Assembly: GCA_038861545.1 (NCBI GenBank)
Contig: JAWCCZ010000006.1
Span: 5,093 to 69,092, forward strand
Source: Thermofilaceae archaeon
GTDB taxonomy: Archaea; Thermoproteota; Thermoprotei; Thermofilales; Thermofilaceae
Length of the DNA: 64,000 bases
Direction: 5' to 3'
Shown: positions 1-64,000 of the stretch, piece by piece
Numbering within the stretch: position 1 is the stretch's first letter
Layout of the letters: every line of letters starts with the position of its first letter
Translations under genes and position numbers: made by a program
The notes under the pieces: generated by a model
What the model was told of the DNA's origin: nothing
Database searches by the model: none
Seen by the model: only the letters and a program-made list of their open reading frames with translations

Positions 1-147
1 CTTATGCCAGAATTCTAAAAAGTTACCTTAAACATTACCGTTTATTAAAGAAAAGTATATCAACTTCAAATGCTTCTTCAACTCGAAGGAGGACTGTTTT
101 TCAAACTAGAACTAGAGAATAAAAAAGTGAATAAAAATCCATTGAAT

Positions 148-570
148 TTAACCCTTAGTGAAGGTATACGTTGCCTCAGCGCCGCCTTTTGCAGAAACCT
201 TCGCTATATAAGTGGTACCTGAAGTAAGAGTGCATGTACCTGGAACGGTCACGCTTTTAGCTTCTTCTTTAGCTATGTTAATAGCAGTAGTTAGAGGGCC
301 GCCACATACGGCAGCAAAGTTTTCATCCAGTATATAGGCACTGATAATTGAAGTGTCTATTTCACCAATATTAACAACGAAAATATTTATGTCAGTACCG
401 GTTTGAACAGCATCAATCTTTAATCTTTCTTGCATCTGGGTTGGTGTTTCCCGAGGGGTTAGCGTACCCATGTACCCGGTGATCCAGATGTAAGCTAGCA
501 CGGCCGCAGCTACAGCTATAACTATCAGCAGCAGGGTGGCGATTACTGGGCTCACACCTTTTCTTTTCAT
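148..570 (-). CDS. archaeal type IV pilin-like protein with class III signal peptide
   Basis: 140-aa ORF. The N-terminus MKRKG/VSPVIATLLLIVIAVAAAV is a short basic leader, Gly, then the VSPVIATLLL hydrophobic helix typical of the archaeal pilin/archaellin N-terminal domain. A small beta-rich body follows. Confidence 0.75.
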   Translation of the reverse strand: MKRKGVSPVIATLLLIVIAVAAAVLAYIWITGYMGTLTPRETPTQMQERLKIDAVQTGTDINIFVVNIGEIDTSIISAYILDENFAAVCGGPLTTAINIAKEEAKSVTVPGTCTLTSGTTYIAKVSAKGGAEATYTFTKG

Positions 571-1105
571 TCTTCCACCTTCTCGAACCTCTCCAGCATA
601 TATTTTAATATTTGTCGCTTAGAAATTTCCCTATAAGCTACTCTTAAAACTAATTAATCTTAAGGGTTTTCCGTTACTAAATATTTTCTCGAAAACTTAT
701 TATGAATATTACCAAATTATTTAGATGGATAATTCAGCTTTCTACCTATAAGAGGTTTTACCTTGCTACTTAAATGTATAGATAATAAGTGGAAGCATCA
801 ACGGAGTTTTCTCCAGGGTTTCTCAGTAAGTGTGTTTCGAGAACCGGGTTTTACTTCCTCAGCTTGCCCTCAACCCGGATTCCCCTGCGCGTCGAGAGGG
901 GGAAGTACACCTAGTTTGATTCAGTTGAGTTGCGACTTCCTATGAGCCCGGTCGTTTCCGCTATATGCGGACTGCCAGGTAAAATATCTTTCATTTTAAG
1001 CCGGCCTATTGATTTAATTTACTGCTTGGGCGGATGCGTAGATAAACGTTTTTACCGGATATTTATTTAAGGCGCTAAACGTGCATGTTTACGGAGTGTC
1101 TAGCC

Positions 1106-1891
1106 ATGGGTAGCCGCGGTGTTTCAACTGTGCTGGGCACGTTGATATTCGTCCTACTAGCCTCTATGCTTATCGCTCTAATGCTCAAGATTTTCTACGA
1201 TTACAGCTCGGTGCTAGCTGAAGTGGCGACTAGCCGCGCGGAGCGGGGGTTTCCAGCCCTGCTCGAGATACAGCTACGGTTTGCAGTTTCTTATGAACCA
1301 GCCGGACTCAGCGTAGCGGAGCGAATTAACGGAACAGTGGAAGGAGGTGGGAGCTACTTGAGAATCGTAGCTGAAAACGCTAGCGGAACTTACCTGGCTG
1401 TAGTGCACTTGCGTGTTGTAGGGGACTGCCGGCTCAACTGCAGCCTGACTTTATCCTCTAACGTCACCGGCCTAGTTGAGATTTACGAGAACTACAGTGA
1501 GAGTAGCGGTGTCTGGACGTTAAGCTCCAAGTACTTCGTGAAGAGAAGCGAGGAGCAGTTCACCGTATCGCTAAGAAGCTCGGAGTTGCTCATTTACGCG
1601 TACGCCTATAAGCCTATGGAGCTGTCGGTAAGCAACCCGCAGGTAGGGGTTTACGGCGACTGGATGACGCTCGCTGTGCGAAACGCAGGGTATACACCAG
1701 CTGAAGTGCATAGAGTTCTTTTACGGGATTTATGCGGGGGAGGGGAGTACATGCTCGACGATAAGCTTACCGTGCTGTTCCCCGGCGAGGAGAAGGTGTA
1801 CACGCTTAGGCTGCAACCGCAGGAGGAGTGTGTTTACGAGGTTAGGGTTGTAACTGAGAACCAAGTATACACGGCGCGGTTCACGCCCTAG
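1106..1891 (+). CDS. class III signal-peptide (pilin-like) protein with large C-terminal globular domain
   Basis: The ORF track gives 1085..1891. The internal ATG at 1106 gives MGSRG/VSTVLGTLIFVLLASMLIAL, a short basic leader plus hydrophobic helix as in prepilins. The rest has no recognisable family. Confidence 0.6.
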   Translation: MGSRGVSTVLGTLIFVLLASMLIALMLKIFYDYSSVLAEVATSRAERGFPALLEIQLRFAVSYEPAGLSVAERINGTVEGGGSYLRIVAENASGTYLAVVHLRVVGDCRLNCSLTLSSNVTGLVEIYENYSESSGVWTLSSKYFVKRSEEQFTVSLRSSELLIYAYAYKPMELSVSNPQVGVYGDWMTLAVRNAGYTPAEVHRVLLRDLCGGGEYMLDDKLTVLFPGEEKVYTLRLQPQEECVYEVRVVTENQVYTARFTP

Positions 1892-1899
1892 GTGTTCTC

Positions 1900-2106
1900 G
1901 TGAAATTGGATTGGTTGATCAGGCGTGCGGAGGAGGAGCTTAAAAAAAGAGGGGGGCAAATTGAGCTTATAGCAATCCTTGCTCAAGGCTTACTGTACCT
2001 GGTTTCCGCGGCACTCATTATTTTCATGGTAGTGAGCATAGCAACTGCTGTCCAACTGTTAACCGAGAAGCTTTTATCGAGTTGCTGCTCGATTAAATTT
2101 CCCTAA
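1900..2106 (+). CDS. small single-TM protein, possible minor pilin-like subunit
   Basis: 68-aa ORF with a GTG start 9 nt after the previous stop. KKRGG-QIELIAILAQGLLYLVSAALIIFMVV resembles a basic leader plus hydrophobic helix. Weak. Confidence 0.4.
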   Translation: MKLDWLIRRAEEELKKRGGQIELIAILAQGLLYLVSAALIIFMVVSIATAVQLLTEKLLSSCCSIKFP

Positions 2107-2190
2107 AGCGGCTTTAAATGAATGCTTCAGCTACCGGTTGAGTTTAGAGGGTTAACTATAAGTATATACCAGCCGATAGGGGTGCTGTTC

Positions 2191-2532
2191 ATGTGCTGGG
2201 GGGTTCCCGCTAAAGTTGTAGAAGTTGAGGGGATGGAGGCTTTAGTCGACTTCGGCGGTGTGAGGAGAAAAGTGCTCCTAGTCGTAGAAAATGTGAAACC
2301 GGGAAGCTACGTCGTGGTGCACGCTGGAACAGCTATCGGTGTCGTGAATCCTCGTGAAGCTTTAGATATGTTTAAAGCGTATAGGGAATTGGCCGCCTCT
2401 ATTGACCCCAATCTCCTGGAGCCTATTGATAAGGCTATTGAGGAGCTTAAAAACTCGATTTATCCCCCACAATCCGAAGACGAAGCGCTTACGCCTGGCA
2501 AGTCTGATACTTATTCTGCCCCACTAGCCTGA
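2191..2532 (+). CDS. hypC: hydrogenase maturation chaperone HypC/HupF family
   Basis: The internal ATG at 2191 gives the hallmark N-terminus MCWGVPAKVVEV (family consensus MC-[LI]-[GA]-[IV]-P), followed by ...VVVHAGTAI. The C-terminal tail is unusually long. The 23-codon upstream extension of the ORF track (2122) is rejected. Confidence 0.75.
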   Translation: MCWGVPAKVVEVEGMEALVDFGGVRRKVLLVVENVKPGSYVVVHAGTAIGVVNPREALDMFKAYRELAASIDPNLLEPIDKAIEELKNSIYPPQSEDEALTPGKSDTYSAPLA

Positions 2533-2594
2533 GGGAAAGCTTACTATTGGTTTTCAGCGTTGCGGTTTAATAGTTACCATCCTCAAACTTCTTG

Positions 2595-3209
2595 ATGCTG
2601 TTCGTAGCTTTCGAGGGGATAGATGGAGCCGGTTTAACGACTCACGCTAGGATGACTGAGCGCTACTTGGAGGGTAAGGGGCTTAAGGTTGTTTTAACTA
2701 AGGAGCCTACTGACGGCCTTGTCGGGGGGCTCATAAAAGCTTGCCTGAGAGGGGAGTGGAAAGCCGATCCAATGACTTTACAGCTTTTATTCGCCGCGGA
2801 TCGGTGCCACCACGTTAACACTGTGATCTCCCCTGCATTGAGGAGCGGTAGAGTGGTGGTGACGGACCGTTATCTGTTCTCCAGCCTCGCGTACGGTTCG
2901 CTCAATCTCGACTACGAGTGGTTAAAGGCCGTAAACTCGTTTTTCCCCCTTCCCGATTTAACGTTCATCTTGGACTTGAACCCGCTAGAGGCTATCAAGA
3001 GGATAAAGGAGGATCGCTTCGCGGTAGAGCTGTTCGAGGAGGCAGAGAAGCTGGAAAAAGTTCGGAAAGCTTACCTTAAGATAGCGCAAGAATACGGAGG
3101 TATTCATGTCGTGGAGACAGACGACGAAATCGGAGAAGTACAGAGGAAGATTGAGGAGATCCTAGAGTGCTACTTGCCGGAAGTGAATAGGAGACGCGCC
3201 CCTACTTAA
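2595..3209 (+). CDS. tmk: thymidylate kinase family protein (atypical P-loop)
   Basis: FVAFEGIDGAGLTTH...LTKEPTDG...DRY motifs match dTMP kinase. The P-loop reads G-A-G-L-T-T, with Leu at 2634-2636 where the invariant Lys is expected. The ATG at 2595 is preferred to the TTG at 2592. Confidence 0.75.
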   Translation: MLFVAFEGIDGAGLTTHARMTERYLEGKGLKVVLTKEPTDGLVGGLIKACLRGEWKADPMTLQLLFAADRCHHVNTVISPALRSGRVVVTDRYLFSSLAYGSLNLDYEWLKAVNSFFPLPDLTFILDLNPLEAIKRIKEDRFAVELFEEAEKLEKVRKAYLKIAQEYGGIHVVETDDEIGEVQRKIEEILECYLPEVNRRRAPT

Positions 3210-3243
3210 AGCTGCAAAGGTAAAAATTTTCAACTAAGTTTGA

Positions 3244-4344
3244 TTATAAGCTGGTAAAGTCGCTGACCTTCTTCTCGTCCAGTTTCTTCACGAGCTCGGC
3301 GACCAGCCTTACAGCATTTGTTAAGTCGTCGAGGTGGACTATTGACACGTGGCTATGAATGTGGCGCGTGGGTACGCCTATTACGATGCTCGGCCTACCG
3401 GTTTTATAGAGGTGTAGTCGTCCCGCATCTGTACCGCCTTTCGCTATCGCTGAAAGCTGGTAGGGGATCTTCGCGTCCTCAGCTACTTGTATGGTGAACT
3501 CTTTCAGCTTCTGGTTGGGGACCATCGAAGCGTCGAAAGTGACGACCGTCGGGCCTTTACCGAGCCTTGCTTGTGCGTCGCGAGGGTCTATGCCCGGCAC
3601 GTCTCCAGCGATATCCACTTCTGTTACGATAGCTAAGTCGTGGTCAACAAGCCAGCCTACGGTTTGAGCACCCCTAAGCCCGACTTCTTCCTGTACTGTG
3701 GCAGCAGCGTAAAGTGTGTTCGGGTGCTCGGCCCCGCTTTCCCTCAAGTATCTGAGCGCTTCAACTGCTATGAAGGCGCCTAGCCTATCGTCGAAAGCCT
3801 TACCCATTATCGTTTTCCCGGTCGCTGATACAATGAAAGGCGAATAGGGGGCAATAGGGTCACCAATTCTTATCCCAAGGTTTTTCGCCTCTTCCTCGCT
3901 TGTCGCCCCCACGTCTATATACATTCGATCGATAGTCACCACTTTCTGCCTTTCCTCAGGGGTCAGCAAGTGCGGGGGTTTGCTGGTTATTATCCCGAGC
4001 ACCTGCCCTTTCTTGGCTCGGATTACCACCCTTTGGGCTAGTAGAACCTGGTCGAACCAGCCTCCTAGGGGCGTGAACGTAATGTATCCCTCCTTAGTTA
4101 TACTAGTTACAAGGAAACCAACTTCATCTACGTGCCCCGCTACGAGCACGCGCGGCTTATCCCTTGAGCCTCTTTTCACGAAGACAAGGGAGCCGAGGTT
4201 ATCCCGTACAACTTCATCGGCGAAACGGTGTCCATAGGCCTGAAATAGCCGTAGTACTTCATCTTCGAAGCCTGAGGGGCCTACAGCCTCACAAACATCT
4301 TTTAAAAACTTTTGAGCTTCATCGGAGATCCGGTACTCGCTCAC
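3244..4344 (-). CDS. M42 family (TET/FrvX-type) aminopeptidase
   Basis: 366 aa. VLVAGHVDEVGFLVTSITKEGYITFTPLGGW, GKAFDDRLG, QEEVGLRGA and GVPTRHIHS are the canonical M42 metal and catalytic motifs. Confidence 0.85.
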   Translation of the reverse strand: MSEYRISDEAQKFLKDVCEAVGPSGFEDEVLRLFQAYGHRFADEVVRDNLGSLVFVKRGSRDKPRVLVAGHVDEVGFLVTSITKEGYITFTPLGGWFDQVLLAQRVVIRAKKGQVLGIITSKPPHLLTPEERQKVVTIDRMYIDVGATSEEEAKNLGIRIGDPIAPYSPFIVSATGKTIMGKAFDDRLGAFIAVEALRYLRESGAEHPNTLYAAATVQEEVGLRGAQTVGWLVDHDLAIVTEVDIAGDVPGIDPRDAQARLGKGPTVVTFDASMVPNQKLKEFTIQVAEDAKIPYQLSAIAKGGTDAGRLHLYKTGRPSIVIGVPTRHIHSHVSIVHLDDLTNAVRLVAELVKKLDEKKVSDFTSL

Positions 4345-4485
4345 AAGGCTACTTAGAACACTGTTTCATTAATTTTCCGCTGGATACGCTGGGCGCTTTT
4401 ACTATCTCCTTTTATTATTCCCAGGCTTTCTATAAAGAAAACCTTGTTACCGGGTTTTCCCCAAGGACGGTGCAGCCTCTTTAGC

Positions 4486-5400
4486 CTATGGCAGGTTCAG
4501 TAAGAGAACAGGCTCCAGCCATATTTCAAGCAAGGTGAAGTATACGATAACTGTCGACATCAGTATCAGCGAATGAAATAAACCGGCTTTCACAGTACCT
4601 TTACTCATTTTCCCGGCTACTAAGCCGCCTGAAACAGCCTGTACGAAGGAGGCGAAGAAAAACACCGCTTTGAATAGCGGAGGGGGTAAAGGGGTGAAGA
4701 ACGCGGTCCCCTTAAGCCTATAGAGGGGGGCCACGAACACGGTTACAAGAATCGTTGAAATGGTTAGGAACACCGCTAGGGCTACGTACACGGTCCAAAC
4801 GTAAGGGGCTAGGGAGGATCTCCGCTCTTCTTCATAGCTCCCGATCATCTCGTACATCTCAGCTGCCGCGTCCAAAACATCGGCGACTCTCCCACCGGAT
4901 CTGTACGCGGTTATCAGCAGGTTAGCCGCTCTCTTTAAACCTGGTGTTGCCACTCTGTCTAGCATGTTTTCAAGTGCTCTTTCTAGGCTGCTGCCAAGTT
5001 CTACTGCGCTAACCACGTCAAGCATCTCTCTGCCAAGAGGTCCGCTGATGGACCTAGCCGTAACTTCAAGGGATTTAACCATCGGCATACCGGACCTTAT
5101 GCCATCCGCAACTCCCTTAAAGAAGCTTGACATGCTTCTCTCAATTGCATCTACATATCTCCCGTTCATGTACTGAATAACGGCAAACGGCGCTATGGCG
5201 CATACAGGGATTAAGAAAACTAAATCGTAGATGGAAATAGACCAGAAGAGCTCTAAACCCCTCAGCAGCTCGAATGTTTCCACTTCCCACGTCCACTCCT
5301 CCCAGAGGAGAGCGAGAAAGGCAAGCGGCACTAAGCTAAGCGCCACCGAAATGGTGGTTAAAAGAAGTAGCCACCGACCCTTAAGCGGTACGTAAGGCAC
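4486..5400 (-). CDS. type IV pilus/archaellum-type membrane platform protein, single T2SSF domain (TadC/FlaJ-like half)
   Basis: 304 aa. A cytoplasmic T2SSF-like helical domain (GIRSGMPMVKSLE...LGSSLERALENM...LLITAYRSGGRVADVL) lies between TM segments. It is immediately downstream of the second T2SSF gene and the ATPase. Confidence 0.75.
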   Translation of the reverse strand: MPYVPLKGRWLLLLTTISVALSLVPLAFLALLWEEWTWEVETFELLRGLELFWSISIYDLVFLIPVCAIAPFAVIQYMNGRYVDAIERSMSSFFKGVADGIRSGMPMVKSLEVTARSISGPLGREMLDVVSAVELGSSLERALENMLDRVATPGLKRAANLLITAYRSGGRVADVLDAAAEMYEMIGSYEEERRSSLAPYVWTVYVALAVFLTISTILVTVFVAPLYRLKGTAFFTPLPPPLFKAVFFFASFVQAVSGGLVAGKMSKGTVKAGLFHSLILMSTVIVYFTLLEIWLEPVLLLNLP

Positions 5401-5430
5401 AGTTAACCACCCCTTGCACGTAGGTAAACG

Positions 5431-6294
5431 CTAAACTCTGGAAAGGGTTGCATCGAGCATCACCAGGATCGCAGCCGCTGAAGCCGGAACACCTATCACC
5501 AATATAACGGCGATAAGCAGGTTCGTAGGTAAACCCCCGATAGAGCCGCCTAGCATCCCGATTACGGATAGCATAACAACGAACATGAGTGGCGCGGCAA
5601 CCATTAATGTCACATACGTTTCCGCGATAACGGAAACAGTGCTTGTAATCCTCCTGAGCTCGTATCTTTTGAAATCCAGAAGCCTTTGGGCTGTGAAAGC
5701 CGCATACTCGTAAAGGTTTCCGGCTGTTATGTACGCGTCCCTTAACCCGGAGAAGAAGAGGGACAGTAGGATCGAAGGGCTTCTAGAAGACCTTCTCTCA
5801 AGCGCTGTAAGCATGTCCAGTCCTAGAAGCTTTGTATCAGTAAGAAAAAGGGATAGCTCTCTAAAGATCTCTTTCTCCTCCTCTACGTCTGCCACGTTTT
5901 CAACGATCTTGTCTAAACCCATGCCGGACGCGGCCAGCGAGGCGAAGTACGCTAAAGTGTAAGGTAGTCTAGAGTCGATCTTCACCCCTCTTGAGTACCT
6001 CTTGTATACTGGGTAGTAGAGGCAGGCGGCAGCGTAGATCAAGGTGTATGTAATGACCACCAAGAAGCTTAGCAGCGCGGAGAAAACTGGCGGGTAACCC
6101 AGTAGGACCGAGTGGAGCGCGATAGCTGCTGTCATGATGGCTGGTGCCGTTATGATGTAAGCGGTAACCCATTTACCCATGTACGTCTCGAACGGCTCGG
6201 AAAAGCCAGCGGTGTAGTATATTTCCTCGAAAACTCCTGCGCGCTCGGCTAACCGCCTAGCTACCCGTTCGCTTAGGCTGTAGCTAAGACTCAA
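5431..6294 (-). CDS. type IV pilus-type membrane platform protein, single T2SSF domain (TadB/FlaJ-like half)
   Basis: 287 aa with the TM - helical cytoplasmic domain - TM layout. It overlaps the ATPase stop by 4 nt (6291-6294), which indicates an operon. Confidence 0.7.
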   Translation of the reverse strand: MSLSYSLSERVARRLAERAGVFEEIYYTAGFSEPFETYMGKWVTAYIITAPAIMTAAIALHSVLLGYPPVFSALLSFLVVITYTLIYAAACLYYPVYKRYSRGVKIDSRLPYTLAYFASLAASGMGLDKIVENVADVEEEKEIFRELSLFLTDTKLLGLDMLTALERRSSRSPSILLSLFFSGLRDAYITAGNLYEYAAFTAQRLLDFKRYELRRITSTVSVIAETYVTLMVAAPLMFVVMLSVIGMLGGSIGGLPTNLLIAVILVIGVPASAAAILVMLDATLSRV

Positions 6295-7796
6295 AACTCG
6301 TACACCCCTCTTTCCACCGCCGCGTATACTACAGCTGGTTTACGAGCGTAGTCGCTGACTAGCCTGCTAACCCTCCTGAAATCGGTTACGCCTCTGGTTA
6401 GGAGGAACTTCAGTATTTCTTCTCTTTTCTTCAGCTCATCCTCCAGCTCGCTGACTGGAACGTACTTTTCTTCTGCTATTGCCTCCAGTAACCTGCTGGC
6501 TCCAACCCTTTCAACTCGGTCGGTGGTCGGATTATACTTGAATACCAGGTTCTTAACGGGCTCTAGCCCACTACTCGTTACCTCGTAGACTTCGACAACC
6601 CTCCTGTAGATGCGCTCCTCACCGGCAAACCGCTTGACTGTCATGAAAACATTCATCAAGGGGATTAGGAACTGGGGAACGTTCATCGGCTCCGATATTA
6701 ACCTTTTTATAGCGTAATCCACGTTTTCCGCATGGATCGTACACATACCTGCATGCCCAGTCGCGATCGCTTGGAATAAGGTAAAAGCTTCCTCACCTCT
6801 CACCTCCCCCACGATCACGTAATCAGGCCTCATTCTCAACGCGGACTTTAAGAGGTCGAACAGGGTAACGCTCCTAGCCCATGGATCGGTCGTGGGCCTA
6901 GCCACAAGGGGAACCCAGTTCTCATGGGGGAGGTTGAGCTCAGGCGTATCCTCGATTGTTACTACCTTTACCTCCGGTCTAATAAAGGTCGCCGTAGCAT
7001 TCAATGTCGTGGTTTTCCCACTCGCAGTTGCGCCTACCACCATTACGCTTCTCCTGGATTCCACTACCAGCCACAGGTAAGCTGCAAGCTGAACCGAGAC
7101 AGTACCCAGCCTAATCAAGTCGACGATGGAGAACGGAACTTCCCTGAACTTTCTCACCGTAAACGTTCCGCCTCTCCGTGTCACTTCTGATAAAGTGGCG
7201 TGGAGCCTGTACCCTTCGGGTAAAGCTCCCTCGACAATAGGTTGGGCAACCGAGATGTGCTTACCAGCTTTATGCGTAAGCCTCACTATCTCTCTCTCAA
7301 GCTCGTCCGGCGCCTGGAACACTATGTTAGTGGGTAGTGATTCATACCGGTTATGCCAAACATAAACGGGTAGCCCGATACCATCACAGGATATGTCCTC
7401 AACGTTGGGATCTCTGATCAGAACTTCCAAGCGACCGTAGCCAAGCGTGTCTCTCCTAGTATAGTAGAATATTTTATCGAAGGATTCTTTGGGTATCGGC
7501 AGCTTGTACTTCTTCACAATTTGTTCTAGTCTTTCCCGAAGAACAGCCTCAGCTCCTTTCCTCCTCAGCTCGTCTAAGGCCGGCTTCTGCGATCCAAAGA
7601 GTATTCTCTTAACTTCCGCGATAACAGCTTCATCCTGAGGCGTCAAAACAGGTTCGATTACTCTATACAGCATGCGTCCCGTTCGGCGGTCCCTAGTGAC
7701 TGCTACGTACGCGTAAGGCTGCACTACTTCATAAAGGTCGACTACGCTTTCATGTTGTGGAATAGGCGGCAAAACTTGTTCGGTTTTCGAGCTCAT
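6291..7796 (-). CDS. type II/IV secretion family ATPase (FlaI/PilB/VirB11-like) for archaeal type IV pilus assembly
   Basis: 501 aa. Walker A is VVGATASGKTTTLNA, Walker B is PDYVIVGEVRGEEA, and the His-box is GHAGMCTIHA. Confidence 0.9.
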   Translation of the reverse strand: MSSKTEQVLPPIPQHESVVDLYEVVQPYAYVAVTRDRRTGRMLYRVIEPVLTPQDEAVIAEVKRILFGSQKPALDELRRKGAEAVLRERLEQIVKKYKLPIPKESFDKIFYYTRRDTLGYGRLEVLIRDPNVEDISCDGIGLPVYVWHNRYESLPTNIVFQAPDELEREIVRLTHKAGKHISVAQPIVEGALPEGYRLHATLSEVTRRGGTFTVRKFREVPFSIVDLIRLGTVSVQLAAYLWLVVESRRSVMVVGATASGKTTTLNATATFIRPEVKVVTIEDTPELNLPHENWVPLVARPTTDPWARSVTLFDLLKSALRMRPDYVIVGEVRGEEAFTLFQAIATGHAGMCTIHAENVDYAIKRLISEPMNVPQFLIPLMNVFMTVKRFAGEERIYRRVVEVYEVTSSGLEPVKNLVFKYNPTTDRVERVGASRLLEAIAEEKYVPVSELEDELKKREEILKFLLTRGVTDFRRVSRLVSDYARKPAVVYAAVERGVYEF

Positions 7797-7860
7797 TTAA
7801 GATTTAATGAAAGATAAACACTTATAACCTTATCTTGTAACAACTAAGTAGGAATAAGCT

Positions 7861-8853
7861 ATGGCTACAGCTGCCCGGGAGCTGCTAGACCCTAAAATAA
7901 AGAGGGAACCCCCAGTCGAGGTGCTGTACGACGCTATCTCCCAGGTAATCAGGGATGGAAAGGAGCTTTTAGCTCCAGCGGTTTCCTACACCGCAGGCGT
8001 GGTTTACGTGGACATATTGAAGGTCGTAACGAGGTACGGGGTACGCGACATCGACGTGCTTGAAAAGCTAAGCGAGCTGGGCGCGCTTGAAAAAGAGTAC
8101 CACGATTCAATGGTTGAATGCCCTAAATGCGAGTCGTTCAGGCTTTTCGGGAAACTGAAGTGCCCTAACTGCGGTTCCGAGAGACTTAGGAAAATTTCGC
8201 TCGTATCTCACCTCAAGTGCGGTACTGTTAGCAATGTGGGAGAAGAGTCTAGAGCCTTCTGCTCCAGATGTGGGGAACAGCTTAACGAGAAGAACTCAGT
8301 TATCGTAGGCAGGCTTTTCAACTGCTTAGACTGCGGCGCGAGGTTTGAAAACCCCTTGCCATCCTACCGTTGCTCGGACTGCAACTATGGGTTTGACTAC
8401 AGGGAAGCTCGCTATGTAATCCTGTACAGTTACAGGGTGAAGAGAGAAGTAGCTGCGCGCGCGGCTAAGCAGCTACTCGTAAGAGGGGCTCAGGAGGTAG
8501 TGAAAACTTACACGTTATCAGTCAATGTTTCAGCTCAAGTGACTGGCAAGAGCGGATATCAGCACCCAGTTGATTTAGTGTTAAGCGACGGTAAAGGAAC
8601 AGTGTATATAGACTTAGTGCCAGACTACGCTGCATCGATGAGCGAAGCCTTGTCTGCTATAGCTAAGAGGAGCGACCTCACAGGCAAGCATGTATTGGTA
8701 TCCCCGAAGAGCCTGGAAAACTCACTTCAAGCGCTAGCCATTAAAGCCGACGTGGTCACTTACTCAGATGCATCCGACATGCGGACGAAGCTTTCCCAGC
8801 TGGTAGAAGAGGTCTTCAAAGGATCTACGCGAAGAGAGACCAGCCGGGGATAG
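7861..8853 (+). CDS. multi-zinc-ribbon protein of unknown function
   Basis: 330 aa, divergent from the pilus ATPase. CxxC pairs are CPKC...CPNC, CSRC, CLDC...CSDC (first Cys codon at 8119). An alpha/beta C-terminal domain follows (HPVDLVLSDGKGTVYIDLV). Confidence 0.6.
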   Translation: MATAARELLDPKIKREPPVEVLYDAISQVIRDGKELLAPAVSYTAGVVYVDILKVVTRYGVRDIDVLEKLSELGALEKEYHDSMVECPKCESFRLFGKLKCPNCGSERLRKISLVSHLKCGTVSNVGEESRAFCSRCGEQLNEKNSVIVGRLFNCLDCGARFENPLPSYRCSDCNYGFDYREARYVILYSYRVKREVAARAAKQLLVRGAQEVVKTYTLSVNVSAQVTGKSGYQHPVDLVLSDGKGTVYIDLVPDYAASMSEALSAIAKRSDLTGKHVLVSPKSLENSLQALAIKADVVTYSDASDMRTKLSQLVEEVFKGSTRRETSRG

Positions 8854-8866
8854 CAGGAGCGCGAGT

Positions 8867-9745
8867 CTACCGCATTCTCCTTATCCTATACTCGCAGCAC
8901 TCATCCCCTTTTGCTGCACATTTCGTTTCGTCTACTGTAATGTCATCGATTCCAGCTTTCCAGTAGCCTGCAGCTATGCCTGAGATAAACCCTCTTACAA
9001 TGGCGCCCCTTGCCCCCTTTTCATTCTTGAAAATGGAGCATTCAAAGCTGTTGTAGACTCTGGCGATGCACTCACCGCCGGTAATCTTTTCGAATTTAAG
9101 TATTCCATAACCTAACATTCTAAAAACTTCTTCAATTAATTTGAATCGTTCATCGATACTATAGGGAAGATTATCGATGTGAACTTCGTACTCTCTTTTA
9201 GCCCCGTTAAAAAATGCGCGGTAGAGCACTGCGGCAAAAGCCGGTCCGAGTTCTCTCCACCCACCTTTTAACATACCCTCAAGCATCCCTTGATTCATGA
9301 TGAAAGCCCTTTCGCCTTGGAACGTAAGCGGAAACGACCATGTATCCACAACTATACCGTTAAACAGCGGGGGAGCATAGTTAGCATTAACCACATGCTT
9401 CCGACGCTTTAAGTTGTCCGCTAGCCTGTCAGCAAGCTTTTCCTTACCCTTTAAATCCACAGCGATTAAAACTCTGACTGGGTCGCCCGGGTTAGTAGTC
9501 GATACTTTAACTTGGAGTATTTGCAACTCTTCGCCTGAGAATACAGAAAGCAGTTCAGCCAGTATACCCACTTCTCGAAAGGCTTCAGGTTTTAGCGTAA
9601 TGTTGTAGTAGTAGGGTCTAGCATCAGGTGCGAAGATTAAGCGCCCTACCTCGTAGGGTTTCCACCCCACTACCTCTTTTTCACTTGAAAAAAGACTCAT
9701 GGTCTTAGGAGAAGGCTTTAGCACGTATATATAGGTTCTGCTCAA
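8867..9745 (-). CDS. V4R (4-vinyl reductase-type) domain protein
   Basis: 292 aa. The C-terminus is ARVYNSFEC...GAIVRGFISGIAAGYW...ETKCAAKGDECCEYRI, the Cys pattern of V4R small-molecule-binding domains. The N-terminal half is not recognised. Confidence 0.55.
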   Translation of the reverse strand: MSRTYIYVLKPSPKTMSLFSSEKEVVGWKPYEVGRLIFAPDARPYYYNITLKPEAFREVGILAELLSVFSGEELQILQVKVSTTNPGDPVRVLIAVDLKGKEKLADRLADNLKRRKHVVNANYAPPLFNGIVVDTWSFPLTFQGERAFIMNQGMLEGMLKGGWRELGPAFAAVLYRAFFNGAKREYEVHIDNLPYSIDERFKLIEEVFRMLGYGILKFEKITGGECIARVYNSFECSIFKNEKGARGAIVRGFISGIAAGYWKAGIDDITVDETKCAAKGDECCEYRIRRMR

Positions 9746-9850
9746 TGAATAACTCCTCGATCTGCCTCTAATACTTTGAAATAAACTTTGGCAGCAACTA
9801 GGTTAACGCTGTAGTTGTTCTAAAAAAGCGTTCTTTAAACCGCTACTTCT

Positions 9851-11047
9851 TTAACTTGAAGACTCCAATGTTTCCGCTACTCTATCGGCGAGTCCTCCTC
9901 CGCCGAAGCGTGCCCAAATAGCACATGTGCCTTCGCTTGAAACCATACAGGGACCGTAAGGTTTCAACGGTGTGCAAGCTCTCATAAACAGTGGGCAATC
10001 AACCGGCTTCGCGAGGCCCATAATTACTTCCGGGCATCTGCATCCATTATGCATATTTTTCTTCTCCTCTACTTTCTTTAAACCATACGCATCATACGCG
10101 TCATAAACTTTATAGAAGGTTTTAAGCTCGAGACCACTCGATGGTATAAAGCCTAGTCCGCGCCAGTGGGAGTCCACGACTTCAAAAACATTTTCAATTA
10201 ATTTCTTCGCAAGCATGTTTCCGTTCCAAGAAACCACACGCGTGTACTCAATCCTAGCGCCAGATACCTTGTTGAGGATCATCTTCAGGAGAACTGAAAT
10301 TGATATCAGTAAATCTATTGGCTCGAAGCCGGATACCACGGCTGGGAGCCTGAGATCTTTGGCCAGCTGATCCCACGGCCCCGCTCCTATTACAGCGGAA
10401 ACGTGGCCTGGCGCTATAATGCCACTCACAGGGTCCAACCCATGTTCCGTAATAGTGAGAATAGCATGTCTTGCGGCAGGTGGAGTTAAACGCAATGCCG
10501 TTAACAATTTCAAGTTGTCTGGCACGGCTCCCCGGGATAGGGGGAGTGCATAGCTAGGAGCAGTAGTCTCGAAACCGATCGCGAGAAATACGGACTCTCT
10601 ACCGGAAACTCTAACATGTTTTACGGCATCTAGGAAGCTGTAAACCACCTTCACGTCGCCTCCCTGAGCTTTCGCCTCAGCAAGGTTGCGCGTACCTTGA
10701 ACCTGTCTCATAGCTGGCAACTTGTATGCGTCACCGAATGTGTAAACTGTGATTCCATCTAACGCTAACTTAATTGCGTTCTCAATGCAATACGAGGGAG
10801 TTATACAAACAGGACATCCAGGTCCAGCAATGAGCTCAACATTCGGCGGCATAAGGCTTCTAACCCCATAATGGACTGTAGTCCACTCATGTGTACCGCA
10901 GAAGTTCATTAACTTAATGGGTTTTTTCCCACGTTGCGCGAGTTCTGACGCCAGCTTGTGAAGTAGTTTGGTGACACGTTGCGCGAGTTCTTTATTCTTC
11001 AGTAGTAGATTCAAATTATTTTCTATGGGCTGCAAGTCAAACACCAC
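9851..11047 (-). CDS. hypD: hydrogenase maturation protein HypD
   Basis: 398 aa. Motifs NFCGTHEW, GPGCPVCITP, GFETTAPS and APGHVSAVIG are present, plus the C-terminal Cys cluster CRCPEV...CPLF...CTP...GPCMVSSEGTC. Confidence 0.9.
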   Translation of the reverse strand: MVFDLQPIENNLNLLLKNKELAQRVTKLLHKLASELAQRGKKPIKLMNFCGTHEWTTVHYGVRSLMPPNVELIAGPGCPVCITPSYCIENAIKLALDGITVYTFGDAYKLPAMRQVQGTRNLAEAKAQGGDVKVVYSFLDAVKHVRVSGRESVFLAIGFETTAPSYALPLSRGAVPDNLKLLTALRLTPPAARHAILTITEHGLDPVSGIIAPGHVSAVIGAGPWDQLAKDLRLPAVVSGFEPIDLLISISVLLKMILNKVSGARIEYTRVVSWNGNMLAKKLIENVFEVVDSHWRGLGFIPSSGLELKTFYKVYDAYDAYGLKKVEEKKNMHNGCRCPEVIMGLAKPVDCPLFMRACTPLKPYGPCMVSSEGTCAIWARFGGGGLADRVAETLESSS

Positions 11048-11096
11048 CTTACTCGATGGAAGTTAACTAACAATCCTCTTTAATCCTTCTATGTTA

Positions 11097-11456
11097 CTAA
11101 CAGGTTAGATGGAAAGCGCCTAAAACCCTCCTACCTTCTTCTACAAGTATATTATATAGTTCTACGGCTTTTCTTGTATCTGCTATGTATACCTTAACTC
11201 CTTTAGCTTTGAAGTAATCAGTTACTTCTTCTAGAACCTCCATCATACCGTTATAACCTGTACCTATTACCACGTATTCAATGTCTGAGTTCTTCAATTC
11301 ACCAAAGTCCTTCAACTTTAGTAGGTGTCCTTCCCCACGCCACCATGGGCTTAAAACACCTCTGGGCGTAATTATCAGATCACTGCTGTATGCTTTTCCA
11401 GCTATAACTATTTTCCCGAATTTGTACTCTTCGATACGGTGTTGCATATGGAACAT
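11097..11456 (-). CDS. Mth938-like (DUF498) domain protein
   Basis: 119 aa. YKFGKIVIAGKAYSSDLII...VVIGTGYNGMMEV...GVKVYIADTRKAVELYN matches the Mth938 family pattern. Confidence 0.6.
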   Translation of the reverse strand: MFHMQHRIEEYKFGKIVIAGKAYSSDLIITPRGVLSPWWRGEGHLLKLKDFGELKNSDIEYVVIGTGYNGMMEVLEEVTDYFKAKGVKVYIADTRKAVELYNILVEEGRRVLGAFHLTC

Positions 11457-11470
11457 TTTGTAACTATGGT

Positions 11471-12157
11471 TTAAACTTTGCTTTCAGAAAGCCTTGCCGC
11501 GTCTATAGCCCCCCTCAGTAGCATATACGCCCTTATAGCATCCTCTCTTTGCACAATAAAGAGCGTGTCCGTGTGAGTAGAGATAAGCTGAGTGATGTTA
11601 ACCCCATGAAACCCTAGTAGAGTAGCCAAGTAGGCTATCACTCCAGGTGTGGTTATTATATCGGGAGGACTTACCAACACCACAGCAGCTTGATCCCTGT
11701 ATACGGCTTCGATCCACTGACGTTCTAGCTCGCTTAACATGCTGTCTATATAGTCGTCATCCGTAACAATTGTAAGTGTTCGAATCCCTTGAGTAAGTTG
11801 AAAAAGACGAGCTTTCGGTGCCGTACTCAGTGCTTTAGAAAGCAAGGTTAGCGGGTCTATCCCCCTTAAAGTCAAAAGCCCTACATCGTCTATCAGCGAG
11901 GCGGTGCTTTCCCTAATAACTTTAAGCACGTCTACACTACTTACTCGTGCAGTAAACTGATCATGAAATCTTAAAATAGCCATTTTTACCGCTGCCTCGC
12001 TCACTTTTCTGCCCAGTTTATTCTCAACTTCTTTTTTCAACAGACGCGCTAAAGCTGAATAATTAACGATTTGCATTTCTAGTGAAGCCAAAATAAGCGG
12101 TTTGGATAAAAGTAGCTCTTGAACTACTCGGCTAACATTCCCATATTCCCACTGCAT
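11471..12157 (-). CDS. putative regulator with C-terminal ACT-like domain
   Basis: 228 aa. The C-terminal segment VVLVSPPDIITTPGVIAYLATLLGFHGVNITQLISTHTDTLFIV looks like an ACT fold. It is divergent from the amino-acid ABC operon. The family assignment is tentative. Confidence 0.4.
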   Translation of the reverse strand: MQWEYGNVSRVVQELLLSKPLILASLEMQIVNYSALARLLKKEVENKLGRKVSEAAVKMAILRFHDQFTARVSSVDVLKVIRESTASLIDDVGLLTLRGIDPLTLLSKALSTAPKARLFQLTQGIRTLTIVTDDDYIDSMLSELERQWIEAVYRDQAAVVLVSPPDIITTPGVIAYLATLLGFHGVNITQLISTHTDTLFIVQREDAIRAYMLLRGAIDAARLSESKV

Positions 12158-12306
12158 GTTAAGAAAAGTAATTTAAGAAGTATTTTAGCTATACTATGTA
12201 CCATTAATTTAAAATTTGTTTTATTTGTAACAAAAATGGTTTAACACATCACTGACTATATCATAATGAATTTTTAGCAATACACCGAAGCCCTCTTTGA
12301 TAGGAA

Positions 12307-13125
12307 ATGGTTTCGAAAAACATTTTATGGATTTTAGTAGCCTTTATAGCGGGTTTAGCTGTTGGTTACTTTTTACCAATGCTTGTTCAGCAAGGAGGTG
12401 AGCAGTATGTTCAAAAAATTAAGCAGAGAGGAGTCCTTATAATGGGTACTTCTGCTGATTGGCCACCTTTCGAGTACGTGGACAAAGCTGGGAACGTTGT
12501 GGGAATAGATGCGGAGATCGCGAAAAGAATAGCTCAGGAGCTTGGAGTGAGGTTAGAGGTTAAGGATATGAAGTTTGCTGCGCTTATTGAAGCTCTAAAA
12601 GGAGGGCAAGTAGATATTGTATTAGCCGATATGACTCCCACGGCGGAGCGGGGTAAACAGGTAGATTTCTCCATACCTTACTACTTCAGCAAAGGTAATG
12701 CAGTAATTGTGTTGGAGAGTCGTTTAGGTGAGTTTAAAGGTATTAACGACTTTCATGGGAAAAAAGTTGGCGTGCAGTTAGGTACAATTCAAGAGGAGTG
12801 GGCTAACGATAACTTAGGTGGTAAGGCTGAGGTAATTCCGTATGATAGAGTGTACCCAGAGATGGTTATGGCGCTTCAAAGAGGAGACATTGATGCTATA
12901 ATTGTCGGAGATATCATGGCAGACGCTGTGATGCATAAGGTTTCAGGCCTGGAGTTAGCTTTTTACGCTGGAGGTACTAGAATTGGTGCGGCTGTAGCTG
13001 TGCCTAAAGGCGCTGATGATCTACTTTACGTGGTTAACAGTGTAATCGAAAATATGCTAGAGAGTGGCGAGATGGAGGCGCTGCTACAAACAGAAGTTTC
13101 AAAGTGGCTTGAAGCTGGCGGCTGA
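12307..13125 (+). CDS. polar amino-acid ABC transporter substrate-binding protein (SBP family 3)
   Basis: N-terminal TM anchor, then GTSADWPPFEYVD..G..VGIDAEIAKRIAQELG...DIVLADMTPTAERGKQVDFSIPYY. Confidence 0.85.
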   Translation: MVSKNILWILVAFIAGLAVGYFLPMLVQQGGEQYVQKIKQRGVLIMGTSADWPPFEYVDKAGNVVGIDAEIAKRIAQELGVRLEVKDMKFAALIEALKGGQVDIVLADMTPTAERGKQVDFSIPYYFSKGNAVIVLESRLGEFKGINDFHGKKVGVQLGTIQEEWANDNLGGKAEVIPYDRVYPEMVMALQRGDIDAIIVGDIMADAVMHKVSGLELAFYAGGTRIGAAVAVPKGADDLLYVVNSVIENMLESGEMEALLQTEVSKWLEAGG

Positions 13126-13143
13126 GGTAAAGGGATGATGTAA

Positions 13144-13815
13144 ATGGAGCCTTTGTTCTTCATCTTAGGTATAATACCAGATCTGATTAGGGGCTTATGG
13201 ATTACTCTTCAGATTAGCCTGATTTCTTTTGCTTTAGGAATCATGCTTGCAATCGTCCTAGCTCCTGTGAGGGTTTTCGCACCTGAGCCAGCTCCTTTAA
13301 TCATAAGAGGGTATGTTGAAGCTTTCAGGGGGACACCTCTGCTTGTGCAGCTATTGCTTATATATTTCGGTCTTCCATCTCTAGGAATCAAGCTCGACGC
13401 TTACGCTGCATGTGTGCTAGCTTTGGGTTTAAACAGCGCCGCCTATCAAGCGGAAATTTTCAGGGGTGCAATGAAAAGCATTCCGGAAACACAGTTCCTT
13501 GCGGCTGAATCGCTCGGCTTTAGTGAAGGTCAGACTTATAGATATGTTGTGCTTCCACAGGCGCTCAGGGTAGCGACTCCAGCGCTTGTAAACGAGCTAG
13601 TAACATTGGTCAAAGAGAGTTCTTTAGCATCTGTCATAGGTGTGGTGGAGCTCACGAGAAGGGGGGAGTATCTAGTCGCTTATACATTTAGAGCCCTAGA
13701 GGTTTACATGGCGGTCGCGCTAGTATACCTAGTTGTTTGCGCACTTGCATCACAGGCAGTTAAACAGCTTGAATCAAAGTTTAGGATACCGGGTTACGAG
13801 AAGGTGGTAGCATGA
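13144..13815 (+). CDS. polar amino-acid ABC transporter permease (His/Glu/Gln/Arg family)
   Basis: 223 aa. FRGTPLLVQLLLIYFGLP and the EAA-like loop AAESLGFSEGQTYRYVVLPQALR are present. Confidence 0.9.
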   Translation: MEPLFFILGIIPDLIRGLWITLQISLISFALGIMLAIVLAPVRVFAPEPAPLIIRGYVEAFRGTPLLVQLLLIYFGLPSLGIKLDAYAACVLALGLNSAAYQAEIFRGAMKSIPETQFLAAESLGFSEGQTYRYVVLPQALRVATPALVNELVTLVKESSLASVIGVVELTRRGEYLVAYTFRALEVYMAVALVYLVVCALASQAVKQLESKFRIPGYEKVVA

Positions 13816-14567
13816 ATGACTTTCTACTGAAAGTTGAGGAGCTTAGAGCCGGCTACGATGGCCTTGAGGTGCTGAAAGGCGTCAATCTCAATTTAAGTAG
13901 AAGTGAGAAAGTGGTGGTAATGGGACCTAGCGGCTCCGGGAAAAGTACTCTATTAAAGTGCATAGTAAGACTGGTTGAACCTTGGGGTGGCAGGATCTTC
14001 CTTGATGGAGACGAAGTGACCTGCAAGCAGGTCGACCTGAGAAGGATTAGGGCTAAAACCGGTTTCGTTTTTCAGCAATATAACCTGTTCCCACATATGA
14101 CCGTATTGAAGAACTTAACTTTACCCTTAGAAATCGTAAAGAAAATGTCGAGGTCGGAAGCCGAGAGTAAAGCGATGTATATGCTGAAAGCTTTCGGGCT
14201 TGAAGAGTTTGCTGATAAATACCCGCTTCAACTGAGCGGTGGTCAGCAACAAAGAGTTGCAATTGCTAGGGCGCTGGTGATGGAGCCAGTTCTTCTCTTG
14301 CTCGATGAACCGACTTCAGCTTTAGATCCAGAGCTCAGACAGGAAGTTTTGGATACTCTATTAGAAGTGGCGAGGCAAGGGAGGTCCATGCTTATAGTGA
14401 CTCACGAGCTGGATTTTGCCGAAGCGGCTGCTGATAGGTTAATTTTAATGGATAACGGGTTAGTAGTGGAAGAGGGTGATCCGTGGGAGCTGCTTCATAC
14501 ACCTAGAAGCGATAGAGCCCGTAGATTCTTAGTTAAGATCGCTAAGAGCGCTCAATCAGCTGCTTAA
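13812..14567 (+). CDS. polar amino-acid ABC transporter ATP-binding protein
   Basis: Walker A GPSGSGKST, signature LSGGQQQRVAIARA, Walker B LLLLDEPTSALD. It overlaps the permease by 4 nt. Confidence 0.9.
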   Translation: MNDFLLKVEELRAGYDGLEVLKGVNLNLSRSEKVVVMGPSGSGKSTLLKCIVRLVEPWGGRIFLDGDEVTCKQVDLRRIRAKTGFVFQQYNLFPHMTVLKNLTLPLEIVKKMSRSEAESKAMYMLKAFGLEEFADKYPLQLSGGQQQRVAIARALVMEPVLLLLDEPTSALDPELRQEVLDTLLEVARQGRSMLIVTHELDFAEAAADRLILMDNGLVVEEGDPWELLHTPRSDRARRFLVKIAKSAQSAA

Positions 14568-14967
14568 TTTTGCTCAGGTACCTAGCAATCTTCACTGTTT
14601 CCGGCTCTATTTCCCAAACTTTCCCTCCCTCAATAACTAGGTGTTTTCTCGGAAAGCCTCCCACGATTTTGTCTACTTCCTCCACAGCTAGGTGAAGTTG
14701 TAAACAGTGGGGGCTTCCATCTACTGTTAACACAGAAACATTTTCGAGCTGAATCCTAGAGGCTATGGAAGCCAGCTTTAGCGCGACAACATTGAACTGG
14801 TATTCTTCCATGCAAACAGCAAGGGGAACCCGATTCTCCGCGTATTTCTCATAGATCTGAGGATACTCGTCTCGTATACATGTTCCATATATAAGCAGGC
14901 GTTTGCTTTCCCTAAGCTCCTTACAGGCAACATTGACATCGAGCAGCTTTCTATATGGGCCCTTCAC
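14542..14967 (-). CDS. hypothetical protein (four conserved-looking Cys)
   Basis: 141-aa ORF whose 3' end overlaps the convergent ABC ATPase gene by 26 nt. It overlaps the next gene by 4 nt. No family recognised. Confidence 0.5.
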   Translation of the reverse strand: MKGPYRKLLDVNVACKELRESKRLLIYGTCIRDEYPQIYEKYAENRVPLAVCMEEYQFNVVALKLASIASRIQLENVSVLTVDGSPHCLQLHLAVEEVDKIVGGFPRKHLVIEGGKVWEIEPETVKIARYLSKIKQLIERS

Positions 14968-15419
14968 TGTACTTCCTCACTGTAACTATCTATGATCGTT
15001 TTCACCTTATCGAGGAGCGGCGCAAGATCCTCCGCTTCGGCTTTCTCCAGCTCGTGTAAAAGTGTTCTTAACTCGTCCCTGTAGTGGCTGGATATACTTT
15101 CCCCCTTATCGATCAGCGTGGCTATCATTCTTCTAGCTAAACAGCTGGCCTCATCCTTTGTCGCTGATGCTAGTCTTGCCTTCCAATCGCTCCAGATCTT
15201 TACTTTACTCTCATCCAAGTTAACCGATAAAAGGGCATACTCTTTGACAGCTACTACCAGCTCGTTACCTAGGACGTAAGTGTATACAAGGTTTGGGGCT
15301 TCCGTGGTAAGCCTCCTTAAAGCGTTAAGCAAGCTTTCTTCTCTTAGAGTAGCTGCAAGGACGCGCGCGTCTTCAAGCGTCGGCCTGATCGCCTCTATAC
15401 CGGTGACGGATCGTTCCAC
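14964..15419 (-). CDS. hypothetical protein
   Basis: 151-aa helical ORF, translationally coupled to 14542..14967. No family recognised. Confidence 0.5.
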   Translation of the reverse strand: MERSVTGIEAIRPTLEDARVLAATLREESLLNALRRLTTEAPNLVYTYVLGNELVVAVKEYALLSVNLDESKVKIWSDWKARLASATKDEASCLARRMIATLIDKGESISSHYRDELRTLLHELEKAEAEDLAPLLDKVKTIIDSYSEEVQ

Positions 15420-15611
15420 ATGGTTGGCGTGAAAAACTCATTAAATAATTTTCCGGTAAATTTAACGACTCAAACACCAGTTAGTAACGCAATTTGTCAA
15501 GATTTGTTGGCTTTCATTAAAGAATTGTATAGTTACAAGGTATAGAGTAACGGGCTACAGATACTGTTGAGACAGTGGGAAAGAGGGTGAAACTTTCAAG
15601 CTTATGAGTTT

Positions 15612-16670
15612 TTATAGTATTTTTCCTCTAACCTCATATCCTTTACTGCAAAGCTCTGCGACGCCTTTCTTCAACGCCTCCCTTAGTTCAGCAGCCTTTT
15701 CCTCCGGTAGGGAATCATAGGTGAATGTCCACGCGCCCCACTCGATTCCGGCTGCATACTTCAGCTTATCTTTATCTCGGTGTAGAGGGTAGAACTCGAG
15801 ATGTAAATGATAATACTCAGCGTTCAGCTTGCAAGGCTTTTGGTGGAAAATTAACATATAGGGGAGGCTGAAACTGAATAAATTGTTATACATGGCCGTA
15901 GTAACCTTAAGTATATCAGCAAGGAGAAATACTTCCCATTCGTTTAACTCTGTTAAAGAGCTTACATGCCTATTCGGGTAGACGTGTACCTCATAAGGCC
16001 ACATCGCAAAGAAGGGGAGAAAAGCCGTGAAGCTGTCATTTGCGTATAGAAGTCTAACTCCCTCCCCCTTTTCAAGCTCGAGAATCCTACATAAAAGACA
16101 ACCTCCCTTCTTCTCCCAGTAACGCTTCATGTTCTTAACCTCTTGCTGAACTCGTGGAGGAATGAAAGGTAACGCGTAAACTTGGCTGTGAGGATGAGTA
16201 AGCGATACTCCAATAACTTCACCCTTATTTCGGAAAGGTATAACGTATTGAATTTCGGGGTCGCTGCAGAGTTCTTTAGTTACCCGAGATAATTCTTGAA
16301 TGTATTTAACTATGTTTTCAAAGGGTATATCGCTTAAATCACCTTCATGTTGCGATGTTTCGATGATTACTTTACAGTAACCGTAGCCAGCTTTTACCTT
16401 ATATAAATCGTTGCTTCCTCTTGAAGTCTTAGCATTCATCCTTAAGGCTGGGAATCTATTGTCAAGCGTTAGCACATCCCAGCCGTAACCTGTTTCTGGC
16501 GCCCCAGGGCAGAATGGGCATCCACCGCTGCGCCACGGCCTTCCCTTTCTCTTGCTAGAGACAACGATCCACGCCCCTAGGAGAGGATTCCAACGAAGCT
16601 CATTATATGTTTCTTCCATCGAGAAACCCCGACCTGAGGCAAAGATAAATGTGTCCATATTGGTTCTCAT
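15612..16670 (-). CDS. galT: galactose-1-phosphate uridylyltransferase family (HIT branch III) protein
   Basis: 352 aa. ELRWNPLLGAWIVVS, the zinc motif CPFCPG, and the active-site SLTHPHSQVYA (HxHxQ) are present. A related nucleotidyl-phosphorylase activity cannot be excluded. The start could be the internal ATG at 16619. Confidence 0.8.
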   Translation of the reverse strand: MRTNMDTFIFASGRGFSMEETYNELRWNPLLGAWIVVSSKRKGRPWRSGGCPFCPGAPETGYGWDVLTLDNRFPALRMNAKTSRGSNDLYKVKAGYGYCKVIIETSQHEGDLSDIPFENIVKYIQELSRVTKELCSDPEIQYVIPFRNKGEVIGVSLTHPHSQVYALPFIPPRVQQEVKNMKRYWEKKGGCLLCRILELEKGEGVRLLYANDSFTAFLPFFAMWPYEVHVYPNRHVSSLTELNEWEVFLLADILKVTTAMYNNLFSFSLPYMLIFHQKPCKLNAEYYHLHLEFYPLHRDKDKLKYAAGIEWGAWTFTYDSLPEEKAAELREALKKGVAELCSKGYEVRGKIL

Positions 16671-16671
16671 C

Positions 16672-16911
16672 CTAGAGTCCTGCTATACTGTCTAGTGGGA
16701 AGTTTTCCTTCTCAGGATCACAGATAAGCCAGTGTTTTTCTGTGTTGAACGAACCTTCCAGTAAAACCTTTCTCAGGGCTGAGAAATACTTCTTTTCAGC
16801 AACGGTTATGCTATGCTTCGAGTTTATTACTGAAACTACCACTTCCACGGCAAATAGAACTATTCTAGAAGAAGCATACTGGTCAACAGGGTCTTCCCTA
16901 GCCCCTATCAT
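16672..16911 (-). CDS. hypothetical protein or 3' remnant of a truncated gene
   Basis: 79-aa ORF ending 1 nt before the GalT start. The same frame stays open upstream to 17091 without any ATG, GTG or TTG, so it may be an N-terminally decayed gene. Confidence 0.25.
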   Translation of the reverse strand: MIGAREDPVDQYASSRIVLFAVEVVVSVINSKHSITVAEKKYFSALRKVLLEGSFNTEKHWLICDPEKENFPLDSIAGL

Positions 16912-17197
16912 GGCATTGCGATGCCTTGCATCGTAAATAAGGGTTAGATGGATTGGTACCCTAAGACCCAGGGATACTAGTTCCGATAAAAACCGAGAGT
17001 ATCTATCTGAATGGAGTTCTAATGCGTGGAAAAATGTAATCGTTTTCTTTACTCTAGTGTCTTCCAGAAACGATAGAAAAACCTTAAACCTTTACTGTCA
17101 ATAAAGAAAGATTCGCCATAACGTATATTGTTAACAGCCTTTTTCAACTATTTATTTTTAATTCCTCGCTTGGTTATTGTTTTTCCATCGTAGTAAT

Positions 17198-18064
17198 TTA
17201 CCCTAGAATATAGGCTAGAAAGAGGACTGATACTATAAGCAGGATGGCTGAAAAAAAGGTAGGCTTATCGTTAATGATGATCTCGTGTGGATGTTCTCCT
17301 ACGCCTTTCTCTAAGGCTAGAGTGTAGCGTAAGAGGAAAAATGCCATTACGGGAACTGTGGGAATAAGCCTTCGACCAAGTGGTACCTCAGCACAGTAAA
17401 CCGCGTAAGTTACGATGGTCATAGCCGTTGTCATGCTTAAAGCTTGGTCTAACCACTGGATACTGTATTCTTTTAGGCTCTCTCTTGCTTTAACACCGGA
17501 TAACATGTGCTCCGCCTTTCTCTTACTGAGAGCTAAAAATAGAGCTAAGAAGAAGAAACCGGTGACGAGCCAGGGGGAGACCTCAATTTCAAGTAGGAAA
17601 GCTCCGGAGACAACTCTTAGCAAATAGTTTAACGCGATAGCCGTGACATCTACTACTGCTATGTGTTTCAAAGCAAAGCTGTACACATAAGATAAAGTTA
17701 TGTAAGCTGCGATGCAGAGAGCAAATACGTAGTCAAGGAAATAAGCTGTTGCTAGAGAAAATATAGCGAGGGCAGCAGATAATATAGCCGCTTCTCTGAC
17801 ACTTATGCGCCCAGAAGGTAAAGGCCTTTCCTTTTTCCTCGGGTGCAGCTTGTCTCGTTGAAGATCCATGATATCGTTAAATGCGTATACGGAACTCGCT
17901 GCAGTGGAAAGAGTAAGGAAACCTATAGCTAGAAGAGGATATATACGCAAGTCTACGAGCTTAAGTGAAAAAACAGCTGGAATTGCAATCATCAAATTTT
18001 TATACCATTGCTCGATGCGAATTAAATCCAGGTACGCGCGCATTTTTTTCGAGATGACCCGCAT
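17198..18064 (-). CDS. UbiA-family prenyltransferase (decaprenyl-phosphate phosphoribosyltransferase-like subgroup)
   Basis: 288 aa, polytopic. The Asp-rich motif is NDIMDLQRDKLHPRKKERPLPSG. Confidence 0.75.
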   Translation of the reverse strand: MRVISKKMRAYLDLIRIEQWYKNLMIAIPAVFSLKLVDLRIYPLLAIGFLTLSTAASSVYAFNDIMDLQRDKLHPRKKERPLPSGRISVREAAILSAALAIFSLATAYFLDYVFALCIAAYITLSYVYSFALKHIAVVDVTAIALNYLLRVVSGAFLLEIEVSPWLVTGFFFLALFLALSKRKAEHMLSGVKARESLKEYSIQWLDQALSMTTAMTIVTYAVYCAEVPLGRRLIPTVPVMAFFLLRYTLALEKGVGEHPHEIIINDKPTFFSAILLIVSVLFLAYILG

Positions 18065-18070
18065 TCCCCT

Positions 18071-20998
18071 TCACGCTACTCTAACTAAGATAGCCGGTCT
18101 AGCCGGAAGTGCTATCTTACTAGAAGGTAACTTAACCTCTGACTCGTTTGCGACCACAACCTTGACGCCGAGTTCTCTTTCGTAAAACACAGCTGCCGAC
18201 TCCAGAGCCTTACGCTCTAACTCCGGTTTGATTAATAGTTGAATAACTTTAGGGTTCCTGACTATAGTTTCAATTAACTTACCGGCTTGCCCGCGAAGCT
18301 GTGGGTCCAGCGTATTAATTGCTATTTTGAGAGCATTTCTCAGGTCGAGACCTTTACGCATCTCTTCTGCCGCCGTTAAAAGGAATTTGAATTTCCATTC
18401 GGCGGCGATAGCTATTAACACTTCCTTAGGTGTATCCCGGATCAGCTTTAGAACCTCTTTTATATCATCAAGCACGCTTTTCACAATTTCTTCAGCTGTT
18501 TCCACCTCGAGTTTAATGTATTCGTTTCTAGCTTCAGGCCAATTAGCCGTACTAATAAACCCTCTCTTACCCAGCTTCTCCCATATTTCTTCGCATATGT
18601 GAGGCACTATCGGCGCTAGCAGAAGGGTTTGCTTCTCAATAAACTCGTTTAGTAAGTCCCTATTCGGTTCACCGCACCTGCGTAGGTACCATCGGAACTG
18701 CTCTTGCAGATTAAAGAACCCTTTCACCAATGCATCTTTAAAATCTCCTTCCTCTATTTCAATCTCTACGTCTTTTATGATTCGGTGGAGAACACTTCTG
18801 AACCACTCATCAATAGGTAGCCACGTTTCCCTACCCTTACCATAGTTTTTGGTTGCGTACTCGTACCAGCCTATTAGGAGATCTACGGCTCGATCAGCTA
18901 CTTCCGGCTCGAAGTTTGCATCATCGAGGCTTGAGTTACCTGCGTAAGCTTCTGCGAACCGTGTAGCGTCAGCACCCCACCATTCTAAAGCTTCTCTAAG
19001 TAGGATGAAGTTGCCGGCAGATTTCGACATTTTCTCACCAGCTACAGTAACCCAGCCGTTTACCCCAATACCTCGCGGCCACATTTCTGGCGGGAATATT
19101 GCCACATGGTGGAATATGAAAAATATAAGGTGGTTTGGTAATAGATCCTTTCCAGACATCCTCATGTCTACGGGGTACCAGTAAAGGAACTCATCTCTAA
19201 TCTTCTTCAGCAGGTCTTCAGCGATTCCAATCTTAGCTGCCACTTTCCCCGGATCGCCTTGACCGAAAAATACGTAGTCAAAGAAAGAATCTTCAATCCT
19301 GTCTAATCGAATGCCGTATTCTTCTGGATGCTGAAGGTACTTAGCCAGAACATAATACGCCATGTAGAGTGTTGAGTCACTCAGTGATTCGAGTACCCAT
19401 TCAGGATCCCAGGGAAGCGGGGTTCCTAATTCTCCTCGGTGTGTGCAAGCCCAGTCGTCGTACCAATCAACTTGGCTGTGAAGATAACTTTTGATGGAGT
19501 CGGGTAGCAAGTTCATCCTATTGATGCAGTCATGAGCTAGTTTCTTCCATTGAGGGTCACTATACTTTAGGAACCACTGGTCCTCAACTCTTTTAACATG
19601 TGTTCTAGCACCGCAGCGGCAATATACAGGCTGGGGTAGCGTGTAATGCCTTACAGCTGCACCGATCGATACTAACCAGTCAATAACCTCTTCCTTTACC
19701 TCGGCTACTGTTTTACCAGCCCACTTACCGAACATTTCCTTCAGAACACCTTGGTAGTACTCCTTAGAGTAGATTTCACGGGTAGCTTCTTCAAGCTTCT
19801 CGCGATCAAACTGGTTCGAAACACCTAAACGTTCAACCACGGTTTTCGCTGGAATATTTCCATACCCCTCTAGTAATATAATGCTGACGGGCTGCACGTT
19901 ATTAACTAGCTTAGGATCTACCCTGACTTGCGAAGGTAATCCCCGCTTAAGGTCCTCGAGCGCCACGTAATCAAATGGAGCATGGGCTGGAACGGACATC
20001 ACTACTCCTGTACCAATGTCGGGTTCGACGAAGAACGCTGGTAAAACTGGCAAACACCAACCGGTAACCGGATTAATAACTTCTCGCCCGATTAGCTCTG
20101 AACCCATAACCTTATCGATTATAGCTACACTATGTCCTTGGTCCCGCAACTCATGGAATCCATAGCTCCCAAGCACCCAGCGTTCCCCATCAACTTCGGC
20201 TACAAGGTATTCGGAATCGGGCTTCACCCATATGTTTACAGCCCCGTATACGGTTTCTGGTCTATAGGTAAGGCATGGGTAAACGAACCCATCTTCTCCC
20301 TTGAATTTTACTATAATCACTTTTTCGGGTCCTATACCAGCATACTCATCAGGTCTATCATGGTCTCCGACTACTTTCTCTTCTTTCGGGCACCAAACAA
20401 CTGGGTGGATACCCTTGGCAATTAACCCTTTTTTAAGTAGTTGCCTATACTGCCATTGCACGAACTTACTGTAGGGCGGGTTAAGGTAGGTGGTGTGAAA
20501 TTCTCTCCTCCAGTCGATCGATAAGCCATATTTTTCGAAGTCTATTTTCCACTCTTTACAGAAGAAGTGTACCCAATGTTCTGGGTTCGCGAACTTCGGT
20601 ATCTCACTCTCAGGAATGCCCATAGACTTAAGTATGGAGATCTGCTTTCCATCTCCCTCCCTGATTCTCAGTGCTGCCGCGACTATCGGACTCCCAGTGG
20701 CATGCCATCCTTGGGGAAAAAGCACGTTGAAACCTTTCATCCTCTTGTAGCGGGCCATAATATCATTCCTTAGCACGGTATACGCGCTTCCTAAGTGGGG
20801 ATAAGCGTTAACGTAGGGGTAGGGGAAAGTTATGAAGAACTTTTGGTGTTTGGGATCAGGTTCAGGTTCAAAAAGCTTTGCCTCTTTCCACTTCCTCTGC
20901 CACTTTTCCTCTATCGACCTGAAGAACTGTACGCGCTCCTTTTCCGCGCGCGGCTTAATTGATCTTCCTTCTGAGGATTGAGCAATAAATCTCCCCAC
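18071..20998 (-). CDS. leuS: leucyl-tRNA synthetase (archaeal type)
   Basis: 975 aa. HIGH-type motif YPHLGSAYT, KMSKS present, CP1 editing-domain insertion, and C-terminal archaeal extension. Confidence 0.95.
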   Translation of the reverse strand: MGRFIAQSSEGRSIKPRAEKERVQFFRSIEEKWQRKWKEAKLFEPEPDPKHQKFFITFPYPYVNAYPHLGSAYTVLRNDIMARYKRMKGFNVLFPQGWHATGSPIVAAALRIREGDGKQISILKSMGIPESEIPKFANPEHWVHFFCKEWKIDFEKYGLSIDWRREFHTTYLNPPYSKFVQWQYRQLLKKGLIAKGIHPVVWCPKEEKVVGDHDRPDEYAGIGPEKVIIVKFKGEDGFVYPCLTYRPETVYGAVNIWVKPDSEYLVAEVDGERWVLGSYGFHELRDQGHSVAIIDKVMGSELIGREVINPVTGWCLPVLPAFFVEPDIGTGVVMSVPAHAPFDYVALEDLKRGLPSQVRVDPKLVNNVQPVSIILLEGYGNIPAKTVVERLGVSNQFDREKLEEATREIYSKEYYQGVLKEMFGKWAGKTVAEVKEEVIDWLVSIGAAVRHYTLPQPVYCRCGARTHVKRVEDQWFLKYSDPQWKKLAHDCINRMNLLPDSIKSYLHSQVDWYDDWACTHRGELGTPLPWDPEWVLESLSDSTLYMAYYVLAKYLQHPEEYGIRLDRIEDSFFDYVFFGQGDPGKVAAKIGIAEDLLKKIRDEFLYWYPVDMRMSGKDLLPNHLIFFIFHHVAIFPPEMWPRGIGVNGWVTVAGEKMSKSAGNFILLREALEWWGADATRFAEAYAGNSSLDDANFEPEVADRAVDLLIGWYEYATKNYGKGRETWLPIDEWFRSVLHRIIKDVEIEIEEGDFKDALVKGFFNLQEQFRWYLRRCGEPNRDLLNEFIEKQTLLLAPIVPHICEEIWEKLGKRGFISTANWPEARNEYIKLEVETAEEIVKSVLDDIKEVLKLIRDTPKEVLIAIAAEWKFKFLLTAAEEMRKGLDLRNALKIAINTLDPQLRGQAGKLIETIVRNPKVIQLLIKPELERKALESAAVFYERELGVKVVVANESEVKLPSSKIALPARPAILVRVA

Positions 20999-21021
20999 GC
21001 ACCCCTTAAGGACGCTTTCGT

Positions 21022-22116
21022 TTAAACTTTTTCTAAACTTTTGCTAGCTTTGCGAGCAGCCTTGTAGACGGCTAGTATATTTTCCAGAGGCGTGCCAGGT
21101 TGAATGTCATGAGTAGGGGAAAGGACGAAGCCTGTGGGTCCGAGCAGATTAAGCCTCTCCAACACGAGTTTCTCTATTTCGTTAGAGTTACTGAATAGAA
21201 GAGTTGTCTGGACGCTCATCGTCCCATGCAATGTTAGCAAATCGCCATATGTTTTCTTCAGCTTGTAAGGGTCCATACATTCTGGCTGTACGGGATCCAG
21301 AATATCAACATGAATTTCGATTAGGTCTGGGATTATTGGTTCAATCCATCCATCGCTATGGAACATAAAGTATGCTCCGCGCTTGTGGCAAAGATCGACT
21401 AGCTCGACGTATTTCGGTTTCAAGAATAGTCTCCACTTTTCAGGCGATATCATCATGCCTTTTTGCATGCCTACATCGTCTCCATCGTAGATCACGTCTA
21501 CGCCGGCGTCGCACAACACTTTAGCCTCTACCATTCTGATTCTGTGAAGATGGTTTAGTATTTTTTCGAAGGTTACGGGATCCCTGTACATCATCTTCAT
21601 TGCCTCGTTGAAGCCGGTAAGTTGCCAGGCATTTTCCCATAAATGTTCAACCCCCGCTACGAGGCAGTAGTCTGCATGAAGTTTTCTAGCACGCGAAGCT
21701 ACCTCGAACGTTGCTTCTTCATCGACGTATGGCCAGTTATACTCCTCTACTGAGATGTGTTGGAGCGGATGCCTAAGGTAAGTGTATGTATAAGTATGAT
21801 CCGGAGCCCAGATGGTTTCCACTCCCCAAATGTTGGCCCGAAGCTCGTACTCTCCTATACGGCCGAGGGCATATGTGGGCCCGTATACCCACTCGCTAGC
21901 CAGCTTTACATACTTGGGTGGAGCGAGACCACCAGCCAATATTGGTCCAGTACTTCGGAAATCTATGTCTAAAGCTCTTAATAATTGCTCGTAGTCTTTA
22001 ACTTGTAAAGCTTCCATTAATGAGTTAAGCGGCTCTGGTCTACACTTGAAGTTTAATGGTACCCGGTCAAGCTGCTCATGCTCAAAACATCTTATACATC
22101 TTTCCCTCGAGTTCAC
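21022..22116 (-). CDS. uroporphyrinogen decarboxylase (URO-D) family protein, divergent paralog A
   Basis: TIM-barrel URO-D-like core (GDDVGMQKGMMISPEKWRLFLKP...FHSDGWIEPIIPDL...DILDPVQPECMD). The ORF track start at 22230 would overlap Thg1 by 62 nt. The GTG at 22116 gives V-NSRERC, aligned with the start of paralog B (MLTPRERC). Confidence 0.7.
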   Translation of the reverse strand: MNSRERCIRCFEHEQLDRVPLNFKCRPEPLNSLMEALQVKDYEQLLRALDIDFRSTGPILAGGLAPPKYVKLASEWVYGPTYALGRIGEYELRANIWGVETIWAPDHTYTYTYLRHPLQHISVEEYNWPYVDEEATFEVASRARKLHADYCLVAGVEHLWENAWQLTGFNEAMKMMYRDPVTFEKILNHLHRIRMVEAKVLCDAGVDVIYDGDDVGMQKGMMISPEKWRLFLKPKYVELVDLCHKRGAYFMFHSDGWIEPIIPDLIEIHVDILDPVQPECMDPYKLKKTYGDLLTLHGTMSVQTTLLFSNSNEIEKLVLERLNLLGPTGFVLSPTHDIQPGTPLENILAVYKAARKASKSLEKV

Positions 22117-22168
22117 GGTCGTTCCACGGGCGCCCGGATCTAAGCTTTGCGCGTGTTCTAGTGTAAGC

Positions 22169-22882
22169 TCACTTATAGAGCTCCGGTGCCCTGTAAGCTT
22201 CAATAGCTTCAAGGAGAACCCAGGGCCCATCGTTCCAGTCGAGTGATCTAATGCCTCTTTTAGCTACCCAGTAAAGGCTTGTACCACCCCACTCCCAAAG
22301 CGGGTGGTCAATAACCCGCACTCCATTCTCCTCGAGTAGCCTGACCTGCTGGCGAAGGTTTGTATTCTCCCTAGGTTTAACGTTAAGTAGTTTTAACGAA
22401 CGCCCAACAAAGTTGTTGAAAGCGATTCGAGCCCGATACAATATGTATCGCTTGGCATCATCGATATCTATCAAGGGTACTACCCTAGCGTCGAAAAATA
22501 GGCGTCTTCCAATAACTTCGGAAGCGTTAACGGAAAGGATGGATGCTGAAATGCTCACGACTTTTTGCACCCGACCAGCGTAGGGTAGCGAGGGGCCTAA
22601 GAACAGGATGTTAACTTCATCGCTAACGGTGTACGCACAGCTAGCGGAAAGCCTATTGACAACTTGAGAGGTCCCGGCTATAAGGGCTTCATGAACTCTT
22701 CTATCTCTCGGTTCCTGAAACCCTGACAACACTTTGCTAAACCCGACACCATCTAAACGGATAGCGAATGGCAGCCTAAGTCTGGCATCTAACTTCTGTT
22801 CACGTTCCCTGTAGTCACCCTCTAACTCATTTACCTGTAGCTGCAGAAGTTGTTCTAAAGCTTCTTCCAATTGGAATGCCAT
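22169..22882 (-). CDS. tRNA(His) guanylyltransferase (Thg1 family)
   Basis: 237 aa. PFAIRLDGVGFSKV...EPRD...AYTVSDEVNILF matches the Thg1 catalytic core. Confidence 0.75.
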   Translation of the reverse strand: MAFQLEEALEQLLQLQVNELEGDYREREQKLDARLRLPFAIRLDGVGFSKVLSGFQEPRDRRVHEALIAGTSQVVNRLSASCAYTVSDEVNILFLGPSLPYAGRVQKVVSISASILSVNASEVIGRRLFFDARVVPLIDIDDAKRYILYRARIAFNNFVGRSLKLLNVKPRENTNLRQQVRLLEENGVRVIDHPLWEWGGTSLYWVAKRGIRSLDWNDGPWVLLEAIEAYRAPELYK

Positions 22883-22930
22883 AACTGTCCCCGGTAACCC
22901 ATTTTTACCTCTTTACAGGTTTTATCTTTG

Positions 22931-23938
22931 ATGGAGGGACTAGGGGTAGCGATTATCGGTTGTGGTTTCATTGGCGACGTACACTTTAAGGCATGGAGCA
23001 AAGTTAAAGGTGCCCGGATCACGGCCGCCGTCGATTTAATCGGAGGTAGAGCAAAAAAAGCCGCTGAAACTTATGGAGCATCGCATTGGTTCACAGATTA
23101 CACTAAAGTACTAGAGATGAAGGAAGTCGATATTATAGATGTGTGCACTCCAACGTATACTCACGCCGAGATTGTTGTGAACGCGGCTAAGAGTGGAAAG
23201 CATATCCTCTGTGAGAAGCCAATCGCGCTCCGCCTTAGTGATTCAGATGATATGATCAAAGCAGCCCGAAAAGCTGGGGTGAAGCTCATGGTAGCCCACT
23301 GCCTTAGGTTCTGGCCTGAGTACGTTGAAACTAAACGCCTAGTTGAAGGTGAGGCGATAGGAGAGCCGAGAATCGCCAGGGCTTACAGGCTTTCCTCTTT
23401 CCCGGAGTGGGCGCCGTGGCATAAAGATCGCAGGCTCAGCGGGGGCGTCTTCGTCGACATGAGTATTCATGATGTTGATTTCCTCCGCTGGGTGATAGGC
23501 GAGGTAAAGGAGGTGTTCGCTAGAGGTGGAACCCTGAAGACTGCAGACTCTACATCCCATGACTTTACGCACGCAATTCTCAGATTCAAAAATGAGACGA
23601 TCGCATACGTAGAGGGGTCATGGATGCAACCGGCAGCTTTTCCGTTTACCACCTACTTGGAGATTGTGGGGACCCACGGCATGCTTACTGTTGACAACCA
23701 ATCAACAGCGGCTTTAAAAGTGTACAGGTCCAGTGGATCACCAGCCGCGTATATTCCCTTTGAAGAGAACGCCTACGACAAGGAAGTGAAGCACTTCTAC
23801 GAGTGTGTAGTAAAGGATCTTGAACCCGCTGTGCCAGGCGAAGAGGCTAGGAAAACCCTTGAGGTAACTTTAGCTGCTGTCAAATCAGTAGATGAGGGCA
23901 AGCCGATCAAGCTACCCTTGGAGGGTGAGGTACTATGA
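22931..23938 (+). CDS. Gfo/Idh/MocA family oxidoreductase
   Basis: Rossmann motif VAIIGCGFIG and the EKP motif ILCEKPIAL. ATG at 22931 (TTG at 22928 in the ORF track). Confidence 0.9.
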   Translation: MEGLGVAIIGCGFIGDVHFKAWSKVKGARITAAVDLIGGRAKKAAETYGASHWFTDYTKVLEMKEVDIIDVCTPTYTHAEIVVNAAKSGKHILCEKPIALRLSDSDDMIKAARKAGVKLMVAHCLRFWPEYVETKRLVEGEAIGEPRIARAYRLSSFPEWAPWHKDRRLSGGVFVDMSIHDVDFLRWVIGEVKEVFARGGTLKTADSTSHDFTHAILRFKNETIAYVEGSWMQPAAFPFTTYLEIVGTHGMLTVDNQSTAALKVYRSSGSPAAYIPFEENAYDKEVKHFYECVVKDLEPAVPGEEARKTLEVTLAAVKSVDEGKPIKLPLEGEVL

Positions 23939-24951
23939 GGAAGCTGAAGTTCGCAATTCTCTCATTCGCACACGTTCACGCATGGAGCTACGCTAGAGTA
24001 CTGAAAAGCCTGGAGGAAGCTGAACTCGTCGCAATCTATGATGACGATCCAGAAAGGCTAAAGAGAGCGGCGGAGACTTACAGGGTAAAGGATCTCTACA
24101 GCGACTACCAACGGCTCCTGAAGCGGGAAGATATAGATGCAGTAATTATTGCTTCTGAGAATGCTAAGCATGCTGAGTTAGCGATAGCCGCAGCGGAGGC
24201 TGGGAAACATATGATTGTCGAGAAACCACTGGCCACGACGCTTAAGGATGCGGAAAGAATGATTAGAGCAGCTGAGAAAGCAGGGGTGAAGCTGCAGCAG
24301 GCCTTCGTGATGAGGTACCACGACGTCACGGTTATGGTGAAGAATATAATAGAACAGGGTGCAGTGGGTAGAATCTTAGCTATAACGACGACTAACCACG
24401 GCAAGTTCCCGGATCTCTGGTTCGATGACCCCAAGCTTGCTGGTGGAGGGGCGGTAATGGATCATGTAGTCCATACCGCTGATCTAATACGCTGGTACAC
24501 AGGAAAGGAGGTTGATGAAGTGTACGCTGTCATCGGGAGGAATATCAGACCTCAGCTGAGGTCTGAAGATTGCGCGCTGATTTCACTGAAGTTCGAGAGC
24601 GGCGCGATAGGGAGCATTGACTGCAGCTGGTCGCGGCCAGATACATTCTACACATGGGGTGACGTGTTTCTCGCTATCCATGGAACTGATGGTTTCATCT
24701 TTGTAGACGCCTTCAGACCCTGCATTAATGTAGTAATCGAGGGTAAACCGCTTGCATGGCACTACTATGGTCCCGATGCCGACTACAACATGATTAGAGA
24801 CTTCGTTTATGCTGTTCAGGAAGATCGACCGCCGAGAGCAACAGGATACGACGGGTATAAAGCGCTCGAAGTTTCAATCGCAGCTTATGAATCAGCCCGC
24901 AAGGGTTTGCCGGTGAAACTACCTTTACAGAATAGCAAAGCGAGCGGCTAG
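23935..24951 (+). CDS. Gfo/Idh/MocA family oxidoreductase
   Basis: 338 aa with MIVEKPLAT. It overlaps the previous gene by 4 nt, so this is a likely two-subunit or co-expressed pair. Confidence 0.9.
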   Translation: MRKLKFAILSFAHVHAWSYARVLKSLEEAELVAIYDDDPERLKRAAETYRVKDLYSDYQRLLKREDIDAVIIASENAKHAELAIAAAEAGKHMIVEKPLATTLKDAERMIRAAEKAGVKLQQAFVMRYHDVTVMVKNIIEQGAVGRILAITTTNHGKFPDLWFDDPKLAGGGAVMDHVVHTADLIRWYTGKEVDEVYAVIGRNIRPQLRSEDCALISLKFESGAIGSIDCSWSRPDTFYTWGDVFLAIHGTDGFIFVDAFRPCINVVIEGKPLAWHYYGPDADYNMIRDFVYAVQEDRPPRATGYDGYKALEVSIAAYESARKGLPVKLPLQNSKASG

Positions 24952-25115
24952 ACATAGAAGATAAAGGCTGTCATAATGTTTACTACCTTCTACTTCGTTA
25001 TTAAAGTTGAGCTAGTGGCTTCTCTTTTATAAAACCAGGTCCTAAACGCCTCATACCAGAGATTACATTTTCTTTCCTCGGGGCTCTCATTATCCCTAGT
25101 TTAGCAGCTTGTATC

Positions 25116-25482
25116 CTAGGCCTTATTATCGTAGGAAGCTAGGGGTAGTTCCCCGCGCGCTGCTACCGCTAGAATTATTTTGTCGTTAAAGTGTGAAAGG
25201 GAAAGTTCTTTTTCGACAAGTGTGTTGAGCGCCTACTTTACATCATTTATCTCCTTCATAATAAGAAGGTTTTTCATCAGTCATGTATCCGAACACTTTC
25301 TCGTATACTATCCTAGTATCGACGAATAGGCCTTTTAGGAACTCTACATACTTAAAAACCACAATCATGGGGATAAGCCAGCGATTGAGCATATCTAGCA
25401 GGCTAACGGTGTTCCTGTGGTATAATGAGTCCTTGAAGGTATCGTAAATTAACATGATTGTATCGATTACAGCTTCATGCAA
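25116..25482 (-). pseudogene. frameshifted PIN-domain (VapC-like) toxin remnant
   Basis: The N-terminal fragment (25243..25482) starts (L)HEAVIDTIMLIY, the PIN signature vIDTsvli. A C-terminal PIN-like piece, ...FNDKIILAVAARGELPLASYDNKA*, is read in a different frame (25116..25232). The two frames are separated by stops. Confidence 0.6.
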
Positions 25483-25548
25483 GTGCTTCGCCTAACCCTT
25501 TAACTATTAACACTTTAATCTCATCTCGGGTGAGCATTCTACCAGTTG

Positions 25549-25702
25549 TTAGCTTCTTCCTATCTCTCTTGATTTTTCCATAATGATTCTCCCGCTCTCA
25601 TTTAGGTATACTTCCAAGTAATCTCCAACTTGAATACCAACGCTATCACGGACATCCTTTAGAAGTGTAACTTAATAACTTATAGTAACTTTAACGCTCC
25701 AT
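25549..25702 (-). pseudogene. AbrB/SpoVT-type (VapB-like) antitoxin remnant
   Basis: The reverse strand reads ..SVKVTISY*VTLLKDVRDSVGIQVGDYLEVYLNESGRIIMEKS.. . This is the AbrB swapped-hairpin motif interrupted by an in-frame TAA. The only ATG (25702) is in another frame. Confidence 0.55.
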
Positions 25703-25816
25703 TAGTATGAATTAACCTCTACTTTTTTTAGTTTTCTCGGTAATTTTTCTCTGAAGCGTAAACTGCACGCAAAACTAAATTCTAAGAGTACAAAAAGAGG
25801 TGCTCTTATCCTTAAA

Positions 25817-27073
25817 TTACCAATGGTCTATCAGCCATATATGCATCAGTTTAGGGGGAAACAATTCTTTAAGTAGGCGCAGGATCCTTTTAGCAGGCAC
25901 ATCAGCCTTCACGATAGAGTTCAGTAGGAGCTTCTCTGCGCTTGAACAACCAAAGAGGAATTTATTGAAAGTTTCCGGATCTAGGTCCACTACTGCACCC
26001 ACAGAGTTCCCGCCCTTTTCTGCTTCTCCCTCTTTCACTGATATAGTAACAGACTCACTACGGTACTTTAGTTTAAGTGTTAGCCCATCCAGAAAGGCAG
26101 TTTTACATGTAAATATGTTTTCAAGAACTGCCTTGAAGTTTAAAATTTCACACATGAATACTCCGCCGCCTCCCTGTGCGCGGAAACGACTGAATAATCG
26201 GGCGTAATCGGCTCCCGGGATTTTTGGGGCACGTATGTATCGCGCCCCCTCTTCAGATGCACGTTTCACGATATATGTGTAAAGTGCTTGAAGCGCATCG
26301 GTTCGCCCTGGTAAAGCTATTAGTTCTGCTATACCAAAGCCTTCGGGATCCCATGGTACTTTAGCTGCCACAGCGTAGCCAATTACTTCATCCCCCTCTT
26401 CCGCTACGGCAAAATTTCTTGGACTGCGCGGCAGGTAAAAGAAGCTATGGTATGCGGTACGTGCAAACATTTTCTCTCTGTACTCAGACTCAGATCTTAT
26501 AGGCCACCCGGTGTAGAGGCTACCCGAAGTCTCATACACTTTTCTTACATGTTCGACGTCACGCTCTTCTGCTTCCCTCACCTCGATCCAACGAACTTCT
26601 CGCATGTTTTCTTGAGCGTCCCAGATAGGGGCGATCCACCAACTGTCGAGACAGATATCAACATAACCTAATCTCCTATAGATCCTTTGTGGACTGCTTG
26701 CATAGCCTGTGAACAGAGCTGTAAGCGGGAATCCCTTTTGCTTGTAATCCTCCATCACATAGCTTAATAGTCTGGATGCGTAACCCTTACCTCTATACTC
26801 AGGATCTGTTGATACATTAGCTATTCCAGCTGTCTTCAAAATCCCAGCAGATGTACGCAGCCTTTTCTCGACTACTTGAACGTGAGAAATCGGTTTTCCA
26901 TCGATTTCGAGTAGATAAGCCCCTTCAAGCTTAAACCCCTCATTTAACTTAGCCAGTTCTAGCCATTTAGAGCTATCGAGCCCGTAACTGTTATATGTTC
27001 CGAAACACTTCCTAAGGAGATTAGCTATAGTTTCTTCATCACCAGGCCTGTAGGTTCTAATACTCTCTGTCAC
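25817..27073 (-). CDS. GNAT family N-acetyltransferase (Eis-like, with C-terminal SCP2-like region)
   Basis: 418 aa. GNAT motif A is ANVSTDPEYRGKGYASRLL. A second GNAT-like half and a C-terminal sterol-carrier-like tail follow. Confidence 0.75.
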   Translation of the reverse strand: MTESIRTYRPGDEETIANLLRKCFGTYNSYGLDSSKWLELAKLNEGFKLEGAYLLEIDGKPISHVQVVEKRLRTSAGILKTAGIANVSTDPEYRGKGYASRLLSYVMEDYKQKGFPLTALFTGYASSPQRIYRRLGYVDICLDSWWIAPIWDAQENMREVRWIEVREAEERDVEHVRKVYETSGSLYTGWPIRSESEYREKMFARTAYHSFFYLPRSPRNFAVAEEGDEVIGYAVAAKVPWDPEGFGIAELIALPGRTDALQALYTYIVKRASEEGARYIRAPKIPGADYARLFSRFRAQGGGGVFMCEILNFKAVLENIFTCKTAFLDGLTLKLKYRSESVTISVKEGEAEKGGNSVGAVVDLDPETFNKFLFGCSSAEKLLLNSIVKADVPAKRILRLLKELFPPKLMHIWLIDHW

Positions 27074-27188
27074 GAATTTTTTAAAAATATCCTAGTAATT
27101 ATTACTACCGACGCTTAAATCATGACGCGTAGTGGAAGGGCGCGTAAGCTGCTGGGAAGGTTTAAAGGGCTACCAGCTACTTTACCGC

Positions 27189-27244
27189 GGGCAGTGACGT
27201 AAAACGCCTTTCTGAGGTTGATGAACGGAAGTACCTCTGAGCCC
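27189..27244 (+). ncRNA. candidate box C/D sRNA (2'-O-methylation guide)
   Basis: 56 nt. The 4-bp terminal stem is GGGC(27189-92)/GCCC(27241-44). C box is GUGACGU (27194-200). An 11-nt spacer precedes D' CUGA (27212-15). C' is UGAUGA (27219-24). A 12-nt spacer precedes D CUGA (27237-40). The geometry fits a k-turn: a 3-nt bulge AGU then tandem G.A/A.G. TTTAAA at 27161-66 sits about 25 nt upstream. It lies between two minus-strand genes. Confidence 0.55.
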
Positions 27245-27272
27245 ATCATTTAGAAAGCCTTGTACCAATCTA

Positions 27273-28121
27273 TCAACTTGTCAAAATTCTTTTCAAAGCT
27301 TTTAGGTTGTCGCGAGCTGCTTTTATCCCGTCCTCAGGGTATGTGGGCTTATCGAGGTCTGGGTAAAACTCGGGCGGGCATTCAACGTTAAGGAAACTAT
27401 CATACCCAGCTTCTTTCAACAGCTTGATAACATTCGGCCAGTCAATGCTACCTTTACCAACGTGGCGGAAGCCTCTGATGCCGCCAATATTTAAATCAAA
27501 ATCCTTAACGTGGACCATCGCGATCCGACCCTTAAGCAACCGGATCCAGTGTTCATGGTACCCTAAGGCTACCAGGTTTCCTACATCGAGGTAAGCTTGA
27601 ACATAATCCGATTCTATTTCATCAATGAACCTTCGAAACTCGAAGGGGCTATACAAGAATTTATTCCAGACATTTTCAACCCCGATAATTACACCAAGGT
27701 CTTCAGCAATTTCTGCGGCTTTTCTAAGAGAAATCTTCGCGTTATCGTACAGCGCCTCATAAGGTACGTCAGGTCTAGCTACACCTGGTACGACGAGGAG
27801 AACATCCGAGTCTAGATCCCTGGCTAACTCTAATCCCATTCTAACGTAATCCAGCCCGATCCCCCTTTCCCTTTCATCAAGAGAGCCCAAGTTGTACTTC
27901 CAGAACACACCGGTGGCAACACTCGGGATCTTAAGGCCTACCTCCTTAATCTTAAGGCGTTCCTCCCCAGCTATGGAACGGGGGTTTAGTAGACCATCAT
28001 CAAATATCACCTCTACACCTTCGTAGCCTAATTCTTTGGTCACGTTAACAGCCCAGACGAGATCAGGCCTAGCCTTATATCCGAACCCAAGCAAAGTCCA
28101 CAAATTTAAGCCAGTTTTCAC
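27273..28121 (-). CDS. sugar phosphate isomerase/epimerase (xylose isomerase-like TIM barrel)
   Basis: 282 aa. GYEGVEV...ENV...YLDVGN...VHVKD is the pattern of the AP endonuclease 2/xylose isomerase-like family. Confidence 0.85.
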   Translation of the reverse strand: MKTGLNLWTLLGFGYKARPDLVWAVNVTKELGYEGVEVIFDDGLLNPRSIAGEERLKIKEVGLKIPSVATGVFWKYNLGSLDERERGIGLDYVRMGLELARDLDSDVLLVVPGVARPDVPYEALYDNAKISLRKAAEIAEDLGVIIGVENVWNKFLYSPFEFRRFIDEIESDYVQAYLDVGNLVALGYHEHWIRLLKGRIAMVHVKDFDLNIGGIRGFRHVGKGSIDWPNVIKLLKEAGYDSFLNVECPPEFYPDLDKPTYPEDGIKAARDNLKALKRILTS

Positions 28122-28263
28122 ACAGTTAAGTTGAAAGCAATGGTTAAAAGCTATTACGGTCCTCTAGTTATTACATTAGAAGCGCTCACTTAAATTAATA
28201 GTTTTTGAAAAGTTACCTGGAAGAAAATATACTTATGGATAAAACACTAAAATCTTTCTTATC

Positions 28264-29754
28264 TTAACCCTCTTTTGCTTTACCTTTTTTTCTAAGTATT
28301 AAAATCGCCCCAGCCACTATCACTACGGCAGCCACTGCTATAGCTATCTGAGTAAAGGAAATTCCGCCTCCAGTTCCCGGTACCGTTATCTCGACTTGCG
28401 GTTTAAGACCAGCTGTTTCTAATGGTGGGATTACTGCGCCGGTGAACCAAAGCCCTTGATATTCTGGGTACCTGGGCCAGGAATTCACCTGTATAAGTAG
28501 TTCTTTATCACTTCTTAACTTATGTATTCCAGGTAATGTGAAGAGGTATGGAGCATCTGCTCTAACCTTTACTGTCATTGTATCATCAATTAAAACCGTA
28601 GCATCCTCTTTTGAGTAAAAGTATACTTCTAAACTTGCATTTGAAGGAAACTGTACAAGGATATCCTCGTTTGGTTTCAGTGTATAGAACATTGTTGATC
28701 GCGGGTAACCGCAGTACCAGCCTCCACCCATTCCTGCATTCTCAATCTCTATGCTTCCGTTATGCATAAACCAGATTGAAACTGGCTTTTCGCTGACTAA
28801 TGCTATAGCGTAGGCGTTTGGTCTAAGCATTATGCCTGAGCCGCCAGGAATGTTAAAGTCGTCAATCTTAGTACCGGTTTCTAGATCATAAAGCGTTACC
28901 TTTGTATTCTCTATAGACAGAACCTTAAACCCGTAATCTCTGACTTTATCCCATCCCCACTCTATTGCTTTGAAAGCCCTAGTAAGGTAGAATTTCCCTT
29001 GGAAGCCACCTTCAACTGAGGGGATCACGAAGCTTGTCGTCTCATAGGTTCCTATTCCAGGTATAGCCCCGGACATGACCATTATATTCCCAGTAGACTT
29101 GATTCTATAAGCTCTGAAAGGAGCAAGTGTAGTATATTTATATTCGTTAGCTTTAAGTTTTAAAGATGTTGTTTGTCCATCATCTCTTTCAATAGTTACC
29201 TCTGCAGGCTCGACGGCCAGTATTGTGTAGTCGGTGGCCGTCAGAGACCCCTGTAGAGCCACAAATACGAATTCCTTGCCCACATATATCCCCTCAACGC
29301 TGTAGTAAAAACTATGAACCGTTGGCGGTAAAATTGGAAGCGGGAACTTAGGGGTCTGGTTGTAGTTCACCAGCTGAACCGTAACAGGCTTACTTGCTAC
29401 GACTTTGAAGATAGTGTTGTTTTTAAGCAGCAAATACAATGGTTCTAAGCTTTTCAACGTAGCTTTTGCGATTAATTGGTTATACGTTAGATTATAGACC
29501 TCAACTTGTACTCCATCTTCTCCGGATACAATCGTTAAAAGCGATAAAGTGACTGGGCTGTTATATACAACCCAATCGTAAGGGGTCTGGCATGCAGGTT
29601 GTGACTGCCAATCCGCTGGCCTGTATTGCCATATTTTAGCCGGCACTTTACCGTAATAGGTATATACCGGCTGTCCATGGGAAATATAAGCGTATACGAA
29701 GAATATAGTTAAAAAAACCAAATAATAAGATGCAAAGTATCTTCTTTTTATCAT
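28264..29754 (-). CDS. beta-rich surface protein with N-terminal signal/anchor and C-terminal TM anchor
   Basis: 496 aa. The N-terminal hydrophobic segment is YYLVFLTIFFVYAYISHG. The C-terminal segment is ISFTQIAIAVAAVVIVAGAILIL followed by RKKGKAKEG. Four internal repeat signatures are FKVVASKPVTVQLV, YRIKSTGNIMVMSG, IALVSEKPVSIWFMH and HKLRSDKELLIQVNS. Confidence 0.6.
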   Translation of the reverse strand: MIKRRYFASYYLVFLTIFFVYAYISHGQPVYTYYGKVPAKIWQYRPADWQSQPACQTPYDWVVYNSPVTLSLLTIVSGEDGVQVEVYNLTYNQLIAKATLKSLEPLYLLLKNNTIFKVVASKPVTVQLVNYNQTPKFPLPILPPTVHSFYYSVEGIYVGKEFVFVALQGSLTATDYTILAVEPAEVTIERDDGQTTSLKLKANEYKYTTLAPFRAYRIKSTGNIMVMSGAIPGIGTYETTSFVIPSVEGGFQGKFYLTRAFKAIEWGWDKVRDYGFKVLSIENTKVTLYDLETGTKIDDFNIPGGSGIMLRPNAYAIALVSEKPVSIWFMHNGSIEIENAGMGGGWYCGYPRSTMFYTLKPNEDILVQFPSNASLEVYFYSKEDATVLIDDTMTVKVRADAPYLFTLPGIHKLRSDKELLIQVNSWPRYPEYQGLWFTGAVIPPLETAGLKPQVEITVPGTGGGISFTQIAIAVAAVVIVAGAILILRKKGKAKEG

Positions 29755-29839
29755 GGGAATTTTTACCCTAAGAGTTCTTTTTAAAGGTTATGGTTTTATT
29801 ACAACAAATCTTAAATACTTCGCTTTTTAATGAACCCTT

Positions 29840-31849
29840 ATGGGCACAGAAACGAAAAGTGAAGTAAAAACTGCATTAAAACCGTCTCTCTGGGCCGGTT
29901 TAGCAGTCTTTTCCCTGGTAATGAGCCTTATTGGAGTGCTTACTGCCCCCTTCGGTCCTAGCTGGATGTTCTCGATGGTTATCGGTACATTTACTGCACC
30001 TATCGTCGTTCTCTTCATATTCCTTTTGCTTTCAAGAGTTACCGGTATTTCAGCATCGCCGCAGACTTTAGCATTACTTTATGCCGCGGCTTCTATGTCC
30101 ATAGCCTTCTGCTACAGTATGATACCGTACGGTATAATACACAATGCGGCCGCCCTCCGGATGAACCAGTATAATTGGCATCCGACGAATTGGGCTGTTC
30201 CAAATTACTGGGTTTTCGGTCCAATAGTTTCTGATCCAGCGGAAATGACTCCAATTACTACGGGAGGCCCAGTCCCATTGGATAAATGGACACCATTCCT
30301 AACATGGTGGATCACATACACAATACTATGGCTACTATTCTTCACAGGCTGGATAGGGCTACTATATGATAGGTGGATAGAGGTAGAGAGGCTGCCTTAC
30401 CCTGCCTCATTAACTGGTACTATGCAGATCGAGCTAATATCCAGTAAAGGTAAAGACCCAAGAATCAAGTACTTTATGCTTGGTGTTTTACTCGGAGCGA
30501 TAACAATAATTCCAATCATAGCTACTTATCTAAACCCTGCGATCCCCGATATTTACGGCTGGACTAGAGAACCATTCTTACCATGGTTCTTAGGTACAAT
30601 GGACTTCTCCAGATCACCGCTTGGTGCCGCTATACCTGTGATAGCATTCTTACCTGTTAACCCAATGATCTATTCGCTATTCTACCTAATGCCGACGAAA
30701 ACCCTGTTTACGATCTGGGCATTCTCATTATTCGGCATAATGATACCGAGCCAAATTGCGTTTTACATGGGATACTACAGCGACTTACCAACAATGGCGA
30801 ACAGATTCCACGCATTCATGAACGGAGCACCATTCCGATGGAACGGATGGTGGATAGGCGTCTACTTCGGCTTATTCCTGATATGGTTTGCGCTGAACAT
30901 CAGGTACATGAGAGATATCTTTATGAGAGATGCTCCGGAGCGAGCGCTCCCCGGCAAGCTCGGTACTGTAATGATTATAGGTTCAACAGCAGCGCTTATC
31001 GCAATGCTTATCGTAGCCGGAGCCAACCCAATAGGGGCTCCCTTGATAGTTTTGACAATGTGGTTGCTGTTTATGTCCTCTGCAAGAGTTCTAGGTAATG
31101 CTAGCCTAGTTGGAACAGCTTGGGGCTTCCCGATAGATTGGACTCACCTTCCTAGCTTAGTTAAGTACCTTTACATACCGGATCCCGGCTACATTACAGC
31201 ACCAGATGGATCACAAGTTAGACCACCAGAAATGGTAGCAACTCTATGGCTAGCAAACAGATGGACCGGCGAACTAATGGCCGAGAATAATACTAACTTC
31301 GGTATGGCTTTTGCTATCCCGCTATGCTATAAGGTTGGCTTTGACACCAAAACTCACCCAAGAGATATTACGAAGGTAATTCTAACTTCAGGTATAATTT
31401 CGGCCGTGGTCGGTTACACGGTTGGTCTATGGTTCAGCTATGCCGCAGGTACAAATAACACTAGGATGGGGATGTTCGACGCTTGGTGGCACTGGGTATT
31501 TGGAGCTCCGTGGAGCAAAGTTGAAGAACAGTTTATAGCTGAGCCGTTATTACCTTACATAGCTGCTGGCTTCATACTGATACTTTTAATCAGCTTCCTC
31601 AACTTCCGCTTCGTCTGGTGGCCACTAGACCCCGTCGGCGTAGCGATGGCTTTCGGTGCTTCTGGAACTGGTTGGATAATACCGGCTTTCGTAGCATGGA
31701 TAGTGAAAAGGCTCATATACCGTATTGGCGGTGCAAAGCTTGATGAGAGTACAGTTACGCCGATAGTGGTAGGATTCCTTGTCGGCTACTGGGTAATGGT
31801 TTTCATCGGCGGAATAGGTTCAATGATACAGTTCTTCTTACCGAAGTAA
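29840..31849 (+). CDS. large polytopic membrane protein, unknown function (distant paralog of 36704..38593)
   Basis: 669 aa, Trp/Tyr-rich, with many hydrophobic helices. The motif DRWIEVERLPYPAS (ERLPYP at 30386-30403) and the C-terminal KRLIYRIGGAKLDE...GFLVGYWV are echoed in the 629-aa protein. Confidence 0.7.
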   Translation: MGTETKSEVKTALKPSLWAGLAVFSLVMSLIGVLTAPFGPSWMFSMVIGTFTAPIVVLFIFLLLSRVTGISASPQTLALLYAAASMSIAFCYSMIPYGIIHNAAALRMNQYNWHPTNWAVPNYWVFGPIVSDPAEMTPITTGGPVPLDKWTPFLTWWITYTILWLLFFTGWIGLLYDRWIEVERLPYPASLTGTMQIELISSKGKDPRIKYFMLGVLLGAITIIPIIATYLNPAIPDIYGWTREPFLPWFLGTMDFSRSPLGAAIPVIAFLPVNPMIYSLFYLMPTKTLFTIWAFSLFGIMIPSQIAFYMGYYSDLPTMANRFHAFMNGAPFRWNGWWIGVYFGLFLIWFALNIRYMRDIFMRDAPERALPGKLGTVMIIGSTAALIAMLIVAGANPIGAPLIVLTMWLLFMSSARVLGNASLVGTAWGFPIDWTHLPSLVKYLYIPDPGYITAPDGSQVRPPEMVATLWLANRWTGELMAENNTNFGMAFAIPLCYKVGFDTKTHPRDITKVILTSGIISAVVGYTVGLWFSYAAGTNNTRMGMFDAWWHWVFGAPWSKVEEQFIAEPLLPYIAAGFILILLISFLNFRFVWWPLDPVGVAMAFGASGTGWIIPAFVAWIVKRLIYRIGGAKLDESTVTPIVVGFLVGYWVMVFIGGIGSMIQFFLPK

Positions 31850-32038
31850 ACTAAAGTAAACTATCTATTTTTTATAAAGTTTCTAGTTCAGAAATAATTA
31901 AATTCTAACAATTTTAGTTTTTCTAAGACAAAGTGAAGAAAAATAATAATAATTTATATTATTGCTGAATTTTATTAACTTTTGATAGTCTATGATGAAA
32001 AGAAGTTTCTCTTCTTTTAAACATTTTATGAAGCAAGC

Positions 32039-32045
32039 TATATAA
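32039..32045 (+). promoter_or_regulatory. TATA-box-like element upstream of the giant gene
   Basis: TATATAA ends 30 nt upstream of the ATG at 32075, at the end of a 225-bp very AT-rich spacer. This is consistent with an archaeal promoter giving a very short leader. Confidence 0.35.
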
Positions 32046-32074
32046 GGAGGTAACCTACACCAAACCGATTAGAA

Positions 32075-35000
32075 ATGTCAATTCGAAAAGCTCCGAGTTT
32101 GCTGCTTATTTTCCTGCTAGTAGTGTCTACGCTAACGTTGCCGGCTTATCTAGTAGGTGCTCAACCAAGTAGTATTCCAATTTCCGAACTCGTCGGGCTG
32201 GTTAAACTCGATGAAATACTTCAACATACTAAGTATTTTTCTAATTTAGATTCGAGAGTCACAGGCTACGATGGTTTTTATCAAGCGGCTGAATATATCA
32301 AGGAATATTGGAGTGGTCTTGGGTTTACTGTCAGAGAAGAGCCTTTTGATGTTGCTATTCCTATAGTGAAGGATGCCAGTATATCCGTTGACGTACCTGG
32401 AGCGGGTTTGGTAAAATACTCTGCCTACCCTTTATGGCCAAATCACGTTAACCCTTGTCCATACGTTAGTCCGGTTTCGGGAGATAAACTGGTTTACGCT
32501 GGTAAAGGGGGGTTAGAAGACTTTGACGGAGTAGACGTAGAGGGGGCATTTGTTTTGGTCGAATTCAATAACAGATGGTACTGGAAGTACGCCGCTATGT
32601 TTAAGGCTAAAGGAGTAATTTTCATCGAGCCGGACGATACAAGCGTTACTGAAGCTCTGCAGAAGGTTCTTAGTGTACCTGTAAACTTCCCCAGACTTTT
32701 TGTAAGTAAAAATGTAGGCGCCGAGCTTAAAGAACTTTTAAAAAAGCATAGCGAGCTCAAAGTATGGGTCAACTCAGAGGTAGAATGGGAGAGAAGGAGA
32801 GTAGCCAATATTATAGCTACTATTGAAGGTACTAACCCCGATTTAAAGGACGAAGTGGCTGTCGTAGGAGCTTACTACGATTCCTGGTCTATAACACCTC
32901 AACTCTCCCCTGGAGCTACAGATGCAATCGGAATAAGCTTCCTTCTCGAGCTATCCCGCCTCCTGAAAGAACGCCCTGCGCGAAGGACTGTTTGGTTAGT
33001 GGCATTTGCTGGCCACTACCAAGCGCTAGCTGGGGCTAGAGAGTTCGTTGATAGTCATTTTGGCGAATTAGGGAGTAAAGTAAAAATGATGATAACGTTA
33101 GATCTTGCTAGTGATAGCGACGTTGTTGCAGCTTACGCTGCTGGAGCAATGTATGGCTATAACCGGCCTAGAGACATCCTGCCACAATACGATAGCTGGA
33201 TGAACAGCATCGTAAGCTTGGCTAGAAATATCGAAAATATAACTGGGGAGCCGGCACGCCTTATAGATGGTGTCCGCTGGACCTGGCCTCCATGGGCTGT
33301 CAGCTCGCCGCCTTTCGAGCCTTTTCTAAGGTACTTTGAAGCTGAGGTATTCACTAAAGCCTGCTATGGAGGTGGGCTTGCTTTCGTAACTACCAACGCG
33401 CTCCGGAAATACCAGTGGACATTCATGGATACCTTCGAGAAGTTACGCTTGGAAAATCTGCGTAGACAATTAATTGTTTTAGCTCCAGTGATTTATCATT
33501 CACTGGACATGGAAAGAATACCTTATTCGCTTTACCCAAGGAGAATAGGAGCCGTTGATCATGGACTGGTGTCGGTCACGCTGCAGCTCGGTAAGTATAA
33601 TAAAACTACTAACATGTTTGACGACTATGCTCACAAGGATGCTTTAATCTTTGTTTCAGTTAGCCCGATAATGAGTGGAGCAGCTGGAATTTTAGCAGTT
33701 GGTTTTCAGCCTGCCGCCGCCGTAGGTTCATCTCAGAGTATCACTGTCCAAGGTGCAACCGTAGGTTTATTTGCAGCTTCATCCCCCGTTAGTGGAACTA
33801 CAGTCACAGCCGCATCAATAAATACACCGGTAGGGTTCACGTTAATCCTCAAACCGGATGAAACTGGCAGGGTTGAGCTGAAAAGTATAATGCCTTTAAC
33901 CGCCGTTGATGCTCAAGCCTACGTAGTTGACTCAAGGACAGGCGAGGTGCTGAGCGCGACCGACACGGGTCCTTTCGGCACCGGTGTGTTTAGGCTTGGC
34001 GGGCTCTTCGGTGCAGCTGGCGCAATCGCGGCACCGTTGCTTTCACCGATGATGGGCGGACTCGGCTACTTAGCGGAAGCAGGCGCCTATGCGAGAGCTT
34101 TCACAGTACAGGTGCCCCGCGGCCACAGGTATATTCCACTGTTTAATTGCTCTTCAATCGTCTTCATAGGCTTTTATGATCCGCTTTTGTTGTACGGTCC
34201 CCAAGGTTTATCTTTTGAGCCACTCAGCTTTATCTCACACAGCTATCTTGTTTGGAGAGATGTTTTAACAACCTGGCCCGAGGCTATGGCTTTTGTAGAA
34301 CCAGAAGTACCTGTTGAAGTATTGATTAGAAGTCAAGGAAGAGTTATAGCAGTTCTCAATAATGCTAGCGAAGCGAATCCGAATGGCCAGGGATATACTC
34401 TGCCTTGGGGTAAGACACTGGTGCTCACAGCGGTTGATGCTGTATTGAACACGTACCGGTTAGCTGAATACAGAGGGGGTTTCCTAGAGAGTAGGATGAC
34501 AAGCAGTCCAAGGATGCTTCTTTACTTGGATACTATGAGAAAATACTTAGTTGCAGCTAAAAGTGCTCTAGATAAAGGCAGTAAAAGTATTTTTGTGAAA
34601 TATGTTTTAGCGGCTTGGCAATTTGTTATCGGGTCCTACGATTCCACGATTTCCCTGCTTTTTGATGTTTCTCAAACTGCGGTCTTTTTCTTCTTCCTCT
34701 CGATAGCCTTCGCGCTTTTAGCCAGCAGGTTCATGGGTAGAATGGTTTCCGGAAAGAAGCAGACCCTTTATACTTTAGTTGTGTTGATAACCGCTAACGC
34801 GGCAGTAGCTTTTGTACACCCCGGTTACACGATTTCAAATAATGTTTGGATGCTTGTAAGCGGTGTCTCTGTCATCCTCTTCTTGGCACTCGTCCTATAC
34901 ACGGTTAGCGACGAGTTCAACACAGCTATATCCGAACTGAGTACGTCCATACTTGGATTCCATAGAGCTGATGTGAGAAGGGGATCTATACTTCCCTCGG

Positions 35001-36697
35001 CAATCTCCATGGGTATAGAGAATCTTAAGAAACGTCCACTGAGAACCGCATTAACGCTAACCACAATAACAATCACGGTTATGGCCCTCGTGCTCTTTAC
35101 CACAGTTAACGTGTCACTTTTCTTCTATAATAGGAATCTCGGCCCAGCTCCCTACACAGGAGTTTTGGTAAGGCGTCCATTCCAGCAGCTCTACATGCCT
35201 ATGCATGAAATATATCTGAAAATATTACCAGGCATGCTAAGTAACAGTAACGCGTTATTTGAGGCACATCCTAGGGCATGGCTATACCCTGCTGGGCAGA
35301 GTTTATTCCTAACTTGGGGGCCCAACGGGTCGGGTATAAGGTGTATGTTGGCGTTAACGCCGGAAGAATCCAAGTCTCTTGAACGCGCTCTAGATGGTTA
35401 TTACTTTACTCCTGCTTCTACTTACTCGGTTATTATGACAAAATCGCTGGCCGAGAGGCTCAGCGCAATACTCGGCTATCCAGTCGGTCTAGGAAGTGAA
35501 ATAAACATTTACGGTATCAACATGACTGTAGTAGGGCTACTTGATAAACAGATAGCGTCTGCGGTTCTCGCCAGGGATTTAGATGGATCACCTATAACGC
35601 CGCCTGATCCGATAGCCACTGGTTTAGCTGCTACTTACTCACCCTTGGATTTAGATACAGTGATTATTATCCCATATAGCTTCGCACTTCAGTACCTAAA
35701 CGCTCAACCGAACGTTATGAGAGTAAGTACAGAATCCCGAATCGACAAAGAATATATGCTGGCTAAAGCATACGAAATAGCCACGTTCCTACCCTTTGAT
35801 ATCTCGTACGGCGTTAAGGATGATACAGCGCAACTTATAGCTAAAAGAGATATCTATGCTATGGGCGGCTTTGAGAACGTCGCAGTTCCCCTAGTTCTTT
35901 CGGCGTTAACGATGCTTATAACGATGCTGGGCGCGGTATACGAAAGACGTAGGGAAATACACACACTTGCAACCGTTGGCGCAGCACCTGGGCACATAGA
36001 TATCATATTTGTTATGGAGGGAGCCACGCTAGCGTTCTTAGGTGCCTACCTCGGCTACATAGTGGGCGCTAGCGCATTATTCGCTGTGTGGAACCTGCGC
36101 GCTTTCCCACCGGGCTTAGTGCCCAATGTCTCATCTGGAGTGGTAATTGTAGTTATAGGGGTTATAATGATTACCGTGATTCTCTCGACTCTCTATCCAG
36201 CATCTAGAGCTTCGAGGTTAGCTACTCCATCATTGTTAAGGTCTTGGGCTATTGAGACTAAGCCTAGAGCTGGTAGCTGGCAGGTGAGGATGCCGTTTAT
36301 GGCTACACGTGACGAAGCTATAGGGTTGCTCGTGTTTATCAGTGAGTACCTCGAAGCTTACAGCTCTGAACGGGAAAGGTCCAGGGTTTTCATGCTTTTA
36401 TCTCCACCTCAGCTAGGGAAAGATGATAAAGGTTACACGTTGAGTGCAAGGCTTCACATGGCGCCTTTCGACGCAGGAATAATACAGGATATGAATATAT
36501 TCGCTAGAATCACCCAAGCGGATAGGTACCTGTTTGATGTCGTGCTAAGGAGGCAGCAGGGTCCTGAATCCTTATGGGTAACTACAAGTAGAGCTCTCAT
36601 AGGCGAGCTTCGTAAGCAGTTCCTTGCTTGGAGGGCGTTGCCTCCAGCCGAAAAGGAAAAGTATGTCAAGAAGGGAGCGACCGCGGGACTGAGGTGA
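32075..36697 (+). CDS. giant envelope protein: signal peptide + PA domain + degenerate M28 peptidase-like domain + Gly/Ala-rich region + TM bundle + FtsX/MacB-type permease + C-terminal cytoplasmic domain
   Basis: 1540 aa. The signal peptide is SLLLIFLLVVSTLTLPAYLVGAQP. The PA-like segment is GDKLVYAGKGG..VEGAFVLVEF..AKGVIFI. The M28-like core is ANIIATIEGT..VAVVGAYYDSW..SPGATDAIG..WLVAFAGHYQALAGAREF. FtsX TM1 is IENLKKRPLRTALTLTTITITVMALV (about 35010-35100). The FtsX core is GAVYERRREIHTLATVGAAPGHIDIIFVMEGATLAFLGAYLGYIVG (about 35930-36070). Confidence 0.8.
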   Translation: MSIRKAPSLLLIFLLVVSTLTLPAYLVGAQPSSIPISELVGLVKLDEILQHTKYFSNLDSRVTGYDGFYQAAEYIKEYWSGLGFTVREEPFDVAIPIVKDASISVDVPGAGLVKYSAYPLWPNHVNPCPYVSPVSGDKLVYAGKGGLEDFDGVDVEGAFVLVEFNNRWYWKYAAMFKAKGVIFIEPDDTSVTEALQKVLSVPVNFPRLFVSKNVGAELKELLKKHSELKVWVNSEVEWERRRVANIIATIEGTNPDLKDEVAVVGAYYDSWSITPQLSPGATDAIGISFLLELSRLLKERPARRTVWLVAFAGHYQALAGAREFVDSHFGELGSKVKMMITLDLASDSDVVAAYAAGAMYGYNRPRDILPQYDSWMNSIVSLARNIENITGEPARLIDGVRWTWPPWAVSSPPFEPFLRYFEAEVFTKACYGGGLAFVTTNALRKYQWTFMDTFEKLRLENLRRQLIVLAPVIYHSLDMERIPYSLYPRRIGAVDHGLVSVTLQLGKYNKTTNMFDDYAHKDALIFVSVSPIMSGAAGILAVGFQPAAAVGSSQSITVQGATVGLFAASSPVSGTTVTAASINTPVGFTLILKPDETGRVELKSIMPLTAVDAQAYVVDSRTGEVLSATDTGPFGTGVFRLGGLFGAAGAIAAPLLSPMMGGLGYLAEAGAYARAFTVQVPRGHRYIPLFNCSSIVFIGFYDPLLLYGPQGLSFEPLSFISHSYLVWRDVLTTWPEAMAFVEPEVPVEVLIRSQGRVIAVLNNASEANPNGQGYTLPWGKTLVLTAVDAVLNTYRLAEYRGGFLESRMTSSPRMLLYLDTMRKYLVAAKSALDKGSKSIFVKYVLAAWQFVIGSYDSTISLLFDVSQTAVFFFFLSIAFALLASRFMGRMVSGKKQTLYTLVVLITANAAVAFVHPGYTISNNVWMLVSGVSVILFLALVLYTVSDEFNTAISELSTSILGFHRADVRRGSILPSAISMGIENLKKRPLRTALTLTTITITVMALVLFTTVNVSLFFYNRNLGPAPYTGVLVRRPFQQLYMPMHEIYLKILPGMLSNSNALFEAHPRAWLYPAGQSLFLTWGPNGSGIRCMLALTPEESKSLERALDGYYFTPASTYSVIMTKSLAERLSAILGYPVGLGSEINIYGINMTVVGLLDKQIASAVLARDLDGSPITPPDPIATGLAATYSPLDLDTVIIIPYSFALQYLNAQPNVMRVSTESRIDKEYMLAKAYEIATFLPFDISYGVKDDTAQLIAKRDIYAMGGFENVAVPLVLSALTMLITMLGAVYERRREIHTLATVGAAPGHIDIIFVMEGATLAFLGAYLGYIVGASALFAVWNLRAFPPGLVPNVSSGVVIVVIGVIMITVILSTLYPASRASRLATPSLLRSWAIETKPRAGSWQVRMPFMATRDEAIGLLVFISEYLEAYSSERERSRVFMLLSPPQLGKDDKGYTLSARLHMAPFDAGIIQDMNIFARITQADRYLFDVVLRRQQGPESLWVTTSRALIGELRKQFLAWRALPPAEKEKYVKKGATAGLR

Positions 36698-36703
36698 AAT
36701 GGA

Positions 36704-38593
36704 ATGTCTTTAAGTATTAAGGAAGGCGGAAAGATGCTCTCCTGGCGTGTTATCCTAATATACTTGTTTATAGTAGTTGTTTTACACCCCGTTTTGATTT
36801 ACAATTGGCTTACAAGCGGTCTCTGGGGCGTAGCAGGATTAAACGCTTGGGCAATTATACTGATCTTAGTCTGGTTAACAGCGAGAACTGGTTCGCCGTT
36901 AACGAAGGGCGAGATCTTTGCATTAAGGATGATAGACTCAGCAGGCTTGATGTACACTGGCTACTATTTCGCTTACATGCTTCGAAACATGTACTTCGCT
37001 AACTCCGAGATAGCTAAATTGTTTGGCCTCCAAGAGGAGGTTCCACCGTTCTTCGCACCTATCAAAGAGGACTTCATTCGAGTATCTATATTTAGAACGT
37101 TTTTCGATAAAGCATGGCTTCAGCCGATATTCTCTACCATCATAATACCTTTTGCTCTAGTCGTAACTGCGAACTACATACTCGGGCTAATATCCTATAG
37201 CATCTACGTCAGGGAGGAGCGGCTAGCGTTTCCATGGGCATCGTGGGACGCTAGAATGATGATCGCGTTCGGAGAGCGAGAGCCGACTAGGATTCGAACA
37301 ATCTCCTTGGCAATAATCGTCGGCGCGCTGTACGGTTTCATGACCAGCGGTTTATCGACTATCTTCAGATATCCGCTCGTCCCCCGTATGATGGTTGACT
37401 TCACGAGCTTGGTGGAAAATGTGATGCCTGGAGCAGCTTTCGCTTTCACAACGGACTTCATGAGCTACGTAGTCGGTTTTATTCTTCCGGTCAGGTATAC
37501 TGTTCTTCAACTCGCTGCCTCCGCAGCAATATCGGTGCTCGGTAACTACTATGTAACAATTAACGATTTATGGCCAGCTGAGGCTAAATGGCAACCGGGT
37601 AGAGGTATACTCTGGAACTTTAACATGTCAACCGTTTACTTCTGGAACAGCTTTACGCTGGGCTGGGGTCTCGCAGCAGCTCTGCTCCCATTAATAATCA
37701 GATATAAAGTAGTAGCCCGTGCATTCTCTGGTATCACTAAAGGACTTTCGGGTAGTACCGGTATCAAGTGGCTGGACTCTAAGTACCTTCTAGCCTCTTA
37801 CTTGCTGATAACATTGCTGTCAATAGCATTTGTGGAGTCGCTGGCACCAGGTTTTCCAATACATATACTCCTCCTATTCACTGTGGGAATTTCGCTACTT
37901 ATCACTCTGCTACAGACACATGCAGCCGGTATTCTAACGACAGTGAATATTCCCTATCTTCGTGAAGCTTTAATATACTTCAGCGGTTATAGGGCATTAA
38001 GTATCTGGTTTGTCTCCTCCGATGCAATGCTATTCACAGGAGGCTCGGGAGTTGCGCAGCAACTATTACAAGCTACAATGGTTGGAGTAGATGTAAGAGA
38101 GTACACTAAGGCTTACTTCATGCTGTCGCTCTTGGGGCTGGTAGGTAGCTTCGCCTTCGTCTCGCTTTTCTGGTATCTCTTCCCCATACCCGGACATGCT
38201 TATCCGTATACTCTATCAGGATGGCCAGTTGAATCGATGAACTTCTGGCGCTGGCAGTCCTGGCTTTGGACAGGTTACCTTTTCCGGAGAAACTGGATGA
38301 TAATGGGCTTCGGGCTCTCAACGGCAATGTACTTTATCTCTGACTTCCTATTGCATGATTTCTCTCTGCCTGTAGCGTTCATGAGCGGCATGCTGCTACC
38401 AATACATACGGCTTTAGCATACTTTGCTGGTTCACTAATCTCGAATTTCATAGCAAAGTATGCAGGGGAGCAATGGTGGAATGAGAATAGAGGGTACATA
38501 GCTATGGGTTTATGGCTCGGTGATAGTATAGTCTCGGCTTTCCTAATGTTAATGCAGCTGCTCAGTAGGTCCATCTGGTTACTGCCGTATTAA
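36704..38593 (+). CDS. large polytopic membrane protein, unknown function (distant paralog of 29840..31849)
   Basis: 629 aa. It starts 6 nt after the giant gene's stop. The motif YVREERLAFPWAS (about 37205-37243) and the C-terminal FIAKYAGEQWW..GLWLGDSIV parallel the 669-aa protein. Confidence 0.7.
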   Translation: MSLSIKEGGKMLSWRVILIYLFIVVVLHPVLIYNWLTSGLWGVAGLNAWAIILILVWLTARTGSPLTKGEIFALRMIDSAGLMYTGYYFAYMLRNMYFANSEIAKLFGLQEEVPPFFAPIKEDFIRVSIFRTFFDKAWLQPIFSTIIIPFALVVTANYILGLISYSIYVREERLAFPWASWDARMMIAFGEREPTRIRTISLAIIVGALYGFMTSGLSTIFRYPLVPRMMVDFTSLVENVMPGAAFAFTTDFMSYVVGFILPVRYTVLQLAASAAISVLGNYYVTINDLWPAEAKWQPGRGILWNFNMSTVYFWNSFTLGWGLAAALLPLIIRYKVVARAFSGITKGLSGSTGIKWLDSKYLLASYLLITLLSIAFVESLAPGFPIHILLLFTVGISLLITLLQTHAAGILTTVNIPYLREALIYFSGYRALSIWFVSSDAMLFTGGSGVAQQLLQATMVGVDVREYTKAYFMLSLLGLVGSFAFVSLFWYLFPIPGHAYPYTLSGWPVESMNFWRWQSWLWTGYLFRRNWMIMGFGLSTAMYFISDFLLHDFSLPVAFMSGMLLPIHTALAYFAGSLISNFIAKYAGEQWWNENRGYIAMGLWLGDSIVSAFLMLMQLLSRSIWLLPY

Positions 38594-38620
38594 AGAGCTC
38601 ACCTTCAACTATTTTTCAAA

Positions 38621-39430
38621 TTATTCTGAAGAACGTTTAGCTACTGCTAACGTGGAACCAGTTACTAAAAGTGCTACTCCAGTAACTGAAAACATGGACA
38701 CGATTAGCGATTTAACGATCTCCCTCCTATCGGGTCGCAGGGCTCCAACAAAGAACAAAGCTACTTCTTGTGAGAGAGTCGTTAATACTGCAACTCCTAT
38801 AGTTACACATCCGACTAGTAGAAGAACAGCTACCAGTTCAGACTTAGGCGTAACTCCCTCAAGACATTCCTTGATTATATCCTGAGGTACAAGATTGGGA
38901 ATAGACTTGGCTAAAGCCTTTAAAACTGGTGGAACAACAAGTAACTGGAAGGGTAGCATAGTCGAGAACCACCAGATGGTTAACCCAACGCTAAGCCCAG
39001 GTAAAAGCTCAATCGGCACGACACCTATAGTTGCTTGGTATAGAATGTAGAGAACCGCACATAAGGCGTTCCCGACACCTAGCGCTAACGTCGACGCTGC
39101 TATGAATCTCGGCCATCGAAACCTTCCCTGAAGCAATTTTCCGAATAGGTAAAAGGCTAAGAAGTTTGAAGGTACTGCAGCCACTAAGCTCGGAATGTAT
39201 AATGTAGCATGCTTTATTGAATCCGCGATCAACGTACCAATGGCTGCGCTCAACCCTCCGACAACCGGCCCTAAAAGCAATGCAAAAATGCTTGGAATAA
39301 TTACCGCTGGCCTAAATTGACCCAAACCCCAAGGGCTCTGGATATAGGCTGTTGCGTATGAGCCCACGAAGTACAGAGCAGCTCCTAGGCTCGTAAACGC
39401 GACGAGTTTTGAAGGGGTTCGCGTTTTCAC
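38621..39430 (-). CDS. ECF-transporter S-component-like membrane protein (solitary)
   Basis: 269 aa, about 6-7 TM. FRPAVIIPSIFALLLGPVVGGLSAAIGTLIADSIKH resembles the substrate-capture S-component/QueT-like signature. It is downstream of a nucleoside phosphorylase gene. Confidence 0.5.
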   Translation of the reverse strand: MKTRTPSKLVAFTSLGAALYFVGSYATAYIQSPWGLGQFRPAVIIPSIFALLLGPVVGGLSAAIGTLIADSIKHATLYIPSLVAAVPSNFLAFYLFGKLLQGRFRWPRFIAASTLALGVGNALCAVLYILYQATIGVVPIELLPGLSVGLTIWWFSTMLPFQLLVVPPVLKALAKSIPNLVPQDIIKECLEGVTPKSELVAVLLLVGCVTIGVAVLTTLSQEVALFFVGALRPDRREIVKSLIVSMFSVTGVALLVTGSTLAVAKRSSE

Positions 39431-39463
39431 GAAATAGCCTGCTAAAAATCGCTTTTAACACTG

Positions 39464-39483
39464 CTGTTTAATCATTTAAACAG
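39464..39483. repeat. perfect 8-bp inverted repeat (hairpin or operator)
   Basis: CTGTTTAA-TCAT-TTAAACAG lies between the stop of 39504..40253 and the start of 38621..39430. Confidence 0.3.
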
Positions 39484-39503
39484 TTAAAACTAAAAAGGGT
39501 TAT

Positions 39504-40253
39504 CTAAGCTTGAAGTGTACAAAGGGCTTTTAAAACACCTTTAGCGGCTTTTAGTTCGAGTTCCTTTCTTTTTTCCGCTCCTGCTTCCATGAACTCGCCG
39601 GTTGCAAGATTATCTATAACGATTAACGCTGCTCCCACCTTTAACCCTTTTAGCCTAGCTACTGTAAATATTGTGGCACACTCCATTTCAACCGCTAAAG
39701 CCCCCATCCCACTCCATAAAGGTAGATTAGCTTCCTCGGCGTGGAAGGCATCGCTGGACGCTACAATTCCTCTGTGCACATTTAACTTCTCCTCTTTAAG
39801 AGCTCTTTCAAGTTCTAGCACCACCTCTGGGTCCGCCACTGCAGGGTAGAAGACGCCTGGGGCATACATCGCCACTGTGCCCCCCGGGTTATGCATAGCG
39901 CCGAGCGCTACCACGGTATCACCTAGGTTCACCTCACTTGTAAGACCTCCGCATGTTCCAAGCCTAACGATTAGCTTCGCGCCTAGCATTTTGAGTTCCT
40001 CGACGACGATTGCAGCTGACGGCCCACCAATACCGTGCGTAGCTACAGTAATCAAGTTATCTTTGAAGAAACCGGTATATGTGTTAAAACCCCTATGAAG
40101 ATTCACTGCACTAGCGTTACTCAACAATTCCCGAGCTATCAGGTCCGCGCGCCCTGGGTCGCCAACCACTAAAACTTTTTCTGAAATTTCCCCTGGTTTA
40201 GCCAGTATATGGTATGGTTTCTTCGCAAGTATGTGCTTAGACTGTTTCAGCAT
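39504..40253 (-). CDS. purine/uridine nucleoside phosphorylase (PNP/UDP-1 family, DeoD-like)
   Basis: 249 aa. VLVVGDPGRA, ATHGIGGPSAAIVVEEL, RLGTCGGL and VEMECATIF are present. Confidence 0.85.
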   Translation of the reverse strand: MLKQSKHILAKKPYHILAKPGEISEKVLVVGDPGRADLIARELLSNASAVNLHRGFNTYTGFFKDNLITVATHGIGGPSAAIVVEELKMLGAKLIVRLGTCGGLTSEVNLGDTVVALGAMHNPGGTVAMYAPGVFYPAVADPEVVLELERALKEEKLNVHRGIVASSDAFHAEEANLPLWSGMGALAVEMECATIFTVARLKGLKVGAALIVIDNLATGEFMEAGAEKRKELELKAAKGVLKALCTLQA

Positions 40254-40340
40254 AGTTTTCCTACTAAAACTAATTTTTAGCGTTTTCCTCGGTTAGTAGA
40301 AGTGTACTGCCTGAGGTATAGAATTATCCGAGCAATTGAC

Positions 40341-41183
40341 TTAGAGTTTTGCTAGAAGGTTTTCTAGAAACATATACGAGGTTGTTACTTCTCTATCCAG
40401 ATCGCTGCACTCAAGTTCTCTGCTGAATCCCTCTGTAACCAAGTAACCCTCGTAGTGTATACGTTTGAGTTTTCTAAGTATAGTGGAAATGTCAACCCCT
40501 ATGCTCTTATTCCAGTATTCGTTTGCAGGATCGACTAGATGCACAAGTTTAATCCAATCCCTACAAGCATCTATATGCTCTTCTAATGACTCGCGATTTG
40601 GTCTCGCATGGACGTTACTGACTTCAAGGCATAAACCCACGCTATCAGATCCCACGGTCTCTAAAAAGTTCAAGATACTTTCCGAGGAAGTGAAGAAAAT
40701 ATTGACGAACTCAATGGCTAATTGGACTCCGCTTTCTTCGGCTAAGCGAGCGCTTTTACTGACAAGTTCTAAGGTCCAGCGATAGGCTTTTTCGCTAGGG
40801 ACGCCGAACACGGGTAATGGGCTAATTCCATACATTACAGTGTCCCCCTCAAGGTAATGAGCTAGATGAATAGCATTTTTCAAGCGTTTAAACGCAAGCA
40901 CCCTATCTGCTTCAGTGGGTAAAAGCTCTAAGCCGGGAGCGAACGTGGGGATCGTTATTCCTGAAGCTTTCAGGTTTAAGTGTTCTAAAAGCTCTTTAAG
41001 CTGTTTCTTTTCTCTCTCCGACATAGCTGAAGGCCAGAACTCTAACGGATACTCGCATAGGTCAACAGCTCTGTAATAGTTTTTCACTATCCTCTTCAGG
41101 ATTTCGACCAGCGTGAAGTTAAAGGTTCTTCCAGGCCATTCATAGCATTTCCAGAAAACCCTAGTCATTATGGAAATTTTCAT
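40341..41183 (-). CDS. sugar phosphate isomerase/epimerase (xylose isomerase-like TIM barrel)
   Basis: 280 aa with the family-typical IEFVN...LCLEVSN...VHLVD pattern. It overlaps the upstream Gfo/Idh/MocA gene by 4 nt. Confidence 0.8.
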   Translation of the reverse strand: MKISIMTRVFWKCYEWPGRTFNFTLVEILKRIVKNYYRAVDLCEYPLEFWPSAMSEREKKQLKELLEHLNLKASGITIPTFAPGLELLPTEADRVLAFKRLKNAIHLAHYLEGDTVMYGISPLPVFGVPSEKAYRWTLELVSKSARLAEESGVQLAIEFVNIFFTSSESILNFLETVGSDSVGLCLEVSNVHARPNRESLEEHIDACRDWIKLVHLVDPANEYWNKSIGVDISTILRKLKRIHYEGYLVTEGFSRELECSDLDREVTTSYMFLENLLAKL

Positions 41184-42268
41184 CCATCCACCTCAGTCAG
41201 CTTGAACAGTGGATTGTAATCAATCTTCAGCGGCAGGGTTACAGTTTCTCTTAAACGGGCTGATTCAAAGATAGCCATTAAAACTTCTAAAGTTTTACGA
41301 GCTTGAAACCCGCTAGATAATGGCTGTCTGTCTTCTTCAACGCTTTTCACCAAATCTTTTATAATTTCAACGAAGGGGTCACTTTGAGGTATTAACGGAG
41401 TTTCCCATTTATCCATGCCTTTCCCCCAGTACCTAAGCCTCGGTTCATTCCATTCTCCTACCTCCAGTGTTCCATTGCTACCAGCCACGTAAAAGGAGCA
41501 ATATGGGATTCCCCGGTTCCACCAGTTTATTCTCTTAGCTCTGCCAAGATTCTTGAACACACTTTCGCTACTAAAACCGAACTGGCCTAGGGGGACTTGA
41601 GTACCTGTTATTTGCGAAGTCTCGACGAATACTTTGACACCATTGCTAAGTTTAAGGTAGCCGATAGCGGCATCTTCAACTAGGTGCCCATACCTCCTAC
41701 GTTTCTCATAGAGGTCAACTTGTCCTATAACCCACTCGGCATTCGAGTCACCGGCCAGGAAAAACGCGAGGTCCACTAGATGCGTCCCGTCGCTCAACAT
41801 GTCGCCCACGGCTGCTCCATGAATAAAAGTCACTTCTCCGATGACGCCTGAAGCCAGCAATTTTCTAGCTAAAATATATTCACCTGAGTAACGTCTGATG
41901 TGAGCTACGGCAAGCTTCGACCTAGCCCTTTCACAGGCACTAATCATAGTATCTGCATCTTTAAGTGTAAGGGCTATAGGCTTCTCGCATAAAATTCCAT
42001 TTACTCCAGACTCGGCTGCTGCAACGGTTATTTCACAGTGCAAGGATGGCCATGTGCAGACGCTTACCAGATCGAGATCTTCTTTTTTAAGCATCTCCAT
42101 GTAATCTGTATATGTTCGCTCAACACGATACGTTTCCTTAAATTTATAGAGCTTAGTTACATCAATATCGCATGAAGCTGTTATCTTCATACCTAACTCA
42201 AGGTAAGCTCTAGCGTGGGCTGCAGCAATGTTTCCCGTTCCGATGATCCCTACATGATACTCATACAT
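41180..42268 (-). CDS. Gfo/Idh/MocA family oxidoreductase
   Basis: 362 aa with VGIIGTGNIA and ILCEKPIALT. Confidence 0.9.
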   Translation of the reverse strand: MYEYHVGIIGTGNIAAAHARAYLELGMKITASCDIDVTKLYKFKETYRVERTYTDYMEMLKKEDLDLVSVCTWPSLHCEITVAAAESGVNGILCEKPIALTLKDADTMISACERARSKLAVAHIRRYSGEYILARKLLASGVIGEVTFIHGAAVGDMLSDGTHLVDLAFFLAGDSNAEWVIGQVDLYEKRRRYGHLVEDAAIGYLKLSNGVKVFVETSQITGTQVPLGQFGFSSESVFKNLGRAKRINWWNRGIPYCSFYVAGSNGTLEVGEWNEPRLRYWGKGMDKWETPLIPQSDPFVEIIKDLVKSVEEDRQPLSSGFQARKTLEVLMAIFESARLRETVTLPLKIDYNPLFKLTEVDG

Positions 42269-42423
42269 GCAACCTGCATAGAAACGCTAATATTTAATGC
42301 TACTTTAGTCCACAAAACATTCTCCGAAGATCTTGAAATTGGATAGACCTTTTACTCCACATAGAACATGGGTCGATTAATTTAAGTAAAACTTAAAATG
42401 ACAGTGAGACGCACTTTTCCTCC

Positions 42424-43500
42424 GTGAGGCTTAAGTCACTGTTTACATCGCTTGCTTTATTTGCGTCTCTGCTCACCGTTTCTGCACAACCTGTTAAATG
42501 GGTAACCTATGGGGAAGCACTTAACTTAGCTGTTAAAGAGTGGAAGCCTATATACATTTACTTTTTCTCTGATAGATGTCCTTACTGCAGTATGATGGAG
42601 GATACTTTTTCTAATCAAAGTGTGATGAAGGTATTAAGCACGGGTTTTGTAGCTGTGCGGGTAAACATTGCAGAGCAGCCTGACTTAGCTTCAACATACG
42701 GTATTCCTGGAACTCCTTCCCATGTATTCCTTTATCCCAACGGTAGCTTAATTGGGGGAGTCGCTGGCTATAGAGATCCCGAGAGTTTTCTCGCAATACT
42801 TCATAAGGTTTTGAGCATAATTGGGCCGGCTAGCAGCAGTAGTGAAGCCAGAAGTTCTCCTTCACATGATTCAGAAATGTTAAGCGCGTTTGCATCTTTC
42901 ACTTTAGGGTTAATTACACCTCTTACTCCATGCATACTTCCGATGCTACCAGTAGTGCATTTAATATCATCGAAAAGCGGGCGAAAAGGAATACTTCTTT
43001 TCTCACTGGGTTTTATGTTCACCTACAGCATCCTAGGTATAATAGCCAGCGGTTTTCTTTTATTTATTAGAAACACGATTGAACCAGCTGTTCACTTTCT
43101 CTTACTCTTATCCGGTTTAGTTTTAACTGTGAACCAGGCAAATAAGCTGTTTTCAGCTTTACTAGGTTTTTTAACAAATAGGCTTGCAGGAATAGTGCGT
43201 AGCAGGAGCACTTTAATCCTAGGCGGGTTAAGTGTATTTCTTTGGGGGCCATGTTTAGCCCCTATGGCTGGGGCTGCTCTCGCCACCGCGGTTATCGTAG
43301 CCAGTCCTGTTTTCGTTTACCTGTCTACGGTGCTTTTCGCCCTCGGTTTCTCTACTATGCTGTATATTTTATTGATTGCAATGAAGAAAGCTCGAGGCTT
43401 AGCTACTAAGCGGCGGGCTTTAAAGAGCTTCGAGAAACTGTTAGGTTCCATTATGGTATTTTCAGCTCTTCTCTACTTTAGCGGTCTAATTAAGTTTTAA
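42424..43500 (+). CDS. thioredoxin-fold domain fused to CcdA/DsbD-type transmembrane thiol-disulfide transporter
   Basis: GTG start. A signal peptide is followed by the Trx-like IYIYFFSDRCPYCSMM (CxxC). The membrane domain has ITPLTPCILPMLP and LWGPCLAPMAG, the two CcdA/DsbD Cys motifs. Confidence 0.75.
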   Translation: MRLKSLFTSLALFASLLTVSAQPVKWVTYGEALNLAVKEWKPIYIYFFSDRCPYCSMMEDTFSNQSVMKVLSTGFVAVRVNIAEQPDLASTYGIPGTPSHVFLYPNGSLIGGVAGYRDPESFLAILHKVLSIIGPASSSSEARSSPSHDSEMLSAFASFTLGLITPLTPCILPMLPVVHLISSKSGRKGILLFSLGFMFTYSILGIIASGFLLFIRNTIEPAVHFLLLLSGLVLTVNQANKLFSALLGFLTNRLAGIVRSRSTLILGGLSVFLWGPCLAPMAGAALATAVIVASPVFVYLSTVLFALGFSTMLYILLIAMKKARGLATKRRALKSFEKLLGSIMVFSALLYFSGLIKF

Positions 43501-43581
43501 CCTTAAATAATTCACCATGATACTTAACCGAACTATCCGGTACTAGAAGGGTTTATTTTCCAGTTTCTCTTAATTTAGTTT

Positions 43582-44121
43582 ATGAGGGAAGTTAAAACAT
43601 TCTACCTCTTGCTTCATCCTAGGCCAGCTTACATTATAGGAAGCGGGAGATTCGGCGAGCGCGTAAACGTTATGGCTGCCTCGTGGGTTGTTCCGGCAGC
43701 TGAAGAGCCCCCATTAGTGGTCATATCGATAGGTGTTGACAGTCTTACTCACAAGTTAATCGAAACCTTCGGCGAGTTCACGGTGAATATAGTATCCATG
43801 GAGATGCTGGGTCAGCTGTATTATGTTGGAAGGATAAGTGGACATAAGGAGGATAAAACTAAGCTTGTGAAAGTGGTTAAAGGGGAAAAGGTTTCAGCGC
43901 CGGTTGTAGATGGAGCCGTAGGCATAATTGAGTGTAAAGTGTATAGCAAAGCGAAAGCTGAAGATGTGACAATTTTTATCGGAGAAGTTCTGACTGCAAG
44001 GGCTGATGAGAGGTTTTTCGATGATCGGAAAGGTTGGGATTTCAAAGAGATTGATCTTCCTCTGCATAACTGGGGTCGCGGTTTTTACGGAGTAGGTGCA
44101 TTCAGAATGGCTAAAAGCTAG
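43582..44121 (+). CDS. flavin reductase-like FMN-binding domain protein
   Basis: 179 aa. NVMAASWVVPAAEEPPLVVISIG...HKLIETFGEFTVNI is the flavin reductase family pattern. Confidence 0.75.
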   Translation: MREVKTFYLLLHPRPAYIIGSGRFGERVNVMAASWVVPAAEEPPLVVISIGVDSLTHKLIETFGEFTVNIVSMEMLGQLYYVGRISGHKEDKTKLVKVVKGEKVSAPVVDGAVGIIECKVYSKAKAEDVTIFIGEVLTARADERFFDDRKGWDFKEIDLPLHNWGRGFYGVGAFRMAKS

Positions 44122-44203
44122 GTAAATATTTTCTAACAATTTAAATGAATGTTTATTCCACCTTTTTACACTAAACCAATCAGTTCCTATTAGTGCTGGG
44201 TTA

Positions 44204-44446
44204 TTAGTCTTCCTCTTCTTCCTCTTCCTCGTAAAATTCTAATCTTTCCCGGGTTGCCTCTTCCTCCTCTGGATGCTTACGTAGGTGTTCTATTAAGGAT
44301 GCTTTACTTTCGAATTTCTTCCAACACTTCGGACAAACTAGGTAGTAGGGACCTCCCGGCGTATGCCAGGAAGCTATATGAGCTTGCATGTCTTCTTCGT
44401 AATAGAATAGAGCTCCACATTCAGGACATTCCCTCAATCCACTCAT
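44204..44446 (-). CDS. C2H2 zinc-finger protein with poly-acidic tail
   Basis: 80 aa with two C2H2 units, CPECGALFYYEEDMQAHIASWH and CPKCWKKFESKASLIEHLRKH. It ends FYEEEEEEED. Confidence 0.7.
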   Translation of the reverse strand: MSGLRECPECGALFYYEEDMQAHIASWHTPGGPYYLVCPKCWKKFESKASLIEHLRKHPEEEEATRERLEFYEEEEEEED

Positions 44447-44469
44447 AAGCCCTTAATCATATTACCTTT

Positions 44470-44509
44470 ATACAGGCTTCGGTTGCATTTAATACAAATC
44501 TGCCTGTAT
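44470..44509. repeat. 8-bp inverted repeat with 24-nt spacer
   Basis: ATACAGGC(44470-77)...GCCTGTAT(44502-09) lies between the PhoU-like stop and the zinc-finger gene start. Confidence 0.25.
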
Positions 44510-44575
44510 CTCAAACTAGCTAGTTTTAACTTGAATTCATAAATGGCGAGTAAATTATTTTTAAAATACGGGATT

Positions 44576-45613
44576 TTACGACTGGTATTCCTCCAGAGAA
44601 AGATCGACTGTAGCTTCAAGTATATCCATTGAATAGTCGCAAACTCTTCTTAAGCTGTCCGCAATAAGCCTTATAATCATGTGCCGCCTAGCATCGCAAG
44701 GTTCTTCAAGTATCTTGCTTATGAATCTTCGTTCGGTTTCAATTAGCTTTGGCGGGTACTCGTCCAGCAGAGATAAAGCCCTAGCGCGGTCTCTAGTTGT
44801 GAAGCAACGTATTGAGTTAGTAAAAACTTCTTTAGCTAGCTTTGTCATTAGGTCTAGCTCGTTTTCAAGACCTTTAATTGACACATGAGCTTCGATTAAA
44901 GACTCGGTATTAGCTGCTATCTTCTGGGCATGATCAGCGGCTCTTTCAATGCTCTTTCCAGTGATCGCGTACTCTATCGCCTCTTCAAGGCTTCTTAACC
45001 CAATCTCCTTTATGCTGACAAACCCTCTAACGCTAGCGTTAAGTTGTCTAAGCAAGTATAAGTGTAGTTTATCCACAAAGTCATCCCGCTCAACCACGTC
45101 CTTTAACAACTTAGTATCACTTGAGAACAAACCCTCCATTGAGTCGCTAATCATACCACCTGCTATTTGCCCCATTCTTTGGATTACCACGTTAACTGGA
45201 AGTTCTTCCACGTTAACTAGTACCTGGAGAACTATCGTTTGCTCATTTTCTTCGAGGAGTTCAACTCCAATCATTTTATTGGCTACAACTTTCCTTACAA
45301 TGTCTCGGTACTCGATAGCATCGTCGGGGAAAAATATTTCTACAATCTTGTAGCCAGCTAGGTAGCGAGCCATAAGCTCCCTTATGAATGAATCTTTGCT
45401 TGTATCTCTCTCCACGCTCAACTTTATCACAGGCTTTTTCATCCTTTGAAAAGTGGGTGGGAGGATTCGTAGTGACCCGTCCGGCTCGAATGAGATGGAG
45501 ACTGGTATACCCTGCTGAAGGCCAACCCGTTTGGCCCAGCCCTTAGGGAGCGACACAACGTACGTGGATTTACCAATCACTTGTATCCTGCGTACTACTT
45601 CTCTAGTCTCCAC
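44576..45613 (-). CDS. AbrB/SpoVT-domain + tandem PhoU-domain regulator
   Basis: 345 aa. The N-terminal YVVSLPKGWAKRVGLQQGIPVSISFEPDGSLRILP is the AbrB fold. Two PhoU-like helical repeats follow. No pst genes are nearby. Confidence 0.75.
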   Translation of the reverse strand: METREVVRRIQVIGKSTYVVSLPKGWAKRVGLQQGIPVSISFEPDGSLRILPPTFQRMKKPVIKLSVERDTSKDSFIRELMARYLAGYKIVEIFFPDDAIEYRDIVRKVVANKMIGVELLEENEQTIVLQVLVNVEELPVNVVIQRMGQIAGGMISDSMEGLFSSDTKLLKDVVERDDFVDKLHLYLLRQLNASVRGFVSIKEIGLRSLEEAIEYAITGKSIERAADHAQKIAANTESLIEAHVSIKGLENELDLMTKLAKEVFTNSIRCFTTRDRARALSLLDEYPPKLIETERRFISKILEEPCDARRHMIIRLIADSLRRVCDYSMDILEATVDLSLEEYQS

Positions 45614-45710
45614 CTTTTAATCACCTTTCGTAAGCCCCTTATAGAATCCTTTAAAAACTTATACCACCTATATAAAAACTACTTAGAATACTTGCAAGCT
45701 ATTATAGCTA

Positions 45711-46211
45711 TTAACTTACACTGCTTCTCAGTTTATTGAAACCCACGATAAGCGTGCCATTTAGGCCTGCCCCCTCCAGCAGTTGTAATAAGTAAATGTG
45801 GGCAAGAGGTGACGGTGATGCAACTATACAGTCTTCAACTATTGAATCCAGTTCGGGTATCCTCAAAGGTAATATAACTACTATGTGTTCGCCCCTGGAA
45901 TCTTTTAAAGCCTCGTGTCGAACTTCCAACCCCCGCTCGGTAATAAATCCAATTTCTCTCCCACCAATTTTTAAAACCGCGTAAGGTCCGGGAGGCCAAT
46001 TAAAGCCAGGAGACGTAAGCGCAGCAAAAACCTTTCTCCTCTTCAAGCATTCTTCTACGCCAATATTAACCGGTTTACCTAAAAAACTCGTAAATTGGGA
46101 GTAGTTTAACTCGAGTTCTTTAATCCTGTTCCTCTCTTCACAGTTCAATTCCTTGACTTTAAGCACTCCTCGCCAGCTTAAAGTTTTTAATAGAGTTTCC
46201 TCGAATCTCAC
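45711..46211 (-). CDS. hypothetical protein co-transcribed with a Gfo/Idh/MocA oxidoreductase
   Basis: 166-aa ORF that overlaps the upstream gene by 4 nt. No family recognised. Confidence 0.5.
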   Translation of the reverse strand: MRFEETLLKTLSWRGVLKVKELNCEERNRIKELELNYSQFTSFLGKPVNIGVEECLKRRKVFAALTSPGFNWPPGPYAVLKIGGREIGFITERGLEVRHEALKDSRGEHIVVILPLRIPELDSIVEDCIVASPSPLAHIYLLQLLEGAGLNGTLIVGFNKLRSSVS

Positions 46212-47215
46212 AGTTTAACTGTTCCCCCTTTAAGGCTTGATTTAATTACAGCTTCTATTATTCGTGTATTTTCAATGCCTTCTTCAGCCTTAATTAATGG
46301 GGCTGCTCGACCTGATACACACTCGATAAAATGTTCATCAGCTTTGCGGAGGAATCCCGTCACTGTTCCTCGAAGCTTGTAAAACTTAGCTACGTGCGGA
46401 TACGCTAATTTATCTTTAGATGTAACCGTTAATCCCTCTGATTCCGCGTTTATGTGAACTGTGCCTTCACTACCTACAAGCTCCAGCTTAAAGTCGAATA
46501 TTGAGGGTGAGGATTCGGGTAGCACCCATCCGCTTTCGAGAAGAGCAAACCCCTCTTCATCAAATTTGAGCAAAGCACCTACAGCATCTGGGGTGTTCAG
46601 ATCCGATAAAACTTTGCACACGCTTACAGCATACACTTCGCACACTTTCCTTCTAAAATACCAGCATGCAAGGTCTGCCGTGTGGCTCATCAGGAAATAT
46701 GCAACATTAGTTTGAGAGGCCCAAGAAAGCATTCTCTTAGGCACGTATATAGTATCACTCAGCCTAATGTAGGCATATAAGGGTGAACCAATCTCGCCTC
46801 TTTCCAGAAGTTCTTTAATGTACATAAATGGTGGATTAAAGCGGTTCTCGAAATTCACCATCAGGATAAGGTCCCTGCGCCTAGATTCAGCACACATTAG
46901 CTCAGCATCGTTAGATTTAGTAGCCATAGGCTTTTCAACAAATACATGTTTTCCAGCTTTCAGCGCCTCCAGCACGGGTTCAAGATGCAGGTGATCAGGC
47001 GTAGCTACGATGACAGCTTCAACTTCAGGGTCTTCACATAATTCTTTGACATTGGTATAATACCTTGGGATTTTATATTCATCGGCTATACTTTTAGCTT
47101 TCTCTGCGTTAATGTCGGCTACAGCTACAAGCTCAGCGCCTTGTATGCTTTTCAATGCTTCTACATGCAGAATGCCCTGGTTTCCCAAGCCTACTATACC
47201 AATCTTTACCCTCAT
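46208..47215 (-). CDS. Gfo/Idh/MocA family oxidoreductase
   Basis: The ATG at 47215 gives MRVKIGIVGLGNQG (Rossmann motif at the N-terminus). VFVEKPMAT is present. The 30-codon upstream extension of the ORF track (to 47305) is rejected. Confidence 0.85.
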   Translation of the reverse strand: MRVKIGIVGLGNQGILHVEALKSIQGAELVAVADINAEKAKSIADEYKIPRYYTNVKELCEDPEVEAVIVATPDHLHLEPVLEALKAGKHVFVEKPMATKSNDAELMCAESRRRDLILMVNFENRFNPPFMYIKELLERGEIGSPLYAYIRLSDTIYVPKRMLSWASQTNVAYFLMSHTADLACWYFRRKVCEVYAVSVCKVLSDLNTPDAVGALLKFDEEGFALLESGWVLPESSPSIFDFKLELVGSEGTVHINAESEGLTVTSKDKLAYPHVAKFYKLRGTVTGFLRKADEHFIECVSGRAAPLIKAEEGIENTRIIEAVIKSSLKGGTVKL

Positions 47216-47271
47216 AGCTTGCGGACTTAAAGCTGGAGAGGTAGATAATAGTAGCGCACGGCTAGGAGAGT

Positions 47272-47338
47272 AGAGGTCAGTTTTCCTAGCCCCTCTCACT
47301 CTCACTTAGAGTCGAGAGTTCCAGCGTTCATCACTCCC
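47272..47338 (-). ncRNA. candidate box C/D sRNA
   Basis: Read on the minus strand. The terminal stem is GGGG(47338-35)/CCUC(47275-72). The bulge A precedes a perfect C box GUGAUGA (47333-27). A 12-nt spacer precedes a degenerate D' UCGA. C' is a degenerate GUGAGAG. A 12-nt spacer precedes a perfect D box CUGA (47279-76). TTATATT lies about 22 nt upstream. The internal boxes are weak. Confidence 0.4.
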
Positions 47339-47491
47339 CGGTTAAGTACCCTGCTGGAATATAACAGTTTAGCTTACTTGACTGTAGGTTGCCACTGAAA
47401 AATATTATCTCTGATTAAGCCTCTCATTTTCCTTGCGCTCTCCTTCTCGCAGAAGATTTTTATTCTTAGCCGAGCATTAACACAGGGTTTT

Positions 47492-48196
47492 ATGTCGCAA
47501 GTCATCTGGACAGGAAAGCCTTACATGAGGAAGACCGTTGTGAAATTCGCGACCTTGTTCATCGTGCTTACGTTGTTTTTATTCCCCCTGTTTATTGTAA
47601 TGCCATTCGCTTTCCTGGCTTGGATTTTAGGTTTGGCAATTCTCTTCCCATTTTACTACTATTACAAGAGCTCTTTTACCTACTACATTACAGACAAATC
47701 GGTTAGGATCGAGCAAGAATGGAGTTTTGGTAGCTACTCTAGAGAAGTAACTTTTGACCAGATCAGAGACGTTCATGTTTTTCAAGGCGTCTTAGCAAGG
47801 GTTTTTAACTGCGGATCCGTAGCCTTCGTTACATCAGCGGGCCTCGAAGTCGCTTACGCCTACAGCGGCGTAGGAACTGGAAGAGTTGGACCGGGTGTAG
47901 GTGTTGGCCAGGCTCAACCCCAAGTAGTTAAAGGAAGGAAAAACATGTTTTGGGACATACATTCACCCAATCAGGTTGGGGCGATGATTAGTGAGAAGCT
48001 GGCTGAATGGAGGGAAGTTGTACAGCAACGAAGAATAGCTGCTTCTATGGAGAAAATGACTGGAGCGGCTACGCCCCAACGGGTTCAGCCTGCGCATATT
48101 TTAGATGAACTTGAAAGATTGAAGAGGTTACTAGACGAGGGCGCTATAACTAAGGAGGAGTATGAAAAACTGAAGAAGAAACTCTTAGAAGATTAA
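47492..48196 (+). CDS. membrane protein with bacterial-PH (YdbS/T-like) domain and C-terminal SHOCT motif
   Basis: 234 aa. Two N-terminal TM helices are followed by YYITDKSVRIE...FDQIRDVHV (bPH-like) and a Gly-rich linker. The C-terminus LDELERLKRLLDEGAITKEEYEKLKKKLL is SHOCT. Confidence 0.6.
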   Translation: MSQVIWTGKPYMRKTVVKFATLFIVLTLFLFPLFIVMPFAFLAWILGLAILFPFYYYYKSSFTYYITDKSVRIEQEWSFGSYSREVTFDQIRDVHVFQGVLARVFNCGSVAFVTSAGLEVAYAYSGVGTGRVGPGVGVGQAQPQVVKGRKNMFWDIHSPNQVGAMISEKLAEWREVVQQRRIAASMEKMTGAATPQRVQPAHILDELERLKRLLDEGAITKEEYEKLKKKLLED

Positions 48197-48227
48197 GAAT
48201 CGGCGTATATCCTCTAGTCAGGGTTAG

Positions 48228-48249
48228 AACAGCTTTTCCAAAAGCTGTT
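48228..48249. promoter_or_regulatory. perfect 10-bp inverted repeat (terminator hairpin or operator)
   Basis: AACAGCTTTT-CC-AAAAGCTGTT lies 32 nt after the stop of 47492..48196 and 26 nt before the GTG start of the SDR gene. Confidence 0.35.
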
Positions 48250-48274
48250 TAAGTACCTTTAGATATCTTTTCGT

Positions 48275-49180
48275 GTGGGCAGGTTCGAGAACAAAGTAGC
48301 TATAGTAACTGGAGGGGCTAGGGGAATTGGAGCAGCGATAGCTTACAGGTTGGGATCCGAGGGTGCGAAGGTGGTTCTCTTCGATTTAGACGCAGAAGCT
48401 GGTACAAAGAGGTTGGAAATGCTCAGGAGTAAAGGGGTTAGAGGAATCTACGTGCAAGGAGATGTAGCTAGGGAATCCGACGTTAGCCGGTGCGTTAGAA
48501 CCGCTGTGGAAATTTTCGGGCGAATCGATATTTTAGTGAACAACGCCGGCATAGGCTTCTCGGGAAAGCCTTTATTCCAGCAAACGTTAGGGGAGTGGGA
48601 GAGGATTATTTCAGTTAACTTAACTGGTCCGTACATTTTTTCGAAGTATTCAGCTAAGGTAATGGCAGAGCTCGGGGGTGGGGTAATAATCAACATTGCA
48701 AGCACCCGGGCGCTGCAATCAGAGCCTAACACTGAACCTTACTCCGCATCAAAAGGTGGTTTAGTAGCTTTAACTCACTCTCTAGCGGTGAGCTTAACTA
48801 AGTACAGGATAAGAGTTGTTGCAATTTCACCCGGGTGGGTTGACACCAGCTACTGGCAAATCCCGCCAAAAGAGCCCTCGCTTACCGAGCTAGATCACGA
48901 ACAGCATTTAACCGGTAGAGTGGGTAGACCTGAGGACATAGCCTCGCTCGTAGCTTTTCTGGCTTCAGATGAAGCTAGCTGGATCACTGGTGTAAACTTT
49001 ATCATTGACGGAGGGATGACGGTGAAAATGCTATACTTAGACGATACCGTAATCGCAGACGCTGCTGCCACGCTGACTGGCGATTCCGATTTCGCCAAGC
49101 TCTTAAAACTGCTTCTGTCAGGGGATCCAAATACTCAGGCGAAAGCCAAGGAGGTTATGAAGAGTGTGCTGGAGAGCTAA
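48275..49180 (+). CDS. short-chain dehydrogenase/reductase (SDR) with about 50-aa C-terminal extension
   Basis: GTG start. TGGARGIGAAIA (TGxxxGxG), NNAG, and the catalytic YSASKGG are present. Confidence 0.85.
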   Translation: MGRFENKVAIVTGGARGIGAAIAYRLGSEGAKVVLFDLDAEAGTKRLEMLRSKGVRGIYVQGDVARESDVSRCVRTAVEIFGRIDILVNNAGIGFSGKPLFQQTLGEWERIISVNLTGPYIFSKYSAKVMAELGGGVIINIASTRALQSEPNTEPYSASKGGLVALTHSLAVSLTKYRIRVVAISPGWVDTSYWQIPPKEPSLTELDHEQHLTGRVGRPEDIASLVAFLASDEASWITGVNFIIDGGMTVKMLYLDDTVIADAAATLTGDSDFAKLLKLLLSGDPNTQAKAKEVMKSVLES

Positions 49181-50234
49181 CGTTAATCCTTCGGTACTTA
49201 TTGGCCGCGTCGTACAGCGCAATTATATTCCCCAGAGGAGTGCTAGGCAATATTGTATGGCTCGGCCTTAAGGTATAGCCCGTAGGTCCTAGTACATTGA
49301 ATACGTACTTTACTTCAGCTGTCACCTCGCCAGGCGATTTCCAGGGTAAACTTTGCACGCCAATACCTCCCTCAAAGCTTAACTGATCGCCGTAGAGCCT
49401 CTTTATGCGCGCTATATCCATTGCTTCAGGCTGTAAGGGTTCCAGGACATCTACTCCAATTTCTACTAAGTCCGGGATTATGGGCTCGATCCATCCGTCG
49501 CTATGAAAATGGAAGAACGCACCATGCTTATGGACCGTTCTTGCTAGTTTCTCGTAGCGCGGCTTTAGAAAGCGCCTCCACAACTCGGGGGAAATCATCA
49601 TTGTGGTTTGTGTACCCACGTCATCTCCGCTGTACACCTGGTCTACCCCAGCCTCGGCCAGTAGAGCGGCTTGCCGCTCCGCGATGCCGAAAAGCCTGTC
49701 AAGCACGGACTCGACTTTCCACGGCTCTAGGAGCATCAACCGGAAGATCTTGTTATAGCCGAAAAGAGCACACGCTGTCTCGAAAGGTTGAAGCACGGCA
49801 CCGACAACGCAGTAATCCTCAAAGCTTTGCCTAAATTCCTCGACCACCTTTACGTCCTCCTCTTTGAGTTCAGGGTACTCGTACTCATAGGTTTCCACAA
49901 GCTCTAGTGGATGCTCGGCATGCATGCTAGTTCGGCCGTCACTTGAAAACCTATACACTACGCCGAAAGAATCCCTATACAGACGCCTACCATTGTTATC
50001 CCTAAACCAGCCCTCGTACGAGCTCACCAGCCCTATTCCAAGCCAGCTAATGTTAGGTAGAAACCCTCTGTAGTCAATATTCAATCTCCTCAGTAGGCGC
50101 TCGATATGGTCTACACCCAACGTTGATGAAAGCTCCTCCAAAGGCTCGGGTGATTCAATCCAAATGTTCAATGGAACCATGTCCAATTCTTCTCTCCTAA
50201 CGGCTCTGTAGCAGCGTTCCCTAGGGGTGAGCAT
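49155..50234 (-). CDS. uroporphyrinogen decarboxylase (URO-D) family protein, divergent paralog B
   Basis: Closely parallels 21022..22116 (GDDVGTQTTMMISPELWRRFLKP...FHSDGWIEPIIPDL...DVLEPLQPEAMD). The ATG at 50234 (MLTPRERC) is preferred to the TTG at 50252. Its 3' end overlaps the convergent SDR gene by 26 nt. Confidence 0.75.
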   Translation of the reverse strand: MLTPRERCYRAVRREELDMVPLNIWIESPEPLEELSSTLGVDHIERLLRRLNIDYRGFLPNISWLGIGLVSSYEGWFRDNNGRRLYRDSFGVVYRFSSDGRTSMHAEHPLELVETYEYEYPELKEEDVKVVEEFRQSFEDYCVVGAVLQPFETACALFGYNKIFRLMLLEPWKVESVLDRLFGIAERQAALLAEAGVDQVYSGDDVGTQTTMMISPELWRRFLKPRYEKLARTVHKHGAFFHFHSDGWIEPIIPDLVEIGVDVLEPLQPEAMDIARIKRLYGDQLSFEGGIGVQSLPWKSPGEVTAEVKYVFNVLGPTGYTLRPSHTILPSTPLGNIIALYDAANKYRRINVSSPAHSS

Positions 50235-50377
50235 GGCTATCGATAAGTTCAAGGACTCTCTAGTTAATAGATTTGCCTCCTCTACATTTACTATAGATAG
50301 CCTGAAACTTTGGATACCAGTTTAGAACCGCAATGCATAAATGGTTCCTTCGTTAACTAAAAACAAGGCGTGGAGAT

Positions 50378-50785
50378 ATGTCTATAGCTAGAAGCCAGTT
50401 AATAGGTAAAAAAGTTTACAACCCTGATGGGAGTTTTGTCGGCGACGTTACGGATATAGGGCTCGCAGTAGGGGAAAGTCAAATCTCACTCGTGGTTGCT
50501 ACTGCCGCTGGAACCACTATCAACATACCTTGGAACAACGTTTCCGCAGCCAAAGATATAATTCTGCTCAAAGAAACTGTGGAAGTTCCTCAACCCACCA
50601 TGATACCCTCAGTCACCCCCGTTACCACTACACAGTTTTCTCAGCCCGCCCAATCTAAGACTGGCTTAAAATTGCCTTTTAAACGTGAAAAAGAGCAGAT
50701 GATGTGCCCTACATGCGGTCAGCCAGCTACTTGGATACCCCAGTACCAGCGCTGGTACTGTTACAACTGCCAGAAATATCTATAA
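50378..50785 (+). CDS. PRC-barrel domain protein with C-terminal zinc ribbon
   Basis: 135 aa. LIGKKVYNPDGSFVGDVTDIGL is PRC-barrel. A Pro/Thr-rich linker follows. The C-terminal CPTCG...CYNC is a zinc ribbon. Confidence 0.65.
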   Translation: MSIARSQLIGKKVYNPDGSFVGDVTDIGLAVGESQISLVVATAAGTTINIPWNNVSAAKDIILLKETVEVPQPTMIPSVTPVTTTQFSQPAQSKTGLKLPFKREKEQMMCPTCGQPATWIPQYQRWYCYNCQKYL

Positions 50786-51036
50786 AAATTAGGATTGTTT
50801 TTTAAAAGGATTAAAACACTTTTCGATTACCTGTGCCTCTCTCTTCTCGGAAAGCATTATGCTTAATCTAGTTCTTTAGGCATAGTTATCCGTGTCATCG
50901 CGGGCAGCATTTTGCACTTCCGGATGAACATAGCGTTTCTCTAGCACGGTAACTTGCACAACTTTCTCCCGTAGTGTCGATACCAGGCAGTTGCGCTGTC
51001 GAAAGACTAATATGGCTGCCCTAAGAGGACAACCGC

Positions 51037-51915
51037 ATGGAAAAGAGGGTTCTGGGGAGAACCGGGTATCGGGTTACGATCCTGACAATCGGTGGAGCGG
51101 GGCCCGGTTTCACGCCTTTCGTAGAAGAGGGTATCAAAGCCTTCGAAATGGCAGTCGAGAGGGGCTTAAACATGGTTGATATAGCACCCAGCTACAGCGA
51201 GGCTGAAGTTAGGCTTGGCCCACTGATAAGCAAGTATAGGGATAGACTTGTGATCGCTGAAAAGACTATGGAAAGAACGAGGGAAGGCGCTTGGGGAGAG
51301 CTAAAGCAGTCGCTTATCCGGCTTGGCGTTAAAAACTTTGATATCTACCAGTTTCACGCTGTCAGCTCACTAGAGGAGCTCGATAAGATTTTCGAGAGGG
51401 GAGGTGCAGTGGAAGCTTTTACTGAAGCTAGGGATCAGGGGCTCATCAAGTTCATTGGGATCACAGTCCACAACGACATGAGGATTGTGCTCAAAGCTCT
51501 CAACCGCTTCGATTTTGATACTATTCTCATACCGGTTAACGTGGCGAGCATGATACACCCCACGCCGGAAAATGATTTTCGACCAGTGCTTAAAGTTGCT
51601 GTGGAGAGGGATATCGGGATAATCGCGATGAAAGCTATTGCGAAAAGAAGATGGCCTGGCGAACGGAGGCTAATCGGCGATAGGCAGTTTACGTCTTGGT
51701 ACGAGCCGCTAGAAGAACAAGCGGATATTGATAAAGCTGTTTGGTTCACTTTATCTCAAGAAGGCGTTGCTACTTATACGATGTCTTCTGAAGTGAGGCT
51801 ATGGTCTAAGATAATAAGCTCTGGAGAAAGATTCAGGGGACTCAGTGAAAAAGAGCAATCAAACATTGCTGAATATTTCAGCCAAAAAGGCGTAAAACCG
51901 CTCTTCCCGGAGTAA
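51037..51915 (+). CDS. aldo/keto reductase
   Basis: 292 aa with MEKRVLGRTGYRVTILTIGGAG, DIAPSY and DIYQFHAV. Confidence 0.8.
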   Translation: MEKRVLGRTGYRVTILTIGGAGPGFTPFVEEGIKAFEMAVERGLNMVDIAPSYSEAEVRLGPLISKYRDRLVIAEKTMERTREGAWGELKQSLIRLGVKNFDIYQFHAVSSLEELDKIFERGGAVEAFTEARDQGLIKFIGITVHNDMRIVLKALNRFDFDTILIPVNVASMIHPTPENDFRPVLKVAVERDIGIIAMKAIAKRRWPGERRLIGDRQFTSWYEPLEEQADIDKAVWFTLSQEGVATYTMSSEVRLWSKIISSGERFRGLSEKEQSNIAEYFSQKGVKPLFPE

Positions 51916-52074
51916 CGTTTTTACATTCGTTAACTTGGGCGAGCGTTACAGGTAACTTTTCCTCTCTGTTACTCGATCCTATGCTGATGACTTAACATCC
52001 AAAACGTGCATGTATGACAGAAGGCTTCGCCAGTGTAGTAGTTAAATTAAAATGGAGGGGAGAAATACTGACGC

Positions 52075-53031
52075 ATGGGTGTAATTAGAACGGTTCTTGG
52101 CGATATTACACCCGATAAACTTGGTATGGCTTTAACTCATGAGCATGTGATCTGTGATTTTATCGGTGCGGATAAAGTTGACAGGTCTAGGTACAGCCGA
52201 ACCGAGGTTTTCGAGATCATGTTTCCATACTTGGCGGAAATTAAACAGTTAGGTGTGAGCGGGTTTATAGACTGTACTCCAGCTTTTATCGGGCGGGATC
52301 CCCTGCTGCTATCTGAATTATCGAAAGCTATTGGGTTACACATTTTAACAAATACTGGCTTGTATAAGGAGCCTTTTTTACCCAGATATGCTTTCGAGTA
52401 TAGCGCCGATCAATTAGCTGAGATTTGGGCACTCGAGATAGAGGAGGGAGTAGAAAACGAAATAGTTAGAGCTCGAAGCAGTGCAGTAGAGAGATTCCCT
52501 CTGAAAGCTGGTTTCATAAAAATTGCTGTTAATCCAGGCCATATAGTCCCAATACAAGAGAAGATAATACGGGCAGCATCTCGATGCAGTTTGTCCACAG
52601 GGGCAACTATAGTTTGTCACACAGCGAATGGAACAGCCGCCATTGAATTGCTCAAAATCGCAGAGGAGGAAGGACTCGACGCTAGCAAGCTAGTTGTAGC
52701 TCACAGTGACGCTATAGATGAGTGGAGTTATCATCTAAGAATTTTTCAGCTGGGAGCTTGGGTATCTTATGATGGAATCAGTAAGGAGACTGTTCAAAGA
52801 ACCCTTAAGCTACTTGGTCTCGTAGTTGACAATGGTTTCGAAGATCAACTCCTTTTATCTCAGGATGCTGGTTGGTACAATGTTGGTCAACCCAAGGGTG
52901 GGACAATAAGGGGCTATTCATTTATAATAAAGGAATTTATCCCTATATTTATCGAAAAAGGCTTCAGCCACAGCTTAGTGCAAAAGATTCTAGTCAACAA
53001 CCCGGCACGGGCATTTCAAATACCGGTTTAA
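52075..53031 (+). CDS. phosphotriesterase-family hydrolase (phosphotriesterase-like lactonase/PHP type)
   Basis: 318 aa. The amidohydrolase metal ligands appear in PTE order: LTHEHV, GFIKIAV (carboxylated Lys position), VCHT, VAHSD, LLSQDAG. Confidence 0.8.
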   Translation: MGVIRTVLGDITPDKLGMALTHEHVICDFIGADKVDRSRYSRTEVFEIMFPYLAEIKQLGVSGFIDCTPAFIGRDPLLLSELSKAIGLHILTNTGLYKEPFLPRYAFEYSADQLAEIWALEIEEGVENEIVRARSSAVERFPLKAGFIKIAVNPGHIVPIQEKIIRAASRCSLSTGATIVCHTANGTAAIELLKIAEEEGLDASKLVVAHSDAIDEWSYHLRIFQLGAWVSYDGISKETVQRTLKLLGLVVDNGFEDQLLLSQDAGWYNVGQPKGGTIRGYSFIIKEFIPIFIEKGFSHSLVQKILVNNPARAFQIPV

Positions 53032-53118
53032 TTATTACGTAATCTTCGCTAAACTTAGGGTGTCTTATTCTTCACTAAAATAAGAAAGATTAATATGTAG
53101 GAAGAAGTTCCTAGCTTT

Positions 53119-53649
53119 GTGACAAGCGGATCAACCATCCGGCTAACTTCGAGTTTGCTTGAAAAACTTCTTATAGTAGTGCTGCTTATATGGGCTATCT
53201 CCGCTAGTAGTTTAGCAGCTTATAACTACCTAAGAGCTGAAAAGCTGGCATCTGAAGTTTCCCATCTCACTACTGTGCTGAGTACAACCGAGTCGGAATT
53301 ACATGATCTGAGGATGCGTATAGTAATTGTAAATATAGGTATCGATTATGGCAATGGTACGGTTAAATGGTTTAATGTAACTCCTTTATCTAAGGGAGCA
53401 ACTGTACTGAAAGCGTTACTGGCTGTTGCCAGCCGTGTCGAATACACGTATGGTCCTTGGGGGGCTTATGTAACCTCAGTTAACGGTGTAAAAGAGGAAA
53501 TCATTGCTTCTAATGAAGGCTACTCGTGGCTCTGGTATATATACGATAAGGAGAAGGGTGTATGGATCCCAGGTCCTGTGGCTTCTGACCAGTACGAGCT
53601 ACCTGACGGGTCTTCCGTTAAGTGGATATATGAACACTGGAAATTTTAA
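53119..53649 (+). CDS. membrane-anchored DUF4430 (transcobalamin-like beta domain) protein
   Basis: GTG start and an N-terminal TM. GATVLKALLAV..YGPWGAYVTSVNGVKE...GYSWLWYIYDKEKGVWIPGPVASDQYELPDGSSVKWIY fits the DUF4430 pattern. Confidence 0.6.
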   Translation: MTSGSTIRLTSSLLEKLLIVVLLIWAISASSLAAYNYLRAEKLASEVSHLTTVLSTTESELHDLRMRIVIVNIGIDYGNGTVKWFNVTPLSKGATVLKALLAVASRVEYTYGPWGAYVTSVNGVKEEIIASNEGYSWLWYIYDKEKGVWIPGPVASDQYELPDGSSVKWIYEHWKF

Positions 53650-54221
53650 TGTGGCTTAAAGTGAACCGTAAAGAGTTGAAGATTGCTTTTCTTTTAACGT
53701 TAAGCAGCGGGGTTAAGGGGAGGTATACCCTGCGTGATGAACTTGGAGTTAGAGAAGGTATACTTAAGGGGCTGTACGAAGAGTTGAAGAGAGAAGGTTT
53801 AATTGAAGTTCATAGAGGAGGTGCTCGGATTAGTGCAAAGGGGCGTGAAGCTCTAGCTTTAATGCTGCGTGAATGCGGTGTAATGGATGCTAGGATTCTT
53901 GAGGAGGTTAATGCATGGGGGGAGCAGCTACGAGGCGTTGCAGCGGCCCTAATCAGCGATGTAAGGAATATAGTGAAAGCTCGGGATGTTGTGGTAAGAG
54001 CTGGAGCAGCAATGGCCTTAATCGTAAAGGTTAAGGACGGACACATGTACCTACCAGCTGTCGAAGACTACGATATTAAGGAGCATTTACCGGCCGTTTA
54101 CGAGATCCTGGCTTCGATGCCACGTACCGCTGCGTACATCGTGGCTCTATCGGAGAAAATTTACCCTTGTATACTGGGAGTTCTTAGACTTGGAGAGTTA
54201 GTTTCAAAAGGCTTTGTTTGA
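53649..54221 (+). CDS. winged-helix-like protein of unknown function
   Basis: 190 aa. The start overlaps the previous stop (TAATG). The N-terminal RYTLRDELGVREGILKGLYEELKREGLIEVHRGG resembles a wHTH. Confidence 0.5.
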   Translation: MWLKVNRKELKIAFLLTLSSGVKGRYTLRDELGVREGILKGLYEELKREGLIEVHRGGARISAKGREALALMLRECGVMDARILEEVNAWGEQLRGVAAALISDVRNIVKARDVVVRAGAAMALIVKVKDGHMYLPAVEDYDIKEHLPAVYEILASMPRTAAYIVALSEKIYPCILGVLRLGELVSKGFV

Positions 54222-54231
54222 CATACCTACT

Positions 54232-54933
54232 ATGGGTCATAAACTCGGGCTCGAAAAGCTGACACTGCTAACCGTGTTCATGCTCATTTCGTGTGTAGCG
54301 GCGCAGCCGGTGGCGTTAACCAGCGGAGATACCCCCTTAAGCGGGGCAATAGTGGATGTGGAGAAGCTTGATGGCACTAGATTAAGGCTCACCGCTGGAC
54401 CCGATGGGACAGTGACTGTGATGGAGGTTCCGCTAGGGATCCTGAAGGTTAAGGTAGTTAGCTGGAAGAACGTTCCCGTAAACTATGAGTGTGTAACCAC
54501 CCCCGAAAATAGGACCATCACCGTCAAGGGTATAAACCGCGTTGTAGTAACTGTAACTGGGTCTAGGGGTCAGGGGTTGCCCGGAGCTCTCGTGAAAGTA
54601 TTTTACGGGGGCTTAGAAGTGGAATCCGGGTTGACCGACGATTCAGGGGTTTACCGAACCTTGCTCCCCTCCGCAAGCTATGTAATAAGAGTTGAGTACA
54701 ATGGGGCAGCTACAGAGAGGAGCGTGGAATTGAGAGACTATCTTGAAGTAAAAATCCCATTGGATGTATTCACTGTTATAGGGAACTACCCTATTTCATC
54801 GAGCGAATTCATGGGGATTATGGCCTTTGTAATAACGCTTGTATTTACGATCTTCGTCATAGCCTACGAGTACGTACAGTGGCGGAAGAGGAAAACAATT
54901 AGCGCCGTAGTTAAGGCAGGTGAGGTTAGATAG
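54232..54933 (+). CDS. secreted carboxypeptidase-regulatory-like (Ig-like) repeat protein with C-terminal TM anchor
   Basis: The ATG at 54232 gives the signal peptide MGHKLGLEKLTLLTVFMLISCVAAQP. Two CarboxypepD_reg-like units are present (GALVKVFYGGLEVESGLTDDSGVYRTLLPSASYVIRV). A C-terminal TM and RKRK follow. Confidence 0.6.
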   Translation: MGHKLGLEKLTLLTVFMLISCVAAQPVALTSGDTPLSGAIVDVEKLDGTRLRLTAGPDGTVTVMEVPLGILKVKVVSWKNVPVNYECVTTPENRTITVKGINRVVVTVTGSRGQGLPGALVKVFYGGLEVESGLTDDSGVYRTLLPSASYVIRVEYNGAATERSVELRDYLEVKIPLDVFTVIGNYPISSSEFMGIMAFVITLVFTIFVIAYEYVQWRKRKTISAVVKAGEVR

Positions 54934-54946
54934 ATTTCCTAGCTAA

Positions 54947-55555
54947 CTATGATTCCCTCGTTAGCCTAACCGTTTGAAGCCTCCTCTCCACTTGGCTGGC
55001 TATCAATTTAGCTGGGATAAAGGAGAACAGCGTGTGGATACAGTTATAAGTAGTCACTAGAACCAGAGTTAGCACAATTACGTCTGTCCACTCGCTAACT
55101 CCTATGCCAGCGGCGTTCAGCAAAAACTTTGAGTAATCAAGCCAGCTCGGGAAAAGGAAGCTTAGCAAGATGTAATTGGCGAGGGCCATAATGAAAGACC
55201 TTAAACCCATACCTAGGAGAAGAGCTAGCCAAAGTTTAGTGGATTTAGAGCGTAAACCCCAGTGCATACCGAATAGCATAGATAAAACCGCCGTGAACTT
55301 CATGGTCGGTCCTAGGGGGTCACCCCCTCTCGAGAGTAGACCGAAGTAGTGTAATAGTGCGCAAAAGTAACTCCATTTCGGGGCAACCAGCATAAAGGTT
55401 AGTAGTGAGGGAATCTCTGCAAAGTCGAGCTTGAGGAACGTCAAGGGATAAAAGGGTAACTCTACTCTTAGCGATGAGATAATCAACGCCGATGCGGACA
55501 TGAGTGCGGTGAATGCTATTGCTTGACTTTTACGAGGTTGCGTGTCCACTGGCAC
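54947..55555 (-). CDS. ECF transporter S component-like protein (RibU/folate-type architecture)
   Basis: 202 aa, 5-6 TM. LDFAEIPSLLTFML is the typical S-component loop motif. Confidence 0.55.
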   Translation of the reverse strand: MPVDTQPRKSQAIAFTALMSASALIISSLRVELPFYPLTFLKLDFAEIPSLLTFMLVAPKWSYFCALLHYFGLLSRGGDPLGPTMKFTAVLSMLFGMHWGLRSKSTKLWLALLLGMGLRSFIMALANYILLSFLFPSWLDYSKFLLNAAGIGVSEWTDVIVLTLVLVTTYNCIHTLFSFIPAKLIASQVERRLQTVRLTRES

Positions 55556-56119
55556 ACCAATTGAAACATCGGCTTAAAGGTTACGTCAAAAAAGCTTAAC
55601 TCTTTAAACTTTTTGTCCCTTCAAGCCCAACGGCATTATCAAGTAATCTATCGCCTACTCGGGTTAGGAACAAATTGATGCTGGCTTCTTGGTTCCATCT
55701 AGCTCTTTACTCAATTCACGTGGCTCCGGGGCTCTGTGGTAAGTCTGAGATCACCTACTTTCAACGGTAAACCGAGAGAGCTGGCAAGCCCGAGTACATG
55801 GCTCTGATTTTCGGTCTAATATAATCTCGTAAAGCATTGGGCTTCCGCCCGAAAATGCTAAACTTAGTTCTCTATATTAAGCGTAAGCTTCGCAAACTAA
55901 TCGAGCAAGTGGATAAACTTTAGAGATCAGCTGCATGCATTTGAGCCAGACTTTTCGCGCCCACTAGGCGTGGATTACGATGGAAGTACTCCTCCATAGT
56001 CCCCCTTAAACCTGTTTTTCCTTTTCCAAGCAAGTTAACAGTTCCACCGTGGCTAGCGAGTGTCTGCAAAGAGTGTGGAAGGCTTGGCAAAGAATACGTG
56101 GTAGAGCGTTCAGCTAACG

Positions 56120-56923
56120 TTACTGGATGGATTTACTGCGCGCTATCATTTTAGCAACTTCTTCCGGTGTAGGGGCGCAGTCCTCTAGCCTAGAAGCCAG
56201 TACCTGAAGTTGAGTTGGTACGAAACCGTGCCCGGTTAAGAATTTAATGTCTCTCAACACCTCTCTAGAGGGGCCGTCACGCACTACAGATCCGTTTTCG
56301 AGGGCTACGATTCTTTTAGTGAAACGGGCGAGGAGGTCTGTATCGTGAGATACGACAATGATGGAGTTTCCCTGCCTATTCAGCTTTATAAGCGTGTTGA
56401 ATAGCGCTGCGCACCTTGCATAGTCTAAACCAGTTGTCGGCTCGTCTAGTATAATAACCTCAGGCTCTAAGGCTAGAACGCACGCTATTGCAAGCCTATG
56501 CTTTTCGCCGAAGCTAAGCGCATGCGGCGAGGATTCTAGCGGTTTATTAAGATCAACGTTTTTGAGTGCGCGTAACACTCTCTCCTCTACCTCTTTTTTC
56601 TCATATCCGAAGTTCCTCAAAGCAAAAGCTACCTCATCATAGATCGTGGAGGAGAAGAGCATCATATCAGGGTTCTGGAATATATAGCCGACTTTCCTGG
56701 CCAGCTCTGAGACTGAGATGTCTCTAGTATCGAGACCGTCTACGAGCACTCTTCCTTTAGTGGGTTTAAGTATTCCCGCAGCGAGCTTAACTAAGGTGGT
56801 TTTACCAGCGCCACTGTGGCCTATTATTCCGATGCTCTCCCCCCTCCCGACTTTCAACGTGACTCCCTTTACTGCTGTTGGGCCACCCGGGTAAGTATAG
56901 CTTACATTCTCGATTTCTATCAT
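56120..56923 (-). CDS. ecfA2: ECF transporter ATPase subunit A2
   Basis: Walker A GHSGAGKTT, signature LSFGEKHRLAIA, Walker B IILDEPTTGLD. It overlaps ecfA1 by 4 nt. Confidence 0.85.
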   Translation of the reverse strand: MIEIENVSYTYPGGPTAVKGVTLKVGRGESIGIIGHSGAGKTTLVKLAAGILKPTKGRVLVDGLDTRDISVSELARKVGYIFQNPDMMLFSSTIYDEVAFALRNFGYEKKEVEERVLRALKNVDLNKPLESSPHALSFGEKHRLAIACVLALEPEVIILDEPTTGLDYARCAALFNTLIKLNRQGNSIIVVSHDTDLLARFTKRIVALENGSVVRDGPSREVLRDIKFLTGHGFVPTQLQVLASRLEDCAPTPEEVAKMIARSKSIQ

Positions 56924-57759
56924 AGGCCATACACCCGTAATGCATCGTTTAATCGCACTGGAATGGGCGTCTTTATCCCGGCTCTCCTTAACTCATAAGC
57001 TACTTCACTGGCTCCAGGAGGTCTTACACCATACTTCTCAATTTCCTCAACTCTACTGAAAAGTTCCTCCGGTTCTCCCTCCAACACTATGCTACCCTCA
57101 TGCATGACCGAGATACGGTCTGCGACTTCAACCGCCCACTCAACCTTATGTTCAGCTGCTACTATCGTTAAACCGTGCTCTCTCTTCAGGAGGGATACCG
57201 TGTCCAACACTAGCTGGGTTCCTCTATGATCTAGCATTGAGGTTGGTTCGTCCAGAAGCAGTACTTTAGGTCTCATCGTTAAAACGCTAGCTATAGCTAA
57301 CAGTTGCTTTTCCCCTCCGGAGAGAGATTGCGGGTTCTTAGTCAGATACCTGCTTAAATCTAACGCGTTAACAACCCATTCAACTCTTTCGATAACCTCA
57401 TCTTTAGGTAACCCTATGTTTTCTGGTATCATTGAGAGTTCTTCGTAAACTGACTGGGCTATAACTTGCATCTCCGGGTTTTGAAACACGATACCTACTT
57501 GGCCTATCAACCCCTTATATCCATCTTCAACAACATTGATACCCTCAACCAAGATTTCGCCTTTCACTACTCCTGGTATAACCCATGGAAGTAAACCGGC
57601 CACAACGTAAAGTAATGTGCTCTTACCGCAACCACTTGGTCCCATTAACACTAACATTTCGCCTTTCCTAACTCCCAATGTAATATTTCTCAATATCCAG
57701 TCTGCAGATATAGCGTACCTAGCATGTAAGTTTTTCAAGTGTACGGAAATATCCCCCAT
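56920..57759 (-). CDS. ecfA1: ECF transporter ATPase subunit A1
   Basis: Walker A GPSGCGKST, signature LSGGEKQLLAIA, Walker B LLLDEPTSMLD. Confidence 0.85.
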   Translation of the reverse strand: MGDISVHLKNLHARYAISADWILRNITLGVRKGEMLVLMGPSGCGKSTLLYVVAGLLPWVIPGVVKGEILVEGINVVEDGYKGLIGQVGIVFQNPEMQVIAQSVYEELSMIPENIGLPKDEVIERVEWVVNALDLSRYLTKNPQSLSGGEKQLLAIASVLTMRPKVLLLDEPTSMLDHRGTQLVLDTVSLLKREHGLTIVAAEHKVEWAVEVADRISVMHEGSIVLEGEPEELFSRVEEIEKYGVRPPGASEVAYELRRAGIKTPIPVRLNDALRVYGL

Positions 57760-58520
57760 AGAGCCACACCTCCATAGAAAAGTATCGAGAAGATCAGAAA
57801 AATACTATCTCTTTTAGTCCATTTAGGTTCAAAAACATATGTCCTTTTCCCATAACCGGCATACCTTGAAGCGAGTACCATACCGAGATCCCATATATCG
57901 CTGAGAAGCCTAGCTATGAGGGGAACGATTACTGGAACATGTTTCCTGAGACGTTCTAGTGGTCCACCCCTATCTAATGCTAAACCACGGGTTTTCTGAA
58001 CTTCAATCACTTCTCTAGTGGATTTGACTATAGATGGAAGCATGCTTAAGGAGATGGTAAAGGCTAAGGAAAGTTTGTGTGGCAACCTCAGCTTATCTAG
58101 GACCCACATCACATGGTACGGCTTCGTTGAAGTGAAGAATACGGCGAATGCAAGCACAGGGCAGATTATAAGGAAAAACTTGCCTATAGCAACTGAGACC
58201 CCTATATCTGTGAGTTGAAGTATACCTACTTCAAAGATGACTTTACCGTGCGAGCTGTACATGCCAGCCCATACCAAAGTAACAGCAATCAAAAATGCTA
58301 ACATGTTGAATATTAGAAGCGCGGCGAATCCTGCGCCAATTCCAGAGAGCGCGAGGGCTACAACAGCGGATATGAAAACAGGTGTTCCTTTAATACCGTT
58401 AAACTGTGTCGCCATCGAAGCCACCAGTACCAGAAAGGTCCAGAGAAGCTTAGCCCTTGGATCAAGCCTATGGAAAAAAGTATCTTTAGAGACGTATAAA
58501 CCTGTAAGCACTTCAACCAC
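57735..58520 (-). CDS. ecfT: ECF transporter transmembrane subunit EcfT (CbiQ family)
   Basis: 261 aa. FFHRLDPRAKLLW is the N-terminal signature, and the Ala-Arg-Gly-type coupling helices are present (TRGLALD). Confidence 0.8.
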   Translation of the reverse strand: MVEVLTGLYVSKDTFFHRLDPRAKLLWTFLVLVASMATQFNGIKGTPVFISAVVALALSGIGAGFAALLIFNMLAFLIAVTLVWAGMYSSHGKVIFEVGILQLTDIGVSVAIGKFFLIICPVLAFAVFFTSTKPYHVMWVLDKLRLPHKLSLAFTISLSMLPSIVKSTREVIEVQKTRGLALDRGGPLERLRKHVPVIVPLIARLLSDIWDLGMVLASRYAGYGKRTYVFEPKWTKRDSIFLIFSILFYGGVALWGIFPYT

Positions 58521-58554
58521 CGGATGGTAAAAAATAAACTTAGCTAACTTTAGC

Positions 58555-59418
58555 TTAGAGTGGCCTTACCCTATCTCTCCAGTATAACCCCCTGCCTTTA
58601 ACCATGGGGAACAACACTCTTCCAAGTAATGGTGAGAGTACTGCGTTAACAGTAACATTGTTTAGAAGTATTGTCGGTGCTATTATTCCCCAGGTAACGA
58701 AAAGCGGTAAACCCACTATGCTTTCAGCGAAGTCTAACCACCAGCAGATATAAATCGCGCTGTAAAAAGCTTGGACAATTACGCCCCACAGGTAGAATTC
58801 ACCTATCGAAGAGGCGCTTGCAAAGCTATGATCTCTAACCATTTTATAGGGCAGATAAGCGATGAGGAAGTTACCGATGAAACCACCAAATGAGCCTATA
58901 CCGAAGAAACCGCCAATAATATCGGCGATAAGGTTCCCAAAAGCTACACCTAAGCAACCGGGGATCCCGAAAAACATACCGAAAATCGGAGCCAGTGAAT
59001 TAGCTGGTCTTAGCCAGGTAAAGCCGGGAACTATAACGATTGGGGCAGTCGCTGCAAGCAGACCACCGTATACAGCAGCGCTCAGAGCTGCAAGCGCAAT
59101 ATCGATAACCCCCCAACTAGATACTCCCATCCTATTCCTGGAAACCCCCTTTTTAGTGAGAGTGAAACCAACCAGCTCTAGAGCAAAGAGTAGGGTCCCA
59201 AAAATCCAAAGTACTGCTCCGATAGCGAAGACACTATCATGAAATCCCAGAAAAGCCTGCGATATCGCGAATGCTCCCCAAGGGTTCTCGGGATTAGTTG
59301 TCAATGCCAGCCAGAAGGCGTAAATCAGCCCAGCGGCTATTAATAGCCCGGTAATCACGACTAACACGTAAAGCGCCTTAAGTGAACCCGCAGTTTTTAC
59401 AACTTTTTCTCCGCTCAC
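58555..59418 (-). CDS. ECF transporter S component-like protein encoded at the head of the ECF operon
   Basis: 287 aa, polytopic. LRPANSLAPIFGMFFGIPGCLGVAFGNLIADIIGG parallels the motif in 38621..39430. Specificity is unknown. Confidence 0.55.
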   Translation of the reverse strand: MSGEKVVKTAGSLKALYVLVVITGLLIAAGLIYAFWLALTTNPENPWGAFAISQAFLGFHDSVFAIGAVLWIFGTLLFALELVGFTLTKKGVSRNRMGVSSWGVIDIALAALSAAVYGGLLAATAPIVIVPGFTWLRPANSLAPIFGMFFGIPGCLGVAFGNLIADIIGGFFGIGSFGGFIGNFLIAYLPYKMVRDHSFASASSIGEFYLWGVIVQAFYSAIYICWWLDFAESIVGLPLFVTWGIIAPTILLNNVTVNAVLSPLLGRVLFPMVKGRGLYWRDRVRPL

Positions 59419-59586
59419 GGGGGATCTATAAACAGTAGTTTATATTTTTTTATCTTGGAATTGGTAATTGTAAAATAACTTACTAGTTCTTTTTCTTTGT
59501 ATGAAGACTCAAATTTAACATATTTATGATAAATAATAAGCATACCCTTCCCGAAGAGCTTTTAACTTACTCTTTTTAGTCTGCTG

Positions 59587-60054
59587 ATGCTAGGACCTGG
59601 AGATTTGAATGCATTTTTAAAGGGTCGAAGAGTTAAGTACGAGCTAGTCAAGGTGCTAAAAGCAGCTACTTCAATAGAAGCCGCGAGGAGTCTCGGTGTT
59701 GATCTAAGCTTTATAGCTAAAACTGTGGTGATGCTGACCGATACAGGGTACCCGATTTTAGTAGTTATACGTGCTGATAAGCGCGTTAACCTGGGAGAGC
59801 TTGCGCGACTTCTAGGGTTAAATAAGCTTAGATTAGCTACTGGGAGCGAAGTCGCTGAAATAACAGGTTATGCTCCAGGCGGAGTGCCTCCGCTAGCTCA
59901 TGCAAGAAAACTTCCAGTTTACTTGGATAAGGAGTTACTTGAGCTAGAGTACGTTTACACAGGAGGGGGCGATGATAAGCATCTTCTACGCATCTCGCCC
60001 GCTGACATTGTTAAAATGGCTGAGGCAACTGTTGTAAATATTCCTAAAAAGTAG
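59587..60054 (+). CDS. YbaK/EbsC-family aminoacyl-tRNA deacylase-like protein
   Basis: 155 aa. IAKTVVMLTD..PILVVIRADKRVNLGELARLLG...ITGYAPGGVPPLAH matches the YbaK/ProRS-associated domain. Confidence 0.7.
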   Translation: MLGPGDLNAFLKGRRVKYELVKVLKAATSIEAARSLGVDLSFIAKTVVMLTDTGYPILVVIRADKRVNLGELARLLGLNKLRLATGSEVAEITGYAPGGVPPLAHARKLPVYLDKELLELEYVYTGGGDDKHLLRISPADIVKMAEATVVNIPKK

Positions 60055-60317
60055 GCTTGAATTAAACACTGGTCTTTTAACAATTTGATAATGAGACGTG
60101 CACATATTTGCTTTGAGCTGGCTGAATAGCTGTTCATGAATACGAACAAAGTTTCTATTACTATTACCGCATTGGAAGGAGCCTGATAACCAATCAAGAC
60201 TAGCTTCAAAGTATAAACATGAGTAAAGTATCTAAGCCAGCTAGTTCAATAAATTTTAAGTTTAACTTTTTGTTTTAATCCTAACACATGCTTGGTAATT
60301 TGTACGAGAAAAGCTGT

Positions 60318-60786
60318 ATGAGCGGCAGCGTCTATACATTAGGGCATAACAACAGGCTGTTTAAAGAGTTCATTGAATTGCCTCTACAGTACGGCATAGA
60401 ATTGCTTATAGATATTCGAAGATAGTCTAAGTCATCAAGTTTCAGCACTTCAATAGGGAGGTTCTAGAAGAAGCTTTGAAAGAGTGAAAATCAACTGTGT
60501 TTGGCTTGGAGAGTTGCTTGGCAGATACAGAAAGGAGGGTTATAAAAACTACATGTAGATCAGCGAGTTCGAACATGGCTTAGCTTTGCTCATAGAGCTT
60601 GTACGGAAAAAGAGATCTGCTATTATATGTAGCGAGAAACCGTGGTTTAAATGTCATCGAATGTTCATCACTGGTAAGCTGCTGACTTGTAGCTGGGAAG
60701 TCATTCATATAATTGATACGAAACGTGTGTATAGGCATAAACGGTTAGAAGAGTTAAATGTAAACCGGGAGATCAGGGTTGTCTAG
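60318..60786 (+). pseudogene. DUF488 family gene disrupted by stops and frameshifts
   Basis: MSGSVYTLGHNNRLFKEFIELPLQYGIELLIDIRR then TAG. Then comes (frame shift) KFQHFNREVLEEALKE then TGA. Then comes (frame shift) KINCVWLGELLGRYRKEGYKNYM then TAG. The rest reads ISEFEHGLALLIELVRKKRSAIICSEKPWFKCHRMFI..VIHI. All DUF488 signature blocks (YTIGHS, DVRR, LG, C.E....CHR, HI) are present, but in three frames. Confidence 0.7.
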
Positions 60787-61485
60787 AAATATGCATGAAG
60801 TACTAGGTTCATAATGCATGGATACTGCTTTCACTGTTACTCCTGCCTCAGCGGCTTTGGCTAGGAGAAGAGGTATCTCCGGATCTCCTTTTTCATACGG
60901 TTTAAATGCTTTCACGTCCGGTAAAGCGGCTATAAACACTATAAGTGCTTTCCCGCCTTTCTTAACATATTCGGAAATCTCGCTTAAATGCCGCCTTCCG
61001 CGCATCGTTGGACAATCGGGGTACATAGCGTAGAAACCATCTCTTAAAACAGCGCTTTTCACCTCGACGAACATGCGGTATGAGCCGCATTTGAGTAGGT
61101 AATCGAGTCTCGAAGAACTGAGTTTTGGCGCTCTAGTTATGATTCGACAAGCAGCCCATGGGATGAGCTTTCGGTTTAAAGCTTTTTCAAAAGCTTGCAT
61201 TTGGAAGCCGGTATCAATTAAGGCGGCTTTTCCACGATCTTCCACCGCGATTAACTTAAACTTAGTTACTCCCTCATACTTGGGCAAGCAGTACCCTATT
61301 CTGCCATGGATTAAGTAATCGGTGAGCCTACCCGTGTTAGTAATATGCGCTAAGGCGTGTTCTTCTTTCACCAATACCTCAACTACAAACCTATTCCTTC
61401 TTTCCAATATTTTACATTTAATAGGTTCGGGAAGTTCAATTAAAGGTATCACATGGATGTATGTTAACTTTAGGTTTAAGAGCAT
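60754..61485 (-). CDS. sfsA: SfsA family (sugar fermentation stimulation protein homolog) nuclease-fold DNA-binding protein
   Basis: The ATG at 61485 gives 243 aa. ERRNRFVVEV...AHITNTGRL...FVEVKS...DCPTMRGRRHL is the SfsA pattern. The longer ORF to 61599 would overlap the divergent radical SAM gene. Confidence 0.75.
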   Translation of the reverse strand: MLLNLKLTYIHVIPLIELPEPIKCKILERRNRFVVEVLVKEEHALAHITNTGRLTDYLIHGRIGYCLPKYEGVTKFKLIAVEDRGKAALIDTGFQMQAFEKALNRKLIPWAACRIITRAPKLSSSRLDYLLKCGSYRMFVEVKSAVLRDGFYAMYPDCPTMRGRRHLSEISEYVKKGGKALIVFIAALPDVKAFKPYEKGDPEIPLLLAKAAEAGVTVKAVSMHYEPSTSCIFLDNPDLPVYI

Positions 61486-61503
61486 ATACCCTTTTACCCA
61501 GCA

Positions 61504-62409
61504 ATGAGTTATATCCGGCCTTTCGACCCGTGGCGGAAGGGAAGCCTTTGCACCTGTCCTTTTAAGTACACCGTGAACCCTTACACGGGTTGCAGCCACG
61601 CCTGCCTCTACTGCTACGCGTCGAGCTACATACGCAGGTTTTTCCAGCCTAGACCTAAAGTGGGTTTTCTAAGGCGATCATTTAACGACTTGAAACGTTT
61701 ACCACCTATCTCTATCATCAATATATCGAGTAGCAGCGATCCGTATCAGCCGTGCGAGCTCGAATACCAGTATACGCGCCACCTTCTGGAAGTCATTGCA
61801 GGAAAACATATAGTTGAGGTTGTTACTAAATCTGACCTAGTAGTAAGGGATATTGATTTGTTGAAGAGAGGGTTCAGCATAGTCTCAGTTACCTTAACGA
61901 CGCTTGATGAAAGCTTAGCCGCTAGGCTTGAGCCAGGGGCGCCGCCATCTAAGCGTAGAATCGAAGCCATGGGTAAGCTATCGCGGGCTGGAATACCGGT
62001 TGTCTTGAGGCTTGACCCTTTAATACCGGGCCTTACCGACTCTCCTGATTCCATAAGAGAGGTTATCGAAGAGGCTGTATCGTCTGGGGTTAGCCATGTA
62101 GTCAGCAGTATATACAAAGTTAAGCCAGATAACCTGCGAAGGGTTATTGAGGTATTTCCGGAAATACTCCCTAGGATTAGGGAGTTATACTTTAAGCATG
62201 GTGAACGGATCCACGGTTACTTATACTCAGAAAGATCATACCGTTTTAAAACCCTGAAAGTAGTTAGAGAAGAAGCGCATCGCCATGGATTAACTTTCGC
62301 CTCCTGCAGAGAAGGTTTCCCAGAACTCTCTGATCCTGGGGTTTCATGCGACGGCACATATCTAACTCACGCTAGTAGTAGTTTTCAGCATACTTTGCGT
62401 AGTTATTAA
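61504..62409 (+). CDS. radical SAM protein (SplB/COG1533-like)
   Basis: 301 aa with the CxxxCxxC motif GCSHACLYCYA near the N-terminus and a TIM-barrel-like remainder. Confidence 0.75.
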   Translation: MSYIRPFDPWRKGSLCTCPFKYTVNPYTGCSHACLYCYASSYIRRFFQPRPKVGFLRRSFNDLKRLPPISIINISSSSDPYQPCELEYQYTRHLLEVIAGKHIVEVVTKSDLVVRDIDLLKRGFSIVSVTLTTLDESLAARLEPGAPPSKRRIEAMGKLSRAGIPVVLRLDPLIPGLTDSPDSIREVIEEAVSSGVSHVVSSIYKVKPDNLRRVIEVFPEILPRIRELYFKHGERIHGYLYSERSYRFKTLKVVREEAHRHGLTFASCREGFPELSDPGVSCDGTYLTHASSSFQHTLRSY

Positions 62410-62446
62410 CACGAAACTTATAATAGGGTAGAGGAATATTAGTTCG

Positions 62447-63634
62447 ATGAATTCAAAGCTGGGCCTTCTAGCGCTTTTATTGGTAGCTTTAATATATCTA
62501 CCTTTGTTATCAGGCGCCCCTCCCCTGCAGGGATTAATAGTTATCGAGTACGGGATGAGCGGATGCCCATACTGTGTAGCTCAAAAAGCCGTGCTTGAGG
62601 GTTTATGGGAGGAGGGTAAGCTTTACTTTGTTTACGTGGAATTAATGGGTAACGAGACAAATGCCCTCGAGTACTCCACCTTGTATACCATATTGGTAGG
62701 CGACAACTTGCGTGTACCCTTCCTCGTGCTTCTTATAGACGGTGAAGTGAAAGCGGTACTTGTCGGCTACTGTAACTCCACTCAGCTTCTCGGTATAGCT
62801 GGGAACGCGACAAAATCCACGGGTATACTGGTTGTTTCAGGTTCTGGTGTTAGAGAAGTTGTAAATGACACAACCATAACTGAGGTTCAGCGAATCATTG
62901 GTTCTAGGCTTAAAGGTGTTTCCCCCTCTGTTTTTCTTCCACCCTTAACTTTACGTCAAGCTTTAGCGTTACTGGTGCCGCTCGCAGTCGCTAGTAGTAT
63001 GAACCCCTGTACCTTTACCCTTTATGCTGCGTTAGTTGCAACGGTGCTAGTAGGTGGGAGGAGAAAGGCGCTTACTGTCGCGCTTGCCTTTATAGTTGGG
63101 GTTTTTGTGTGCTACTACTTAGTTGGCGTGGGTTTAGTAACGGCTACGTTATCCTCCCCTAGGATTTTAGTAAAAATATTTTCAGTGCTCGGCGTGGCGC
63201 TAGGAGTTTACTCTATGGTTAAAAGTTTGAGGCCAGGGGTTAAATTACCTATACCTGAAACAGTGAAAAGGATGCTGGAGATACCGCAGGACTTAACGAC
63301 AAGCGCGGTTTACGGAGTTGCTGGTCCTTTAGGGGCTACCGGATTAGGCGTGTTATTCGGACTAGTTTTCTTTCCCTGCTCGGGTGCTCCGTACCTGGTT
63401 TTCACAACTATCCTTTCCCGCCTTTCTACCCACCAAGTTAGATACATTCTCTTGTTACTTTACAACGCTATAGCAGTGCTCCCCTTAATAGGAGTTGCCC
63501 TAGTGCTGATTTTAACGGGGTCAGCTACCGAGAGTGTCGGTAGGCTGCGCGGACCCAGAGTTGCAAGGGCTTTACAATTGTCTTCGGGTGTTCTTCTCAC
63601 GTCGATTAGCGTTTATATTCTCTTAACTCTTTAG
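62447..63634 (+). CDS. glutaredoxin/thioredoxin-fold domain fused to CcdA/DsbD-like membrane domain
   Basis: 395 aa. An N-terminal TM is followed by EYGMSGCPYCVAQ (CxxC). The membrane domain has the Cys motifs SMNPCTFTLY and FFPCSGAPY. Confidence 0.7.
   Translation: MNSKLGLLALLLVALIYLPLLSGAPPLQGLIVIEYGMSGCPYCVAQKAVLEGLWEEGKLYFVYVELMGNETNALEYSTLYTILVGDNLRVPFLVLLIDGEVKAVLVGYCNSTQLLGIAGNATKSTGILVVSGSGVREVVNDTTITEVQRIIGSRLKGVSPSVFLPPLTLRQALALLVPLAVASSMNPCTFTLYAALVATVLVGGRRKALTVALAFIVGVFVCYYLVGVGLVTATLSSPRILVKIFSVLGVALGVYSMVKSLRPGVKLPIPETVKRMLEIPQDLTTSAVYGVAGPLGATGLGVLFGLVFFPCSGAPYLVFTTILSRLSTHQVRYILLLLYNAIAVLPLIGVALVLILTGSATESVGRLRGPRVARALQLSSGVLLTSISVYILLTL
62544..62673 (+). repeat. copy 1 of a 130-nt intergenic-paralog repeat with a 74-nt perfectly identical core (62591-62664)
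   Basis: Direct comparison with 63789-63918. There are 25 identical nt, then 10 mismatches in 22 nt, then 74 identical nt, then 1 mismatch, then 8 identical nt. Confidence 0.9.
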
Positions 63635-63703
63635 AGATAAAAATTACTGCATGGTACGTATACTTAAATACCCAAGGTATTCCTTATTCTGGTGCGTTCA
63701 ACC

Positions 63704-64000
63704 ATGGTTCAGAAAATAGTGTTTACAGCGTTTCTTGCATTTTCTCTACTGTACGTCACCGTTGCTTTTCCACAGCATGTAGTCATAGTCGAGTACGGGA
63801 TGAGCGGATGCCCCCATTGCGTTGAGCAGAAGGCTGTGCTTGAGGGTTTATGGGAGGAGGGTAAGCTTTACTTTGTTTACGTGGAATTAATGGGTAACGA
63901 GACAAATGCTCTCGAGTATGTAACTCTTTATGATATTCTTGGTTTATATGATCTTGAAGGGGATTATTATGTCCCGTTACTCGTGATAACAGTTGATGAC
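63704..64000 (+). CDS. tandem paralog of 62447..63634 (5' part, runs off the window)
   Basis: An N-terminal TM is followed by EYGMSGCPHCVEQKAVLEGLWEEGKLYFVYVELMGNETNALEY, identical to the upstream paralog over this stretch apart from two residues in the CxxC segment (CPHCVE versus CPYCVA). The frame is open to the window end. Confidence 0.7.
   Translation, partial: MVQKIVFTAFLAFSLLYVTVAFPQHVVIVEYGMSGCPHCVEQKAVLEGLWEEGKLYFVYVELMGNETNALEYVTLYDILGLYDLEGDYYVPLLVITVDD
63789..63918 (+). repeat. copy 2 of the 130-nt repeat (identical core 63836-63909)
   Basis: See copy 1. Confidence 0.9.

Follow-up and report, generated by a model that had tools for sequence, protein, structure and literature searches.

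The window, the 64,000-nucleotide stretch of Thermofilaceae DNA analysed here, encodes a 1540-aa protein (called BIG below) that joins an M28-like ectodomain to an FtsX-type permease, and directly downstream of it lies the gene for a 629-aa protein that models with the fold of OPT/Yellow-Stripe transporters. These two genes are the conserved core of a four-gene block (Table 1), and their previously undescribed pairing is probably a new kind of nutrient-uptake machine. A sequence-only reading of this DNA had known of no characterised system of such composition, and literature searches brought up none. The same reading had the coordinates, strands and lengths of all four ORFs exactly right, as well as the 6 nt between the BIG stop codon and the 629-aa ATG, and the fusion that it saw in the 1540-aa ORF is real and conserved. 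It is no frameshift artefact, since the identical protein is found on five independent contigs and more than 300 full-length homologs (1450–1600 aa, with the BIG architecture) occur in Thermoproteota and Armatimonadota. The proposal that all four genes form one conserved unit did not survive comparison, as the 496-aa gene is present in just 17 of 81 loci and the 669-type gene, variable in position and strand, in 51 of 66 archaeal loci.

Table 1. Features of the block at 28264-38593, in window positions (res, residues)
Feature	Position	Strand	Basis or content
496-aa beta-rich surface protein, divergent	28264..29754	-	ORF, hydropathy
669-type OPT-superfamily paralog (DUF6785+DUF6784), 669 aa	29840..31849	+	ORF, Pfam, hhalign
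AT-rich intergenic spacer, 225 nt	31850..32074	+	Sequence
BIG, whole protein, 1540 aa	32075..36697	+	ORF; signal/anchor and PA/M28-like ectodomain, then a beta-sandwich region, a helical stalk plus three further TMs, a 4-TM module of MacB/FtsX type that includes a periplasmic core domain (PCD), and a cytoplasmic alpha/beta domain at the C-terminus
BIG N-terminal signal peptide or membrane anchor, res 1-28	32075..32158	+	Hydrophobic res 9-27, KD 2.47
BIG PA/M28-like ectodomain, about res 45-480	32207..33514	+	Pfam M28, YwaD/2EK8 alignment, column frequencies, invariant columns
BIG beta-rich ectodomain region, about res 499-785	33569..34429	+	AF2 secondary structure/pLDDT, hydropathy
BIG helical stalk and three extra TMs, about res 786-960	34430..34954	+	AF2 helices, hydropathy
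BIG type-VII ABC permease module, res 972-1385	34988..36229	+	Pfam MacB_PCD and FtsX; Foldseek E 1e-9 to 1e-5, probability 1.0
BIG C-terminal cytoplasmic alpha/beta domain, res about 1401-1540	36275..36694	+	AF2 secondary structure, weak Foldseek, invariant columns
Shine-Dalgarno-like GAGGTGA over BIG stop codon	36691..36697	+	Sequence; 6 nt ahead of 629-aa ATG
629-type OPT-fold transporter, core component 2, 629 aa	36704..38593	+	ORF, AF2, Foldseek to HvYS1, linkage, co-divergence

In 58 of 69 loci from archaea and bacteria, BIG is followed directly by a 629-type gene in the same orientation, and in most of them the gap is -55 to +25 nt. A directly adjacent 629-type gene is missing for about 15% of BIG genes, and one 629-type gene has no BIG directly upstream. 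In the window, the Shine-Dalgarno-like motif lies across the BIG stop codon and thus suggests that the two genes are translationally coupled. The two families also diverge together, with distance matrices that correlate at r=0.954 (permutation maximum 0.15), and six pairs from one MAG that are mutually about 30% identical still correlate (r=0.84). At least seven BIG loci with highly divergent paralogous pairs are found in one MAG. Nutrient-uptake systems whose specificities differ typically show paralog expansion, and the expansion of BIG/OPT pairs would fit such a role. Hence the earlier idea of an ectodomain coupled to a large membrane partner holds as far as tight, non-random linkage goes, but the partners appear to be OPT-fold secondary transporters, which point to solute uptake instead of the proposed processing of S-layer or surface proteins.

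The assignment of the 629-aa protein as a distant OPT relative comes from its AlphaFold2 (AF2) model (pLDDT 88, pTM 0.88), whose sole significant fold matches in the PDB are to barley Yellow Stripe 1 (HvYS1; 7wsr/7wst, E 8e-10, TM 0.63–0.68). Like the OPT/Yellow-Stripe-like transporters (TC 2.A.67; PF03169), it is all-helical, in a family size range of about 620–690 aa, and its model superposes on HvYS1. Sequence similarity is marginal: Pfam OPT is matched by 4 of 35 homologs (best 1.5e-8), and PF03169 has no match in the 629- or 669-aa protein of the window. A profile of the family finds just 592 representatives among 1.84 billion proteins, and unlike the OPT/Yellow-Stripe-like transporters its members, always standalone proteins, are coupled to an FtsX-type gene. 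The 669-aa protein scores above the gathering thresholds for DUF6785 and DUF6784 (44.3 and 33.6 bits). The two polytopic proteins are not unrelated: alignment of their families by hhalign (99.8%, E 2e-28, 598 columns) makes them distant paralogs in one superfamily. Every characterised OPT member is an importer coupled to cations (PMC3061005), and we therefore propose that the 629-type protein works in the direction of uptake.

Pfam bears out the M28 (residues 245–354, E 1e-13) and FtsX (1273–1382, E 1e-11) parts of BIG and gives a weak MacB_PCD match under the gathering score (991–1159), but no PA match was reached for the window protein; partial NCBIfam matches are to LolC/E and FtsX. The best sequence matches in the PDB, covering residues 51–349, are two PA-containing aminopeptidases, B. 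subtilis YwaD (6hc6) and the Aneurinibacillus enzyme (2ek8), and BIG aligns with them both in the PA-like insert and at the motif positions HxD, D, EE and D. D269, D283 and D343 are retained, whereas Y267, H314 and Y315 stand in place of the Zn-ligand His, the catalytic Glu and the Zn-ligand Glu. Across 20 diverse homologs, the catalytic Glu is replaced by His in 19 and the Zn-ligand Glu position is aromatic, while the first Zn-ligand His is retained in six; invariant columns show that the domain around these positions is strongly conserved. Because metal and catalytic residues are replaced, this domain does look like a binding or receptor module and not a canonical peptidase, much as the first reading had it. 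Similar inactive M28-like folds, with or without a PA insert, serve in the transferrin receptor, nicastrin and nicalin, where membrane-anchored proteins recognise a ligand or substrate beside a polytopic machine; unlike BIG, these proteins come from eukaryotes, cross the membrane once and carry no ABC-type permease.

The AF2 model of BIG residues 341–1540 (pLDDT 84) matches Spr0695, LolC/E, MacB, YbbP, YtrF, HrtB, BceB and FtsX in Foldseek. With the type VII ABC systems (MacB, LolCDE, FtsEX, Spr0694-0695, YbbAP, YtrEF, HrtBA and BceAB; Foldseek probability 1.0) BIG shares a four-TM FtsX module with the PCD between TM1 and TM2 and the coupling-helix motif that meets the NBD. The order is amphipathic helix, TM1, PCD (1010–1264), TM2, coupling helix (ERRREI, 1290–1295), TM3 and TM4. 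Archaeal and bacterial homologs alike keep the ERxREI motif of the coupling helix, with almost no variation at E1290, R1291, E1294 and I1295. What sets BIG apart from those systems is an N-terminal extracellular addition of about 850 residues (PA/M28-like and beta domains), three further TMs, a conserved cytoplasmic domain at the C-terminus and, almost always, an OPT-fold neighbour. The beta-rich region contains two Gly/Ala-rich hydrophobic loops of low model confidence (524–542 and 638–656). The extra TMs (about 866–887, 894–914 and 924–946) precede the FtsX module, and together with the stalk (model helices H446-466, H472-493, H497-547, H554-574 and H584-620; add 340 for protein numbering) they may be where BIG touches the OPT-like protein. 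The C-terminal domain, with invariant W1501, R1513, Q1515 and W1519, gives weak helix-grip-like matches to 3nqn and the C-terminal domains of SxtT/GxtA.

The explanation that we tentatively favour is a complex for uptake, with the OPT-fold protein as carrier and BIG as an ATP-driven module for substrate capture; the physical complex, its transport direction, its energisation in archaea and its substrate are what we infer. The 629-aa protein would be the route by which a small organic nutrient crosses the membrane, and BIG, beside it, would capture or release the substrate at the outer membrane face, its ectodomain changing shape with the ATPase cycle in the cytoplasm as in type VII systems. 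In this archaeon, the genes for the ATPase and probably for a 200-aa PCD-less FtsX, the heterodimer partner of BIG, would lie elsewhere and their products be common to the paralogous BIG/OPT pairs, the 669-aa DUF6785 paralog might be a second carrier, and the 496-aa protein could be an optional surface component. Counting against this model, we know of no type VII ABC system that works with a secondary carrier and, if the cargo is sugar, of no OPT member that carries sugars.

A second explanation, possible but rather doubtful, is that the system acquires peptides, the ectodomain binding or, with a non-canonical site, trimming peptide N-termini on the outside of the cell and the OPT-fold carriers importing the oligopeptides that result. 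M28 and PA are peptidase or peptide-binding modules, and a minority of BIG homologs keep the first Zn-ligand His noted above. In bacterial BIG loci a pair of M16 peptidase genes lies immediately upstream, and the operon includes a gene for a PqqD-like peptide-binding protein. Oligopeptides are the cargo of characterised OPT members, and fusions to peptidase domains are known in fungal OPTs (PMC3061005), so that family precedent points to oligopeptides. Against this stand the replaced catalytic and Zn-ligand Glu residues and the archaeal neighbourhoods, which are heterogeneous outside the core pair. GH10 and GH106 flank one locus with BIG, 629- and 669-type genes; other BIG neighbourhoods hold CBM4_9, PfkB and GH88, or AnmK, PfkB and KDPG aldolase, or AP_endonuc_2, PfkB, UxuA and GH130; and likely co-operonic archaeal genes include Heparinase II/III, GH53, GH130, GH38 and TrmB. 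No peptidase family is among the 25 most frequent in the 48 likely co-operonic archaeal neighbours or the 101 nearest neighbours, where CAZymes and sugar enzymes are present (counted without a background control), and in the window genes for sugar-type Gfo/Idh/MocA oxidoreductases and TIM barrels lie on either side of the block. This context speaks for the use of carbohydrates no less than for that of peptides and points to glycosides, oligosaccharides or glycoconjugates, which for this window we lean slightly towards over oligopeptides.

The first reading had found neither a soluble enzyme nor a regulator nor an ABC ATPase in the block, and this is true of 28264-38593. The lack of a linked ABC ATPase extends to archaeal loci but not to bacterial operons. 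Seven bacterial loci encode BIG, the OPT-like protein, a 320-aa protein, the PqqD-like protein, a small FtsX (200 aa, without a periplasmic core domain, unlike type VII subunits) and a LolD/MJ0796-type ATPase, which resembles the heterodimer logic of LolC/LolE. Unrelated systems aside, such as an amino-acid importer (13812-14567) and an ECF module (56120-57759) whose ABC ATPases lie elsewhere in the window, neither ATPase nor small FtsX is found in the window, and almost all archaeal loci likewise have neither of them within 10 kb. Since the bacterial operons carry both proteins and BIG keeps the motif that couples to an NBD, the ATPase for archaeal BIG is likely encoded elsewhere. The unlinked small FtsX is highly conserved (62–96% identity, >1200 clusters), and in many metagenomic loci it lies beside an ABC ATPase. 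Group II ECF transporters and the MsiK-type ATPases of sugar ABC importers, protein families different from the BIG/OPT pair, also combine many paralogous specificity components per genome with one unlinked module; given the many BIG/OPT paralogs and the single conserved small FtsX, a shared energising module would therefore fit. Alternatively, archaeal BIG may have lost its ABC partner and become a static receptor or scaffold for the carrier, with the C-terminal domain in place of the NBD. The lack of a linked ATPase, the orphan state of the closest archaeal small FtsX genes and a conserved 140-aa C-terminal domain that MacB, LolC and FtsX do not have all speak for this, but we consider it unlikely: the coupling helix is nearly invariant, bacterial members with the same C-terminal domain keep the operon ATPase, and more distant small-FtsX relatives adjoin ATPases.

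To our knowledge, the characterised type VII systems (FtsEX-hydrolases, LolCDE, MacB, BceAB and HrtBA) all act on extracytoplasmic or outer-leaflet substrates, and the fold of BIG matches theirs. It could thus be a mechanotransducer of envelope biogenesis or remodelling, like FtsEX or LolCDE, that processes, anchors or releases surface proteins or the S-layer, with the polytopic proteins as exporters or scaffolds and the 496-aa protein as client; a surface-anchored beta-rich gene does adjoin in 17 loci, followed on the same strand by a small FtsX within two archaeal BIG clusters (L009 and L097). This seems improbable, as at least seven highly divergent paralogous pairs in one genome would be unusual for a housekeeping envelope role, the hosts have different envelopes (S-layer archaea versus Armatimonadota), the 496-aa gene is missing from 64 of 81 loci, the neighbours are catabolic and not of cell-surface biosynthesis, and OPT-family proteins are importers (PMC3061005).

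The block is probably not one operon, because the spacer between the 669-aa gene and BIG holds, past the 669-aa stop codon, a T6 run (31868-31874) and, about 33 nt upstream of the BIG ATG, a TATA-like CTATATAA (32038-32045), by the usual archaeal layout a putative terminator and promoter. These elements and the mixed neighbourhoods would suit a purely syntenic or coincidental adjacency of independent genes, which is nonetheless very unlikely for the core pair, whose overlapping or near-abutting order is kept in two domains of life and in paralogs about 30% identical with matching distance matrices. The 669-type gene, in none of 15 bacterial loci, is a frequent archaea-only accessory, probably with its own transcription unit. 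The 496-aa protein is an optional accessory; hydropathy confirms its N-terminal hydrophobic segment (residues 7–25) and its C-terminal TM (469–487) with a basic tail (RKKGKAKEG). Its family is never found in bacterial loci, forms three tandem copies in some loci, and in 4 of 20 members matches Pfam IgGFc_binding (6.8e-10).

Comparison of the loci that carry BIG, the 1540-aa M28-like::FtsX fusion protein, distinguishes a conserved core pair of genes from a more variable surrounding. The four open reading frames that a sequence-only reading of this stretch had grouped as an envelope gene cluster were all found exactly where it had placed them (see the table), but they are not one conserved block. 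Specifically, the family of the 496-aa surface protein is present in only 17 of the 81 loci, sometimes as three tandem copies, with a weak assignment to the beta-rich IgGFc_binding domain in 4 of 20 members. Likewise, the family of the 669-aa membrane protein (669-type) is confined to archaea (51 of 66 archaeal loci and 0 of 15 bacterial loci), where it lies upstream or downstream of BIG and on either strand. The gene family of the 629-aa protein (629-type), by contrast with this variable placement, lies directly 3′ of BIG and on the same strand in 58 of the 69 loci in which BIG is followed by at least 1.5 kb of sequence, with gaps mostly between -55 and +25 nt. Furthermore, the pairwise distances among BIG proteins track those among the adjacent 629-type proteins (r=0.954, against a permutation maximum of 0.15), and six pairs from one genome, about 30% identical to each other, still give r=0.84; the pairs have duplicated and diverged as units. 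At L177, a fetched homologous locus, the 629-type gene is preceded by a partial ORF that does not represent the C-terminal end of BIG.

Coordinates of the genes, domains and sites discussed (window positions unless preceded by a locus handle, L plus number, for a fetched homologous locus)
Feature	Location	Remarks
496-aa surface protein	28264-29754(-)	
669-aa protein	29840-31849(+)	DUF6785 + DUF6784
Spacer between 669-aa gene and BIG		225 nt, AT-rich; T-run and TATA-like box
BIG	32075-36697(+)	1540 aa
BIG Gly/Ala-rich hydrophobic loops	33644-33700 (res 524-542); 33986-34042 (res 638-656)	in predicted extracellular beta region
BIG C-terminal cytoplasmic domain	36275-36694 (res 1401-1540, ~140 aa)	conserved; beta-alpha-beta6-alpha2 layout
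SD-like GAGGTGA	overlaps BIG stop	6 nt ahead of 629-aa ATG
629-aa protein	36704-38593(+)	OPT fold
ECF S-component-like gene	38621-39430(-)	
ECF energising module and QueT-like gene	56120-58520(-)	
URO-D/Gfo/GNAT recurrence	21022-27073; L177:2492-6217; L005 syntenic region	
~1000-aa BIG-like paralogs	L011:18776-22117, L016:20185-23229, L018:16404-19598, L048:8156-11305, L080:8162-11557, others	adjoin BIG/OPT pairs
Small FtsX	L009:5455-6063(-); also L085-L090, L097-L176	200 aa, four TMs, no periplasmic domain
Bacterial ~320-aa and PqqD-like genes	L038:16607-18002; also L035, L039, L051, L055, L058, L059	between OPT-like gene and small FtsX/ATPase
Split BIG and 629-type genes	L025:9989-14508, 14671-16627	
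Segment without match to window 29342-30101	L001:1-763	contig end, GCA_038840215.1

A protein search returned 324 BIG homologs, almost all of 1450–1600 aa and with the same M28 plus FtsX architecture, from Thermofilaceae, Bathyarchaeia, Baldrarchaeia, other Thermoproteota and Armatimonadota. The identical protein occurs on five independent contigs (the window belongs to a Thermofilaceae MAG), and with more than 300 full-length homologs in a conserved family, the concern of the sequence-only reading that the ORF might be a frameshift or fusion artefact falls away. A genome scan yielded 224 confirmed BIG loci, 80 of which were fetched. Many paralogs occur together in several MAGs, at least seven of them in the Bathyarchaeia MAG JAWCEH01. 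Literature searches combining FtsX, M28 and archaea returned nothing relevant.

The Pfam scan, the check proposed along with that reading, found both Peptidase_M28 and FtsX in BIG and MacB_PCD weakly; the 496-aa and 629-aa proteins have no Pfam match. In BIG, the FtsX domain (PF02687, residues 1273–1382) scores 45.2 bits against a cut-off of 25.5, MacB_PCD (PF12704, residues 991–1159) reaches 22.3 bits, below its cut-off of 27, and the NCBIfam matches, of LolC/E and FtsX type, are partial only. The AF2 model, which spans residues 341–1540 with a pLDDT of 84, contains a helix, an alpha/beta domain (residues 1010–1264) and three further helices, the TM1-core domain-TM2-4 topology of these permeases, and Foldseek relates the module with probability 1.0 to Spr0695, LolC/E, MacB, YbbP, YtrF, HrtB, BceB and FtsX. 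Thus, BIG has both the fold and the HMM signature of FtsX/MacB permeases, without a linked ATPase. An ERxREI motif between TM2 and TM3 (ERRREI, residues 1290–1295) is nearly invariant among 20 diverse homologs; at residues 1292–1300 the model has a short helix, a candidate coupling helix for docking of the nucleotide-binding domain. When the model is completed with hydropathy, BIG runs from an N-terminal anchor through the PA/M28-like domain to a beta-rich region with two low-confidence hydrophobic loops, and on through a helical stalk with three extra TMs and a type VII ABC permease module of canonical build to a cytoplasmic alpha/beta domain at the C-terminus. The two loops, of very low pLDDT and poor conservation, could insert into the membrane or a substrate or could simply be disordered linkers. 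The C-terminal domain, which is absent from the characterised MacB, LolC and FtsX proteins, gives weak Foldseek matches to helix-grip/SRPBCC-like folds (3nqn and the C-terminal domain of SxtT). About ten archaeal loci carry an extra BIG-like paralog of ~1000 aa, which has a CarboxypepD_reg domain in place of PA/M28 and the extra TMs, FtsX module and C-terminal domain found in BIG; these are possible alternative heterodimer partners.

The ectodomain of BIG is homologous to M28 peptidases but lacks their canonical catalytic site. Homology is evident from Pfam (PF04389, residues 245–354, 51.8 bits against a cut-off of 21.3) and from phmmer matches to the PA-bearing aminopeptidases YwaD and 2EK8; the alignment to such enzymes covers the insert at residues 139–238. 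The PA domain itself (PF02225) has no Pfam match in the window protein and is recorded for ~10 of 120 homologs. The site was tallied by aligning BIG to YwaD and counting residues in 20 diverse homologs, and the co-catalytic zinc-ligand set (His, Asp, Glu, Asp/Glu, His) is incomplete: the first ligand His is replaced by Tyr267 (Y in 13 homologs, H in 6, F in 1), the ligand Glu by Y315 (Y, W or F in 18 of 20), and the general-base Glu, first of the EE motif, by His314 (His in 19 of 20). D269, D283 and D343 are kept, and the fifth ligand falls outside the confidently aligned positions. Many residues around this degenerate site are invariant; therefore, the domain is under selection, and as something other than a canonical di-zinc aminopeptidase. 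BIG would be another case in which the M28/PA peptidase fold has been re-used as a non-catalytic receptor.

The two polytopic partners are related in a way that plain sequence comparison misses. Between the 669-aa and the 629-aa proteins BLASTP gives no significant hit, but iterated searches of the ORFs from all loci arrive at the same set from either starting point, and hhalign aligns the two families with 99.8% probability over 598 columns; it is only to such iterated and profile methods that they are visible as distant paralogs. The 629-aa model (pLDDT 88, pTM 0.88) has only two significant matches in the PDB, 7wsr and 7wst, both of barley Yellow Stripe 1 (HvYS1) of the OPT/YSL family (E 8e-10, probability 1.0, TM 0.63–0.68); every other match is at E 0.03 or worse, with TM of ~0.1. 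The family profile finds nothing among PDB sequences, so fold comparison was needed for this link. Similarly, the OPT HMM (PF03169) matches neither window protein and only 4 of 35 629-type homologs (best 1.5e-8). With only 592 representatives found by its profile among 1.84 billion proteins, the 629-type forms a small and highly diverged branch of the OPT superfamily. The 669-aa protein is a genuine member of DUF6785 (PF20581, 33.6 bits, cut-off 25) and DUF6784 (PF20580, 44.3 bits, cut-off 26.4), neither of which has a Pfam match in its remote paralog of 629 aa, and its profile alignment with the 629-type would extend the OPT fold to it. To our knowledge, prokaryotic OPT proteins are essentially uncharacterised and neither DUF has a characterised member; literature searches on the two DUFs gave nothing relevant. 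Those eukaryotic OPT members that have been characterised import oligopeptides or metal chelates in a cation-coupled manner, and in fungi there are OPTs with fused peptidase domains (PMC3061005).

The window cluster contains no cognate ATPase of the MacB/LolD/FtsE type, and an HMM search, following a motif search, found none within 10 kb of the archaeal BIG loci except in unrelated systems. The only ABC ATPases of the 64-kb window are those of an ECF module and of the operon for an amino-acid importer, and they were rejected as partners of BIG on that ground. At seven bacterial loci, the OPT-like gene is followed by genes for a conserved ~320-aa protein with repeated CxxC-like motifs and no Pfam match, a PqqD-like protein of 138 aa (RRE-type), a 200-aa FtsX protein that lacks the periplasmic domain (small FtsX), and an ABC ATPase whose best PDB relatives are MJ0796, Spr0694, MacB-NBD and LolD; at some of these loci, two M16 peptidases are encoded upstream as well. 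Small FtsX is also encoded within two archaeal BIG clusters (L009 and L097), directly after the 496-aa homolog. Its family is unusually conserved (>1273 clusters, 62–96% identity); hot-spring Bathyarchaeia carry it as an orphan, just 3′ of glycoside hydrolase genes, and in more distant metagenomic relatives it usually lies beside one or two LolD-like ABC ATPases.

Type VII ABC systems (MacB, LolCDE, FtsEX, BceAB, HrtBA) work on substrates outside the membrane and are not known to carry solutes across it themselves; OPT proteins act as carriers. That BIG is so tightly paired with an OPT-fold protein, and diverges together with it, suggests a division of labour, in which BIG would capture a substrate and hand it over, powered from the cytoplasm, and the OPT-fold protein would carry it inward. 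In archaea, the ATPase and small FtsX would be encoded elsewhere and shared by paralogous BIG/OPT pairs. We hesitate to go further, and offer only as a tentative and rather doubtful proposal that this is an uptake class not recognised before, a hybrid in which a receptor-bearing type VII ABC mechanotransducer actively loads an OPT-fold carrier and draws on one small-FtsX/LolD-type ATPase module common to many paralogous pairs, serving glycan or glycoconjugate uptake in Bathyarchaeia, Thermofilaceae and Armatimonadota as a counterpart of polysaccharide-utilisation (SusCD-like) or binding-protein-dependent systems.

The nearest rival is a peptide-specific version of the same machine, to which the M16 and PqqD-like genes of the bacterial loci and the precedents of the M28 and OPT families point. 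Beyond the core pair, the neighbourhoods of BIG are heterogeneous. The window block is flanked by genes for Gfo/Idh/MocA oxidoreductases, xylose-isomerase-like TIM barrels, and GNAT, URO-D-like, PNP/UDP phosphorylase and ECF S-component-like proteins. Elsewhere, GH106 and GH10 stand on either side of one BIG-629-669 locus, another archaeal locus has CBM4_9, PfkB, GH88 and a B12-radical SAM protein, and at an Armatimonadetes locus the immediate upstream neighbour is AnmK, with PfkB/KDPG aldolase on the downstream side. In raw counts of the 25 most frequent families per batch, the 101 nearest archaeal neighbours include AP_endonuc_2 (7), PfkB (3), UxuA (3) and GH130 (2), and a set of 48 likely co-operonic neighbours includes URO-D-like proteins (5), methyltransferases, heparinase II/III-like proteins (2), GH53 (2), GH130, GH38 and TrmB, with peptidase families absent from the top 25 of the latter; as these counts have no genome-wide background, the lean towards carbohydrates is descriptive rather than statistical. 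For the window, we lean slightly towards glycosides or glycoconjugates.

A second rival is an envelope-processing device, as the sequence-only reading had envisaged. The type VII architecture is in keeping with it. No gene for a coiled-coil hydrolase or activator partner of the FtsEX type (EnvC, PcsB, CwlO, RipC) was seen in the 81 loci. The interpretation given in the sequence-only reading is partly supported and sharpened, its observation of the genes standing as made. A third rival, an ATPase-independent receptor-carrier complex, would fit the archaeal loci with no linked ATPase. From the retained ERxREI motif and the bacterial operons that encode an ATPase with small FtsX, we infer that BIG still works with a LolD-type ATPase, probably as a heterodimer with small FtsX. 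Coincidental adjacency is effectively excluded for the core pair.

The components all come from known superfamilies; what is new is that they are obligately combined, together with the receptor-like M28 domain and its degenerate site, the additional TMs, the C-terminal domain and the apparently unlinked energiser. If the uptake reading is true, the obligate pairing of a type VII ABC protein with an OPT-fold protein would be a new coupling of ATP-driven extracytoplasmic work to secondary transport, and it would open a first functional approach to the OPT-like proteins of prokaryotes, DUF6785 and DUF6784 among them. Bathyarchaeia, Thermofilaceae and Armatimonadota are abundant and largely uncultured groups that break down organic matter in sediments and hot springs; hence the system, which is expanded by paralogs in the first and found in the other two, may be a major unannotated carbon-uptake route.

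Several smaller observations bear on individual loci. URO-D-like, Gfo/Idh/MocA and ~420–445-aa GNAT (Acetyltransf_9, Eis-like) genes recur beside BIG/OPT-like loci of different lineages; the URO-D-like cluster is present in 14 of 81 loci, and a further 629-type locus repeats the trio of the window. The ECF S-component-like gene of the window is convergent to the 629-aa gene, and an ECF energising module (two ATPases and a CbiQ-type T component) lies with a QueT-like gene 17 kb away. At a locus from one Bathyarchaeota MAG (L025), BIG is broken up over three ORFs and the 629-type gene over two, probably through frameshift or assembly errors of that record rather than as real pseudogenes. Finally, a contig that is 99.9% identical to the window over 16.6 kb (L001) differs in its terminal 763 nt, which hold an IU_nuc_hydro fragment and give the 669-aa homolog a different N-terminus, probably as a contig-end chimera or a strain-level rearrangement.
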